NCBI GenBank assembly: GCA_002269645.1 | Contig: NIVC01002016.1 | Location: 66,729-130,728, forward strand | DNA: 64,000 nucleotides | Source: Macrostomum lignano | Lineage: Eukaryota | Direction: 5' to 3' | Shown here: in pieces, positions 1 to 64,000 of the stretch | Layout: each line of letters opens with the position of its first letter | Position numbering within the stretch: the first letter of the stretch is position 1 | The notes under the pieces: generated by a model | What the model was told of the DNA's origin: nothing | Databases searched by the model: none | What the model saw: the letters and a program-made list of their open reading frames with translations, nothing else | Made by a program: the position numbers and the translations under genes

Positions 1-554
1 GATCCCATTCGTCTAGACCGGAGAGCCGTATCTCAGGATCAAATCCTTCAAACGGGTTCACTCCGATTGGTTAAGGAAAAAGTTGAGATAATGCGTGGGA
101 TATCTGTGCCCAGAATTTAGCTACCTCACCTGGGCCATGCCATAAAGGAATTGGCGAGTTTCTCACAGGCCCGCCAGATTCCCAGCCGTTGTGAGACGAA
201 AGATCTTGCAAACAACTACAGGTGCGCTTCATCAAGCCCGCGGTAAGCTGCGCAGAACAATTTCTAAATAGCTTGGTTAAAAAGAAATTCTGAATAGAAA
301 GTGCAACATTTTTCTTTAGTATTTGTAAATGTCTTTCAAGAAAACTGTCACATCCAACCTACGCTCGTATTATTTACATGTAGTGTTCACTCACTGTGAA
401 TTTCTGTCTATGCTTCACCCAGAGTTAAAGGTGGCTGGAAATAACAATAGAAGAATAAAATCTAATAAGACATCTTCTGCATTCTGCAAAGCGTTCCCAC
501 CATAAAATCCTCTCTCTGATACCTCGAATTTCCTTTCTCCTTCCTTCCTTCTCT

Positions 555-1256
555 GACCCCCTCTCCGATCCCTCACCGATCCCTCACCGATCCCCTCCGA
601 TCCCTCTCCGATCCTCTCTCCGATCCCCTCTCCGATCCCCTCTCCGATCCCTCTCCGATCCCCTCTCCGATCCCCCCTTCAAACCCTCTCCGATCCTCTT
701 CAAACCCTCTCCGATCCCCTCTCCGATCCCCTCTTCAAACCCTCTCCGATCCCCTCACCGATCCCCTCTCCGATCCCCTCTCCGATCCCCTCTCCGATCC
801 CCTCTCCGATCCCCTCTCCGATCCCCTCTCCGATCCCCTCTTCAAACCCTCTCCGATCCCTCTTCAAACCCTCTCCGATCCCCTCTTCAAACCCTCTCCG
901 ATCCCCTCTCCGATCCTCTCTCCAATCCCCTCTCCGATCCCCTCTCCGATCCCCTCTCCGATCCCCTCTCCGATCCCCTCTCCGATCCCTCTTCAAACCC
1001 TCTCCGATCCCCTCTCCGATCCCCTCTTCAAACCCTCTCCGATCCCCTCTCCGATCCTCTCTCCAATCCCTCTTCAAACCCTCTCCGATCCCCTCTCCGA
1101 TCCCCTCTCCGATCCCCTCCGATCCCCTCTCCGATCCTCTCTCCGATCCCCTCTCCGATCCTCTCTCCGATCCCCTCTCCGATCCCCTCTTCAAACCCTC
1201 TCCGATCCCCTCTCCGATCCCCTCTCCGATCCCCTCTTCAAACCCTCTATCTCCGA
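555..1256. repeat. 12-bp minisatellite (CCGATCCCCTCT) with CTTCAAA variant units
   Basis: Direct tandem repetition; explains the GIGE/DRRG ORF at 700-1320. Confidence 0.95.
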
Positions 1257-1995
1257 TGACTGACTGCGTGGCTGAACAGACTGTGTGAGTGAATGCCTCA
1301 CTAATAGAGCGAGAAAGCAAATTTAATCTGAAAATGTCAAGAAAGTATCAGATAAATTTGTAAAATTGCAGATGGTGAAGCAACGGCTCAGGACTGACTG
1401 GCTAAATGGGGCGTGGGCTCACAGTCAATTCGAACTTGAAAAGTGCAACAAAACTAGCTGGTTGTTAAGGAAGCAAGTGCTGATTTCAAAGAATACGAAC
1501 GAGTCTGCAGACTGGCAGTGCAGCTTCATTCATGCGAAAAAATGCTTTCTACGTAGCTAGGAATTCAGAATGTCATAAATCTGCCGGACACCTTTAAGCT
1601 TCACGAGCACGTAGGCGGAAACAGTGAGTTTAGTAGGTAGGCCTGAGAATAGCAGTCGCTGCAGTACGAGTTCCCGTAATGCTGACGTGAATTTCTGAGA
1701 ACATTAATGAGAAAATGAATGCTCAGTAAGAGTACAACGGTGTGCTAGTGAGCTGGATCCATATTACATTGATATTCGATTGAATGGGATAGGCGTAGCA
1801 GTGTTGGAATGGAAGCCGGCTCAGCTCATCATCATGATTCTCAATGACTTGTCCTCATTATTAGTTTCTGGGCAGGCCAATTTTCGATTGGGTCACGAGA
1901 AGCAGCATCGAGATGCCTACTCTGCCTGCTGGGCTTCTGGCCTGCGCTGAGAAGAGCTCCTCATATTTCTCCTCCTCCACGTGATGGGCTGAGTT

Positions 1996-2747
<752 letters not shown>

Positions 2748-2852
2748 CGAGCTGTTCCGCCCCCCCCCGGGCTGGTCTTTAGGCTTCTGCAATGTCACCA
2801 AGTCAAATCCAATTTCCCTTTCAGGCGGCAGCAGTCCAATAAACCAGTCGCA

Positions 2853-4150
2853 ATGTTGGGCAGCTGCAACAACAGCGCCATCAGCGCAATCAGCGCCCAG
2901 TACGATCGAGTGAGCACGCCGCTGCTGAGCGGCATCTCAGCCCTGTCTCTGCTGCTCAACGCCTGCAACATCGCCATATTCAGCAAGCGCAAAATGGTCT
3001 CGCCAACCAACTCAATTCTGCTGGCCATTGCCGTCAGCGATATCTGCAAAGTGTCCATGTTCCTGCTCATCACGGCGGCCCCTCCGCCCGTGACATCCTA
3101 CGGCAGGCAGGTGATCTACCTGTTCTGCAACGTGGCCATGTTCCTCATGCACGCCTTCGCCCTGTGGTGCGGCGTCCTGCTGGCTCTGTTCCGCTTCTTC
3201 TACCTGCGCTACTACGCCTCGCCAGCACCAAGGTGTGGTTCAGCCTGGCCCGCGCCCGCCTGGCCGTCTGCCTGGCCTTCCTGGCCAACATCGGCGCCGT
3301 GGCGCCCTACGCCAGCGTCCTGCGCGTCATCGAGCGCCGGACAGCCGACGCACAATTTTTGGCGGCAGGTGGCAGCGGCAACGCCACGCAGCAGCAGCAG
3401 CCGGTAACGGCGGCGGAGGCGGCTGCTCCGATAGCGGCGGCAGTTCACTACGAACCGGCCATGCTGGATGAGTACGAGTTCAAGGTGCGAATGTTCAGCA
3501 GCATAGCACAGAAGCTGGTGCCTTGCCTCATCATGACGGCCTTCTGCCTGTGCATCATTCGCAGCCTGCGCCAGACGGAGAAACGACGCGAGTCCCTAGC
3601 GAATCCGAATCGAAACAGCGGCCAGAAATCGGCGAGCGGGAGCTGCGGCGGCGGCGGCGGCGGCGGCGGCGACAGCGGCAGTCGCAGGAAGGAGCGACGC
3701 TCGCGCGATCACCACCGAACAACCAGCTTCCTGTTGATCATCATGCTGCTGTACAGCCTCTACGAGATCCCCATGGGCCTGCTGCTGATCCTGTCTGACC
3801 CGGCTCTGGAGCTCAGCGCCGTGATCTGCTTCTACAAAGCCTTTCACGGCATCCTCAACACGCTTGGCCTGGTGAATAACACGGTCAACTTTGTCCTCTA
3901 CTGCTTCATGAGCAAGCAGTTCAGGGACACCTTCAAGGAGGTATTCGGCCTCGACAAGCTGGCTGAGAAAGTGAGACAGGCAACCACCCGACGGCCGGAT
4001 GCGGCTCTGGTGGCAACTGGAGAGGCAGCTCGAGGCGACGCGGCGCCGGCTGCGGCGGCTGTTGCAGAGACCCACGAAGCGATGAGTTTGTACAGCTGCG
4101 GAGATTGCGGTCACAACGACATCCATGACGAAATTGAAGATGACGCTTGA
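2853..4150 (+). CDS. Rhodopsin-class GPCR, Srw/FMRFamide-myosuppressin-receptor-like, single coding exon, 1-nt frameshift near 3216
   Basis: TM1-3 in ORF 2853 ([34 protein letters not shown]) continue in the 3164 frame ([52 protein letters not shown]). Acceptor-like TTCCCTTTCAG ends at 2824, upstream of the ATG. Confidence 0.85.
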
Positions 4151-4321
4151 CTGCCGGACTTCGAGCAAACAGAACAATATGACGGAGTAATAACTGGCTT
4201 ATAGTAAAAAAACTCTATATTTGAAATCAACTAAATATATTAACATTGCCGTTTAACATTGCGTTTGGTCACAAAAGCACTTTCAAGGCATGCCTGCATA
4301 ATTTAGTCATTGTGCAGATTT

Positions 4322-4686
4322 TGTCTATGGCTTCTCAGTTCCTTCAGAGTCACTTGTCAGTGGCTTCTCAGTTCCTTCAGAGTCACTTGTCAGTGGCTTA
4401 CCAGTCCCTCTAGAGTCACTTGTCAGTGGCTTCTCAGTCCCTTCAGAGTCACTTGTCAGTGGCTTCTCAGTCCCTTCAGAGTCACTTGTCAGTGGCTTCT
4501 CAGTCCCTTTAAAGTCTCTTGTCAGTGGCTTACCAGTCCCTCTAGAGTCACTTGTCAATGGCTTCTCAGTCCCTTCAGAGTCACTTGTCAGTGGCTTCTC
4601 AGTCCCTCTAGAGTCACTTGTCAGTGGCTTCTCAGTCCCTTCAGAGTCACTTGTCAGTGGCTTCTCAGTCCCTCTAGAGTCACTTG
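4322..4686. repeat. 33-bp minisatellite (CAGTGGCTTCTCAGTCCCTTCAGAGTCACTTGT)
   Basis: About 11 tandem units just downstream of the GPCR stop. Confidence 0.95.
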
Positions 4687-5679
4687 AAACGACGGGAAAA
4701 ACGAATGTTTTATCCGCCTAGCAGCTCTAGACAATGCAACTGCGATAGCCAAGGACATCCCTCGTTCGATTCGTTGTCCTTGAAAGCCACTTTATCCATT
4801 TTGCATTCATTCGCTTCAATTCTCTGATGCGCATCTGGAGCTGTCAACTTTGCAAGCAAAACTGCGCACTACACATGTCTAGGAGAAGACAAGCCAGACA
4901 GACAGACAGCCATGCTGAGATCTTCATAATCCCAGTTGCCGCAATTTGGCGCGGATCATGCAAGTGTGAAGGAGATCAGCTGGACCCCAGGGGGATCAGA
5001 CTGCTCCGCATCACTGATCCAGCAATTTAGGTGGTGAACTCGTGCTCAAATGTCTCCTGCATTCCTTACACGGCATGGAGACGGCAGCTGGGCTTAAAAG
5101 TGCAATTAGTTCCAAAAGCAAAAGCTATTTTTTTCTGTTTAAGTACTCGTAATTTAGAAAATTGCCAGATTAAATTTGCACTTAACAGTGAAGGCTTTGG
5201 CCTCGGCTCGCGAATGCAAACGAGTGCTTCGAGGGAAATGAAAACTCATACTTGCAAAGTTAGGGATAAAGCGTTGAAAAGTCTAAGTCTGAAGTCTCTT
5301 ACGCACAGCCAGTAGCGAGTTGCCCGCCACCCACCCACCCTCTCTGAGACCCGGTGATTAGGGAAAGTGAAGGGAAATAAGATTAGTCTAATGCTGGAGA
5401 CCAAGGCAACAGTGGAATGGCAGAAGTGGGAGAGGAAGCGGAAGAGAAATGGGATAAAAAAGCACGACCGGTCTCCCATTTCTCTCGGGCGCCCCAGTGC
5501 ACAGGTCAATTATTTACTGTCTGCGAATTGCCAAGCCTAAACTGAATCAGTAAAACAAAAAAGTAGTAGCGAAATGGCCGACTCTGGGGAGCAAATCCTG
5601 CAAATTCCCTGCAAATGTTGAGAATTCAAAATGAAAAAACATGTGGAGAAAAAAATGAACTCACATCAAAAAGGAACAT

Positions 5680-5885
5680 TGTCTATGGCCCAACCTTAAT
5701 CCTTAGCGAGAGCATCAAGCTATTATAGACTTGCTGTTCACTGTCTATGGCCCAACCTTAATCCTTAGAGAGAGCATCAAGCTATGCAATATTATAGACT
5801 TGCTGCTCATTGTCTATGGCCCAAACTTAATCCTAAGCGAGAGCATCAAGCTATTAAAGACTCGCTGTTTATTGTCTATGGCCCA
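5680..5885. repeat. Degenerate tandem repeat of about 65 bp (TGTCTATGGCCCAACCTTAATCCTTAG-GAGAGCATCAAGCTAT...)
   Basis: Three full copies plus a partial copy. Confidence 0.8.
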
Positions 5886-6275
5886 AAGGTTGGTCTGTGA
5901 ATTGACTTGGAAAGTGCCATAACAGAGAGCGGCAACATTCAAAATACATTTGTATTTTCTCACAAGATTTCACGAATATTTGAATTTTTCTCACCAGAAT
6001 CAAACAGATTCGATGCAAGCAGTGGCGCAGTAGAGTCGGTTGCGCCAACTGAAATTCGATTGGCTTCACAAAATTCCACGCTTAAGTAAACATTTTCATA
6101 TTTGGATTCGATCTAAAGTGGGTGCTGTTCTATTTTACTTCGTTTGGGGCAGAAATCTGAAAAAGAAGACTGCAGCTGCACTGAAAAAGCACCAGCCACC
6201 TCTTAGACTCCTGGGGTACTTTAAGCTTGTATGGTTTCCTGACTTAAGGACGTGCTCTCAGTAAGAATTTAGCTT

Positions 6276-7266
<991 letters not shown>

Positions 7267-7835
7267 TTCCAATTCCAATTCCAATTAGCTATTCCATAGC
7301 TACACAGATTATCAAAGCCTGAGATTGCAGGCCGCAGGTTGAAGCCGTTAATTGCCCTCCTACGCACCGGGTATTCCGTGTTCATTAGTGTTCTTAAAGC
7401 AGAAATATTCACAAATATAGGCAGGTACAGAGGACAAAATGCAACAGGTTAGGGGAGATGAGGCATGAGCGCACAGAAAGAGAATGTCGTTTTGTTTGTG
7501 CGCTTTGAGGACTTTGGCGGGGTTGCTCAGCCAAGCGGCGCCAAGCGGCGGAGTAGATGAAGAACACACAAGAAGCGGAGGAAGCCCCAGGTTAAAATCC
7601 CACCAAGCCGGTAGGGAAGAAAGCACCTTAGCAGCCCTGCAGCAACAGACTCCACATAGGGAACATGCTATCATCCCGGATGGAGACACAATAAAACAGC
7701 ACTTTGTCCGTTGCCTTTGAGCCGAGTTTTTGCTGCCAAGGTAATGGGAAGTTTCTTTCCAATTGGATCTTGCTTCTTAACGCTTTGAATTAGGATTTTG
7801 TTTAGAAATATTACACTGCAGGGGCTTCGGTGGGA

Positions 7836-8586
7836 GGAGGGAAGGAAGGAAGGAAGGAAGGAAGGAAGGAAGGAAGGAAGGAAGGAAGGAAAGAAGGAAG
7901 GAAGGAAGGAAGGGAGGAAGGAAGGAAGGAAGGAAGGAAGGAAGGAAGGAAGGGAGGAAGGAAGGAAGGAAGGAAGGAAGGAAGAAGGAAGAAGGAAGGA
8001 AGGAAGGAAGGAAGGAAGGAAGGATGAAGGAAGGAAGGAAGGAAGGAAGGAAGGAAGGAAGGAAGGAAGGAAGGAAGGAAGGAAGGAAGGAAGGGAGGAA
8101 GGAAGGAAGGAAGAAAGGAAGGAAGAGGGAATGAGGGAGGAAGGAAGGAAGGAAGGAAGGAAGGAAGGAAGGAAGGAAGGAAGGAAGGAAGGAAGGAAGG
8201 AAGGAAGGAAGGAAGGATGAAGGAAGGAAGGAAGGAAGGAAGGAAGGAAGGAAGGAAGGAAGGAAGGAAGGAAGGAAGGAAGGAAGGAAGGAAGGAAGGA
8301 AGGAAGGAAGGAAGGAAGGAAGGAAGGAAGGAAGGAAGGAAGGATGAAGGAAGGAAGGAAGGAAGGAAGGAAGGAAGGAAGGAAGGAAGGAAGGAAGGAA
8401 GGAAGGAAGGATGAAGGAAGGAAGGAAGGAAGGAAGGAAGGAAGGAAGGAAGGAAGGAAGGAAGGAAGGAAGGAAGGAAGGAAGGATGAAGGAAGGAAGG
8501 AAGGAAGGAAGGAAGGAAGGAAGGAAGGAAGGAAGGAAGGAAGGAAGGAAGGAAGGAAGGAAGGAAGGAAGGAAGGAAGGAAGGAA
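7836..8586. repeat. (GGAA)n microsatellite, about 750 bp
   Basis: Direct; source of the EGRK/PSFL ORFs. Confidence 0.98.
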
Positions 8587-8889
8587 TCAGGCACGCAGCT
8601 AAAGTTGGGTCCCTGAGACAATCCTGAGGCAAGAAGACGTGCTACTGAAGTATCAACGCAGATTGTAAGAGAGCCTGCATCCATTATCAGAAACGAAAAT
8701 GTCACTAGCAAGGCCTCCAAAGGTCAAATGGAATATCCAATACCTCTTAGCTTCTTTGGAAAAAAAATTGTCTTTGCATCCCGTCGCGTCACGTGCTGAA
8801 ACGAAGTTTGCTTGCATAGAGAAGTGTTTTTATACTCATTAGCATTGCTAGTTAAGATTTTACAATTAAATTATCTAAATTTACATTTG

Positions 8890-11800
8890 TGACCATTCTA
8901 GTGACACTGTGACCATTCTAGTGTTTCTAGTAACACTATGACCATTCTAGTGACACTGTGACCATTCTAGTGTTTCTAGTGACACTATGACCATTCTAGT
9001 GACACTGTGACCATTCTAGTGACACTGTAACCATTCTAGTGACACTGTGATCATTTTAGTGACACTGTGACCATTCTAGTGACACTGTGACCATTCTAGT
9101 GACACTGTGACTATTCTAGTGACACTGTGACCATTCTAGTGACACTGTGACCATTCTAGTGACACTGTGACTATTCTAGTGACACTGTGACCATTCTAGT
9201 GACACTGTGACCATTCTAGTGACACTGTGACCATTCTAGTGACACTGTGACCATTCTAGTGACACTGTGACCATTCTAGTGACACTGTGACTATTCTAGT
9301 GACACTGTGACCATTCTAGTGACACTGTGATCATTTTAGTGGCACTGTGACCATTCTAGTGACACTGTGACCATTCTAGTGACACTGTGACCATTCTAGT
9401 GACACTTTGACCATTCTAGTGACACTGTGACCATTCTAGTGACACTGTGACCATTCTAGTGACACTGTGACCATTCTAGTGACACTGTGACCATTCTAGT
9501 GACACTGTGACCATTCTAGTGACACTGTTCCATTGTGACCATTCTAGTGACACTGTGATCATTTTAGTGACACTGTGACCATTCTAGTGACACTGTAACC
9601 ATTCTAGTGACACTGTGACCATTCTAGTGACACTTTGACCATTCTAGTGACACTGTGACCATTCTAGTGACACTGTGACCATTCTAGTGACACTGTGACC
9701 ATTCTAGTGACACTGTGACCATTCTAGTGACACTGTGACCATTCTAGTGACACTGTGACTATTCTAGTGACACTGTGACCATTCTAGTGACACTGTGACC
9801 ATTCTAGTGACACTGTGACTATTCTAGTGACACTTTGACCATTCTAGTGACACTGTGACCATTCTAGTGACACTGTGACTATTCTAGTGACACTGTGACC
9901 ATTCTAGTGACACTGTGACCATTCTAGTGACACTGTGACTATTCTAGTGACACTGTGACCATTCTAGTGACACTGTGATCATTTTAGTGGCACTGTGACC
10001 ATTCTAGTGACACTGTGACCATTCTAGTGACACTGTGACCATTCTAGTGACACTGTGACCATTCTAGTGACACTGTAACCATTCTAGTGACACTGTGACC
10101 ATTCTAGTGACACTGTGACCATTCTAGTGACACTGTAACCATTCTAGTGACACTGTGATCATTTTAGTGGCACTGTGACCATTCTAGTGACACTGTGACC
10201 ATTCTAGTGACACTGTGACCATTCTAGTGACACTGTAACCATTCTAGGGACACTGTGACCATTCTAGTGACACTGTAACCATTCTAGGGACACTGTGACC
10301 ATTCTAGTGACACTGTGACCATTCTAGTGACACTGTTCCATTGTGACCATTCTAGTGACACTGTGACCATTCTAGTGACACTGTGACTATTCTAGTGACA
10401 CTTTGACCATTCTAGTGACACTGTGACCATTCTAGTGACACTGTGACCATTCTAGTGACACTGTGACCATTCTAGTGACACTGTGACCATTCTAGTGACA
10501 CTGTGACTATTCTAGTGACACTGTGACCATTCTAGTGACACTGTGATCATTTTAGTGGCACTGTGACCATTCTAGTGACACTGTGACCATTCTAGTGACA
10601 CTGTGACCATTCTAGTGACACTGTGACCATTCTAGTGACACTGTAACCATTCTAGTGACACTGTGACCATTCTAGTGACACTGTGACCATTCTAGTGACA
10701 CTGTAACCATTCTAGTGACACTGTGATCATTTTAGTGGCACTGTGACCATTCTAGTGACACTGTGACCATTCTAGTGACACTGTGACCATTCTAGTGACA
10801 CTGTGACCATTCTAGTGACACTGTAACCATTCTAGGGACACTGTGACCATTCTAGTGACACTGTAACCATTCTAGGGACACTGTGACCATTCTAGTGACA
10901 CTGTGACGATTCTAGTGACACTGTTCCATTGTGACCATTCTAGTGACACTGTGACCATTCTAGTGACACTGTAACCATTCTAGTGACACTGTGACCATTC
11001 TAGTGTTTCTAGTGACACTATGACCATTCTAGTGACACTGTGACCATTCTAGTGACACTGTAACCATTCTAGTGACACTGTGACCATTCTAGTGTTTCTA
11101 GTGACACTATGACCATTCTAGTGACACTGTGACCATTCTAGTGACACTGTAACCATTCTAGTGGCACTGTGACCATTCTAGTGACACTTTGACCATTCTA
11201 GTGACACTGTGACCATTCTAGTGACACTGTGACCATTCTAGTGACACTGTGACCATTCTAGTGACACTGTGACCATTCTAGTGACACTGTGACTATTCTA
11301 GTGACACTGTGACCATTCTAGTGACACTGTGATCATTTTAGTGGCACTGTGACCATTCTAGTGACACTGTGACAATTCTAGTGACACTGTGACCATTCTA
11401 GTGACACTGTGACCATTCTAGTGACACTGTAACCATTCTAGTGACACTGTGACCATTCTAGTGACACTGTGACCATTCTAGTGACACTGTGATCATTTTA
11501 GTGGCACTGTGACCATTCTAGTGACACTGTGACCATTCTAGTGACACTGTGACCATTCTAGTGACACTAACCATTCTAGGGACACTGTGACCATTCTAGT
11601 GACACTGTAACCATTCTAGGGACACTGTGACCATTCTAGTGACACTGTGACCATTCTAGTGACACTGTTCCATTGTGACCATTCTAGTGACACTGTGACC
11701 ATTCTAGTGACACTGTAACCATTCTAGTGACACTGTGACCATTCTAGTGACACTGTAACCATTCTAGTGACACTGTGACCATTCTAGTGACACTTTAACC

Positions 11801-12285
11801 ATTCTAGTGACACTGTGACCATTCTAGTGACACTGTAACTATTCTGGTGACACTGTGACCATTCTAGTGACACTGTAACCATTTTAGTGGCACTGTCGAT
11901 ATTATACACTGTGACCATTCTAGTGACACTGTGACCATTCTAGTGACACTGTGACCATTCTAGTTACACTGTGACCATTCTAGTGACACTGTAACCATTC
12001 TAGTGACACTGTAACCATTCTAGTCACACTGTAACCATTCTAGTGACACTGTGACCATTCTAGTGACACTGTAACCATTCTAGTGACACTGTGACCATTC
12101 TAGTGACACTGTGACCATTCTAGTGACACTGTAACCATTATAGTGACACTGTGACCATTCTAGTGACACTGTAACCATTCTAGTGACACTGTGACCATTC
12201 TAGTGACACTGTGACCATTCTAGTGACACTGTGACCATTCTAGTGACACTGTAACCATTCTAGTGGCACTGTCGATATTATAGTG
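8890..12285. repeat. 20-bp minisatellite (CCATTCTAGTGACACTGTGA), about 3.4 kb
   Basis: Roughly 170 units; recurrent variants (TTCCATTG insertion, GATCATTTTAGTGGC) point to higher-order block duplication. Confidence 0.98.
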
Positions 12286-12803
12286 CCACTGACAGTTAGC
12301 ACACTTCAAAGTTAGTAGGCAATAACACCCAGTAAAAAGAAAGAAAAGCCCTCAAAAGTACAGTTGCATATAATTTCTATTTTCTGCAACATTTCAAAAG
12401 TACATTAATTAGTTTAAAAGCTTGCAAGACTTGTATGTTGCTATAATCTTGTTCATTCACTAGCTACAAAGAAACTTTTATATAAATTACGATTCCAAAA
12501 ATATTTAACTTATTACTTACGCCAGTGCAAAACTGCAATGCTGGGTGACTCCAATTAAATTTGGTCGTATTATTCCAGTTAGTAGTAGGACCACCTGCAC
12601 CGGCTGATGTCCATATGTACATGAACTAATGCTAGTCTTACATTGAAGAGCTCTAGTGTTTAAGCAGTGTCTATGTAAAAAACCAAAGCAAAAAACTACT
12701 TAATTGGCGAGCAAATCCATTGCTTCCTTCATCTATTGAGTAGGTGAAACAAAGCTACGAGAAGAACTCTGTTTTAAAGCACGTCATACAGCTATCAATT
12801 AGG

Positions 12804-13442
12804 ATGCAGTCATCGCACTTCTGCCGAGGTGATCAGAAGCAGCAGCAACAGCAGCAGCCGCCGCATAAAAACTCCGGCGCCGGCTGCGCTCTCGACGAAG
12901 CGGCGGCGTCTGGCTCGGTGCGCAACTGCTGCTCCTGCCAGCCTGCGGTGCCTCAGCACCGGCAGCCGGTCCCTGCCGCCTGCTCTTCCTGGACTTCAGC
13001 AGCTCCGCCAACCGGTCAGCGAGCGGCCGGCAGCCGCTGGCGCCCCGCAATCGCAGAGAACATCGGCGGCAACAATGGCGGCTTTGCTCAGCCCCGACTC
13101 GGCCGAGTCCTATTCTCGGCTCCCACCGGCGCCACCACCGGCGCCGCCCCTGCAGCATCCTCGGCGTGCAGGCCCGGCCAGCAGTGCGACTGCAGCCAGG
13201 CGCCGGTGTGCGCGCCGCTGCCGACAGACCCGAGCGTGGCTGGCCGGGCCGGCGTGGCCCAGCAGGCGCTGCTCGGTCTGTACGGCCCCCCTGAGCACAT
13301 GCGGCACCACTCAGGCCTGGTGGCGCTGCACCCGACTGAGAAGAAGTTCGGCTACATTGTGCCGCTGTGCGTCTGCAGCTGCGGCCAGTTTGTGCAGGGC
13401 CGCAACGGGGTGCTGCTGAAGTGCCGAGCGATGCTGGGCTGA
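12804..13442 (+). CDS. Hypothetical protein, low-complexity N-terminus and Cys-rich C-terminus
   Basis: GC3-rich codons and poly-Q like the other exons here; AG (TCAATTAG) just before the ATG at 12804; no family recognised. Confidence 0.6.
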   Translation: MQSSHFCRGDQKQQQQQQPPHKNSGAGCALDEAAASGSVRNCCSCQPAVPQHRQPVPAACSSWTSAAPPTGQRAAGSRWRPAIAENIGGNNGGFAQPRLGRVLFSAPTGATTGAAPAASSACRPGQQCDCSQAPVCAPLPTDPSVAGRAGVAQQALLGLYGPPEHMRHHSGLVALHPTEKKFGYIVPLCVCSCGQFVQGRNGVLLKCRAMLG

Positions 13443-14188
13443 CCGACCGGCAACTCGCTTCTGTCCGTGTGCTTTCGTTTCCGCTTACTAAAGTAGTATA
13501 GCTAGTCTATTTTTGAGAGAACTACTACTAGTAGTCTATACAAGTATTCGAGCCGTTTTATTTCAACTAATAGGTAAAAAGTAAATTGGAAGGAATTTAC
13601 GACCAAGCGGTTGTTTACGGCCATCAATACTCTCACTTAAGCCTTTTTCGGCCATTTCTAACCCAAGGCTCTGAGAACTTTACTTGCGATGTGCAGTGTT
13701 TAGTCCTTGACTTTAGATCGTTTTTCACTCAAAAGGAAGGAAAGACGGAAAGATTGGAGGAAGGAAGGAAGGAGGGAAGGAGGAGGGAATGAGGAAAGGG
13801 AGGAAGGAAGGAAGGAAGGAAGGAGGGAAGGAAGGAGGGATGGGAGGAAGGAAGGGAGCTAATGTTGGGCCTCTGAGTCAAGATTGAGAGCGCCGGGACA
13901 AGAATAAGAGCTACTTGCTACTAATAAAGCAGCTAAAGAGAACTTGTATCCGTAGTTACGTGCCGATACTAACTTGAAATTTAAAGTTAACTGACACTAA
14001 AACGCGTCGACCGTCTCTGCAACCAGAGTTTGAAATCGAAACCTTTTTTCGGCTCAACTTCGAGGCGAGCGCAAGTCCCGAAATAAGGAAGGACAGTAAT
14101 AGTACAAAACGCGTTGTTGAAATGATGCACGAATATAGCTTTGCTACTAAATTTCGCTTATTTGTCCAAGATGTTCAACGGTTCAACG

Positions 14189-14239
14189 ATGTCTGTCTGT
14201 GTGTCTGTCTGTGTTTCTGTCTGTCTGTGTGTCTGTCTG

Positions 14240-14278
<39 letters not shown>

Positions 14279-14289
14279 GTGTCTGTCTG

Positions 14290-14320
<31 letters not shown>

Positions 14321-14438
14321 GTGTCTGTCTGTCTGTGTGTCTGTCTGTCTGTGTCTGTCTGTATGTGTGTGCCTGTCTGTCTGTCTGTCTGTCTGTGTCT
14401 GTCTGTCTGTATGTGTCTGTCTGTCTGTCTGTCTGTCA
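14189..14438. repeat. (TGTC)n/(TG)n microsatellite followed by a terminal hairpin
   Basis: Direct; hairpin TTCTGACAA-CTAA-TTGTCAGAA at 14457-14478. Confidence 0.9.
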
Positions 14439-14478
14439 GATAATTACTTAACTTAATTCTGACAACTAATTGTCAGAA

Positions 14479-15531
14479 AAAAGTCACATGGTGCCAGGTC
14501 TGGACTGTGAGCAGGGTGAGCCATCAGCTGGACCCCACAGTCAGCCAGAAACTTGAGAGTTTGAGCCGCCATGTGCACACTGGCGTTGTCGTGGTGCAGA
14601 AGCACCCTGCGCATTTCGCACCTTGGGCACCTCTGGCTCACAGCAGAAAAGACTTTGGGTAGGCAAACTGTTGTGTACCAGTCGGCGGTGACTGGCGATC
14701 TTCAAGTGAAACGGAAGCCACATGCCCAGTGCGCATGAAGAAACAGCCCACCATCTGCTTGCCGACACTTCGGCTGCGTTGAAACTTGGTGGGGCTGTCC
14801 TCGTCTCCAAAGGTCCACATGGCTGACTGGCGCTTGCTTTCGGGGTCGTATTGATAAATCCAGGTCTCATCGCCCGTGAGGATGTCCCAGATATGCTGGC
14901 TGGTCCCAGATTCGAATTTCTGCAGCATGAATCGGCACCAAGCCACCCTGGTGTCCTTCTGCATGTCAGACAGCTGATGGGGGATCCACCGGGAAGCCAG
15001 CTTCCGCACTCCAAGGTGTTCGTGCAGAATGGCGTGCACACTCTCCGATCCAATACCGATCTCCTGCTGGATCTGCTGGTAGGTTACTCGCCGGTCAGCG
15101 GCAATCATGCTGGACACAGCGCAGATATTTTCTGGAGTCACTGCGTCACAGGGTCTCCCGGATCGATGTTCATCTTCGAGGCTTTCTCAACCTCAGCGAA
15201 ACTCAGCAAACCAGTTTTTGAAGGTTGCGTATGAAGGACACAGATGGGTGAAACGTTCTGTAAAGTTTGATATGAATCGGCCGGCGACTTGCCTTGCTTG
15301 AAGTACAAGTACATCATTGCTCTGAAGTCGCGATTTTCCAGCTTCATTGTTGAATTGAAGAACTCAGGAAGTGAACTGACTTTAACTCGCTGCAGTGGAC
15401 TCAAAAGTGGCTGCTTCTGTTTGAAAATTTTGCTGCGATACTTTTAAAAACTAGTCTTTACCATAGACAAATTTCATGCTTCTACGTCTCGTGGATCCTA
15501 CTCAGGCTAAAGACTTTCTGAGTGACCCTCG
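14479..15531 (-). mobile_element. Mariner (Tc1/mariner) transposon, frameshifted and 3'-truncated
   Basis: HTH N-terminus (RAMMYLYFKQGKS), RWIPHQL, TGDETW, HHDNAS and HSPDLAPCDFF motifs over several frames; one TIR CGAGGGTCACTCAGAAAGTCTTT ending at 15531 with TA at 15532-15533; the other end is missing. Confidence 0.93.
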
Positions 15532-16057
15532 TACTGGCCCACACACATACATGCACTGCACGCAGTACACAGTCATCAACAAGAAAAGGAAAACTACATT
15601 ATTAAAGTTGCTCACAGCATATTTAAAGAACATATAAATATGAATTTCGTCTGTACACGCCCAAACTGACATGTTTATTGATTTAATCAATTAATAGAGC
15701 TAAGTATTATACGAAGAAACAAAGATTTAAACTCTGAATGAAAAATTATAATTACAAGAAATAATGGTTGCATCAACTTTTAACGACAAAACGCAAATAA
15801 GTATTCAAGCAAGTTAAAGCGACCACAAGCAACATAGCAATCATAACATGGGACTAATAATCTGTACAAAGTCAATACAAAAAACTGAAACAAAAAATTT
15901 GCTACTGTTACTGTACCTATTTATTATTGTGAAATTGATAATTAAAACTAAAATAGTTGAAAGACTTGGAGAGACAACAATTAACACCACACAAAATTGG
16001 TAATAATTTTAACTGGCATGGTAATGCATTATCTTGGACAAATAGCTGCTGAGTGAG

Positions 16058-16827
16058 TCACACTGGACACAAAGCTGTTTCCTACAAGTCACACTGGACA
16101 CAAAGGTGTCTCCTATAAGTCACCTCTCAGACACAAAGCTGTCTCCTACAAGTCACACTGGACACAAAGATGTCTCCTACAAGTCACCTCTCAGACACAA
16201 AACTGTCTCCTACAAGTCACACTGGACACAAAGCTGTCTCCTACAAGTCACAGTGGACACAAAGCTGTCTCCTGCAAGTCACACTGGACACAAAGCTGTC
16301 TCCTACAAGTCACCTCTCAGACACAAAGCTGTCTCCTACAAGTCACACTGGACACAAAGCTGTCTCCTACAAGTCACCTCTCAGACACAAAGCTGTCTCC
16401 TACAAGTCACACTGGACACAAAGCTGTCTCCTACAAGTCACAGTGGACACAAAGCTGTCTCCTACAAGTCACAGTGGACACAAAGCTGTCTCCTGCAAGT
16501 CACACTGGACACAAAGCTGTCTCCTACAAGTCACAGTGGACACAAAGCTGTCTCCTACAAGTCCCCTCTCAGACACAAAGCTGTCTCCTACAAGTCACAC
16601 TGGACACAAAGCTGTCTCCTACAAGTCACAGTGGACACAAAGCTGTCTCCTGCAAGTCACACTGGACACAAAGCTGTCTCCTACAAGTCACAGTGGACAC
16701 AAAGCTGTCTCCTACAAGTCCCCTCTCAGACACAAAGCTGTCTCCTACAAGTCACAGTGGACACAAAGCTGTCTCCTGCAAGTCACACTGGACACAAAGC
16801 TGTCTCCTACAAGTCACAGTGGACACA
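16058..16827. repeat. 31/33-bp minisatellite (GACACAAAGCTGTCTCCTACAAGTCACACTG)
   Basis: Direct; begins about 50 bp past the stop of the minus-strand ZF gene. Confidence 0.95.
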
Positions 16828-16876
16828 AAAAAAATGCATAGCCGGACACAACAGCTGCAGACAAAGCACAAACCAG

Positions 16877-17222
16877 TTAGCTAGAATGGCTAATCATGTG
16901 AAGGCTGAGGTCGTCAACATTATCATAAGCCATGGGGCAGATTGGACAGGGCAGCTTGTCGCCGGGGCCTCGAGCCCGTTTCAGCATCAAGTGAGTCCGA
17001 TAAGTGTGATTGTTCAACAGCAGCTGGCTGTCGAAATTCTTACAGCAGATTGGGCACCGAAGCTGCTTCGGGCGCTTGTCTACTACTGGCTGCTGCTGTT
17101 GCTGCACTGACTGCGGTTGGGCAGGCCCTTCTTGGCTGACCCCGGCATCGTCCGCGTGGGAGCTGCTGCCGCTGACGCTGCCGCGCAGCCACTACGGTCC
17201 ACTGGGCCTTTCTCTGCCACAC
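16877..17222 (-). CDS. C2H2 zinc-finger gene A, last exon (2 fingers); apparent 1-nt deletion near 17184
   Basis: CPICCKNFDSQLLLNNHTYRTH and CPICPMAYDNVDDLSLHMISH; acceptor CTGCAG at 17228-17223; exon is 1 nt short of keeping frame. Confidence 0.8.
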
Positions 17223-18347
17223 CTGCAGTTGTATGAGGATTTGGCATCGGGATAAATCAAATGCGATCCGGAGATGAGGATCGGGATCAATTCTGGGTAT
17301 AAAGATTAGGATTATAAAATCTGATCTTTAGATGAAGATTGGGATCATATTGTGGGATCTAGGGGGTGAGGATTGGGGTTATAATGTGAGATCTAGGGGA
17401 TGAGGATTGGGATCATATTGTGGGATCTAGGGGGTGAGGATTGGGATCATATTGTGGGATCTAGGGGGTGAGGATTGGGGTTATAATGTGAGATCTAGGG
17501 GTGATGATTGGGATCATATTGTGGGATATAGGGGGTGAGGATTGGGATCATATTGTGGGATCTAGGGGGTGAGGATTGGGGTTATAATGTGAGATCTAGG
17601 GGATGAGGATTGGGATCATATTGTGGGATCTAGGGGATGAGGATTGGGATCATATTGTGGGATCTAGGGGGTGAGGATTGGGATCATATTGTGGGATCTA
17701 GGGGATGAGGATTGGGGTTATAATGTGAGATCTAGGGGTGATGATTGGGATCATAAAGTGAGATCTAGGGGATGAGGGATTTGGACTAAAAAGTGGGATT
17801 TAGGGGATGAGGATTTGGATTTTAAAGTGGGATCTAGGGGATGAGGATTGGGATTAAAGTGGGATCTAGGGGGTGAGGATTGGGATCATATTGTGGGATC
17901 TAGGGGATGAGGATTGGGGTTATAATGTGAGATCTAGGGGTGATGATTGGGATCATAAAGTGAGATCTAGGGGATGAGGGATTTGGACTAAAAAGTGGGA
18001 TTTAGGGGATGAGGATTTGGATTTTAAAGTGGGATCTAGGGGATGAGGATTGGGATTAAAGTGGGATCTAGGGGATGAGGATTGGGATCATATTGTGGGA
18101 TCTAGGGATGAGGATTGGGGTTATAATGTGAGATCTAGGGGTGATGATTGGGATCATAAAGTGAGATCTAGGGGATGAGGATTGGGGTTATAATGTGAGA
18201 TCTAGGGGTGATGATTGGGATCATAAAGTGAGATCTAGGGGATGAGGATTGGGATTTTAAAGTGGGATCTAGGGGATGAGGATTGGGAGTATAAAGTGGG
18301 ATTTAGGAGATGACGATTAGGATTAAAAAGTGGGATCTAGGGGATGA

Positions 18348-18424
18348 GCTTGGCGATGGTTCCCAACCTCCACGATTGGTGCCAAGCGGGCAGACTGGCG
18401 TGCCAGTCTGGCAAATAAGGAACC
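18348..18424 (+). ncRNA. HDV-like self-cleaving ribozyme (candidate)
   Basis: P1 GCTTGGC/GCCAAGC (7 bp); P3 ACC/GGT; L3 TCCACGATT; P1.1 CC/GG; P4 CAGACTGGC-GT-GCCAGTCTG; J4/2 GCAAA with catalytic C equivalent at 18412; P2 GGTTCC/GGAACC. Folded by eye against the HDV genomic ribozyme. Confidence 0.8.
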
Positions 18425-18662
18425 GGGGGGCGGTGAGGCCCGCGGCCGTGATTTGAAAACCACGTCCCGCGGGCAAAACCGCACCCGGCAGAGTGACCAC
18501 GGCATAACGAACCGTGGGACCTCTTTAAACGAAACCATCGTGAATCACCGGAGAGAGCAGGCGAGAGAGACAAGATCGGCAATGCGAAGCGTAAGAGCTG
18601 GAGTAAGGGACTCCCGGTGAGCTATGCCGAAAGGCGACAAAAAGCGAGAAGAAGAAGAAGAA
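18348..18662 (+). mobile_element. Short non-autonomous non-LTR retroelement (SINE/SIDE-like, probably RTE-derived) with a 5' ribozyme and (GAA)n tail
   Basis: Unique 315-bp insert in the minisatellite, flanked by GATCTAGGGGATGA(G) on both sides (18334-18348 and 18663-18677), 3' tail GAAGAAGAAGAAGAA, 5' end at ribozyme G1. Confidence 0.75.
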
Positions 18663-18818
18663 GATCTAGGGGATGAGGATTGGGATTATAAAGTGAGATC
18701 TAGGGGATGAGGACTGGGATCATTAAGTGGGATTTAGGGGATGAGGATTGGGATCATAATATAGAATTTAAGGATGAGGATTGGGATTTCTCTATCGAGG
18801 ACTGAGGCTAACACTCGC

Positions 18819-19280
18819 CAGTAGCAAAGCAGCCCTCCCTCCGCCCACCATCGCTGCTGACTCCACTGTCTCCGCCGCTGTCCTGTTCCGTCGCATTTGT
18901 CAACCTCCGCTTCAACGGTGGTGCAGCAGAGGCGTTCGATATTTCAGCAGCCGCTGTCGCCGCCGCCGCCGCTTCGCTGTTGAAATCTTCGTCGGCAACG
19001 GCGTGTCGCTCGAGCAGATGTTGGTCAAGCTGATCGGCGCTAGTGAACCTGGTGTTGGCGCACAGGAAGCAGGAGTACTTTGCTATGCAGGAGACGGCTT
19101 CGACAATAATCACTTTGGATTGCTGCTTCCGGGTGCAGCTTAGCTCGTGCCGAGCCTCCTGATTGGCGCCAGTTTGAGCAGCCGCTGGAGTCAAACCGGA
19201 AGGAGGGTTGCCTGAACAGTCAGCTGGTTTGCAGCTTAGCTCGTGCCGAGCCTCCTGATTGGCGCCAGTTTGAGCAGCTG
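18819..19280 (-). CDS. C2H2 zinc-finger gene A, exon 3 (1 finger)
   Basis: YSCFLCANTRFTSADQLDQHLLERH; acceptor TTTGACTCCAG ends at 19281, phase matches the upstream exon; donor is either GC-type at 18818 or GTTAGC about 6 nt further, both phase 1. Confidence 0.75.
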
Positions 19281-19424
19281 CTGGAGTCAAACCGGAAGGA
19301 GGCATCAGTAAAAAAGGTCCAAAAATAAATAAAATACCAAAATAAAATGACCCTGGAGTCTACAGACTCAGTGTTAACAGATTACTCGCGTAGATTCTGA
19401 CTTGGTTATAAACCAAATGGAAAT

Positions 19425-19822
19425 CTAGGGAATTACAGACCGATGACCAGCCGAAAATATTGGGAATTAGGGGCCGATGACCAGCCGAAAATATGGGGAA
19501 TTAGGGGCCGATGACCAGCCGAAAATATGGGGAATTAGGGGCCGATGACCAGCCGAAAATATGGGGAATTAGGGGCTGATGACCAGCCGAAAATATGGGA
19601 AATTAGGGGCCGATGACCAGCCGTAAATATGGGGAATTAGGGGCCGATGACCAGCCGAAAATATGGGGAATTAGGGGCCGATGACCAGCCGTAAATATGG
19701 GGAATTAGGGGCCGATGACCAGCCGTAAATATGGGGAATTAGGGGCCGATGACCAAATGCAAATATAGGGAATTAGGGGCCGATGACCAGCCGTAAATAT
19801 AGGAATTAGGGGCCGATGACCA
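19425..19822. repeat. 34-bp intronic minisatellite (GCCGATGACCAGCCGAAAATATGGGGAATTAGGG)
   Basis: Direct, about 11 units. Confidence 0.93.
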
Positions 19823-19865
19823 ATGTAAATTCTGCAAACAGCAAACACCCTAAATCTGTACTAAC

Positions 19866-20256
19866 CAACTCTGCACTCCTGCCCGCTGTCCTCTTCTAGT
19901 TCGCTATCATTTCTGTTAGTTGAGGCGAACGATTCGGAGTTCGAACCCGCGTGCTGCCTCAACAGATGCCGGTCAAGACAATCGGCCGTAGGCAGCTCAC
20001 GATCGCATAGGAAGCACTTGTAGGGCTTGAGTTGATTAGGCTGAGGCGAATTACTTCCACTGCGATCAAACTGTTGCTGCTGCTGCTGCCGCTGTCGAAG
20101 TTCAGATTCGGCGATGTTGCGACGACGCATTTTGAGAAAATTTTTCAGCACATTTGTCACCTTTCGGTCTTTGCTAATTGGGGCACTGAGATTAGGAGGC
20201 CGTCGTTGAGACTGCGGAGATTCTGACTGATTTGAGCATTGCTGTGGCCTGGAAGA
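19866..20256 (-). CDS. C2H2 zinc-finger gene A, exon 2 (1 finger)
   Basis: KPYKCFLCDRELPTADCLDRHLLRQH; acceptor poly-C..CTATCCAG, donor GTTAGT; 391 nt gives phase 0 to 1. Confidence 0.8.
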
Positions 20257-20397
20257 CTGGATAGATAGGAGGGGGGGGGGGAAGGCGTTTTAGTAAAATG
20301 TGTTTTAGCTACTTGAAATAGAGCTGTACTGATATTTTAATTGCAGTTGATAAAATTATCAAGGCTTGGATGCAACATTCTTGAATAGCGGGGACTT

Positions 20398-21075
20398 AGA
20401 ATTCGAGGGATTTCAATTCCAGGAAATCGAAATTATGAAGATTTGAATTCCAGGAAATACCAAAACTCTGCGGATTTAAATTTCAAGAAACCGAGATTCT
20501 GAGGATTAGAATTCCAGGAAACCGAAATTCTGAGGATTTGAATTCCAGGAAACCGAAATTCTGAAGATTTGAATTCCAGGAAATCGAATATCTAAGGATT
20601 AGAATTACAGGAAACCGAAATTCTGAAGATTAGAATTCCAGGAAACCGAAATTCTGAAGATTAGAATTTCAAGAAACGAAAATTCTGAAGATTAGAATTC
20701 CAAGAAACCGAAATTCTGAGGATTAGAATTCCAGGAAACCGAAATTCTGAGGATTAGAATTCCAGGAAACCGAAATTCTGAGGATTTGAATTCCAGGAAA
20801 TCTAATATCTAAGGATTAGAATTCCAGGAAACCGAAATTCTGAAGATTAGAATTCCATGAAATCGAATATCTAAGGATTAGAATTCCAGGAAACCGAAAT
20901 TCTAAGGATTAGAATTCCAGGAAACCGAAATTCTGAAGATTAGAATTCCAGGAAACCGAAATTCTGAAGATTAGAATTCCAAGAAACGAAAATTCTGAAG
21001 ATTAGAATTCCAAGAAACGAAAATTCTGAAGATTAGAATTCCAGGAAATCGAATATCTAAGGATTTGAATTCCAA
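20398..21075. repeat. 31-bp intronic minisatellite (GAATTCCAGGAAACCGAAATTCTGAGGATTA)
   Basis: Direct. Confidence 0.93.
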
Positions 21076-21110
21076 GACACCTACAGAAAAGCAAATGCAG
21101 ATCGAACTAC

Positions 21111-21458
21111 CTGAACAGCGGCTCCACTTTCCAAACTAAACGAAAGATCCTCTCTGAGTTGTCCACGGGTAACATCTGGGCAATCTGAATGGCAGACAAC
21201 TAGATGCTCCATCAATTCCCAATCAGTTGGGCAAGTCTCACTACAAAGCTCGCATTGCCAATTTGCACTGGCAGAATTTGGCGTTGGCGGCACATGCAGC
21301 TGCAGTGACACAGCTGGGTTGGGCTGCATCAGCATTAGCTGACGGTGTTCAGCCAGATGACTGGCAAGCTCCTGCTGGCTGGACTGTGGCAGCCAGCATA
21401 GTGGACAGGCCAGTGTGGCCTGCAGCTGCCTGTTGCAATCTGGCTGGGCTTCTTGCAT
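21111..21458 (-). CDS. C2H2 zinc-finger gene A, first identifiable coding exon (2 fingers)
   Basis: CPLCWLPQSSQQELASHLAEH and CELCSETCPTDWELMEHLVVCH; donor CAG|GTAGTT at 21110; ATG at 21458 may or may not be the true start. Confidence 0.75.
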
Positions 21459-24400
21459 GCAAGGGAATGCGATTTAATATTTAACTTAACATTAAATACC
21501 AGTATAGCTATAGGATTAGGATTCTATAGCAACTATGATAAAATTGGTAGGCCTACCTATTACCTAATAGTAATTAGACCTAGCTATTTCCTTTTCTATA
21601 TAGCTACTACAAGTACTAAAGAAATATAATTGTTAGATGTTTTTTTATTTATATAGTGCTATGCCTTTTGTGACTTTTTTATCATTAGTAACTATAATAT
21701 AATAATATGAAACTAATCACTTAGTTGTACAAAGAAAGGCTACATCATATATACCAAGTGTACATTGTTTAATGTTGGCCATTAAGTTACACTCAGAGTC
21801 ATTGTTGATATCAGTTGACTTGCCAATAGCATAGTCAAGATCAGTATTGGTATAGAAGAATGTTATAATAGCCTGTGACAGCTTGGTTAGCAAGGGTAAG
21901 CTGTTTTACTAATAATGTCCTTTTGCACTATAGCTTATTATTGACTATTAGATATTCTAGATATTCTATTCTATCTAGCTAAAAGGACTTGGAGATATAG
22001 CTACTGTATTTCTTAGCAAAGATAGTCAAAAAGAATATCAAAAACAAACACAAAAAGTGGGCGATATAAGAAAATAAAAATACAAAATGCAATACAAAGA
22101 CCAACATAACTAAATTAAAAATGCAATTAGGTCTAGTGGTAGCATTGGTTTAGGCCTAGCCCAAACTAAAAATCATGCATAATGGGCCTATAGGGTATAC
22201 TAAACATTTTTATGCCTACTCCATAGTCTGGATCATGCTAGGTACATGCCTGAACAAAAATCAAATAATAACAAATACATGCTAAAAAATTAAGTTCACG
22301 TCCATTCTTAAAACTATGCAGGTATTACGACAATGAATGACCTTTTTATATTATGAAAATAAATGACCCTTTTTTAAATTGCACAATGGACCCTTTTTGG
22401 CAAATAATTTGGTTTTTGCTTTTTGGCAATATTATTTACTACTATTACTAAAAATTGATACATACATAGATTTGTTAAAATGATTTATTATGAGCTTAAA
22501 AACCTGAAAAGCTTAAAATTTAGACTTAAAATGAACTTTTTTATATTTTTTTCTATTGCACTGTAACTTTTCTTTGTGATTATATAAAGTGCATGCCAGG
22601 TGTTTTTTATTAGAGACAGGGGGGTTGTGTGTACCTTGGCACACTTTAAGTGACATAGGTACAAAACCAGCAAAAGGCATTACTGCCCATTCTGCCAACT
22701 CTCCTGAGTAGGCATACAAGCACGCGGATATGTATGTAGGCACACACTTACATAGGAGTGTACAGCAGCTCTAACTTTATTTATTGTTAAGCATATATAT
22801 ACTTCATTGCGCCTTAGGGGATGGGCTCTCAAGGCTGTTAATTGCATAAGCAGAGCCAAGCCAAGATTTTAATTCAGCCCCATATTAATGTGACTGCACT
22901 TGGAATCAAGCCTGGGTTGTTGGCACACCAGAGCCTGTGCTAGACTGCTGGGCTACGGCCTTCTGCATGCCAAGTGTGCATATAAAGGCCTATACTATTT
23001 TCTTAGAAGTGATGGATGCCAATTGTGCATGCCTGTTTTTGGCATGCAAGGCCAATGCATGCCTGAATTTTCTGGCATAGGCCTATACTATATGATCTGG
23101 AGTGTGGTGCATACTATAGCCTAAGCCTAGGCTATTAAATGCATTTGGTATGATATTATTATTGTTATATTTATGTAATATTTAAACATAATAAAATAGC
23201 TTCAATTTAACCCAATATAATTTGACATAATTTTATATAAAAGCACATTATTATTAGCATATTATTTTATAGGCCTATTTAGGAATATTAGGCCTGTCAT
23301 GCCTATGATCTTACTATAGATAGATAGATGAGCCTAAGGCGGCAAGGCCTAGGATATATCTATATCTTTGGCTTAAGGCTTAAAAACATTAAGAACTAAT
23401 TAATAAAGGCTTCATTGTAGGGCCTACCTATCTATTAAGCTAATAAACTTCAAAATATGCCTAGTAGGCCTACAGACTAGAGACCAATACAAGTCTGCCA
23501 TTTGTAGACTAGCTGGCTGCCTCATCCCATGGGCCATGGGATACCCCAGCTCGAGCTCTAAGGCCCATGAGAGTTAGCTGTAGCATGCTAGGCCTAGTGG
23601 CAAGACCAATATAATTTGGCAATTGGCATAATTAACTCACACAATTTTTTCTGCATTGAAGATTCAAGAATGAAGAAGACGAGACAAAGGCAAGATTATT
23701 TTCATAAAAATGTAGGCCTACCATACACCTAATAAAGCATTTCGATATGATAGACTATTGATATATGCCCTACCCATCTGACATCAATGTTAGACTGAAC
23801 CAAACCTTAGATTACCGATCATACCTAATGAACATTTCGCTTACATTGATTTCAATCGATTACACCATGCACGTACTTGTAATTAACCAGCAGTTTTGCG
23901 AGTTTAAACATTAAGAATATCTATTTCTCCGAAAATGCATGTTTAAGCAAACCTGACAAAAAATAATGTGCTCTATTCAGTGTAACACACACACACTAAT
24001 AAATGTAGAATTCGGTTTTTCAAATAAAAATAATTTTCTGTAAAAAACGGAAATTGTTTAAGATCTCGGTTAAATTCAGAACTGATTTTCCGATATTATC
24101 GAGAATTCTAGAGTCCACTATACTCTACAGTACACGTCCCAATCCCAAAGCTTAATTAATCATTCGTATAACTAGCTATACTTATCTTGCGTTAGTTCGG
24201 TAGCATCAAGGAATACTGAAATTATATGTATACTAACTAAGGTCTATACTAGTTTACGGATTACTCAAGAATAAAAGCTAGCCATGCCATCACATCTACT
24301 ACAAGTGGTCCTTGAGTAATCCGTGCATGCGTGCAGTGCATGGCTTGTAAGGGCCGTTGTTGTCCTTTGGGGTAGCATCAGCAGCAAGCTAAATGTAGAG

Positions 24401-27400
24401 TTATTACCCTTTTGCATATGTATTCGTTCTGACGAATATTTACACAATTTACTGTGTGCATGTTTTTACTTTCTCTTAAAGCAATACAAAATGCACATGT
24501 ACATATGCAAGTCTATTTACTTTATTCAGCTGCTCGTTCTTCAACATGTACGTGACACTTTGTCGATTGGAACGCGATTTCACATGTACATGTGCCTAGT
24601 AGCTCTTGATACTGTTTACAGTAACAAAACAATGCATGGAGTCAACAGCTATAGAATCCCACGCAAACAAATTAAATAAGGAATTTGGTATTTACATGTA
24701 GCTATTTTTGTCACTGGAAACGACTATATACTACTTTATCGCAATATGATATTCAGTTTATCTATTCAAGATTTACATACAATATTCCTGCGTTGCATGG
24801 TCATGCAGATAATGAATTATTCACACATTACATGTAGGCGTATCGTGATCAAGGTTAGCTCGATAAATGAATTGAGAAAAATACATGGCATTGGGTCAAG
24901 AACTGCATGATGCATAGATTGAGTACGAGCAACGTACACGTGTCAGCATTTGAAAAAAATATATAGTGAAAATTGGGCATGTCAGACAAGGTATTCAGTG
25001 TCAGATAATACACATTGACAGGCACGTCGTTGCATGGTAATCAGACAAGAATTCAATGCAATCCTCTGAAAAATCGATGGCTCTGAAGAAAAAACGGGCA
25101 CGAATGTATTGCTATGAAAAGCAATGAAAAAAATGGTTACTGGCATTCACAGACCAAGTATAATGTAAATAATTCCAGTATCGATTGCATTGTATAATCT
25201 TGCCAAACTGCGTTAAAATCACGCGCATCAACTCTTGGCAAATGTGGTAAAAATTGAAATGTCAAGCAATGCGCTATAGTTATTCGCGAAATTGTTTAAG
25301 TCTCGGAAAGTTTATCTTTGCACTTCCCTCCCCCAGCCCAAATCCACATTTAATCCGCATTAACTGGGCTGCATGGAAGTTGCAAATTTGTAGAAACTTA
25401 AAAGGCACAGAGCAAATTGTTTTAACTTTAGCAAAAGTTAGCAATATTTATTATAAGCAGCAGACGCCATATATAGACTCTCGTATAGACAGAAGGGCAA
25501 GTATTTACAGAAGAGTCAAACGCAGTTCCTCATCTAGAGAAGTGCAGACTAAATCCCGGTCACTGAAGAATTAAGTAAATCGATCACACTGAAAGCACGA
25601 ACCAGCTGTCACACTGGTTGGAATAATAAGAATTCCATTCAACGCTTAGTAACCTATACAGTATAGTGAATTTTGAATTCTGATCGGAGATAGTCACGAA
25701 TGCCATGCGCATTTCTTGGAGCCTGAATAAACTCAGATTAAGCCGGCAGCTTTTTGGTCCGTGGCTTTCAACTATATTTGAGCAGTGTTGAGCTTCGGAG
25801 AGATTACCGGATTAATCTTCAAGATTTTTAAGCAAGATGCTTTAGCCTTTTAGTTCATCGAAGGTCTCTCCCGATCTGCTTGACATTTCTGTAATTTATC
25901 GCCAGTGCAAATGGGAAAAATCTACTTTCCTAATGAAAAATTCAATTTTTTGAGAAGAGAGACAGAATTTTATTATTATTTTAGGAATTTGTTTAACTTA
26001 AGCCATAGTGTTGTGTTTGAGGCCAAGCCTAGTTCAGATACCGTATCAACATTCGCATTAACTCATGGCTACATTCAGTAGTGTATTATGTAAATAATAA
26101 ACGCCGTTTAATTCACATGAATTAATTAACCATAGTCTATGATGAATTAAACGGCGTTTATTATATATTAAATTCGATTGCTCCTGATTTCGAGGAGATT
26201 ATATGATATAATATCCTAGTTTTTGTTAAAAATTACCACAGACAACACATTCCCGGCTCAGAATAGTACAATTTTTTAACGATTAAATAAGCAATCGTAT
26301 TTTATGTATAAGATTAAACATGCTTTTGAGGGATTTATGAAAATAACTCCCGAAAAAGGCATGTGTAATCTCGTATAAACCATAGACATTAAGACTTTAC
26401 GGGATATTATTGAATATTACCAAATAAAATCCCGGAGAACGCAAATATTTTCACGGAAAGTCTTTATAAATAATAACATAACTATGGATTATGGGCTTAT
26501 TTCAAATCACCGAAACCCGAATACTCATAGCTGGCTGAGTCTCGGTTAGGTCTGGTTCCTGATTCCACCAAAATCAGGACAACTGGGTCTCCATGCAGTT
26601 CTATGCTATTTTTAGAAATCCATGGCTTGTAAGTAAGGACTGTCTATGCCACTATGGTTTATCAAGCGGGGAGCTAAAGTAGGTCCGGGGCGTGAATGTT
26701 CTCTTATTCACTTATTTCTGTCAAACTGACCAAGCTGAAAAAGCACGGGAGTCACAAAAAGGGTAACACACTTTACGCCGATGGTAGGCAAACTCACGCT
26801 CGCAGAGCCTCTCTATCCGCGGCCCTCGGGTCCTTTGAAACTTTACAAAAACAATCCGGCCTGCTCAAGGTTTGTCTTTTCTTAGTCCCTGCTCTCTAAT
26901 CTCCTCTGTCTTTTCTCTCCCCTCTCTCCTCTCCTCTCTTCTGTCCTCTTCTATGTCCAAATATCTAACATCCATGCAATCATTTTGCAGTTTTACCATT
27001 CAATAGAGCAGCTGTGCGAGGAGTTGTGGCGATCCAATTTCAGCTCGATTGGACGAGCTAAACACAGTCAGGAAACTTTCGCAAAACCTCTATTATGTAT
27101 GCATTTTACGATCCCATAATAAGCATCAGACGCCTATATATATATACAATAGAGTGTCTGGCCAGACTAATTAATCAGGTCGCAATGTCGCCGCAATATT
27201 GACATTGCGCATTCGTCCGCACGAGGACTGGATCTTAGGAGCTAGGAATCAAAGTCATCGACTACCATCCTAACCATTTCTTGATCATCCTTCAATCGTT
27301 AATCAAAGTCCTCCGCTGCGTCTCTGCGCCGGCTGGTAATGGGGTGGTGATCATCAATCACATCTCTCGGGAGGGAAGGCCGCAATGCTGCCAATCTACG

Positions 27401-29388
27401 ACACAAATTCTAGGCGCCTAGGCCTAGGCCCAAAGAAGAGTTTGAGCTCTCACTATTGCCACACGATCGCCTATACTATTTTTGAATCTCTATCTCCCTA
27501 GTTGATTACGCTCGTACATCTTTTTCACGCCCCGCGCCGCGATCAGATAGTGAGGTTGAAGACTTGAGACCAAATACGAGTATGTGGAACAGCTGAGACG
27601 ACTAGAGGAAGCGTCCAATTTTGCCGAGATCGAAAATGCAAATGACCCGACATCCCGTGTTCCAGACCGCGGCTTTCATTGATAAAGTTTTCAGCTGACT
27701 AAAGCTTAGGTCACAGCGCGGCAAACACAGCTGTCTAGTTATTGTATTACTTGAAGTAGTTAGAACTATACGATTATAGGCACTCGCAAATAACTTGATA
27801 CCGCCTAGAGTAAATACATAATGTAGTAAAGCAAAAAGTCTGCTGCATTGGTGCTCCTGCACTATCGGCCTAATTATCTGCCAACTGGATCTCTCCGGTC
27901 TAAGCAGCCGATCTGTCAGCCAAATCTCCAGCTATCGATTCTGTAACTGCCTCTGCGCCAGGAGGTAATCCGCAGAGGACAAACAGTCTTGAGCTCATGC
28001 GCAGATAGAAGGCTCAAACCCTTGTCAGACTGTATGCCAACCGGACTAGCTAATCCAATAGAAGCCACCAATTAGCACCCCGTCTGGGCCACTGCGTCGA
28101 TTTTTTATAAAATCAAAGCAGACAAAATCAACTACTGTACGAGTAGAAGGCAGTTTGTCACGTCGATTCTGAAGTCGATGGAATAAATCAATTCAGAAAT
28201 TTGCTTTTCCTTCATCATTTTTATCTGTAAAAAACAACTTTCTTTTTACAATAGAAACTTTCTTCCGCAGCATCAGTAGTTGGTCAATCTCGTCGGCCTT
28301 ATCGGCGCCACGCCGACTGTTAAAACGGCAACAGGCGAGCCATCAAAGCGGCACTGCATCGCCGCGCCAGCCTGACCCGTCCAAGCGACGTGTCGCGCCG
28401 ACGGAGACTCCAGTTGGCAGGCTACATCATCCACACCGAGTCGTACTGCCTACAGACAGTGCAGTATTTCGTCGATTGACGGCCAACGACAAGACTCCGA
28501 GGCGCGCCCGGCCTGTAGCGCTATTGTTCTGAATGCCCTATAATGTTTCGACAACATAACATAAAGATTTTGTACAAAATCCCGGTGTATTGGATATATA
28601 TTATATTGGATTAGCAAGATGAGATTAAGGACAAAATCCTGTCTTCTTCGCAAAGAAATTTACTTCAACAAATTTTCACTTAATTGTCTTCAATTTCAAA
28701 TACGGCACAAAGCCGACAGCAGTTAAGACGGTCACGATTTTCCACGATTCTCACGGAAGCATGCCTTCGTCAGGTCAGCTCACCGAAGATTCTTAATAAA
28801 ATATTTCGTGAATATAGACGCCGCGGTGAATACTAGTTGCAGACTCTCTTGTTAATTCGTTTCACCTGCCTTCTGCACCAATTGACCCATGCTCACATAA
28901 TCATAGGCATCTGCCGGCGTCTGTATAGAATTCCGAGCACGAGAAATTTGAGTAGCTGCCTTAGTCCCCAGGGCGCAGTCTCGTGTCTCGGCCTACCCTG
29001 CAAGCTTTCCAGGCCAGCCCGCTAATAAGCGAATACGTGACGAGCCGCTTCAACTGCCGTGCACCTTTCGACACGTCTTGCGTGCATCTTCTGAGCAAAG
29101 TCGTTATCCCTTTGTCGTCATCCCTCTAGGAGCAGCCGGCTGACACGTTCGCCCTTCGGGGTTACTACAGTAGTTGACCAATAGCATGCCATCTAAGGCT
29201 CCATTCGCTCTCCATTTTATCCCACGGCCTCTCCAATCCGATTCCTAGGCATGCTTTGCCCTATTCTCTCCAGTGCCTACTGATAAAAACTGGGCCCAGT
29301 AAATCAGAAAGATCGCCATCTCTAACTGCCTAACAACTTCTGGTTGAATTCCTACCTTCTCTCTACTCGCAATTCCCGCCACGCTGCT

Positions 29389-30624
29389 ATGCTGGAGTCC
29401 CAGGCCGACCACGAGAACCACATCAACAATCGGACGAGCGCGGTGGATGAACCGCCTGAGCGGGTGCTGGCCTTCATCTCCGGGATTGCCATCCTGCTCT
29501 GCCTGGTGCTGGGCGCCCTCGGTAACCTATGGATTATGATTGTGGTGCTGGTCCGCCGCGAGATGCGGAGCAACCTAATTAACCTGTTCATTGCCAGTCT
29601 ATGCCTGAACGACTTGTTGAACTTGCTGCTAAACCAGAGCATGGTGGCGGTTTCCTATTTAGCCGGAAGCTGGAAGCTGGGTCCTCTGCTCTGCGAGCTC
29701 ATGCCAGAGCTCAACATGTTGCTGGTGTGCGTCTCCCTCTGGCACCACGCCTTAATTAGCCTGCACCGCTACATTGTGGTGGTGCACAACAGCACCTACG
29801 TACAGCTGCACAAGGGTCTGTACGCTGGCATCATCCTGGCCGGTACTCGAGTGTTTGGCGCCCTGCTCAGCCTCTCCTTGCCGCTCTTCAACTCGGGCAG
29901 TTGGCGCGGCAGCACTGTCTATCAGGCCAAGATGCTGCGCTGCATCTACGAGAGAACCCAGCGGTTCCGCATACTGGGGGTCGTGATCATCTCCCAGCTG
30001 ATTCCTTGCGCGATCGTCATCGTCTGCTTCGCCCTGATCTTCGTGTTTGTCCGCCGGGCCAACACCGGCTCTCTGGTCAGCGATCAGCTGCTGATGCGAC
30101 GCGAGCTGCGCATCACTAAGATGTTCGGCGTCGTGTTTCTCATGTTCCTGGTGGGGTTCCTGCCCTACGGCTGTCTGAGAATGATAGACTCTGGCAACAC
30201 ACTCGGGCCGCAGGCGTACGTGCTCGTCACGCTGCTATACGCTGCTGCGTCCAGCGTCAACCCGCTGATCTTCGGCGCCATGAACAGAGAAATCCGGCTG
30301 GCCTGCCTGCGGCTGATCTCGCGGAGGAGCTCCCGGGCTTCCGCCGCCGCTGCCGCTGGCGCCTCCACAGCCGCCCGCACTGCCTCTGCAACCGCAGCCA
30401 CCGGGAATAAGGTCCAACAGAAGCGACAAAAAAAGAAGCCAGTCGCCGCCGCCGCCTCGGTGGTTGAGGTCGGCGCCAGCAAGAATCGCTGCCGGCCGTC
30501 TACGGAGCTTTCGTCTTCGCTGGGCAGCGGCGCCACTGCCGGGCCGGAGAGCCGCCAGCTGCTGTCCGTCAGCGACCCGGACCAGAGCTGCCAGCAGGAG
30601 AGCGACACCACACTGATGGATTGA
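29389..30624 (+). CDS. Rhodopsin-class GPCR, Tre1/Moody/GPR84/melatonin-receptor-like, single coding exon, 411 aa
   Basis: GN in TM1, NLFIASLCLND in TM2, WKLGPLLC, ISLHRYIVVVH, RRELRITKMF, FLPY, NPLIFGAMNREIR; N-terminal NRT glycosylation site. Confidence 0.92.
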   Translation: MLESQADHENHINNRTSAVDEPPERVLAFISGIAILLCLVLGALGNLWIMIVVLVRREMRSNLINLFIASLCLNDLLNLLLNQSMVAVSYLAGSWKLGPLLCELMPELNMLLVCVSLWHHALISLHRYIVVVHNSTYVQLHKGLYAGIILAGTRVFGALLSLSLPLFNSGSWRGSTVYQAKMLRCIYERTQRFRILGVVIISQLIPCAIVIVCFALIFVFVRRANTGSLVSDQLLMRRELRITKMFGVVFLMFLVGFLPYGCLRMIDSGNTLGPQAYVLVTLLYAAASSVNPLIFGAMNREIRLACLRLISRRSSRASAAAAAGASTAARTASATAATGNKVQQKRQKKKPVAAAASVVEVGASKNRCRPSTELSSSLGSGATAGPESRQLLSVSDPDQSCQQESDTTLMD

Positions 30625-31840
30625 GCAACCAAGTAGAGTTCAACACGAAAGAGTCACACGGGGGAAGCTTCTCGAAACTTGCATAACATTGGTTCGATCG
30701 TAACTTGACGACGGTTGCGAGAAGCGACACCTTCGTTCGCAATTAACAACATAAAATTGAACTTATCCATTATACTAAAATTTTTTTTACTAATATTACT
30801 CATGACCCACAGCTGACTGTTGTTGCATTGACCTTATTTTCGTGCAACTTTAGAGCTTTGACGACGTTGCATGAATCGAAACGCTTAAAAAAGACTTTAG
30901 CTAACTCATAACGAACCTATGAGCCTTGTCAAAGCAGCATTGCATTTGTAAATTTTAATTCACACAAAAAAATAGTTTTTTTCGTCCATGCTGAGTTTAC
31001 TTGTCATTTACTTACCGCGTTCTTCTTAGTGTTCTTTGTCGAAAAGTTTTCGAAATATGATATTATTCGCTATGTTTCTGCACCACACCTTATTGGGTTA
31101 GCAAACTAAACATTGAAGAAAATCACTTCGTTAGGTTCGATAAATTTAACAACGAATTATGTTAACTGCCTGTCTAAGGTCGGGGAGTTTTAAGTCCATC
31201 AAGTTTTTTTTTAATTTTTTGTTGCTTTGCTAAATTTTCAGTTTTTGTTCTAATAATTTAAGCGCCACCATTTCTGTATATCTCATCCCAAATAAACTGA
31301 AGCTACCAGGTAGATGCTGCTTTTTGAGTTAACTACCTATGACTTTGGCTTTTTGCTTGCACAGACGAAGTAAAATGTTAAATCGGCACATTTATCAGAT
31401 ACACTTAGCGACAGTAGTCAACTTTTTTTCAGATATCAGCCTGAGTAACAAAATTTGTCTAAACTACAACGGATGGCCATAGACTATCGGCTTTAGGTGC
31501 TGTGGTGGCTTTGAAAGGTTTAAATTAAACCAGACGGGACAGAAAAGTACACGAATTAATGAGCCGAACAAGTTCGTTACTCGTTTAAGAAAAGTTCATT
31601 AGATCGTATAAATTTAACAACACGAATTGTGCCAATTGCCTGCCTAAGGTCGGGAGTTTGCGTTGACGGGCTAGGGAAAGTAATAAAAATAGCCCCACCC
31701 AGCGCAGAGCTGTCTGCAAGCTAGTAAGAAACTGGGCCGGGCTTCCAGCTGAGAAAAAATAACTAATTAAATTCGCCACGGCGAAGTACGGATGCTACGC
31801 GAGCAAAACGGGACTTCTTCCCACCCGAAGGCCCTCGTTT

Positions 31841-32135
31841 GTTAGGGTTAGGGTTAGGGCTAGGGATACGTTTAGTTAGGGTTAGGGTTAGGTTTAGGGC
31901 TAGGGATACGTTTAGTTAGGGTTAGGGTTAGGTTTAGGGCTAGGGATACGTTTAGTTAGGGTTAGGGTTAGGTTTAGGGCTAGGGATACGTTTAGTTAGG
32001 GTTAGGGTTAGGTTTAGGGCTAGGGATACGTTTAGTTAGGGCTAGGTTTAGGGTTAGGGTTAGGTTTAGGACTAGGGTTAGGTTTGGGTTAGGGTTAAGG
32101 TTAGGTTTAGGGCTAGGTTTGGGTTAGGGATAGGG
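31841..32135. repeat. Interstitial telomere-like (TTAGGG) variant array with a 40-bp higher-order unit
   Basis: TAGGGATACGTTTAGTTAGGGTTAGGGTTAGGTTTAGGGC repeated about 5 times, then degenerate TTAGG(G). Confidence 0.9.
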
Positions 32136-33821
32136 TATTGCTGAGATTTCTAGTCTGGCGGGAGGTTTGTTGAGATAGGCTTAGGGGGGGGGGCATTGCT
32201 GAGCTGTCAAGGCTTACGAATTTCAATTCTCACAAGGATAATTGCTGAGGTTTATACCAAAAAGAAGCTACAGGTAGTTTATTCAGAAATTTGTACATAT
32301 TCCATTCATTGTTGGCTTCCCAACGGGGGCGCCCTGACTGCTAGTTGCTTTCTAAAAGCGGTGAATCAGTCACCTGGCGGAATAGAACTTTTAGTAGTAG
32401 ACAAAATGAGCACGTCGTGAATGTTATAAGTAAAAAGGTATGCAAGGAAATGATTATTAGATCGGAAAAGTCCACGACTGCCAGCTATACAAATTTGTTG
32501 TTGTGTTCTGTCTGCGTTTTGTCCTGTGCGGCCTGTCTGACATTTCGACTTGTTGTCTGTCGAATCAAACCTACATGCATCATTAAGATATCAATATAAT
32601 TGGGACCATATATATACTTATTACTATTGTTATTAATAAATGTTGGCGCTGCTTTTTGTACTGTATAATACAATATTTTTAAGGAGAACTAATTAATGCA
32701 GCGAAATAAAAAAATAGAAAAAAGTTCCGAATGCACTTTAAGACAAGAATTGTGAACTTCACTAATTTCTACCTCCCTATGGCACTGTGGACATGTCCTG
32801 TCTTCATTGCCAGTTTATGGTTTTGCTAATCTAAACTGTGACAGTTTTTTTAATTATGGACAGGAAATTTCTATAGGACAAACTTTTTCTGGCAGAGTTC
32901 CCTACTCTTGTATACAGTGTCGCGTATATTCCAGTCCCAAACTGGCTTTGTGTGTTCTGACTTTCCTCAGATCTCAGACTCAAGTTGGCGCCATTCCTGT
33001 CAACTGTGGGCGATGCAGTTCGCTTGGGCTGGTGAGGAGAGAGTGGAGAGTTATGGCTAAGAGTTGAATTGAAGCTGCCACTTGTTGACCAACTGGTTTC
33101 GGGTTGGAAGCTTTAACATGTCGCTGAGTGTATATGTACGAGGGTATGAATGCATTTTCCTGTTATTATTGCTCATATTAATATTGGCTTCTTAGTTTCC
33201 CAAAGCAACGTTGTGTAAAGAAAGAAGCAGAGCGGTAGTTATTTTTAAAAGCAGCCAGCAAATGCAAATTTTCATTATTCATCAGTCAATAAAAGCAACC
33301 AATTTTGTAAGCAGCACTGCAAGCAGCACTTTACAAGGCAAAATATTCCGATGTTACAAGTGCAACTGCACCGAATACCACTAGGGTTATAAAAGAATAA
33401 GGAAATTCTTTATGCTCGCAGTCAGAATCGACACGAGCCGGTCTTTCATATTTGTTTTTCAGTATTTTCATATTTTTCCAGAATAATAATGCATGAAAAT
33501 TGCCCATAAAGATGATTGTTTTCAAACCAATTTCAGGTGGATAAAGCTTTGTAAGCATTTAAAACAAACTACGTGATTCACAGTCAAATTGCCGCTACGG
33601 AGCGCTCGCTTAAGAATTGGAAACGGATGGAAGTCACTCACACGGACCCGCATTGACTTCTGATCGCTTGCAGAAATTGGTGGAATCCACCTGGGCAGAG
33701 GAGCTCTTCGATAGATGGAGATGCTGATATACAGAATCTCAATGATCTGAAGATCAGAAAGCCCCTCCGTCTCTCTGAACTTTTTAGTGTCCCACGCATT
33801 TACGAGTAGACTCTGCAACGA

Positions 33822-34722
33822 TCATTGGAATGTTCAGGATGTATTAGCCATTGGGAATGTTCAGGATGTATTAACCATTGGGAATGTTCAGGATGTATTA
33901 ACCATTAGGAATGTTCAGGATGTATTAGCCATTGGGAATGTTCAGGATGTATTAACCATTGGGAATGTTCAGGATTTATTAGCCATTGGGAATGTTCAGG
34001 ATGTATTAGCCATTGGAATGCTCAGGATGTATTAGCCATTGGAATGCTCAGGATGTATTAGCCATTGGGAATATTCAGGATGTATTAGCCATTGGAATGT
34101 TCAGGATGTATTAGCCATTGGGATTGTTCAGGATGTATTAGCCATTGGGATTGTTCAGGATGTATTAGCCATTGGGAATGTTCAGGATGTATTAGCCATT
34201 GGGAATGTTCAGGATGTATTAGCCATTGGGAATATTCAGGATGTATTAGCCATTGGAATGCTCAGGATGTATTAGCCATTGGGAATATTCAGGATGTATT
34301 AGCCATTGGAATGCTCAGGATGTATTAGCCATTGGGAATATTCAGGATGTATTAGCCATTGGAATGTTCAGGATGTATTAGCCATTGGGATTGTTCAGGA
34401 TGTATTAGCCATTGGGATTGTTCAGGATGTATTAGCCATTGGGAATGTTCAGGATGTATTAGCCATTGGGAATGCTCAGGATGTATTAGCCATTGGAATG
34501 TTCAGGATGTATTAGCCATTGGAATGCTCAGGATGTATTAGCCATTGGGAATATTCAGGATGTATTAGCCATTGGAATGTTCAGGATGTATTAGCCATTG
34601 GGATTGTTCAGGATGTATTAGCCATTGGGATTGTTCAGGATGTATTAGCCATTGGGAATGTTCAGGATGTATTAGCCATTGGGAATGCTCAGGATGTATT
34701 AGCCATTGGGAATGCTCAGGAT
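33822..34722. repeat. 26/27-bp minisatellite (CCATTGGGAATGTTCAGGATGTATTAG)
   Basis: Direct. Confidence 0.95.
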
Positions 34723-35182
34723 GCGCAAGCCAGACGGACAAAAAATCAAAGTACTCAAAGGACTGTGTTACATAAAATTACAGACAATGCCATGCAGGAA
34801 CAGCGGAGAATCGAAGAGAAAAGTCCAAACCAGATAAAAGTCTTCGTAGACTTCTTCTGTGTTCCGCCTCCAGGTTAATCGTAGAATCCAGTCACCCGGA
34901 CAGATTGCGTGACTAACACTCCGCTGCATGGATGTCAACAAATGAGGATAGATTCAAAGATGAACAGGGTGCTACAGTCTATAGTAAAAAAATTTCGCTA
35001 TATTTTCCCCTGTTGTTATTGCAACACCCTCCTTTGTGTTGGACCCGCGTACCGCGTTTCACTGTACGATTTTTTCGACGCTTTTCAAGTTTCCAGAAAA
35101 TACTCGTATTTAAAAGTCTCAGCGCCCGGATTTATGGGGCTACGCGGATAGCAGAGCAAGCCGGTTCGCACCTTACCTAACC

Positions 35183-38100
35183 CCTGTCACAGACCCTAAA
35201 GCACCTACCTGTCACAGACCCTGAAACTCTATCACAGACCCTAGAGCATCTATCACAGACTGAAGTGATTAAAGAACCCTGTCACAGACACTAAAACTTT
35301 GTCACAAACCCAAGAGCACCTGTCAAAAGCCATAGAACCCGGCCCCTGTCACAGACCCTAGAGTACCTGTCACAGACCCTAGAGTACCTGTCACAGACCC
35401 TAGAGTACCTGTCACAGACCCTAGAGTACCTGTCACAGACCCTAGAGTACCTGTCACAGACCCTAGAGTACCTGTCACAGACCCTAGAGTACCTGTCACA
35501 AACCCTGGAGTACCTGTCACAGACCCTAGAGTACCTGTCACAGACCCTAGAGTACCTGTCACAGACCCTAGAGTACCTGTCACAGACCCTAGAGTACCTG
35601 TCACAGACCCTAGAGTACCTGTCACAGACCCTAGAGTACCTGTCACAGACCCTAGAGTACCTGTCACAGATCCTAGAGTACCTGTCACAGACCCTAGAGT
35701 ACCTGTCACAGACCCTAGAGTACTTGTCACAGACCCTAGAGTACCTGTCACAGACCTTAGAGTACCTGTCACAGACCCTAGAGTACCTGTCACAGACCCT
35801 AGAGTACCTGTCACAGATCCTAGAGCACCTGTCACAGACCCTAGAGTACCTGTCACAGACCCTAGAGTACCTGTCACAGACCCTAGAGTACCTGTCACAG
35901 ACCCTAGAGTACCTGTCACAGACCCTAGAGTACCTGTCACAGACCCTAGAGTACCTGTCACAGACCCTAGAGTACCTGTCACAGACCCTAGAGTACCTGT
36001 CACAGACCCTAGAGTACCTGTACAGACCCTAGAGTACCTATACAGACCCTAGAGTACCTGTCACAGACCCTAGAGTACCTGTACAGACCCTAGAGTACCT
36101 GTCACAGACCCTAGAGTACCTGTCACAGACCCTAGAGTACCTGTCACAGACCCTAGAGTACCTGTCACAGACCCTAGAGTACCTGTCACAGACCTTAGAG
36201 TACCTGTCACAGACCCTAGAGTACCTGTCACAGACCCTAGAGTACTTGTCACAGACCCTAGAGTACCTGTCACAGACCTTAGAGTACCTGTCACAGACCC
36301 TAGAGTACCTGTCACAGACCCTAGAGTACCTGTCACAGACCCTAGAGTACCTGTCACAGACCCTAGAGTACCTGTACAGACCCTAGAGTACCTATACAGA
36401 CCCTAGAGTACCTGTCACAGACCCTAGAGTACCTGTCACAGACCCTAGAGTACCTGTCACAGACCCTAGAGTACCTGTCACAGACCCTAGAGTACCTGTA
36501 CAGACCCTAGAGTACCTATACAGACCCTAGAGTACCTGTCACAGACCCTAGAGTACCTGTCACAGACCCTAGAGTACCTGTCACAGACCCTAGAGTACCT
36601 GTACAGACCCTAGAGTACCTATACAGACCCTAGAGTACCTGTCACAGACCCTAGAGTACCTGTCACAGACCCTAGAGTACCTGTCACAGACCCTAGAGTA
36701 CCTGTCACAAACCCTGGAGTACCTGTCACAGACCCTAGAGTACCTGTCACAGACCCTAGAGTACCTGTCACAGACCCTAGAGTACCTGTCACAGACCCTA
36801 GAGTACCTGTCACAGACCCTAGAGTACCTGTCACAGACCCTAGAGTACCTGTCACAGACCCTAGAGTACCTGTCACAGACCCTAGAGTACCTGTCACAGA
36901 CCTTAGAGTACCTGTCACAGACCCTAGAGTACCTGTCACAGACCCTAGAGTACTTGTCACAGACCCTAGAGTACCTGTCACAGACCTTAGAGTACCTGTC
37001 ACAGACCCTAGAGTACCTGTCACAGACCCTAGAGTACCTGTCACAGACCCTAGAGTACCTGTCACAGACCCTAGAGTACCTGTCACAGACCCTAGAGTAC
37101 CTGTCACAGACCCTAGAGTACCTGTCACAGACCCTAGAGTACCTGTCACAAACCCTGGAGTACCTGTCACAGACCCTAGAGTACCTGTCACAGACCCTAG
37201 AGTACCTGTCACAGACCCTAGAGTACCTGTCACAGACCCTAGAGTACCTGTCACAGACCCTAGAGTACCTGTCACAGACCCTAGAGTACCTGTCACAGAC
37301 CCTAGAGTACCTGTCACAGATCCTAGAGTACCTGTCACAGACCCTAGAGTACCTGTCACAGACCCTAGAGTACCTGTCACAGACCCTAGAGTACCTGTCA
37401 CAGACCTTAGAGTACCTGTCACAGACCCTAGAGTACCTGTCACAGACCCTAGAGTACCTGTCACAGATCCTAGAGCACCTGTCACAGACCCTAGAGTACC
37501 TGTCACAGACCCTAGAGTACCTGTCACAGACCCTAGAGTACCTGTCACAGACCCTAGAGTACCTGTCACAGACCCTAGAGTACCTGTCACAGACCCTAGA
37601 GTACCTGTCACAGACCCTAGAGTACCTGTCACAGACCCTAGAGTACCTGTCACAGACCCTAGAGTACCTGTCACAGACCCTAGAGTACCTGTCACAGACC
37701 CTAGAGTACCTGTCACAGACCCTAGAGTACCTGTCACAGACCCTAGAGTACCTGTCACAAACCCTGGAGTACCTGTCACAGACCCTAGAGTACCTGTCAC
37801 AGACCCTAGAGTACCTGTCACAGACCCTAGAGTACCTGTCACAGACCCTAGAGTACCTGTCACAGACCCTAGAGTACCTGTCACAGACCCTAGAGTACCT
37901 GTCACAGACCCTAGAGTACCTGTCACAGATCCTAGAGTACCTGTCACAGACCCTAGAGTACCTGTCACAGACCCTAGAGTACTTGTCACAGACCCTAGAG
38001 TACCTGTCACAGACCTTAGAGTACCTGTCACAGACCCTAGAGTACCTGTCACAGACCCTAGAGTACCTGTCACAGATCCTAGAGCACCTGTCACAGACCC

Positions 38101-38421
38101 TAGAGTACCTGTCACAGACCCTAGAGTACCTGTCACAGACCCTAGAGTACCTGTCACAGACCCTAGAGTACCTGTCACAGACCCTAGAGTACCTGTCACA
38201 GACCCTAGAGTACCTGTCACAGACCCTAGAGTACCTGTCACAGACCCTAGAGTACCTGTCACAGACCCTAGAGTACCTGTACAGACCCTAGAGTACCTAT
38301 ACAGACCCTAGAGTACCTGTCACAGACCCTAGAGTACCTGTACAGACCCTAGAGTACCTGTCACAGACCCTAGAGTACCTGTCACAGACCCTAGAGTACC
38401 TGTACTCTCGTACAGACCCTA
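35183..38421. repeat. 21-bp minisatellite (GTCACAGACCCTAGAGTACCT), about 3.2 kb
   Basis: Direct; degenerate left edge, homogeneous core; source of the VTGTLGS/SQTLEYL ORFs. Confidence 0.98.
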
Positions 38422-38837
38422 GAATTCCTTGCTACTAATATTGTCTAATGAATTTCCCCCAATTTTGAAGTGTTCGTCACCAATATCCCCGCTTTACCTG
38501 GCACTGCAGTCATAATTTAAAATGTGCAGCAGACCTTGAAGGCTGAGGACCATAAGTCACGTGATAGCTTTCTTACTATCAACCTGGCTAAGCTGGAGAG
38601 TAATAAATAACACCACCCGCTGCGAAGTGAAAATTCCATACTAATTAATTAACAAAGACAGGATTAACGCGACAAGGATGAAGCAGAAGGCTGAGAAGCC
38701 GTGGAACTACATCAGATACTGTAAGAAGGTGTGGCCCCAATGGGAAATAAAGAGATATCTAGCTGTCTGGAAAATCCTATAATCTCTTCTGCTCAGTAAA
38801 ATTGATGAAAATTTCAAGAGGCGTGTCCCGTGTGTGC

Positions 38838-39340
38838 AACTCAATCATATGAGCTAACGACTGCTCAATCATATGAGCTAATGACTGCTCAATCATATGA
38901 GCTAATGACTGCTCAATCATATGAGCTAATGACTGCTCAATCATATGAGCTAATGACTGCTCAATCATATGAGCTAATGACTGCTCAATCATATGAGCTA
39001 ATAGCCTAATGACTGCTCAATCATATGAGCTAATGACTGCTCAATCATATGAGCTAATAGTCTAATGACTGCTCAATCATATGAGCTAATGACTGCTCAA
39101 TCATATGAGCTAATGACTGCTCAATCATATGAGCTAATAGCCTAATGACTGCTCAATCATATGAGCTAATAGCCTAATGACTGCTCAATCATATGAGCTA
39201 ATAGCCTAATGACTGCTCAATCATATGAGCTAATGACTGCTCAATCATATGAGCTAATGACTGCTCAATCATATGAGCTAACGACTGCTCAATCATATGA
39301 GCTAATGACTGCTCAATCATATGAGCTAATGACTGCTCAA
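38838..39340. repeat. 24-bp minisatellite (CTCAATCATATGAGCTAATGACTG) with longer variants
   Basis: Direct. Confidence 0.95.
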
Positions 39341-39739
39341 TAGTATGAACAATAAGTTGACCTGCTCAGGATGAGATGATCAGCTTTCACATAATTTGTT
39401 AAAGACAAGTACAAGTATGAAAAGTAAGTGAAGATCTTCGTGGTGCACTTCGTGGATAGAAAGTCAGTCAGTCTTAAGTCTCAAAGGAAAAATACCGAAG
39501 GACGCCAGGAAGCTGCAGGTGGAGGAGAGAGCTAGTTTGCCTCGGGGTGCCTTTGGCGACCCCCCCTCAATTCTCTCGCATCCGACTGAAGCAATCAATC
39601 TTAAAATGAGCAGTTGGAAAACTGGCATTTGCTCAAGGCGAATTCGAATTCAAGGACAGTTTCGTGGCAGATTGAGATTAATCGAGATGCAATGGCCTGC
39701 CTTCCGAGTCTGGGAATACGAGCCTTTTCGGGATTCATT

Positions 39740-40115
39740 CTAGTCCTTGGTTTAGAAGTTTTTTGGAAGTCCTTGGACTAGAAGTGTATTTTGTAAGTTC
39801 TTGAATTGAAAACATATTTTAGGAGTCCTCGGACTGGAAATGTATTTTTGAAGTTCTTGGACTAAAAGTGTTTTTTGGGAGTTCTTAAGTTTAAAAACGT
39901 ATTTTGGGAGTCCTTGGACTGGCAATGTAATTTGGAAGTTCTTGGACTGGAAATGTATTTTGGGAGTCTTTGGACTAGAAATTTATTTTTTTATCTTTGG
40001 ACTAGAAATATCTGTTAGTCCTTGGACTAAACGTGTATTTTTGGAGTGGAGTGGACTGGACTGGAAATGTATTTTGGGAGTCCATTGACTTGAAGTGTAT
40101 CTTGGGAGTCCTTGG
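39740..40115. repeat. Degenerate tandem repeat of about 36 bp (GTCCTTGGACTGGAAATGTATTTTTGGGA core)
   Basis: About 10 diverged copies. Confidence 0.75.
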
Positions 40116-40696
40116 TTCTTGGCTGGCGTGAACTGGCTGTGTTATGTGACAGCCAACGGTGAGAGATGGAAGCTAAGAAAGGAGAAAAGTCCCTTTTATT
40201 GTGGTGTCGGGGCATAGCCGGTAGCCTCAGCCTATTCAGACTTTCACCTCCAGCCAAAAAACGGACTTCCTGTGCGTCAGTTGTCAAAGTTTAATCAAGC
40301 AGTTATGCTGTATGTTAGCATTCATTCAGATTTAGTAAATTATCTTTCACAAGAGACTTGGGTGCTCTTTGGAGAGAGGGAAAAAGGATAGAGTCATTGT
40401 GTCATTGCGTTATAAATAACGAAAAGGCTTTGGCCTCTGAAAAAGGCTTCATTAATCAACTCAGCACTTTTGAGTTTTTCAGCTTTAGGAGAGTAAATGG
40501 TATGTATATATTCATGTAGCTTTTAATAACAATAAAGCTGTAGCTGTTACTGAGAGGCATAATTAATCGTACATGTATGAAGGTTTAAGAGCATGCGAAA
40601 GTGATGATGCAATATATGATGTATGATATGATGTAATTGATGTAAGAGCATGCGAAAGTGATGATGTCGGCCAAAAATTGCAATTTTGCAAAAGAA

Positions 40697-41442
<746 letters not shown>

Positions 41443-42228
41443 ACAATTTTTATCTGTTAATAATAATTCGCTGTTGCAGTGAGAGCGTCAGGCGGACAAG
41501 GCTGGCGGGAACCTGTACAGATGAGAGACACACCCCATAATTATTTGTGCTTTACCGCCGAGGCTCTTAATCGAGGAAAAGCTAAACAAAAAAGAGGCAT
41601 CAGTTTATGCGAAGGTACTCGTAAAACCCCTAATTAAAACAGGGAAGTATATTCAAGGGAGCCGCAGGATGTGACAGCAAGACAAGTTAACCAGTACCCG
41701 AACCGGGAAAACCTGCTAGGGATGCTGATGTCTATTGTTAGAGCTGCAATTACAGCCCAGGGCTTCTTTAGGCTGATGTTATTTTTGTCAGCTATTTGGG
41801 TAGCGCCGCAGGCAACCCCTTGACGGTGAGATAGGGAAATTCCTAGAACAAGAACACTCTCCAACTGCACGGCTTCATTCTCGTCAGACAGTTCTGACGT
41901 CTGACAGCCGAGTCCATGTGTACCAAAATAGACAAAGTAGATTTATAAAGCCACTCAAGCGCATGTAAACAATGCTTTAGAAGTACAAACTTGTCATAAC
42001 AGCAGAACAGACCATTTTTTGATTGCACATAATTGTGTTCGTCAAGTGGTATACAGGTATTGCAATATATCTCTCAGATACATGCAGCATTCATGTAGGT
42101 AGGCAGTAATTCAAATGGCTCACTGGATTCTCTGGGCTTAACAATGTCCGCCTAGTTTTTGTCTGGCAACCTGGGCGGTTGCGGCAGGCGCGTTCCAAAT
42201 ACGGTATGCGGCGGCTGACACATGATCG

Positions 42229-42546
42229 ATCTCTCCTCCCCGTGTCTACTCCCCAGCTCTGTCTCTCCTCCCCGTGTCTACTCCCCATCTCTGTCTCTCC
42301 TCCCCGTGTCTACTCCCCAGCTCTGTCTCTCCTCCCCGTGTCTACTCCCCATCTCTGTCTCTCCTCCCCGTGTCTACTCCCCAGCTCTGTCTCTCCTCCC
42401 CGTGTCTACTCCCCAGCTCTGTCTCTCCTCCCCGTGTCTACTCCCCATCTCTGTCTCTCCTCCCCGTGTCTACTCCCCAGCTCTGTCTCTCCTCCCCGTG
42501 TCTACTCCCCATCTCTGTCTCTCCTCCCCGTGTCTACTCCCCATCT
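42229..42546. repeat. 32-bp minisatellite (CTCTCCTCCCCGTGTCTACTCCCCAGCTCTGT)
   Basis: About 10 units. Confidence 0.95.
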
Positions 42547-43042
42547 CCCCTTGCTTGACTCAGTTTCTCCTGTCTTGTTATGATAGTTAAGTGCATTGTG
42601 CAGGAGCAATTTTCACTTGATAAGATAAGTTACAGTGGCCTAACACAGTTAAACACTACCAAATATAATTGAGATGGCTGAAAAAGTCTAATACATAAAC
42701 CCTAGCAAGGGACAGACGGACTTTGGCTATTAAAAACAGCTGAAATTCACAGTCCCAGCAGCGGTAGACGAGGGTAGAAAGTGTTAATTAGCATGCACGC
42801 ACAAAAGACTACATACACTAATTATTTGGCTTGACGCGTCTCACCGCCGCGAACAGATCAATTCAACAGTCAGACAGGCGCGTCCGGCTGTAGGTTGTTA
42901 AGCTCCAACTGTGCTCAAGTCGTGTCAATTTATCTTGCAGGCCTTCAGTAGCTACCAATCGAGCGTCCTAAATCTAATAGCGTACCCCGATCTGTTTGAC
43001 CGACTTTGTCTGACGCATTGCTCTGCACGAGTTCATATGCCT

Positions 43043-44076
43043 GTCTTGAGTTCTGGATGTTTCTACCAAGATTTACCATAGACAGTAGCATTACAGTTGT
43101 GTCCATCTTGAGTTCTGAATGTTTCTACCAAGATTTACCATAGACAGTAGCATTTCAGTTGTGTCCATCTTGAGTTCTGAATGTTTCTACCAAGATTTAC
43201 CATAGACAGTAGCATTACAGTTGTGTCCATCTTGAGTTCTGAATGTTTCTACCAAGATTTACCATAGACAGTAGCATTTCAGTTGTGTCCATCTTGAGTT
43301 CTGAATGTTTCTACCAAGATTTACCATAGACAGTAGCATTTCAGTTGTGTCCATCTTGAGTTCTGAATGTTTCTACCAAGATTTACCATAGACAGTAGCA
43401 TTACAGTTGTGTCCGACTTGAGTTCTGAATATTTCTACCAAGATTTACCATAGACAGTATACATTACAGTTGTGTCCGTCTTGAGTTCTGAATGTTTCTA
43501 CAAAGATTTACCATAGACAGTAGCATTACAATTGTGTCCGTCTTGAGTTCTGAATGTTTCTACAAAGATTTACCATAGACAGTAGCATTACAGTTGTGTC
43601 TGTCTTGAGTTTTGAATGTTTCTACCAAGATTTACCATAGACAGTATACATTACAGTTGTGTCCGTCTTGAGTTCTGAATGTTTCTACAAAGATTTACCA
43701 TAGACAGTAGCATTACAATTGTGTCCGTCTTGAGTTTTGGATGTTTCTACCCAGATTTACCATAGACAGTAGCATTACAGTTGTGTCCGACTTGAGTTTT
43801 GGATGTTTCTACCCAGATTTACCATAGACAGTAGCATTACAATTGTGTCCGTCTTGAGTTTTGGATGTTTCTACCAGATTTACCATAGACAGTAGCATTA
43901 CAGTTGTGTCCGACTTGAGTTTTGGATGTTTCTACCCAGATTTACCATAGACAGTAGCATTACAGTTGTGTCTGTCTTGAGTTTTGGATGTTTCTACCCA
44001 GATTTACCATAGACAGTAGCATTACAATTGTGTCCGACTTGAGTTCTGAATGTTTTTACGTAGATTTACCATAGAC
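43043..44076. repeat. 62-bp minisatellite (CTTGAGTTCTGAATGTTTCTACCAAGATTTACCATAGACAGTAGCATTACAGTTGTGTCCAT)
   Basis: About 17 units; variant bases change along the array. Confidence 0.95.
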
Positions 44077-46439
44077 TAGTCCAGCACAGATTCTCCTTCA
44101 AGATTCCTTTCTCTAGAACAAGAGCAACAGAAGCGGTGCTTCATTCACACACTAAATTATTGAATGCTCTACCTGCAGCATTAGTTAATCCTGGCATCAA
44201 GCCATCTTTTTTTCAAGAGCCGGGTATCTTAAAGACCACCTTGATCAGTTATTAGGCTTTCTTTTCCTTTGTCTTGTTCTCCTTCCATCTTCTCCCATTG
44301 TCTTCTTTCACTTCCTTTCCCCTTTTCCGCTTCGTAACCATTGGTACTATTGGTCCTTGACCACAGTCATGGTGAGTTACACAATAATAAAAATAACAAT
44401 AAGCTCTGTACTCTCGTACGTCGTGAGTTCCTCAGGTTTTGAACTTGATTCAAAATCTTTCTAATTTTGTCATTATTGACTAAAGACATATGTATACAAG
44501 CGGATACATACACAGTGGCAAACAGTTGGCTAAATTTCTAGTTCATATGAACCAATACCGGTATGTGATGTGATGCGCCTCATTTGGCCAACAATCGTGC
44601 CATTGGGCAGTTATTGGTGGGGAGAAAGGCAAATCAGACCCGATAGAAACATACCCATAAAAATATTGAAGTACAGGCATACAAAACACACTTATCTCCG
44701 AACCCCCCAGGCTAAAGCAAATTCACTTGTATGGGAATATGCTTCATCAGTATTTATGCCGCTAATGGTGCCTGCCGATCTCTACAGGCGAATAGTCGCG
44801 GAAAGAAGATACAAAAACAGCCATAAGCATTGCCAGTGATAGATAACCCCCTCCTTCAGGCGCCTAAAATGTAACAGTTTAATGCCGTCATATCCATATA
44901 TTATACTCTCCAAATTCTAATACGATCGGCGTGGGTATAGATATGGCTAGGATGTCGCAAGATGGAGCGAATTCCGGCGTACGGAGCCACCAGCTATTCG
45001 GACGGGGAGGGGAGAAGATAAATAAACGAGGGGATTAATAATAACGGTATTGATTAATAGCGAACCAGGGACTACTGAACAGGGAAATACACAACTCTCA
45101 GTTAGCGATCCATAAATCCGCAGTACAAAGATAAGGGAGTTATAACTCCATATACATGCACACTAGGTGGTCCGCATTTTGCAACGGTTAGATTTTTAAA
45201 TTGGCCAGCCCTTATTTTTACCTAAGAAAAACTAAGCAAAGGGGTGAATTCCTGCTGGTGTCACCTGTTGAAGGTCCAGAAGCTCCGCCTGGGTGAAGGC
45301 CAGTGACTAACAAAGTCAAAGCTGACGCAGACACATGTGGTCGGCGTGCTGATGAAATTTGGAGGCTTGGCAAGGCTGCACTGAGGCGCAGTGCTGGTTG
45401 GCGCACAGGGGGTGTACTGAATACACTGGCGCATATGGAAAGAATCCGACCTTCTGGCAGAATTTTTGGATATCTCGACATTACGGAGGCCTGGCGACTT
45501 GATTCTTGTTTGAGAAGGTGCACAGCAAATGTACAGCACGATAGTTTGATCGGCACCCTAGCAACTGCAGCACACGAAGAACTCAGTAAGCGTGTTGATC
45601 GTATAACTGAGGACGTTTCTTTGTATTACCCAAACGCTCGCAGGAAGCCTCCAGGCCAAACACTGGGACGCAAGCGACAAAAGACTGTGCGAGATCCCCT
45701 ACCCCATGCGGCGATGTCAAAAAGGCAAAGTCAGAGCTATTGAGCTGGCCCTGTAATTTTGTGCCGACACTGCGATTCACGTGATTAAGAAGAATTGGGG
45801 AAATTGTAGACCTGTAATTCATCCAGGCCTAGCACCAAGCATCCAGTCACGTCAATCTGGCGTTGCGACCTCCCGATTAGCTGAACTGACTGATGACAAA
45901 AGGTTTCCCAGTGCAAAAATAGTCAAGTCAAAAGGCATAATTATTATAATTATGCGGCTACTGGCTTAAATTCCAGCACAGCGCCATCATTATGCTAAGT
46001 TGTATATTGTCTTTGCGTCATTAGCCATTTTGCCCTGATCCTGGCCTGGATAAATTCTACCTGGGAAAACAGGAAACAGCTTCATCGCCACTTCACTTTA
46101 ATTAGTCTAGTTTCTTGCACACAGCAGGTTCTTGCGGAGATTTTCAACAATCCGAGTGTTTGATCAAGCAAATGAAGTTTTGTGAAAGTCAAAGAGGACA
46201 ACGCAAATTTATTGAAGCTAAAATGAATTCAATGAATCCAATTGATTTATTAGAACAATACTATACAAAACGGAATCTAGATTGTCAGCACAAATACAAA
46301 GTTTTCTCTAATGAATAACACAAACTTAGATTTGCTAACATGACAAAAGTTAGTTCGCATAACACATGGATATGAGGGGGGGGGGTAAAAAACAGCAAAA
46401 TACAGGGTCATATTTGGAGTGAAAAGTCAGTGACAGCTT

Positions 46440-47230
46440 TAGAGACTGCAAACAAGGGAATCTGGGAGAGTGACAGACTGCAGATATGGGAATATGGGAG
46501 ATTGACAGATTTTTAGACACGGATATGGGAGAGTGACAGATTGAAGACGGGAGTATGGGAGAGTGACACTGCAGACATGGGAATTTAGGAGAGTGACAGA
46601 ATGCAGACATGAGAATATGGAAGGGTGACAGACTGCAGGACACAGAGATCTGGGAGAGTGACAGATCGCAGACAAGGCAATCTAGGCGAGTGAAAGACTA
46701 CAGACAAGGGAATCTGGGAGTGACAGACTGCAGACATGGGAATCTTGGAGAGTGACAGACTATAGACACGAGGATCTGGGAGAGTGACAGATTGCAGACA
46801 CGAGGATCTGGGAGAGTGACAGATTGCAGACACGAGGATCTGGGAGAGTGACAGATTGCAGATACGAGGATCTGGGAGGGTGACAGACTGCAGATACGAG
46901 GATCTGGGAGTGACAGACTGCAGACACGAGGATCTGGGAGTGACAGACTGCAGACACGAGGATCTGGGAGAGTGACAGACTATAGACACGAGGATCTGGG
47001 AGAGTGACAGACTATAGACACGAGGATCTGGGAGAGTGACAGATTGCAGACACGAGGATCTGGGAGAGTGACAGATTGCAGACACGAGGATCTGGGAGAG
47101 TGACAGATTGCAGACACGAGGATCTGGGAGGGTGACAGACTGCAGATACGAGGATCTGGGAGTGACAGACTGCAGACACGAGGATCTGGGAGGGTGACAG
47201 ACTGCAGACACGAGGATCTGGGAGTGACAG
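46440..47230. repeat. 30/32-bp minisatellite (GACAGACTGCAGACACGAGGATCTGGGAGAGT)
   Basis: Direct; abuts the stop of ZF gene B; left half degenerate. Confidence 0.93.
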
Positions 47231-47243
47231 TGACAAAGCTTCA

Positions 47244-47863
47244 TCAGCGACAGCCGCTCCCGTGTCCAATTCCACTGCCGCTGGATCCGCCAGGCGGCAG
47301 GCTGGACTCGTCCTGTATGCAGGACAGAATCTCGCCAGCAATACGCTGAGCAGCCTCTGTACCAATATTGAGATTGAGATCGTGCAGATCCAGCATAGAC
47401 TCGTCCAGGACTGGCGCGGCGGAGTGGGCCAACCGCAAGTGGCGGCTCAGGGTAGGCCGGTGCCGATATCGGCGACCGCACAGTCGGCAAGCATGTCTGG
47501 CATCCGTAGAATGAGTGTCCCGATGCTTCAGCAATCCGCACTGACTAGAAAATGCTTTGCCGCACTGCTGACAGGTGAATAATAATTGGCCACCGGAGTG
47601 GCGGCACAATTCGTGGGCACGCAGATTGCCCAGAGTGCTGGATTGGTAAGGGCAGTGCTGACAGGCGAATGGTCTGCTGCTGCCGACACTGGCGCTGACT
47701 GAGGCCGATACAGGGCGACCCTGTCTCAGGCTTAACAGCCGGCTGTGCTTTGCTAGCCTATGCTTAGCGAGATCTGAGCTGGTCAGGTAGCTTTTATTGC
47801 ACTTGTCGCAAGAGTAGTGACGAGCGCTGGCGTGACTGGGCAGGTGGCGGACAAAGGCCGAGT
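47244..47863 (-). CDS. C2H2 zinc-finger gene B, last exon
   Basis: End of finger 2 (SAFVRHLPSH) plus four fingers (CDKC, CQHC, CQQC, CRLC); acceptor CATTTCTAG at 47864. Confidence 0.88.
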
Positions 47864-48034
47864 CTAGAAATGAGATGTTAGAAAATGGGATTTGGGAGAT
47901 TAGGAGAGCCGCGACTGCTGCTAGCAGGGTCTGGTCTGTTCTAGGGGAAATTCTCCTCACGTAGCCTTAGTCAGAGGGGATATTCTCCTCACTTAGCCTT
48001 AGTCAGTCAGAGGGGATATTCTACTCATGTAGCC

Positions 48035-48722
48035 TCAAAGCTGGGGCGATTCTCATGCGTGACCTATTTACAAAGCTGGGTCAATTCTCATGCGTGACCT
48101 ATTCACAAAGCTGGGGCGATTCTCATGCGTGACCTATTTACAAAGCGAGGGACGATTTTCATGCGTGACCTATTTATTTACAAAGCTGGGGCGATTCTCA
48201 TGCGTGACCTATTTATTTACAAAGCTGGGGCGATTCTCACGCGTGACCTATTTATTTACAAAGCTGGGTTGATTCTCACGCGTGACCTATTTATTTACAA
48301 AGCTGTGGCGATTCTCATGCGTGACCTATTTACAAAGCGAGGGACGATTTTCATGCGTGACCTATTTATTTTTAAAGCTGGGTTGATTCTCATGCGTGAC
48401 CTATTTATTTACAAAGCTATGGCGATTCTCATGCGTGACCTATTTATATACAAAGCTGTGGCGATTCTCATGCGTGACCAATTCACAAAGCTGGGGCGAT
48501 TCTCATGCGTGACCTATTTACAAAGCGAGGGACGATTTTGATGCGTGACCTATTTATTTACAAAGCTAAGGCGATTTTCACGCGTGACCTATTTACAAAG
48601 CGAGGGGCGATTCTCATGCGTGACCTATTTACAAAGCGAGGGGCGATTCTCATGCGTGACCTATTTACAAAGCGAGGGGCGATTTTCATGCGTGACCTAT
48701 TTACAAAGCAGAGGCGATTCTC
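48035..48722. repeat. 35/39-bp intronic minisatellite (GCGATTCTCATGCGTGACCTATTT(ATTT)ACAAAGCTGGG)
   Basis: Direct. Confidence 0.93.
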
Positions 48723-49217
48723 AAAAGACCTAGTCAGAGGTGCGAATACCTCGCGTGTTGAAACTCAGTCCCGCGGGTCAGGTGTGAAAATGAAAACAGC
48801 ATTTTAACTCCCTCGCCAATGCTAATAAACTGAGTAGCGTGCTAATGCCAACAAAAATCCTCTGAAAGTTTCAAAGCTAAAAAAGAGAGCATGCACTTTA
48901 AGTCTCCAAGAGCCAGGTTAAAACTGGATTCGGCGTCCCCCTCTCCAGAGTAGGTAATTAGAGAAGCTCTTAATTACAGTCGGTAATTAAATATAAGCCG
49001 GCCTAGATGCAGAAAAGAAACAAAAATACTTAAAAATGGCCCCCAGCTTATAAAAAACCGACATGCAAGGAATTTCTGGTCTAATTATGAAAGCCCCGGA
49101 CTGCAAATTAGCTGACTTGGTCCTTCAAAGGCAATATTAAACAAGCAGTTTACCTATCAAGAAAATTACAACTATATAAAAAGCGCAAGAACACACCCAG
49201 TTTGAATGGCGACTTAC

Positions 49218-49290
49218 GATTATCGAATGCTTTGCCGCACAGGCCGCAGTTGAACTGGTCATCATCAATGTGGTGAGTTCTCACGTGTCT
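49218..49290 (-). CDS. C2H2 zinc-finger gene B, 73-nt middle exon (not in the ORF track)
   Basis: TTTTCCTCTTTAG|RHVRTHHIDDDQFNCGLCGKAFDN|GTAAGT; completes split fingers on both sides with matching phases. Confidence 0.88.
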
Positions 49291-49354
49291 CTAAAGAGGA
49301 AAATCAATTATTAATAATTTGTTTAGATTTATGCTAGAGACAGTCGCTTTCAGA

Positions 49355-49800
49355 AGCTCGAAACTTCTTAAGCTCGAAACTTCTCAAGCTCGAAACTTCA
49401 CAAACACAAGCTTGAAACTTCACAAACACAAGCTCGAAACTTCACAAACACAAGCTTGAAACTTCACAAACACAAGCTCGAAACTTCACAAATACAAGCT
49501 TGAAACTTCACAAACACAAGCTCGAAACTTCACAAATACAAGCTTGAAACTTCACAAACACAAGCTCGAAACTTCACAACACAAGCTCGAAACTTCACAA
49601 ACACAAGCTTAAACTTCACAAACACAAGCTCGAAACTTCACAAACACAAGCTCGAAACTTATCGAACTCGAAACCTTACAAGCTCGAAACTTCATAAACT
49701 CGAAAATCATCAAGCTCGAAACTTTGTAAGCTCTAATCTCCATAAGCTCGAAATTTTGTCGAGCTCGAAACTCGAAAATCGACATTGTGAAAATAAGGAT
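49355..49800. repeat. 22-bp intronic minisatellite (AGCTCGAAACTTCACAAACACA)
   Basis: Direct, degenerate flanks. Confidence 0.9.
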
Positions 49801-49904
49801 AAAAAATTACGATAGTTCGAGCTTTTGAAATGCACCCGAAAAAACAGCAAGCACCAAATAATAGCCAAGTTGCAAAACTTTAAATTAGTGGCGATTATAC
49901 TAAC

Positions 49905-50072
49905 CGACATGGAGTATTTGTTAACAAATTTCGCAGAGCAGAGCGGGCAACGGTGCAGATATTTATTAATATCATCGATCTCGTCAGCCGCTTCGCCGAG
50001 ACTCGAACCAAGGACCTCCTCAGCTGCTGGGAGTGCCTGGCCGCAGATGCGTTGGTTTTGGTGGCTTGGCAT
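49905..50072 (-). CDS. C2H2 zinc-finger gene B, first coding exon
   Basis: MPSHQ...HRCPLCSAKFVNKYSMS|GTTAGT; in-frame stop upstream of the ATG; joined product is 286 aa with 6 fingers. Confidence 0.75.
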
Positions 50073-50164
50073 GAAATAAGCAATACAGATCGAATGCAGT
50101 GGCTGCCTTTGCTAGTTAGTCTCTCTGCTAGACACACAATTGCTTAGTTTTTAGGTGCTGGATG

Positions 50165-50596
50165 TCTCAGGTATGGGATGAGTTGGCCATGCTCAACTTC
50201 AGGTGTGGGATGAGTTGGCCATGCTCAATCTCAGGTGTGGGATGAGTTGGCCATGCTCAATCTCAGGTGTGAGATGAGTTGGCCATGCTCAATCTCAGGT
50301 GTGGGATGAGTTGGCCATGCTCAATCTCAGGTGTGGGATGAGTTGGCCATGCTTAATCTCAGGTGTGGGATGAGTTGGCTATGCTCAATCTCAGGTGTGG
50401 GATGAGTTTGCTATGCTCAATCTCGGGTTTGGGATGAGTTGGCCATGCTCAATCTCAGGTGTGGGATGAGTTGGCCATGCTCAATCTCAGGTGTGGGATG
50501 AGTTGGCCATGCTCAATCTCAGGTGTGGGATGAGTTGGCCATGCTCAATCTCAGGTGTGGGATGAGTTGGCTATGCTCAACTTCAGGTGTGGGATG
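50165..50596. repeat. 32-bp minisatellite (TCAGGTGTGGGATGAGTTGGCCATGCTCAATC)
   Basis: About 13 units. Confidence 0.95.
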
Positions 50597-51144
50597 AAAA
50601 AATCGGCAGTAAGCTCTGACCAATTTTTAGCTTAAGTGGAAAAATGAAAATAAATGATTTCAAACAATTTTCAAAAATATTTTTGTTTGACTGAGCCTGG
50701 CAGAACAAGTACATACGCAGACAGGTTAATTAAGACACAAGATAGAGATAAGGACACGATAGGTTGTTATAACAGTCCTCTTCACATATATAAAGAACTC
50801 GCCAGGAATAGCAGATACTCATTAGCCATTCCCTGCGCCTAATGACTTGAAAAATCTACTAGGACCTCCTGTTGGACTCAACTCGGGGACAGGCACGGAC
50901 AGATGTTAAAGTACATAATTATAGATATAGAACAATGATTAATAGCAAATCAATTGGAAAATGCTTAATTTATTACTCATGAAGCCAAAAGTAGTAGTTT
51001 GAATGTTTATAACTAAAATGCACCCCTTTAAAAATCTTCCTTAATGCACTCCCGCATACAGAATGCGTAATAATATAAGCTGAATAGCAAATGCTGCGCA
51101 TAAATGCAAGAAAAGTGTGAAGAAAAAGCCTCTTTGCTGGCACT

Positions 51145-51308
51145 GAAGCTGACACTCCTTTGACTCTCCATTGTCCTAACACTCCATTGACACATGCCCT
51201 GACAATGTAAGACACTCCTTTGACACTGCCCTGACAATGTCAGACACTCCTTTGACACTATCCTGGCAATGTCAGACACTCCTTTGACACTGCCCTGACA
51301 ATGTCAGT
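51145..51308. repeat. 32-bp short array (GACACTCCTTTGACACTGCCCTGACAATGTCA)
   Basis: 4-5 units starting immediately after the stop at 51310. Confidence 0.85.
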
Positions 51309-51309
51309 C

Positions 51310-52584
51310 TCAAATCACGCACGACTCGAACACTGTATCGTGGCAGTCGCACAGAAACGGCCGCTCATCAACCGGCGGATCCGGCGGCTGCACTTCCAGA
51401 GCGGCCTGTCGAAATTCCGGCTGGCACAGCTCCAGCCAAGTCAACAGCGAGTGCTCAGGCAGCTGCAGCTGGGGTCGGTCGCCGAGTTGAAAGGCCTGCG
51501 GCAGGCGAACTCGCCGCAGACTCAGCCCGGTCGGAGGCGTTCGGCTTGCAGCGTCGGAGCAATCGGCGGACCGATCGAAGCGCAGTACGGCGGAGTCAGA
51601 CCGGCCGGTCAGGGAGGCGGAGTCAACTGGCAGGTGGACGGAGCGGGCGGCCGGGAAGCAGCAGGCCAGGTAGGCCAGCAGCACGCGGAGCGGCACGGGC
51701 GGGTTGGCCAAGCCGGACACCTGCAGAAACTGACAGCGGTCGTTGGCGACGACGCTCCGCCACTGGCCGACCCTGTTGTTGGACCGCATCGCAAACGCGA
51801 GCCGGCCGGCCAGACCGTCCGGAATTTTCAGCAGCGGCACTTCCGGCCAGGTCGGCAGCTGACAGTGCGGCTCCAGCCAGGGTAGGAAGGCATGTCCGGG
51901 GAGGCTAATGCCGCAGGCGGACAGTTGCAGCGAGTCGGGCAGGTGCACGCAGCAGCACCGGCCGGAGTGCAGGCCACGAATAGCGCCCAGAGCCTGGCGA
52001 CAGTCGGCCGGGCGGCTGAATTCGGCCAGCAGACAGTCGAAGGGTATCGGCAGCAGGCGGTGAACATGGCAACGCTGTAGCTGACCGAGCGGCAGTCGAC
52101 TGCTGATCTCGCCGACAAACAGGTAGCGACAGTCCATGGCGGCGGCCTCGGCGTCCGACAGCGGCACCCAGTCGGCGTCGGCCATTGACAGGCAGCGGAC
52201 GCGCTGGCCGGGCAGCACAGCGAATAGGCGCGGCCGGCTGAGGACTGGCAGATTGCCGGTCAGTCGGCGCCAATCCGGGGACTCTGCGGCGCGCTTTATC
52301 GCGGAGTCTACCGCGCCAAATTCCGGCACCAGCGGCCGCCTCCTTAATCCTGTCGGCATGGTCATTGTAAGCTTCCAGCCGATGACGCCCTTAGTGCAGC
52401 AGGGCAGAGCCAGGACTTCGCCAAGTAAATCCGGGCTGATGAGGCTGCGAGCCAGACTCTCCAGGTCAGCTGGCATGATGTTGCGATCGAAGGGGCCGAG
52501 GCTCCAGCGGCAGACTGGCCCGGCAACCAGTTCAAAAACGGCGTTTGGGCTGTCGGCTTCAGCGACAAGCACATCCGTGACTAC
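51310..52584 (-). CDS. Hypothetical protein with diverged RRM-like repeats, exon 2
   Basis: Acceptor TGCCCGTTGCTCCAG at 52585; YLFVGEI...LLAEFSRPADCRQALGAI and FLQVSGL...AVLRFDRSADC resemble RNP2/RNP1 plus helix. Confidence 0.7.
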   Translation of the reverse strand, partial: VVTDVLVAEADSPNAVFELVAGPVCRWSLGPFDRNIMPADLESLARSLISPDLLGEVLALPCCTKGVIGWKLTMTMPTGLRRRPLVPEFGAVDSAIKRAAESPDWRRLTGNLPVLSRPRLFAVLPGQRVRCLSMADADWVPLSDAEAAAMDCRYLFVGEISSRLPLGQLQRCHVHRLLPIPFDCLLAEFSRPADCRQALGAIRGLHSGRCCCVHLPDSLQLSACGISLPGHAFLPWLEPHCQLPTWPEVPLLKIPDGLAGRLAFAMRSNNRVGQWRSVVANDRCQFLQVSGLANPPVPLRVLLAYLACCFPAARSVHLPVDSASLTGRSDSAVLRFDRSADCSDAASRTPPTGLSLRRVRLPQAFQLGDRPQLQLPEHSLLTWLELCQPEFRQAALEVQPPDPPVDERPFLCDCHDTVFESCVI

Positions 52585-52619
52585 CTGGAGCAACGGGCAG
52601 CGGGTGATAAGAAACTTTA

Positions 52620-52790
52620 GGTCGGGATTTCAGACACTTCAGGGCGAGATTTCAGAGACACTTCAGGGCGGGATTTCAAAGACACTTCAGATCGGGATTT
52701 CAGAGACACTTCATGGCGGGATTTCAGAGACAATTCAGGGCGGGATTTCAGAGACAATTCAGGGCGGGATTTTAAAGACACTTCAGGTCA
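52620..52790. repeat. 24-bp intronic minisatellite (GGGATTTCAGAGACACTTCAGGGC)
   Basis: About 7 units inside the 52585-52898 intron. Confidence 0.88.
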
Positions 52791-52898
52791 TGCGGTTGTT
52801 GAAAGGCTTTCAAGACAATTTTTGGACGGACATTCAGTAGATATATCCATGGAGTCCAACAAGTTTACATAAAAGCTGAAGCCAGCCATAAACCTTAC

Positions 52899-53540
52899 TG
52901 GTTCATCTCTGATGCAGCCGATGCACCCCTCACAAGCGGCAGCACCTATGGGGACAGCTGGCACAGAGACAGCCGAGTCCGATTCAATCCAGACGAAACT
53001 AACGCAGTCTGCGCATCGGATAGTGGACTCTAATTGGCGTCTAGTCAAATTATTGCGCGCATTTCGCACCAGAAAGCAGCATCCGTTAGCCGAGACAGGC
53101 GAACAGTTAATTGCAGAGGTCAATACGTCGTCTTCAACATCGTCAAAAGCGCGTTGTAACGCTCGCCGATCGGAGCTCTTAACAATTAGATAGTTTAATT
53201 GGGAAAATCCTCGCCTATGCTGACTAGCCAGAGCTGTTGAACTGCTAGAGATTGGCATTAGCCAGATTACACTGGCCCGGCCGCAGTCGCTGTTAACCCT
53301 GGCGGCAATGGCTAAGGCCTGCTCTAGGCTGGCCAGTTGGCACAGCCGGGAGCCGTCAGACAGGTAGAATTCCGCTAGCAGGCGACAGCCAGCTGACCGG
53401 ATTAAGGCGCGGAGCTTCTCGCAGGGCGCGTCAACAATTTGAACAAAACTAGAGCGCTGCATTGCCTGTTGATTGCTCTCGGCATTGTAGCGATATTGGT
53501 AAGCACCAATTGCTGCACCGTGGCGTCTGCAATCCTGCAT
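52899..53540 (-). CDS. Hypothetical protein with diverged RRM-like repeats, exon 1
   Basis: ATG at 53540 preceded by TCTGCAG|C; donor CCA|GTAAGG at 52898 in phase 0 with the next exon; FLVRNARNNLTRRQLESTI is RNP2-like. Joined length is 638 aa. Confidence 0.65.
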
Positions 53541-53654
53541 GCTGCAGACTGAAGCTGAAGATTTTTATGCAGCTTGAATTAGCAAATATTGACTCCAAGT
53601 TAACTAGCACTTTCTGCTTCATTTTTGTGCCTTGGATCTAGGCGGTGGCGGCCC

Positions 53655-54711
53655 AGTTTGAGGAGCTGGGTTGCTATGCGCTCAGTCTGAGGATCTGGGT
53701 TGCTATGCGCTCAGCCTGAGGATCTGGGTTGCTATGCGCTCAGTCTGAGGAGCTGGGTTGCTATGCGCTCAGCCTGAGGATCTGGGTTGCTATGCGCTCA
53801 GTCTGAGGAGCTGGGTTGCTATGCGCTCTGCCTGAGGATCTGGGTTGCTATGCGCTCAGCCTGAGGATCTGGGTTGCTATGCACCCAGCCTGAGGATCTG
53901 GGTTGCTATGCGCTCAGCCTGAGGATCTGGGTTGCTATGCGCTCAGTCTGAGGATCTGGGTTGCTATGCGCTCAGCCTGAGGATCTGGGTTGCTATGCGC
54001 TCAGTCTGAGGATCTGGGTTGCTATGCGCTCAGCCTGAGGATCTGGGTTGTTATGCGCTCAGCCTGAGGATCTGGGTTGTTATGCGCTCAGCCTGAGGAT
54101 CGGGTTGCTATGCGCTCAGTCTGAGGATCTGGGTTGCTATGCGCTTAGCCTGAGGATCTGGGTTGTTATGCGCTCAGCCTGAGGATCGGGTTGCTATGCG
54201 CTCAGTCTGAGGATCTGGGTTGCTATGCGCTTAGCCTGAGGATCTGGGTTGTTATGCGCTCAGTCTGAGGAGCTGGGTTGTTATGCACTCAGCCTGAGGA
54301 TCTGGGTTGTTATGCGCTCAGTCTGAGGATCTGGGTTGCTATGCGCTCAGCCTGAGGATCTGGGTTGCTATGCGCTCAGCCTGAGGATCTGGGTTGCTAT
54401 GCGCTCAGCCTGAGGATTTGGGTTGTTATGCGCTCAGCCTGAGGATCTGGGTTGCTATGCGCTCAGTCTGAGGATCTGGGTTGCTATGCGCTCAGCCTGA
54501 GGATTTGGATTGTTATGCGCTCAGTCTGAGGATCTGGGTTGCTATGCGCTCAGTCTGAGGATCTGGGTTGCTATGCGCTCAGTCTGAGGATCTGGGTTGC
54601 TATGCGCTCAGCCTGAGGATCTGGGTTGCTATGCGCTCAGCCTGAGGATCTGGGTTGCTATGCGCTCAGTCGGAGGATCTGGGTTGCTATGCGCTTAGCC
54701 TGAGGATCTGG
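53655..54711. repeat. 29-bp minisatellite (CTGGGTTGCTATGCGCTCAGCCTGAGGAT)
   Basis: About 36 units. Confidence 0.96.
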
Positions 54712-55589
54712 GAGGGTGGCGGGTCAGTTTTCAAAGATACTAGAATAACTCCGTGGGCCACTCAGCACATTTGCGTGCAAGCTACTTTCAGTTCAGTAAT
54801 AAGTAAACTGAAGCATTTTAATGTATTTTTAAAGACAAGACTCAATTTATTGGCTCTTACCCCCCCCCCAAGCTTAAACCCTTAAACTCCACACAGAAGC
54901 TTTACCACTGCCCCGCCACCCAATTTTTATTAACTTCCTCGGTTGTTCCAGCCTAAATTTGCCGTGTACATTTCAGTTGCTACTGTAGATTATTGCTGAA
55001 CCAATTAGCAGGTTGTTTACACCTTGCAAGCTTGGGCTTCTAAACTTATCAAAGTCATTTCAGCCGCCTTTTTCTTATAAAATAGATTATGTATTCCTTA
55101 TTGCTACTGAACAGAAAGTAGAAAGCTGTTTTACTAAGTATATATGCCTGAGTGGCCTATCTAGTTATTTTAGTATCTGTGGTCAGTGAGGATCTGTAGT
55201 CAGTCTGTGCTCTGTGGTCAGAGGGTAGTGAGCCAGTGAGGATCTGTGAGGGTGGCGGGCCAGTGTGAGGATCAGGGTAGTCGGTCACGATCCCATCCTG
55301 ACAACTAAAGAGGGTCTGAGGTAAAAAGACACACCAAAGATAGCTGAGCTGTTGAATGTCACTCAGAAAGCAATATAAGACAGCAATATGCTGAAAAGAT
55401 CCAATGGTTGATTGTATTAGTGAATAAAAATGGCATAATGTACTCCATCTGAACAGCAGCAGCAATGCACTAACAAGGGCTTAGTAAACCAGAGTTGCTA
55501 ATAAATCGCTTTCAGAAAAGTTTAAAGTTTCAGTTGCGCTAAACCAAGCAAAAAATGAAGGAAATGCAAAATTATACCCTTGGGCACCT

Positions 55590-55871
55590 TTACTGATCTG
55601 GCACCAAATCAAACCGATCAATAGTGCCAATAACAAGAGTGGCAAAGTCAAAAAATGAATTGATGGCCACTCGTAATTTTCTCACTTGCCCCGAGGTGAA
55701 AGTCACAACAACCAACGAGCCATCTGCTCTAATAGTCTTAGTAACGAAGCTTCTTGGAGGCTCAGGGTCAACAGATAGGCTGGTGCAAGCAATCTCGGCA
55801 TGTCTGGTATCCTTGAACGGGATTCGCAGAACAGCCTGATGTACTTGGTCTGAGTCTCCAGTTGAATTCAT
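55590..55871 (-). CDS. LAGE3: KEOPS/EKC complex subunit Pcc1/LAGE3 homolog, 93 aa
   Basis: LRIPF..RHAEIACTSLSVDPEP...VTKTIRADGSLVVVTFTSGQVRKLRVAINSFFDFATLVIGTIDRF matches the CTAG/Pcc1 family signature. Confidence 0.93.
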   Translation of the reverse strand: MNSTGDSDQVHQAVLRIPFKDTRHAEIACTSLSVDPEPPRSFVTKTIRADGSLVVVTFTSGQVRKLRVAINSFFDFATLVIGTIDRFDLVPDQ

Positions 55872-57979
55872 GATTGACACATGAAATTGTATAGTTATGT
55901 ATGTATTTTATATCATGCCATGTTGCTACTGCCTAAGCAAAATTATAAACATAATGGCTTTTCACTTTCAATGTGAGGGGAGCTCTTAAGTCCCTAGAAA
56001 TTGGGGACTCAAGCAACAAGACAAATTACTGATGTAAATTGGGGTTGGAATAGGAATAGGGGAGGGCTAAAGTTAAGATAAATGTTTTCACTTTCAATAC
56101 AAGCGAAGCTCTTAAGTCCCTAGGCTCAGGGACTCAAACAACATTTTTGCACCACATGCATGTTTTGGTTGGAATGGTGGGGGCTTAAGTTAAGATGGTG
56201 AATGAAGGAGAGATATGTGAGGAGGAGGCAGAAAGGGGAAAGAAGAGCAGGAAGAGGGGAGAGAGAAGGGAAAAGAGAGAAAGGGGGCAGAGAAGAGATA
56301 GAAAGAAAGAGGGAAGAGGAGAAGAGAGGAGAGGAGAGAACAGTCATAAAGACAAGTTGAGTTGATATGCATTGAGTGCCACAGATATATTCTGTCTGCA
56401 GAACACTTATTCATGGCTACATTCCTGCAGCTATAACAGCTAATAGTGAGGTCCCAATGCCTGATGCTAATCATACATGCGCAACAGTCGGCCGAGTCGG
56501 CCGATCCGGCCGACCGATTTGGCGGCCAATCAAGGAAGTCGCAAAAATGCCCACCCAAAAAATAACCTGAAGAGTAGTACTAAGTAGCTGACGAGGCATT
56601 TTAGCTTAATAAAACAGTCATAGTTACTCCTGCCGTTTACCCAAAGTTGCGTTAATTTTGCTTTCGGTTTTTTTTATATGTAAGTCGCATTTTTGGCCAA
56701 AAACTACGTCGCATTTTTGTTAAAACTAAGTCGCACGGCTGACCGAATTTTGGAGGTTGCACATGTATGATGCTAATGGCACACTGCAACCACAGCAAGA
56801 AAGTTACAGAAAGTTTATTAGCTAAAGATATGGATATAGATACATATAGGCTATTATAAAATTTTGGTTATGGTAGAACTATTTTCAACTATATTTAATA
56901 CTAAGAGGATATTTTAAATAATGCATGTGGGAAAAGCCTGTGGAAATTGGCTAGAATTGTGAGTCTAGGATTGGTGTACTACCTGACAATGTGAAAATTT
57001 TGACAAGGTTGCATAAAGGGACAAACTTATTATATAGTTTAACAATGACAATAAAAGGGTTAAACAATGATAGTAAGTGTTAAAAAATAACAGGCATCTT
57101 AATAAAAATATTATGACAATGCACTTGAGTAGTATTATGTTGCATTGTTAAAAATGGCCATAAGACACTCATGCACTATACTAATATACTAGACAATCTA
57201 CCATTGTTATAAACTCACTTTGATGCCTTATCACTTTGATAAGTGTTTAACACTTTTGCCATTGCCATAGACAACAAATTGACATCGGCAAATTAGAACA
57301 AATGCACTTATATAAAAATTAATAACATTGAGGAAATAATCTTTTTTGGTTAATAATAGTAGCATTACTATGATGAGTAATCATAGGAAAATACAATAAA
57401 TTTGCCCTTAGTCAGTTACTAATAAAATCAGTTACTAATGCCAATAGATCCAAATTGCTACTTGTTGAAAGTAAACATGCTGTATGCTATGGATAAGTAA
57501 GCAATTCTAATTAACATGTCTGAAGTAGTAAAGACATAGACATAACACCATGTCTATAATGTTGGAGCTTATAGGTATATCTACCATGTCTATAATGTTA
57601 AGCTTAGTACATATTGCTTTAAGTTTAAATTTTGGCTAAAAGGGACTACCAAAGTTTTTGCATTATACTCATACATAGATATATTACAATTGCCATGTCT
57701 CTATTTTGTGGTGTTGGCCTATGAACAAATATAAATCTAACAAATTATGAACTTGCAATTCCAACACATGTATTGACTATTGCCTTGGCCCATTTTGACT
57801 GTCACCTTTGCCTTTTTATTTGTTGCCCTTTTAATCTAGGCTGTAGCCAGCAATGATTGCCCATTCTGCAATTAGGCTTAGGTGATAAAGCCTACTTAGA
57901 TTCACAAAGTAAAAATTCATAAATGAGAAATAACATTTTAAACTATTGTATATTAAGTGATAATATGGGCCTGCCTGGC

Positions 57980-58576
57980 GGTAATCTTTCCTTACCCGAC
58001 CGTAAATTATTTTTGGCTTCCTGTTTCAGTTTCTTTTAATTTTTTTGGCTGAAGTTGTGTATATATGTGGGGCGCACATTTTAAGAAAAGAAAAAAATGT
58101 TTTTAATTTTAGATTTTTTAATTTTTTAATAATTTTTCTCAAAAAATTTCTACTGCCTCTAATTCAACAGCATGTGCTACCCGGCACACGCATCCTGACT
58201 GACCAGTGGGCTGCGTACAACCAGCTGCCGAACCATGCCACTGTCAACCACTCCCTCAACTTCGTCAACCCTGGGGACCCAACTGTGCACACCCAGAACA
58301 ATGGAACATCGAGGGAATGTGGGGTCATGTCAAGGCCAAGCTAAGACGGATGCGTGGCACGTCGGGCGCACTCTTTGACACTTATCTCCAGGAGTTTATC
58401 TGGAGGTGCCATTGGAGAGGAGAGCATCATTTTGAAAATTTCATTTACTGGGTCCGGCACTACTACCCATGCTGACTTTTAGCTTTTACCATAAGCCCAT
58501 AAAAATATTTACATTTTAAATATAAAAAATTCGAAAAAACAGAAAATAATTTACGGTCGGGTAAGGAAAGATTACC
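57980..58576 (+). mobile_element. Merlin (IS1595/ISXO2-like) DNA transposon, internally deleted, 597 bp
   Basis: Perfect 34-bp TIRs GGTAATCTTTCCTTACCCGACCGTAAATTATTTT, 9-bp TSD CTGCCTGGC (57971-57979 and 58577-58585), transposase C-terminus GTRILTDQWAAY..VNHS.NFV..HTQN-IEGMW..YLQEFIWR. Confidence 0.93.
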
Positions 58577-59072
58577 CTGCCTGGCTGATATTTTGAGGTC
58601 TACTTTTTAAATTCTGTATGATATACAAGTCATTGATAGCCATACCATATTATAAAGCCTAACACCATCAGGCACATAGCCAGAATTCACATCAGGGAGG
58701 GACAAATGACCTCAAACTATCTCCACTGTTAGCGATAGAAGCAAAATACAAAGGCAATAAAAAAATTTCCTCTAAGGGGGACATATCCCCAGTGTCCATA
58801 GTCAGGAAGGTGGCATATATGCTAGAATTTTCTGGTATGCATATGGTATGCCAGATTTTTTTGGCATGCTCAAAGCAATGATAAAAAATATGGCGCAATT
58901 GGCATGCTCAAGGCAATGCTAAAAATATAGCACAAATGGCATGCTCAAGCTCAAGGCAATGGTAAAATATGGCATGAATGATTAGCATGCATTAAAACTT
59001 TGAATTTTGGAGTTTAATATTGTGCTTGTGGTTGTCAATGTCATTGTGGACATGGTTATACTTATAATCTAA

Positions 59073-59748
59073 CAAGCTGTTAAAACCCGCGGATTTTGAA
59101 CCCGGGGAATTCCAATCCCCGGAACTATTTTTGCATATTGAGATTAAACTCAAACAAAAACATTTATTAGTTGGGATAGAGTTAAACATAAAATAGAGTA
59201 CATTCGTGTAAAATTAGGATTTGAGGCAAACATTGATATTGTTGGCTGGGGTGCTGCGCAGAATGTCAGGAAAACTCTGGCCTCTACCTCTGCCTCTCCC
59301 TATTTCCATTGCATCCTTTGAAACTTCTATCTTCTCTTCTGTTTTCTCACTTCTCTCTTGTCTCTTGTCTCTTCTCTCTCCTCCCATCTCTTCTTTCTTT
59401 TCTCCTCTGTCCCCTCTTCTTTTGTCTCTTCCCTCTATTCGTTTCTCTCTCCTTTCCTCTCTTCTCTCTCGTCTCTGCTCTCTCATCTCTCATCTCTCCT
59501 CTTTTATCTCTTCTCATTTCTCTCTGCTCTCTCCTCTCTCTTCTCTCTCTACTCTCTACTCTCTCTTCCCTCTCCTCTCCTCTCTTCTCACTCATTACAT
59601 TACCCTCTCTCAACACTTCCCTCATCTCTCCTCTCTCCTTTCTCTTCTCTTCTCTCCACTCTCTCCTCTCCTCTCTTCTATCGTCTCTTTCCTCACCTCT
59701 CTTCTCTCTTATCTTTGCTCTCTTATCTTTTCTCTCTTATCTCTTCTC

Positions 59749-59796
<48 letters not shown>

Positions 59797-62124
59797 TCTC
59801 TGCTCTCTCCTGTCTCATCTCTCTTCTCCTCTCTAATCTCTCCCCTCTTTCCTTTCATCTCTTGTCCTTCCCCTCTTTCCCCTGTCTTCTCGATTCTCTC
59901 CCTCCCCTCCTCTCTCTCTTCACTCACTTCTCTCTCCTTTTGTATCACCTCTCATCTCTCATCTCTTATTTCTTATCTCTCCTCTTTCCTCTGTCATCTG
60001 TCATCTTTACTCTCTTATACTCGTATGCTCTCTCACCTCTCTTCTTTGTACTCTTCTCTTTCCCCTCTTTTGACTCCTCTCTTTCCTTTCTCCTTTCTCC
60101 TTTTTCCTCTTCTCTTCTCTTCTCTTCTCTCCCCTCTTCTATACTCTCTCCCTCTCTTGTCTTCTCTCTTTTCTCTCACTCTCCTCTCTCGTCTCTTATA
60201 TCGTCTGTTCACTCTCATCGTTGCTCTCTCATTCCCCTCTCTCTTCTGTCATCTCTACTCTCCTCTCTACTGTGCACTCTTCTCTTTCCCCTCTTCTGAC
60301 TCCTCTCTTTCCTTACTCCTCTCTTCTCTTCCCTCTTCTATACTCTCTCCCCTCTATTCTCTTTTCTCGTCTCTCCGCACTCTGCTCTCTCTTCCTTCAT
60401 CTCTCATCTCTACTCTACTCTCTCATATTTCCTTTCATCTTACTCATCTCTACAATCTCATATCTTTCCTCTCTCCTCCTCTTCCCTTTACTCTATCATC
60501 TCTCCTTTGTCCTCTCTTCTTTCTCAACTCTCTCTCATCTCTATCTTCTCTCTTCTCACTCGTCTCTCCCCCTCTTATCTCCTCTCCTCTATCCTTTCTA
60601 ATCCCCCCTCTCGATACTCTCATCTCCTCTTTGTTCTCTCATCTCACTCTTCTCTACTCTCCTCTCTCATCGATCCTCTGTCTCATCTCTCCCCTCTTCT
60701 CTCTCCATCTTCTCACCTCTACTATTTCCTCTTCCTTCTCTCTCCCCTCCTCTTGCTTCTTTGTCCCATATTCTCTGCTCTCTCCTCAACCTCCTCGTAC
60801 GTCTCTCCTGTTTTCTTCTATCTTTTCTTTTATCCCCTCTCGCCCCTCCTCCCTTTCTAATAGTCTATTTCTTTTCACTCTCATCTGGCCCGTAGCCATG
60901 AGCTGGATTCTTTATCTGGCCTTTGAGATAAAAATCTGCCGATCCCTGCTTCGAAAGCCAGTTTGTGGGACGTAGTACTATCATGGTTGTTATCATTTCC
61001 CATGCTTTAATCACGTCATCTTTCTGGTCAATTAGCAGCCCTGAGAGAAATTTGTATATCTCCAGCTCCACCACGTCCACCACAGTCTGCAGCAGTCTAA
61101 CAACCATGGAAATACGCATTTCTTAGGAGGCCATTTAAATTTTAAAGTACCTTATGCGAATCTTAATGTTAAAATTTTTATGGTGTAACTTATTTAGTAG
61201 GATTGCATTGTAATAAGTTATTCATTAATTTTTCGATATTTTTATAAACCATCCCACATCGCCTTGATTTGCCATCCTTGTTTAACTGCTGCAGACTTGT
61301 CCATTCAGAGGAAAGGAAAGTGGTTTAAAATTGAATCTCTCGCTAAACTGTCTCTCCTCTCCACGCCTCTCCACTCGCGGGGGTACAGAGAAGGCTATTA
61401 AAAAGTTATTCCAAAACACTGTACATTCGCTATGTACATTCAGTCCTATCGCCTGACCCTTCGTCTGAGCTGGGGGAATGAGTGAGTGAGCGGCACAAAC
61501 AACAGAAAAAGCAGACAAACTTCACATGCTTACAGTTTCTGTCCTGATTGAGATACAGAGTTGAGACTTTACATGTAGGCAGAGAATGAGTCAATAAAGA
61601 ATTGTGTCAAATTTGAAGTCAATCGCTTTATTTGGAGCAAACTTATGGCAGCTGAAAGTTAGTCAATTTTGAAACCCTTTTACACATCTGGGCCCAGATC
61701 GGGATCGAGAGAGGCAGGCGGGCGGAGGTTGGGGTGGTTGCTACGCTGAAAAAAGCAGCCTAACTTTAAAAGTGCACAGCGCCGTTCAGGATTAACTTTG
61801 AAACTCGAAATTTTACATGATTGTTCCAAAATAGTTGAAGATTATCTGTGTCAAATTTGAAGAGAATCGGTAAAAGTGGAACGGCGCTATGGAGGATTTA
61901 GTGAAAAAATCGCGCATTTTGAGCAGTTTTTTGTACTTTTAGGTAGGAAGACTCAAATTTAGGAAATTAAAGGTAGCCTAAGACATTCTCCGTAGTGAGT
62001 TTAGGGTGGGTGTAAAATTTGGTGTCATTTGGTTGAGCGGTTTGGGAGTCCATAGCGATCAAAATTGTCCACACACAGACAGACACACACACACACACAC
62101 AGAGTTTTGATTTTTATATGTAGA
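59073..62124 (-). mobile_element. Non-autonomous Helitron-like element, unit 1 (3052 bp) with an internal CT-rich tract
   Basis: Minus-strand 5' TC at 62124 followed by AT-rich leader and (TG/TGTC)n; 3' hairpin CCGGGGA-ATTCCAA-TCCCCGG and CTTG|T end at 59073; resembles Lep1-type Helitrons. Confidence 0.65.
59330..60860. repeat. CT-rich low-complexity tract including (CT)n
   Basis: Direct; source of the S/L-rich ORFs. Confidence 0.95.
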
Positions 62125-63094
62125 CAAGCTGTTGAAACCCGCGGATTTTGAACCCGGGGAATTCCAATCCCCGGAACTACTTTTGCATGTATTCTGAAAT
62201 CTAAGGTCATACACAAACAAAAACTTGTTAATAGTTAGTAGAATAGAGGTAGACATAAAATGGACACATTCGTGTAAAATTAGGATTTGAAGCAAACATT
62301 GATATTGTTGGCTGGGTTACTTCACAGAATGTCAGGCAATGTCTGTCTGACTCTAAAACATGTATTGGCAAACTCTGGCCTCTCCCTGACTCTCCCTATG
62401 TCCCTTGGATCCTTTAAAATTTCTATCGTCTCTTCTGTTTCCTCTCTTCTCTCTCGTCCCTCGTCTCTCCTCTCTCTTCTCTCCTCTCTTCTCTCATATC
62501 TTCCCTCATCTCTCTTCTCTTTCATCTCTCTTATCTCTTGTCTCTTCTCTCTTCTCTCCTCTCTCCTGTCTCCTCTCTACTTTTCGTTTTCTCTCTCCTC
62601 TCCTCTCTCCTCTCTACTCTTTCGTTTTCTCTCTCCTCTCCTCTCTCCTATCTTCTTTCGTATCTTCCCTCATCTCTCTTCTCTTTCATATCTCTTATCT
62701 TATCTCATCTCTTCCCTTTTCTTTTCTCTCTCCTCTCCTCTCTCCTCTCTACTTTTTCGTTTTCTCTCTTCTTCTCTCTCCTCTCTCCCCCTCTTCTCTC
62801 GTCTCTTCCTTCTCCTCTCTATTCTTTTCTCTCTTCTCTTAACTCTCTCCTCTCTCCTCTCTCCTCTTTCCTCTCTCTCTCCTCTCTCCCCTCTTCTCTC
62901 GTCTCTTCTTTCACCTCTTTCCTCTCTCTCTTTCCTCTCATCTCTTTTCTTGTTTTATCTCTTCTCTCTCCCCTCGTCACTCGTCTCTTCCCTCACCTCT
63001 CTTCTCTCTTGTCTGCGTTTTTATCTCTCCTTTCTCTTCTTTTATCTTTTCTCTCTTATCTCTTCTCATTTCTCTCTGCTCTGCGCTCTCTCTC

Positions 63095-63169
<75 letters not shown>

Positions 63170-64000
63170 TCTCCTCTCCCATCCCTCTTCTACTCTCTAC
63201 TCTCTCCCCTCTTCATTCTCCTATTTCCTCTTCTCTCTCCCTGTCTCTCCTCTCTCCTCTAGTCTCTGTAATCTCTTCTCTCTTATCTCTCCTCTGTTCT
63301 CTCTACTCTCCCATCTCTCGTCTGTTCACCCTCATCTCTGCTCTCTCATCTGTCATCTTTACTCTCTAATACGTTCTCTCACTTATCTCCTCTGTACTCT
63401 TCTCTTTCACCTCTTCTGACTCCTCTCTTTCCTTACTCCTCTCTTCTATACTCTCTCTCCTCTAATATCTTCTCTCATCTCTCTGCACTCTCCTCTCACC
63501 TTTTTCATCTCTTATCTTTACTCTCTCATCTCTCCTTTCATTTGTCTCATCTCTACCTACAATCTCATCTCTCCTTTCTCCCCTCTTCTTACATCCCTCT
63601 CTTATCTCTATTATCTCTATCTCTTCTCTTCTCACTCTTCTCTCCCCCTCTTATCTTCTCTCTTCTCTATCCTTTCTACTCTCTCCTCTCCTCTTGACCC
63701 TCTGTCATCTTCTTTCTGCTCTCTCATCTCTACTCTTTTCTCACTCTTCTCTACTCTCCTCTCATCGATCCTCTGTCTCATCTCTCCCCTCTTCTCACCT
63801 TTACTCTTTCCTCTCCCTCCTTTCTCCCCTCCTCTCGCTTCTTCCTCCCTTCTTCTCTGCTCTCTCCTCACCACTTGTCTCTTCTCTTATCTTCCATGTT
63901 TTCTCTTATCCCCGTCCCGCCTCTCCTCTCTTCTAATAGTCTATTCCTTCTCCTTTCCACTCTCATCTGGCCCGCACATAAGCTGGATTCTTTATCTGGC
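62125..64000 (-). mobile_element. Non-autonomous Helitron-like element, unit 2 (runs off the window)
   Basis: Same 3' terminus (CAAGCTGTT.AAACCCGCGGATTTTGAACCCGGGGAATTCCAATCCCCGGAAC) and same order of blocks as unit 1, visibly diverged. Confidence 0.65.
62420..63940. repeat. CT-rich low-complexity tract including (CT)n
   Basis: Direct; paralogous to 59330-60860. Confidence 0.95.

What the first reader, a model, noticed from the sequence alone, without database searches (positions are those of the whole stretch)
18334..18677. Candidate ribozyme-headed short retroelement family (RTE-derived, SINE/SIDE-like)
Seen: a 315-bp insert starting at ribozyme G1, with further hairpins (CCCGCGG..CCGCGGG, GCC-GAAA-GGC), a (GAA)5 tail and a 14-15 bp flanking duplication; no pol III A/B boxes are evident. 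Established: HDV-like ribozymes define the 5' ends of R2 and some RTE-clade retrotransposons, RTE tails are often short repeats such as GAA, and R2 produces short internally deleted ribozyme-bearing derivatives. Inference: a non-autonomous element that is released from host read-through transcripts by self-cleavage and mobilised by an RTE partner. The 3' part (QDRQ-RSVRAGVRDSR*) weakly resembles an RTE ORF end. I know of no description for this lineage. The TSD is confounded by the repetitive target.
Basis: partly seen in the sequence, partly recalled or inferred. Interest (0 to 1): 0.8.

Follow-up and report, generated by a model that had tools for sequence, protein, structure and literature searches.

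The report
Ribozyme-headed short retroelement in a minisatellite
A 315-base non-coding insert in a flatworm-like genome starts exactly at the predicted cut site of an HDV-like self-cleaving RNA and ends in a (GAA)5 tail, which fits a known kind of parasitic short retroelement, but only this one copy could be examined.

Summary
Window 18348-18662 (315 nt, 58% GC) interrupts a 34-bp minisatellite (45% GC). It is flanked by the same 15-mer, GATCTAGGGGATGAG, at 18334-18348 and 18663-18677, and it ends in (GAA)5.

Its first 77 nt form a complete HDV-like double pseudoknot with 26 Watson-Crick pairs, an L3 of UCCACG, and a C in J4/2. It is the best Rfam match in the window: RF00094, 34.4 bits, below the gathering score of 50. 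It is also the only hit to my own descriptor. That descriptor hit shuffled sequence about once per 10^8 positions, yet here G1 falls exactly on the insertion junction.

The most likely reading is a copy made by target-primed reverse transcription from an RNA whose 5' end was set by self-cleavage. This resembles NARTc of Trypanosoma cruzi and the R2 SIDEs of Drosophila.

Three claims are not supported:
- RTE ancestry. The (GAA)n tail fits RTE but is not specific to it. The open frame is not significant (p about 0.04-0.11) and has no homologue among 1.84 billion representative proteins.
- A multi-copy family. There is one copy in the window and none in any collection I could reach.
- The target-site duplication as independent evidence. 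It cannot be told from a 19-nt deletion in a 34-bp repeat.

Verdict: a new member of a known kind, of moderate interest.

The parts
17331..18787 (.). Host 34-bp minisatellite array (unit about GATGAGGATTGGGATCATAATGTGGGATCTAGGG) that the element interrupts
   Evidence: TRF (17331-18348, 30 copies; 18662-18787, 3.7 copies). The 15-mer recurs at 34-bp spacing.
18334..18348 (.). 5' copy of the flanking 15-mer GATCTAGGGGATGAG, the candidate target-site duplication. Its last G is also ribozyme G1, so the duplication is 12-15 nt depending on how the junction overlaps are assigned.
18348..18424 (+). HDV-like self-cleaving ribozyme candidate, with predicted cleavage 5' of G18348. P1 is 18348-18354 with 18381-18387. 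P2 is 18358-18363 with 18419-18424. P3 is 18366-18368 with 18378-18380. L3 is UCCACGAUU at 18369-18377. P1.1 is C18370-C18371 with G18388-G18389. P4 is 18391-18398 with 18403-18410. J4/2 is 18411-18418.
   Evidence: Rfam RF00094 full-length alignment at 34.4 bits. Pair list is all Watson-Crick. It is the only descriptor hit in the window, with 6 hits in 587 Mb of shuffles.
18412..18412 (+). Candidate catalytic cytosine in J4/2, equivalent to C75 of the viral ribozyme
   Evidence: It aligns to the GGC of the RF00094 consensus. The role of this C is described in PMC13635239. Activity was not tested.
18425..18647 (+). Structured non-coding body and 3' region. It holds hairpins 18438-18445/18467-18474 and 18497-18502/18512-18517, a long imperfect hairpin closed by 18545-18551/18614-18620, and a GNRA hairpin GCCGAAAGGC at 18626-18635, followed by the A-rich linker GACAAAAAGCGA.
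   Evidence: strand folding: MFE -84.8 kcal/mol, z = -3.97, and 0 of 200 shuffles fold as well. Coordinates checked.
18648..18662 (+). (GAA)5 simple-repeat 3' tail. The next two bases, GA, are shared with the flanking repeat.
18663..18677 (.). 3' copy of the flanking 15-mer GATCTAGGGGATGAG

Best explanation
Window 18348-18662 is one integrated copy of a short (315 nt), non-coding non-LTR retroelement RNA.

**Proposed mechanism**
1. A source copy is transcribed as part of a longer transcript.
2. The HDV-like ribozyme in the first 77 nt cleaves just 5' of G1. It needs no upstream sequence, so the RNA begins exactly at G1.
3. The structured 3' region and (GAA)n tail are used by a LINE reverse transcriptase and endonuclease supplied in trans.
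4. Target-primed reverse transcription starts at a nick in the 34-bp minisatellite. The GA shared by tail and target suggests microhomology priming.
5. cDNA synthesis runs to the ribozyme-defined 5' end, probably leaving a 12-15 nt target-site duplication.

**Shown:** the anatomy, the ribozyme fold in silico, and the coincidence of G1 with the insertion junction.

**Inferred:** self-cleavage activity, co-transcription, mobilisation in trans, and the existence of further copies. The clade of the partner is unknown. RTE is possible but not demonstrated.
For: - The insert breaks a regular 34-bp array and differs from it in composition: 58% against 45% GC.
- All five helices of the double pseudoknot are present, with 26 Watson-Crick pairs. 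L3 is UCCACG, P1.1 has two C-G pairs, and a C sits at the C75-equivalent position (feature definitions in PMC13635239).
- It is the best Rfam hit in the window and the only hit to a generic descriptor on either strand.
- The descriptor's chance rate is about 1e-8 per position (6 hits in 587 Mb of shuffles), yet G1 lies on the junction base itself.
- An independent prokaryote- or phage-like contig (L003) carries the same 22-nt core with different, fully compensated P1, P2 and P4. It scores similarly on RF00094, at 29.2 bits. Sub-threshold scores are therefore consistent with a complete non-viral HDV-like fold.
- The body folds far better than shuffles, z = -3.97. A 3' hairpin followed by a simple-repeat tail is the usual recognition module of stringent LINEs (my own knowledge).
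- The tail and TSD have an RTE parallel: a lepidopteran RTE with a (GAA)2GA tail, a 14-nt 3' UTR and a 20-bp TSD (PMC2887409).
- Precedents for the mechanism: L1Tc/NARTc (PMC3185411), R2 and R2/R1 SIDEs (PMC3414825), RTE and baggins ribozymes (PMC6765202), and the twister variant at the 5' end of flatworm Perere-3 with TSDs abutting the cleavage site (PMC8501958).
- The perfect tail, identical flanks and unbroken helices suggest a recent insertion (inference).
Against: - The Rfam score of 34.4 bits is below the gathering score of 50, and the window-wide E-value is only 0.33. Extrapolated to a Gb-sized genome, about one chance hit to the covariance model and some tens to my minimal descriptor would be expected. 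The case therefore rests on the junction coincidence.
- The cleavage-site pair is G1-C, not the G-U wobble of the viral ribozyme.
- There is only one copy in 64 kb.
- No relative was found in any searchable collection. The host genome itself appears to be absent from those collections.
- No reverse transcriptase or endonuclease remnant lies nearby.
- The TSD is equally well read as a 19-nt target deletion, because 15 + 19 = 34, the repeat period.
- This copy is antisense to the neighbouring minus-strand zinc-finger ORFs, so it would not be expressed by read-through from them.
Confidence: 0.7

Rival explanations
1. It is a one-off, internally deleted and dead-on-arrival copy of an autonomous ribozyme-headed LINE, not a member of a propagating SINE- or SIDE-like family. 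The ribozyme and the mechanism are the same, but no non-autonomous lineage exists.
For: There is a single copy in the window and no relatives in any collection. A frame is open from G1 to a stop 27 nt before the tail, as an in-frame internal deletion of an ORF-bearing element would leave.
Against: The open frame is not significant, at 4-11% of shuffles, and has no homologue. The body is strongly structured, which fits a selected non-coding RNA better than a random leftover of coding sequence. The absence of copies in 64 kb says little about a whole genome.
Confidence: 0.2
2. The HDV-like fold is a chance or decayed motif. The insert is some other retroposed or filler sequence, and its 5' end was not set by self-cleavage.
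For: The Rfam score is below the gathering score, with E = 0.33 window-wide. Minimal-descriptor hits do occur in shuffles (6 in 587 Mb). The G1-C pair replaces the viral G-U wobble. No activity data exist.
Against: The motif starts on the very base where the satellite is interrupted, with about 1e-8 chance per position. The helices far exceed the descriptor minimum: P4 has 8 bp, P2 has 6 bp, and P1 is all Watson-Crick. The L3 and J4/2 residues match the family consensus.
Confidence: 0.07
3. It is not a mobile element. It is a unique spacer between two blocks of the minisatellite, or DNA captured during repair or unequal exchange, with a coincidental GAA microsatellite.
For: The flanking 'duplication' is what any interruption of a 34-bp repeat can produce. 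Phase differences within a typical TSD range, taken as 8-20 nt, make up about 13/34 of all phases (arithmetic).
Against: This does not explain a complete ribozyme fold starting at the left junction together with a simple-repeat tail ending at the right junction. Both are hallmarks of retroposition by target-primed reverse transcription.
Confidence: 0.03
4. It is a retrocopy of a small ribozyme-bearing replicating or circular RNA (retrozyme-like or delta-like agent) that a LINE enzyme captured once.
For: A linear monomer of such an RNA would also begin at G1. Small ribozyme-bearing circular RNAs are known in metazoans (PMC7761336 and PMC7936874, listed).
Against: No ribozyme of any Rfam class lies on the opposite strand or at the 3' end. 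There are no tandem copies, so nothing would define a monomer's 3' end. The (GAA)5 tail sits inside the duplication, as in a LINE-type 3' end.
Confidence: 0.02

Closest known systems
NARTc, the non-autonomous partner of L1Tc in Trypanosoma cruzi (PMC3185411, PMC3383444)
   Same: A short (about 0.26 kb), non-coding non-LTR element whose first ~77 nt are an HDV-like ribozyme cleaving at +1. It inserts without strict site specificity, carries TSDs, and is mobilised in trans.
   Different: NARTc has a poly(A) tail, and its ribozyme sequence doubles as an internal promoter (Pr77). Its host is a trypanosomatid with polycistronic transcription, and its autonomous partner is known. Here the tail is (GAA)n, no promoter is evident, the host is a metazoan and no partner is known.
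R2 SIDEs and R2/R1 hybrid SIDEs of Drosophila (PMC3414825)
   Same: A 5' HDV-like ribozyme is joined directly to a LINE 3' end and no ORF remains. The hybrid SIDEs use another LINE's 3' end and give 14-bp TSDs.
   Different: SIDEs sit at the R2 or R1 sites of 28S rDNA and depend on rRNA co-transcription. This element lies in a 34-bp minisatellite, and homology of its 3' end to any LINE is unproven.
HDV-like ribozymes at the 5' ends of RTE, baggins, R4 and Dong elements (Ruminski et al. 2011, as summarised in PMC6765202 and PMC3774820)
   Same: The ribozyme lies at the exact 5' junction of a promoter-less non-LTR element. RTEs carry short 3' UTRs with simple-repeat tails, including GAA (PMC2887409).
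   Different: Those are autonomous, multi-kb elements with endonuclease and reverse-transcriptase ORFs. No sequence link between this insert and an RTE could be shown.
Flatworm ribozyme-bearing retroelements: the twister variant on Perere-3 (RTE clade) and the hammerhead in Schistosoma SINE-like repeats (PMC8501958, PMC6765202)
   Same: The host phylum is probably the same. The logic is also the same: a self-cleaving RNA sits at the element's 5' end and the TSD abuts the cleavage site.
   Different: The ribozyme class differs (HDV-like). In the twister case the TSD supplies part of P1, whereas the HDV fold needs nothing upstream.

Membership tests
HDV-like self-cleaving ribozyme | Nested double pseudoknot with P1, P1.1, P2, P3 and P4 in the canonical order | tested here: met
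   P1 7 bp, P2 6 bp, P3 3 bp, P1.1 2 bp and P4 8 bp, all Watson-Crick. It is the only descriptor hit in the window.
HDV-like self-cleaving ribozyme | Core residues: L3 of UCCNCG (the U and G of the reverse wobble, the CC of P1.1) and a cytosine in J4/2 (C75 equivalent) | tested here: met
   L3 is UCCACGAUU at 18369-18377 and C18412 aligns to the consensus GGC. Roles are described in PMC13635239.
HDV-like self-cleaving ribozyme | Score at or above the Rfam gathering threshold of an HDV-type family | tested here: not met
   RF00094 gives 34.4 bits against 50, and drz-agam-1 gives 14.8 against 37. The prokaryote- or phage-like HDV fold in L003 also scores only 29.2 bits.
HDV-like self-cleaving ribozyme | G-U wobble at the cleavage-site pair, as in the viral ribozyme | tested here: not met
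   The pair is G1-C40. L003 also has G-C. From my own knowledge this feature is not universal among HDV-like ribozymes.
HDV-like self-cleaving ribozyme | Site-specific self-cleavage giving a 5'-OH at G1 | not testable with these tools
   Needs an in vitro transcription and cleavage assay or 5'-OH RNA mapping.
Non-autonomous non-LTR retroelement (SINE, SIDE or NARTc type) | No reverse transcriptase or endonuclease coding capacity | tested here: met
   The element is 315 nt. Its only long frame has no homologue.
Non-autonomous non-LTR retroelement (SINE, SIDE or NARTc type) | A 3' poly(A) or simple-repeat tail inside the flanking duplication | tested here: met
   (GAA)5 at 18648-18662 lies directly before the 3' 15-mer.
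Non-autonomous non-LTR retroelement (SINE, SIDE or NARTc type) | Target-site duplication | tested here: inconclusive
   The 15-mer is identical on both sides, but the target repeats every 34 bp. A 15-nt duplication and a 19-nt deletion give the same sequence.
Non-autonomous non-LTR retroelement (SINE, SIDE or NARTc type) | Multiple dispersed copies with a common 5' end and different flanks | tested here: inconclusive
   There is one copy in the window and none in the protein, viral or metagenome collections. The source genome could not be searched.
Non-autonomous non-LTR retroelement (SINE, SIDE or NARTc type) | 3' end shared with an autonomous LINE of the same genome | not testable with these tools
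   No RT or EN remnant lies in the window, and the genome is not available.
RTE-clade derivative | Sequence homology of the 3' part to an RTE ORF end or 3' UTR | tested here: not met
   No hit was found for the frame ending RSVRAGVRDSR* in 5.8 billion indexed proteins or 1.84 billion exhaustively searched ones. The open frame arises in 4-11% of shuffles. The short 3' UTR and GAA tail are compatible with RTE (PMC2887409) but not specific to it.
R2 SIDE | Insertion at the R2 (or R1) site of 28S rDNA | tested here: not met
   The target is a 34-bp minisatellite. No rRNA match occurs in the window.
Classical pol III SINE | A tRNA-, 7SL- or 5S-derived head with internal A and B boxes | tested here: not met
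   There is no tRNA and no small-RNA family match. The best box matches have 2 mismatches and lie inside ribozyme helices.

The most novel reading that the evidence does not exclude
The insert is one member of an active, multi-copy, promoter-less SINE-like family in a platyhelminth whose 'head' is an HDV-like ribozyme. That would add a third ribozyme class, after hammerhead and twister variants, recruited by flatworm retroelements. The family might also prefer this minisatellite as a target.
Probability: 0.35. Interest if true: 0.5.

Novelty: new member of a known kind. Interest (0 to 1): 0.4.

Why it matters
If the family is real, flatworm retroelements would have recruited three unrelated self-cleaving RNA classes for one job: defining the 5' end of a promoter-less transcript. 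That would make the phylum a useful comparative system for how ribozymes and LINE machinery are matched.

It would also supply a compact, apparently intact HDV-like ribozyme with a G-C cleavage-site pair for biochemical study.

It would not change the general picture. Ribozyme-headed autonomous and non-autonomous non-LTR elements are already established in insects, trypanosomes and other animals.

Tried and rejected
- **Rfam at gathering thresholds on the whole window:** no hit.
- **Looking for further copies.** blastn with word size 7 of the insert against the window found only low-complexity matches. Frame +0 (90 aa) and the minus-strand 94-aa frame found nothing in the 5.8-billion-protein index. 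Frame +0 also found nothing by exhaustive phmmer on 1.84 billion representatives, in IMG/VR or in JGI metagenomes.
- **Core DNA pattern scans.** The metagenome scan gave four loci. Three are chance matches in a bacterial gene. One, L003, is a genuine but unrelated prokaryote- or phage-like HDV fold. The same pattern found nothing in viral contigs.
- **Finding the host genome.** An exact look-up of the GPCR product failed. The best homologues are only 42% identical flatworm proteins, so the source genome is not in the collections.
- **Searching for a partner LINE in the window.** tblastn with a flatworm reverse transcriptase from L001 and Pfam scans of the complex ORF segments found no RT or EN. 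L001 itself is AT-rich with a poly(A)-tailed element and has no HDV-like motif.
- **MAFFT alignment of the two ribozymes.** It was not structure-aware and was not used. Pairs were listed by hand instead.
- **Rejected readings:** a tRNA-derived SINE, an R2 SIDE (wrong target), and a coding remnant.
- **Ruminski et al. 2011:** the paper could not be read, as it is not held. Its content is cited only through reviews.

Full report
**1. What is in the sequence**

Reading 17900-19100 shows a 34-bp minisatellite. TRF places it at 17331-18348 (30 copies) and 18662-18787 (3.7 copies). An unrelated block that is richer in G+C interrupts it: 58% against 45% GC.

The 15-mer GATCTAGGGGATGAG lies at 18334-18348 and again at 18663-18677. 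Between the two copies are 314-315 nt that end in (GAA)5 at 18648-18662, the only such run in the window.

Both junctions are slightly ambiguous. G18348 can be read as the last base of the satellite's GATGAG or as the first base of the insert. The GA at 18663-18664 can be read as tail or as flank. The duplication is therefore 12-15 nt.

**2. Is the duplication meaningful?**

Not on its own. The 15-mer recurs every 34 bp across the array. Because 15 + 19 = 34, a 15-nt duplication and a 19-nt target deletion give the same sequence. About 13 of the 34 possible phase offsets would look like a TSD in a typical range, taken as 8-20 nt.

**3. The ribozyme**

A local Rfam search aligns the whole RF00094 (HDV ribozyme) model to 18346-18424 at 34.4 bits, E = 0.0031 for 601 nt. 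Across the whole window it is the best hit of all 4227 families, but E is only 0.33 and the score is below the gathering score of 50.

The fold is complete:
- P1: GCUUGGC / GCCAAGC
- P2: GGUUCC / GGAACC
- P3: ACC / GGU
- L3: UCCACGAUU
- P1.1: CC / GG
- P4: CAGACUGG / CCAGUCUG
- J4/2: GCAAAUAA, whose C (18412) aligns with the catalytic C of the model

That gives 26 Watson-Crick pairs. The roles of P1.1, the L3 U and G, and the J4/2 cytosine are those described for viral and cellular HDV ribozymes (PMC13635239). One departure is the cleavage-site pair, which is G-C rather than G-U.

I wrote a generic descriptor that was not tuned to this sequence's helices. It requires G1, a 7-bp P1, a 3-bp P3, L3 of UCCNCG, GG for P1.1, P4 of at least 4 bp, a C in J4/2 and P2 of at least 5 bp. 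It hits only position 18348 on either strand of the window. In 4584 dinucleotide-preserving shuffles (about 587 Mb scanned) it hit 6 times, roughly 1e-8 per position.

A Gb-sized genome would therefore contain some chance hits. A hit that starts on the very base where an independently defined insertion begins is not plausibly chance.

A metagenome scan for the 19 specified bases of the core returned one real HDV-like fold, L003. It lies in a prokaryote- or phage-like contig, between a terminator-like hairpin and an AGGAGG-GTG gene start. It shares the 22-nt core but has different, fully compensated helices:
- P1: GGUCUGC / GCGGACC
- P2: CCCC / GGGG
- P4: CGAAGAC / GUCUUCG

The three chance matches from the same scan fail the descriptor. 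L003 scores 29.2 bits on RF00094. Scores in the low 30s are thus consistent with a complete non-viral HDV-like fold.

**4. The rest of the element**

The 238 nt downstream of the ribozyme fold much better than shuffles: -84.8 kcal/mol, z = -3.97, 0 of 200 shuffles as good.

There is no tRNA, no small-RNA family match and no convincing A or B box.

The frame starting at G1 is open for 90 codons and stops 27 nt before the tail. This happens in 4% of shuffles for that frame and 11% for any frame. The peptide has no homologue in any protein search. I therefore treat the element as non-coding. The suggested resemblance to an RTE ORF end is unsupported.

**5. Context**

- The window is metazoan and probably platyhelminth. 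An intronless rhodopsin-type GPCR (29344-30624) has its best matches, at only 36-44% identity, in monogenean and cestode proteins.
- The host genome itself is not in the searchable collections.
- The element lies on the + strand between minus-strand C2H2 zinc-finger ORF segments at 16880-17191 and 18811-19359. This copy is antisense to its neighbours.
- No reverse transcriptase or endonuclease remnant was found in the window. There is no second copy of the element.

**6. Mechanism**

The anatomy is that of a retroposed RNA. Its 5' end was created by ribozyme self-cleavage, and its 3' structured region plus simple-repeat tail was used for target-primed reverse transcription by a LINE enzyme acting in trans. 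The steps that are shown and those that are inferred are listed in the Best explanation section. The intact helices, perfect tail and identical flanks suggest a recent event (inference).

**7. Comparison with what is known**

HDV-like ribozymes mark the exact 5' ends of R2, R4/Dong, L1Tc, baggins and RTE elements (PMC3774820; PMC6765202).

Short ORF-less derivatives that keep the ribozyme are known:
- NARTc in T. cruzi cleaves at +1 in vitro (PMC3185411).
- R2 SIDEs and R2/R1 hybrid SIDEs occur in Drosophila. The hybrids take the 3' end of another LINE and show 14-bp TSDs (PMC3414825).

RTEs do have short 3' UTRs with simple repeats, including (GAA)n, and long TSDs (PMC2887409).

In flatworms the described cases use other ribozyme classes. 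Perere-3 carries a twister variant with TSDs abutting the cleavage site (PMC8501958), and Schistosoma SINE-like repeats carry a hammerhead (PMC6765202). My literature searches found no HDV-like example in flatworms.

The element therefore works like NARTc or a SIDE. Membership of the RTE lineage failed the only test available, and family status could not be tested.

**8. Verdict**

- The ribozyme-headed retroelement reading is well supported at this one locus (about 0.7).
- RTE ancestry and family status are open.
- It is a new member of a known kind, of moderate interest (0.4).

Noticed in passing
L003 (JACCDP010192235.1), minus strand 1877-1805: A complete HDV-like ribozyme sits in a prokaryote- or phage-like contig, between a terminator-like hairpin and an AGGAGG-GTG gene start. 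It shares a 22-nt core with the window's ribozyme but has different, compensated helices. It scores 29.2 bits on RF00094 and 19.1 bits on RF02682.
   Followed up: partly
window 16880-17191, 18811-19359, 19864-20289, 21084-21473 (all minus strand): ORF segments with C2H2 zinc-finger motifs are separated by minisatellite arrays (34-bp at 17331-18787 and 19421-19822, 31-bp at 20400-20998). This looks like one multi-exon gene or a gene cluster with repeat-filled introns or spacers. The ribozyme element is antisense to it. Splice sites were not resolved.
   Followed up: partly
window 2843-4147 (+) and 29344-30624 (+): Two apparently intronless rhodopsin-family GPCR ORFs. The second is 36-44% identical to monogenean and cestode receptors, which is the basis for calling the host a probable platyhelminth.
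   Followed up: partly
window 35294-38308: Large tandem arrays are open in four reading frames for up to 565 codons and give spurious coiled-coil Pfam hits. Weak MIR1883-like Rfam hits are mostly spaced at 126 nt or multiples of it, probably reflecting a hairpin-forming repeat unit.
   Followed up: no
window 59200-64000: Long repeat arrays with extreme strand asymmetry (GC skew down to -0.68, AT skew down to -0.57) and low-complexity ORFs.
   Followed up: no
window 58006-58341 (+) and 14641-15186 (-): Degenerate DNA-transposon remnants: an ISXO2-like DDE transposase fragment (E 1.7e-5, just below the Pfam cut-off) and a weak Tc1/mariner-type HTH match.
   Followed up: no
window 55593-55907 (-): A single ORF segment with a clear Pcc1 domain (E 5.8e-22), from the KEOPS/EKC complex subunit family.
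   Followed up: no
window 16056-16829: A 31-bp minisatellite (24.6 copies) lies just upstream of the zinc-finger exon. Together with the other arrays, this makes the 15-21 kb region mostly tandem repeats.
   Followed up: no

What the first reader, a model, noticed from the sequence alone, without database searches (positions are those of the whole stretch)
18348..18424. Near-canonical HDV-like self-cleaving ribozyme hidden in an intronic minisatellite
Seen: 77 nt aligning element by element with the HDV genomic ribozyme: 7-bp P1 from G18348, P3 ACC/GGT, L3 TCCACG.. keeping the U20/G25 spacing (T18369, G18374), CC/GG P1.1, GCA after it, a perfect 9-bp P4, and J4/2 GCAAAT versus HDV GCGAAU with C18412 at the C75 position; P2 GGTTCC/GGAACC. 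Deviations: a 9-nt L3 and a 1x2 internal loop at the top of P2. It lies antisense to the host ZF intron, so it would not cut that pre-mRNA.
Basis: partly seen in the sequence, partly recalled or inferred. Interest (0 to 1): 0.85.

Follow-up and report, generated by a model that had tools for sequence, protein, structure and literature searches.

The report
HDV-like ribozyme heading a short retroposon
The 77-nt motif has every sequence and pairing hallmark of an HDV-like self-cleaving ribozyme, but it is the first 77 nt of a 315-nt non-coding retroposon that jumped into the minisatellite, a known arrangement in which the ribozyme trims the element's RNA to its exact 5' end.

Summary
Window 18348-18424 (+) folds into the full HDV-like double pseudoknot: 26 Watson-Crick pairs in P1, P2, P3, P1.1 and P4, and every fixed nucleotide of the published family descriptor. 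The Rfam HDV model matches end to end at 34.4 bits, below its gathering score of 50. It is the best sub-threshold hit in the window. Descriptor scans hit only this site, against about 1 site per 1200-2000 simulated windows.

The ribozyme is the 5' head of a 315-nt GC-rich, structured, non-coding block (18348-18662). The block ends in (GAA)5 and is flanked by a perfect 15-bp target-site duplication. Excising it restores an exact 34-nt minisatellite unit. The predicted cleavage site lies within 1 nt of the insertion's 5' boundary.

Best reading: a non-autonomous non-LTR retroposon (SIDE/NARTc-like). Its ribozyme cuts it out of read-through transcripts, and a LINE partner reverse-transcribes it. 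The host is probably a monogenean-like flatworm.

Not shown: catalysis, other copies, covariation and the partner LINE. No accessible collection holds the host genome.

This is a new member of a known kind, of moderate interest.

The parts
17331..18348 (.). Host 34-bp minisatellite, upstream part (consensus GATGAGGATTGGGATCATAATGTGGGATCTAGGG)
   Evidence: Tandem Repeats Finder: period 34, 30.2 copies
18334..18348 (.). Left copy of the 15-bp target-site duplication GATCTAGGGGATGAG. Its last G may instead be the element's G1 (1-nt ambiguity).
   Evidence: Longest common flank match is 15/15. The bases just outside differ: G/A before, C/G after.
18348..18662 (+). The whole inserted element: 315 nt, GC 58%, non-coding, a non-autonomous non-LTR retroposon
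   Evidence: Removing 18349-18677 restores an exact 34-nt repeat unit. GC and CpG differ from the flanks. No protein homologues or Pfam hits. No tRNA-like head.
18348..18424 (+). HDV-like ribozyme. Predicted cleavage is between A18347 and G18348.
   Evidence: RF00094 full-length match at 34.4 bits. Descriptor scans hit only here. All 26 pairs are Watson-Crick.
18348..18354 (+). P1 5' strand GCUUGGC. It pairs with 18381-18387 (GCCAAGC). G18348-C18387 is the cleavage-site pair.
18358..18363 (+). P2 5' strand GGUUCC. It pairs with 18419-18424 (GGAACC), closing the outer pseudoknot.
   Evidence: P2 is not scored by the Rfam model, so it is independent support.
18366..18380 (+). P3 (ACC with GGU) enclosing L3 UCCACGAUU. 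U18369 and G18374 are the reverse-wobble positions. C18370/C18371 pair with G18389/G18388 to form P1.1.
   Evidence: The fixed positions match the descriptor quoted in PMC6326823.
18391..18410 (+). P4 hairpin: 8 bp (CAGACUGG with CCAGUCUG) and loop CGUG
18411..18418 (+). J4/2 GCAAAUAA. C18412 is the presumed general-acid cytosine (the C75 equivalent) in the motif C-A-A-A. U18416 can pair with A18365.
   Evidence: Rfam alignment to the consensus GCuAAu. C-R-R-A rule.
18425..18647 (+). Structured GC-rich body and 3' region of the element. This is the presumed recognition region for the partner reverse transcriptase (inferred).
   Evidence: MFE -84.8 kcal/mol, z = -3.97, 0 of 200 shuffles fold as well
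18648..18662 (+). (GAA)5 simple-repeat 3' tail. The next two bases (GA, 18663-64) could belong to either the tail or the target (microhomology).
   Evidence: RTE-type LINEs end in simple repeats, including (GAA)n (PMC2887409).
18663..18677 (.). Right copy of the 15-bp target-site duplication
18663..18787 (.). Host 34-bp minisatellite, downstream part

Best explanation
The 77 nt are an HDV-like self-cleaving ribozyme forming the 5' head of a 315-nt non-coding, non-autonomous non-LTR retroposon. The element consists of the ribozyme head, a structured body and a (GAA)n tail.

Proposed mechanism:
1. A master copy with no promoter of its own is transcribed as part of a longer host or read-through transcript.
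2. The ribozyme folds and cuts 5' of its G1, releasing an RNA whose first base is G1.
3. A partner LINE reverse transcriptase/endonuclease (probably of a clade with simple-repeat 3' ends, such as RTE-like) recognises the 3' region and (GAA)n tail.
4. That enzyme nicks a target and copies the RNA to its very end by target-primed reverse transcription.
5. The new copy therefore starts exactly at the ribozyme cleavage site and is flanked by a ~15-bp duplication.

This particular copy landed in a 34-bp minisatellite inside a probable intron of a minus-strand zinc-finger gene. It is in antisense orientation, so it is probably a silent passenger there.

Shown: the fold and all fixed nucleotides; the insertion, the duplication and the tail; the coincidence of the cleavage site with the 5' boundary.

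Inferred: catalysis, co-transcription, the partner LINE and target-primed reverse transcription.
For: Ribozyme:
- Full-length RF00094 match at 34.4 bits, the best sub-threshold hit in the window.
- P2 and P1.1, which the model does not score, are also perfect.
- All descriptor constants are met: G1-Y, U/C/G in L3, CC-GG in P1.1, C-R-R-A in J4/2.
- Descriptor scans find 1 real site against 1 in 2000 and 2 in 2429 simulated windows.
- Relative to the Rfam HDV consensus, three P1 pairs and one P3 pair differ on both sides yet stay paired, while L3, P1.1 and J4/2 keep the consensus bases.

Retroposon:
- The 15/15 duplication and its excision restore an exact 34-nt repeat unit.
- There is a (GAA)5 tail at the end opposite the ribozyme, on the same strand.
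- Composition is foreign: GC 58% against 45%, CpG observed/expected 1.07 against 0.59.
- The body is structured, z = -3.97.
- It has no coding capacity and no tRNA-like head.

Link between the two:
- The predicted cleavage site (5' of G18348) coincides within 1 nt with the independently defined 5' insertion boundary.

Precedents:
- Cleavage at the element's 5' end in R4, Dong, baggins and L1Tc (PMC3774820).
- Promoter-less baggins and RTE elements transcribed from introns (PMC6765202).
- R2 and R2/R1 SIDEs with a ribozyme head, a LINE 3' end and a 14-bp TSD (PMC3414825).
- NARTc and TbRIME.
- TSDs abutting the ribozyme cleavage site, used as a retrotransposition footprint in a flatworm LINE (PMC8501958).
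Against: - Only one copy is available. There is no second copy in the window and none in the viral, metagenome or prokaryote collections. Family status and covariation are therefore untested.
- No RT or endonuclease ORF in the window could be the partner.
- The Rfam score is below the gathering threshold (34.4 against 50).
- Three features might lower activity: L3 is 9 nt; the cleavage-site pair is G-C rather than the G.U wobble (changes at this pair reduce HDV activity; PMC1874588); and this copy has A at position -1, which is less favourable than U or C in HDV (abstract of PMC1874588).
- The insertion lies in a tandem repeat, where duplications can arise by other routes. However, the phase restoration argues for a true TSD.
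Confidence: 0.75

Rival explanations
1. Chance resemblance. The inserted block is some unrelated piece of DNA (retroposed or filler) whose first 77 nt merely look like an HDV-like ribozyme and never cleaved.
For: - The Rfam score is below gathering, and the whole-window E-value over all families is 0.33.
- Only a single copy is known, so there is no covariation.
- My descriptors were written after I had seen the sequence.
Against: - The descriptor frequency is about 5e-4 to 8e-4 per 64-kb window.
- The single-family E-value is about 8e-5.
- The motif start coincides within 1 nt with an independently defined insertion boundary and is on the strand set by the 3' tail. Under chance placement that is roughly another 1e-2 to 1e-5.
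- All 26 pairs are Watson-Crick and all fixed nucleotides are present.
Confidence: 0.05
2. A retroposed copy of a small HDV-ribozyme-bearing replicating or circular RNA (a delta-like or viroid-like agent, or a retrozyme-type circRNA) that a LINE captured once, rather than a dedicated LINE-dependent retroposon family.
For: - Small size (315 nt), high GC and a strong fold, z = -3.97, recall viroid-like RNAs.
- A monomer released by HDV-type cleavage would start at G1.
- Delta-like circRNAs and ribozyme-bearing circles occur in many animals (PMC7761336).
Against: - No second ribozyme was found on either strand.
- There is no tandem or dimeric arrangement.
- There is no delta-antigen-like or any other coding similarity.
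- A simple-repeat (GAA)n 3' end is typical of LINE 3' ends (PMC2887409).
- A linear ribozyme-headed unit with a LINE-type tail is exactly the SIDE/NARTc layout.
Confidence: 0.05
3. A host-functional intronic ribozyme in the manner of CPEB3, which cuts a host transcript to regulate the zinc-finger gene or an antisense RNA.
For: It lies between zinc-finger exon-like ORFs, probably in an intron. Intronic HDV-like ribozymes exist in mammals (PMC6765202).
Against: - It is on the strand opposite the ZF ORFs, so it is not in that pre-mRNA.
- It sits inside a young TSD-flanked insertion (perfect 15/15 duplication), which argues for a recent passenger rather than a conserved regulatory element.
- No orthologous locus is available to show conservation.
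Confidence: 0.03
4. The element family is (or was) ribozyme-processed as in the best explanation, but this particular copy is catalytically impaired or dead. It would be a fossil whose G-C cleavage-site pair, 9-nt L3 or A at -1 prevent efficient cleavage.
For: - Changes at the G1:U37 pair reduce HDV activity (PMC1874588).
- A at -1 is less active than U or C at -1 (abstract).
- L3 is one nucleotide longer than in the Rfam model.
- The antisense intronic location gives no obvious transcription.
Against: - G1-Y (C or U) is within the descriptor derived from natural HDV-like ribozymes (PMC6326823).
- All helices and core bases are intact.
- The perfect TSD and pure tail indicate a young copy that should still resemble its active master.
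Confidence: 0.12

Closest known systems
R2 SIDEs and R2/R1 hybrid SIDEs of Drosophila (short internally deleted elements; PMC3414825)
   Same: - Short and non-coding.
- An HDV-like ribozyme forms the 5' head.
- A LINE-type 3' end is used by a partner reverse transcriptase.
- The hybrid SIDEs have a 14-bp TSD, close to the 15 bp seen here.
- Both depend on co-transcription plus self-cleavage.
   Different: - SIDEs insert site-specifically in 28S rDNA and end in poly(A) or R1 3' UTRs. This element sits in a minisatellite in a gene intron and ends in (GAA)n.
- The R2 ribozymes have large J1/2 loops. This one is compact (J1/2 of 3 nt, with a P4).
- The parent LINE is unknown here.
L1Tc/NARTc/TbRIME Pr77 HDV-like ribozyme of trypanosomatids (PMC3185411, PMC3383444, PMC4035085)
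   Same: - A 77-nt HDV-like ribozyme occupies exactly the first nucleotides of both an autonomous LINE and its non-autonomous derivatives.
- It releases the element from longer co-transcripts.
- Insertions are dispersed and not site-specific.
   Different: - Pr77 is also an internal promoter, which is not testable here.
- The host kingdom and the tail type (poly(A)) differ.
- L1TcRz departs much more from the HDV core sequence than this one does.
HDV-like ribozymes of promoter-less RTE and baggins LINEs (the drz-Agam-2 family and others; Ruminski et al. 2011, as summarised in PMC6765202)
   Same: - The ribozyme sits at the 5' terminus.
- The elements lack promoters and are transcribed from introns or read-through.
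- RTE 3' ends carry simple repeats, including (GAA)n (PMC2887409).
- The P3/L3 core ACCUCCNCG..UGGU is nearly identical to that of the mosquito ribozyme drz-Agam-1, a separate Rfam family not stated here to be LINE-associated.
   Different: - Those are autonomous LINEs of several kb that encode APE and RT. This element is 315 nt and non-coding.
- The Rfam drz-agam-1 model matches only weakly (14.8 bits against a gathering score of 37).
Twister T-variant ribozymes at the 5' end of Perere-3 LINEs in the flatworm Schistosoma mansoni (PMC8501958)
   Same: - A flatworm host.
- A 5' ribozyme processes a non-LTR element.
- The TSD lies immediately next to the cleavage site as the footprint of retrotransposition.
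- Insertion is not site-specific.
   Different: - The ribozyme class differs (twister against HDV-like).
- Perere-3 is autonomous.
- In Perere-3 part of the ribozyme's P1 is rebuilt from the target. Here the ribozyme lies wholly inside the element.
HDV genomic ribozyme (Rfam RF00094) and the mammalian CPEB3 intronic ribozyme
   Same: - The same nested double-pseudoknot topology.
- The same core nucleotides: U and G in L3, the CC-GG P1.1, and the catalytic C followed by AA.
- An intronic location, as for CPEB3.
   Different: - It is not part of a circular replicon and not a conserved host intron element.
- G1 pairs with C instead of U.
- L3 is 9 nt.
- P4 is short.
- The score is below the RF00094 gathering threshold.

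Membership tests
HDV-like self-cleaving ribozymes | Nested double pseudoknot: P1 (7 bp) starting at the cleavage site, plus P2, P3 (3 bp), P1.1 (2 bp) and P4, in the canonical order | tested here: met
   26 of 26 Watson-Crick pairs at the expected positions. The covariance model aligns P1, P3 and P4 end to end.
HDV-like self-cleaving ribozymes | G at +1 paired to a pyrimidine (G1-Y) | tested here: met
   G18348-C18387. The descriptor allows Y (PMC6326823). It is C here, not the U of HDV, which may reduce the rate (PMC1874588).
HDV-like self-cleaving ribozymes | L3 with conserved U, C and G (the U/G reverse-wobble positions) and two Cs that pair with GG after P1 to form P1.1 | tested here: met
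   L3 is UCCACGAUU, with U18369, C18373 and G18374. C18370/71 pair with G18389/88. L3 is one nucleotide longer than in the Rfam model.
HDV-like self-cleaving ribozymes | Catalytic cytosine in J4/2 within C-R-R-A, directly before the P2 3' strand | tested here: met
   C18412-A-A-A, followed by U18416 (which pairs with A18365) and GGAACC
HDV-like self-cleaving ribozymes | Score at or above the Rfam gathering threshold for an HDV-type family (RF00094, drz-agam-1 and others) | tested here: not met
   RF00094 scores 34.4 bits against 50, and drz-agam-1 scores 14.8 against 37. These models are built from narrow sequence families and do not score the pseudoknot helices, so failing them does not exclude the fold class (my own knowledge).
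HDV-like self-cleaving ribozymes | Site-specific, divalent-ion-dependent self-cleavage that is abolished by mutating the catalytic C | not testable with these tools
   This needs an in vitro transcription and cleavage assay.
HDV-like self-cleaving ribozymes | Compensatory base changes in the helices among related copies | tested here: inconclusive
   No other copy was found. Only the comparison with the Rfam HDV consensus is possible. There, 3 P1 pairs and 1 P3 pair are changed on both sides and still pair.
Non-LTR (TPRT) retroposon, non-autonomous (SIDE/NARTc-like) | Insertion flanked by a target-site duplication | tested here: met
   The 15/15 duplication GATCTAGGGGATGAG; excision restores an exact 34-nt repeat unit.
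Non-LTR (TPRT) retroposon, non-autonomous (SIDE/NARTc-like) | 3' end with a poly(A) or simple-repeat tail on the sense strand | tested here: met
   (GAA)5 at 18648-18662, on the same strand as the ribozyme
Non-LTR (TPRT) retroposon, non-autonomous (SIDE/NARTc-like) | No coding capacity of its own | tested here: met
   No homologues for the sense frame in 1.84 billion representative proteins or for the antisense ORF. No Pfam hit. The open frame is not significant.
Non-LTR (TPRT) retroposon, non-autonomous (SIDE/NARTc-like) | Multiple dispersed copies with different flanks | tested here: inconclusive
   The window holds one copy. The host genome is absent from the searchable collections.
Non-LTR (TPRT) retroposon, non-autonomous (SIDE/NARTc-like) | An autonomous LINE in the same genome sharing the 3' end (and possibly the ribozyme) | not testable with these tools
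   There is no RT or endonuclease ORF in the window, and the host genome is not available.
Canonical SINE (pol III head) | A tRNA-, 7SL- or 5S-derived head with an internal pol III promoter | tested here: not met
   ARAGORN finds nothing. No tRNA, 7SL or 5S Rfam match even at E <= 10.
Delta-like agents (Kolmioviridae) or endogenous copies of them | A delta-antigen ORF and a ribozyme in each polarity | tested here: not met
   No protein similarity. There is a single ribozyme, on one strand only.
Retrozymes (circRNA-forming ribozyme retroelements) | Two ribozyme copies (in LTRs or tandem units) bracketing the unit, so that a monomer can be excised and circularised | tested here: not met
   There is one ribozyme and no tandem or repeated copy of the unit.

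The most novel reading that the evidence does not exclude
This is the first glimpse of an undescribed, recently active family of promoter-less, ribozyme-headed SINE-like retroposons in monogenean-type flatworms. It would also be the first HDV-like ribozyme in Platyhelminthes outside R2. Flatworm non-LTR elements would then use at least three interchangeable ribozyme classes as 5'-end-defining modules: hammerhead, twister and HDV-like. A compact, near-consensus HDV core would be maintained on a 315-nt non-coding element.
Probability: 0.5. Interest if true: 0.45.

Novelty: new member of a known kind. Interest (0 to 1): 0.35.

Why it matters
- The case shows how to read such a motif. The ribozyme is best understood through the mobile element it heads, not through the repeat or intron it sits in.
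- If the family is confirmed in the host genome, it extends HDV-like 5'-processing ribozymes to short non-coding retroposons of a parasitic flatworm lineage. There, only hammerhead (Sm-alpha) and twister (Perere-3) ribozymes are documented in schistosome non-LTR elements and SINEs, and an HDV-like ribozyme in planarian R2.
- It would give a compact natural HDV-like variant (G1-C pair, 9-nt L3, 8-bp P4) for biochemical comparison.
- It would supply a clean marker for annotating full-length copies: an exact 5' end at G1.
- It does not open a new mechanism.

Tried and rejected
1. Sibling copies through spurious gene calls. The antisense 81-aa ORF had no homologues. The sense 90-codon frame had 0 hits among 1.84 billion representatives.
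2. Sibling copies through DNA patterns. There were 0 hits in viral contigs and 0 hits in two metagenome scans, one of the core 20-mer and one of a 3'-region 21-mer.
3. Prokaryote assemblies. Two hits (L001, L002) proved to be bare 20-mer coincidences with no flanking similarity and no HDV signal. About one such hit is expected by chance in that much sequence.
4. A second copy, or a partner LINE, in the window. There is none.
5. Coding remnant. The open frame from nucleotide 1 has no ATG, no Pfam hit and no homologue, and shuffles give p = 0.035 for that frame and 0.11 for any sense frame. I rejected it as evidence of coding.
6. Pol III SINE head. None found.
7. Exact look-up of the window's GPCR to name the host. 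It is not on record. The homology search gives only monogenean relatives at 40-50% identity, and the best relative comes from an unnamed ENA assembly.
8. Ruminski et al. 2011 (PMC3308841) is not held. I used the review summary instead.
9. My first descriptor script timed out and I rewrote it.

Full report
**Observation**

Window 18348-18424 (+) reads GCUUGGC GAU GGUUCC CA ACC UCCACGAUU GGU GCCAAGC GG G CAGACUGG CGUG CCAGUCUG GCAAA U AA GGAACC.

| Helix | Pairing |
|---|---|
| P1 | 18348-54 with 18381-87, 7 bp |
| P2 | 18358-63 with 18419-24, 6 bp; A18365-U18416 possible above a 1x2 loop |
| P3 | 18366-68 with 18378-80, 3 bp |
| P1.1 | C18370/71 with G18389/88 |
| P4 | 18391-98 with 18403-10 |

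- The "perfect 9-bp P4" would leave a 2-nt loop. It is really 8 bp plus a CGUG tetraloop.
- The cleavage-site pair is G18348-C18387, not the G.U wobble of HDV.

**Is it more than chance?**

- No Rfam family reaches its gathering score anywhere in the window.
- With permissive settings, the HDV_ribozyme model (RF00094) aligns over its whole length (positions 1-89 of 89) to 18346-18424 at 34.4 bits.
- That gives E = 0.0026 for the 501-nt region and E = 0.33 for the full 64 kb over 4227 families. It is the best sub-threshold hit in the window, and about 8e-5 if only this family is counted.
- The model places the scissile bond 5' of G18348.
- The covariance model cannot score the pseudoknot helices P2 and P1.1, so their perfect pairing is additional evidence.
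- I wrote two descriptors that include them. A relaxed one hit only 18348 in the real window and 1 site in 2000 second-order-Markov simulated windows.
- The second follows the published family descriptor: G1-Y, L3 of UCCNCG, GG for P1.1, and C-R-R-A before the P2 3' strand (PMC6326823). It hit only 18348, against 2 sites in 2429 simulations.
- Both descriptors were written after I had seen the sequence. The numbers are indicative rather than exact.

**Match to the family**

The descriptor quoted in PMC6326823 fixes four things:
- G1 paired to a pyrimidine;
- U19, C23 and G24 in L3;
- C20-G37 and C21-G36 in P1.1;
- C-R-R-A in J4/2.

The candidate has G18348-C18387; U18369, C18373 and G18374; C18370-G18389 and C18371-G18388; and C18412-A-A-A. 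All are met.

Relative to the Rfam HDV consensus, three P1 pairs and one P3 pair differ on both strands yet still pair, while L3, P1.1 and J4/2 keep the consensus bases.

Deviations that might lower the rate:
- L3 is 9 nt, one more than in the Rfam model.
- The cleavage-site pair is G-C. Changes at G1:U37 reduce HDV activity (PMC1874588).
- This copy has A at position -1. In HDV the order of activity is U > C > A > G (abstract of PMC1874588).

**What it really is**

The 34-bp minisatellite (17331-18348 and 18662-18787) is in fact interrupted by a foreign block.

- The block starts at the ribozyme and ends in (GAA)5 at 18648-18662.
- It is bracketed by a perfect 15-bp direct duplication, GATCTAGGGGATGAG, at 18334-48 and 18663-77. 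The bases just outside the two copies differ.
- Duplications in a tandem array can be trivial, so I checked phase. Deleting 18349-18677 joins GATGAG to GATTGGGATTATAAAGTGAGATCTAGGG and recreates an exact 34-nt unit. This is a real insertion with a target-site duplication.
- The block is 58% GC against 45% in the flanks. Its CpG observed/expected ratio is 1.07 against 0.59 for the window.
- Its body folds far better than shuffles (z = -3.97; 0 of 200 shuffles).
- It has no tRNA-like head and no Rfam tRNA, 7SL or 5S match.
- It has no coding signal. The antisense 81-aa ORF has no homologues. The sense frame, open for 90 codons from nucleotide 1 with no ATG, has no Pfam hit and no hit among 1.84 billion representative proteins. 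Its openness is not significant (p = 0.035).

The key point is position. The ribozyme's predicted cleavage site lies within 1 nt of the 5' boundary of the insertion, which was defined independently. G18348 can be read either as the last base of the duplication or as G1 of the element. The ribozyme is also on the strand whose 3' end carries the simple-repeat tail.

**Mechanism**

*Shown:*
- the fold and its core bases;
- the insertion, the duplication and the tail;
- the coincidence of the cleavage site with the 5' end.

*Inferred, from established knowledge of ribozyme-bearing non-LTR elements:*
1. A master copy without a promoter is transcribed within a longer RNA.
2. The ribozyme cleaves 5' of G1.
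3. A partner LINE enzyme recognises the structured 3' region and the (GAA)n tail, nicks a target, and copies the RNA to its processed 5' end.
4. The new copy therefore begins at G1 and has a ~15-bp duplication.

The GA shared by the tail and the target at 18663-64 fits priming by microhomology. That point is also inference.

*Precedents:*
- Cleavage at the element's 5' end in R4, Dong, baggins and L1Tc (PMC3774820).
- Promoter-less baggins and RTE elements transcribed from introns, and SINE-type elements using ribozymes (PMC6765202).
- RTE 3' ends carrying simple repeats, including (GAA)n (PMC2887409).
- R2 and R2/R1 SIDEs, with a ribozyme head, a LINE 3' end and a 14-bp TSD (PMC3414825).
- NARTc and TbRIME sharing the L1Tc ribozyme.
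- In the flatworm S. mansoni, TSDs directly abutting a twister cleavage site, taken as the footprint of retrotransposition (PMC8501958).

**Host and local context**

The window is eukaryotic and packed with minisatellites. An intronless rhodopsin-type GPCR ORF (29389-30624) has its best named relatives in the monogenean flatworms Cichlidogyrus and Protopolystoma, at only 40-50% identity. The exact protein is not on record. The host is therefore probably a neodermatan, monogenean-like flatworm that is absent from the searchable collections.

C2H2 zinc-finger exon-like ORFs lie on the minus strand at 21473-21084, 20289-19864, 19359-18811 and 17191-16880. The element, on the plus strand, lies between the last two. 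In that orientation this copy would not be part of the host pre-mRNA and is probably silent.

The perfect duplication, pure tail, intact helices and undecayed CpG suggest a young insertion.

**Rivals**

- *Chance resemblance (0.05).* The combined motif statistics and the boundary coincidence argue against it.
- *Retro-copy of a delta-like, viroid-like or retrozyme-type circular RNA (0.05).* There is no second ribozyme, no tandem unit and no delta-antigen similarity, and the tail is LINE-type.
- *Host-functional intronic ribozyme like CPEB3 (0.03).* It is on the wrong strand and inside a young mobile insertion.
- *Correct family, but this copy is catalytically weak or dead (0.12).* This cannot be excluded without an assay.

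**Limits**

- Only one copy is available.
- Nothing turned up in the window, viral contigs or metagenomes.
- The two prokaryote hits are bare 20-mer coincidences.
- Family status, covariation, the partner LINE and catalysis all remain untested.

**Verdict**

The biologically meaningful unit is a 315-nt ribozyme-headed, TSD-flanked non-LTR retroposon. That is a known kind of system (SIDE, NARTc and RTE-type 5' processing). This would be a new member, from a flatworm lineage where HDV-like ribozymes are so far documented only in planarian R2. Interest is moderate (0.35).

Noticed in passing
window 18348-18617 (+): Frame 0 is open for 90 codons from the element's very first base, across the ribozyme, with no ATG. 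This recalls R2-type ORFs that run up to the ribozyme. However, it has no homologues or Pfam hits, and shuffles reach it 3.5% of the time (11% for any sense frame).
   Followed up: yes
window 16880-21473 (-): Four exon-like ORFs carry C2H2 zinc-finger motifs (21473-21084, 20289-19864, 19359-18811, 17191-16880). They are separated by four different minisatellite arrays: 31 bp at 16056-16829, 34 bp at 17331-18787, 34 bp at 19421-19822 and 31 bp at 20400-21081. The introns of this gene seem to consist largely of minisatellites. A further ZF ORF lies at 47247-47966 (-).
   Followed up: partly
window 29389-30624 (+) and 2843-4147 (+): Two apparently intronless rhodopsin-family GPCR ORFs (Pfam 7tm_1 and Srw-like). 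The nearest named relatives of the first are monogenean flatworm proteins at 40-50% identity, and the exact protein is absent from the collection.
   Followed up: partly
window 14641-15443 (-): A decayed mariner/Mos1-type DNA transposase remnant. HTH_48 and HTH_Tnp_Tc3_2 motifs lie in two adjacent frames.
   Followed up: no
window 58006-58472 (+): A frameshifted fragment of an IS1595/ISXO2-like DDE transposase (PF12762, E = 1.7e-5), probably a dead DNA transposon. Whether it is Merlin-type is my guess from memory and was not tested.
   Followed up: no
window 55593-55907 (-): An exon-like ORF encoding a Pcc1/LAGE3-type KEOPS subunit (PF09341, E = 5.8e-22).
   Followed up: no
window 51313-52629 (-) and 52791-53564 (-): Two long non-repetitive ORFs (439 and 258 codons) in a 52-56% GC stretch, with no Pfam match. 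They could be a lineage-specific gene or part of an unrecognised mobile element.
   Followed up: no
window 1994-2782, 6244-8720, 35323-38291, 40563-41114, 59221-63419: Very long micro- and minisatellite arrays with strong strand composition skew (GC skew down to -0.68 at 62-64 kb). They give hundreds of codons of spurious repetitive ORFs and sub-threshold MIR1883/CsrB Rfam noise.
   Followed up: no
L001 6690-6709 and L002 1072-1091: The 20-mer CCTCCACGATTGGTGCCAAG occurs once in an actinomycete MAG and once in Pelagibacterium xiamenense. Neither has flanking similarity or a ribozyme-like fold, so they are chance matches at about the expected rate.
   Followed up: yes
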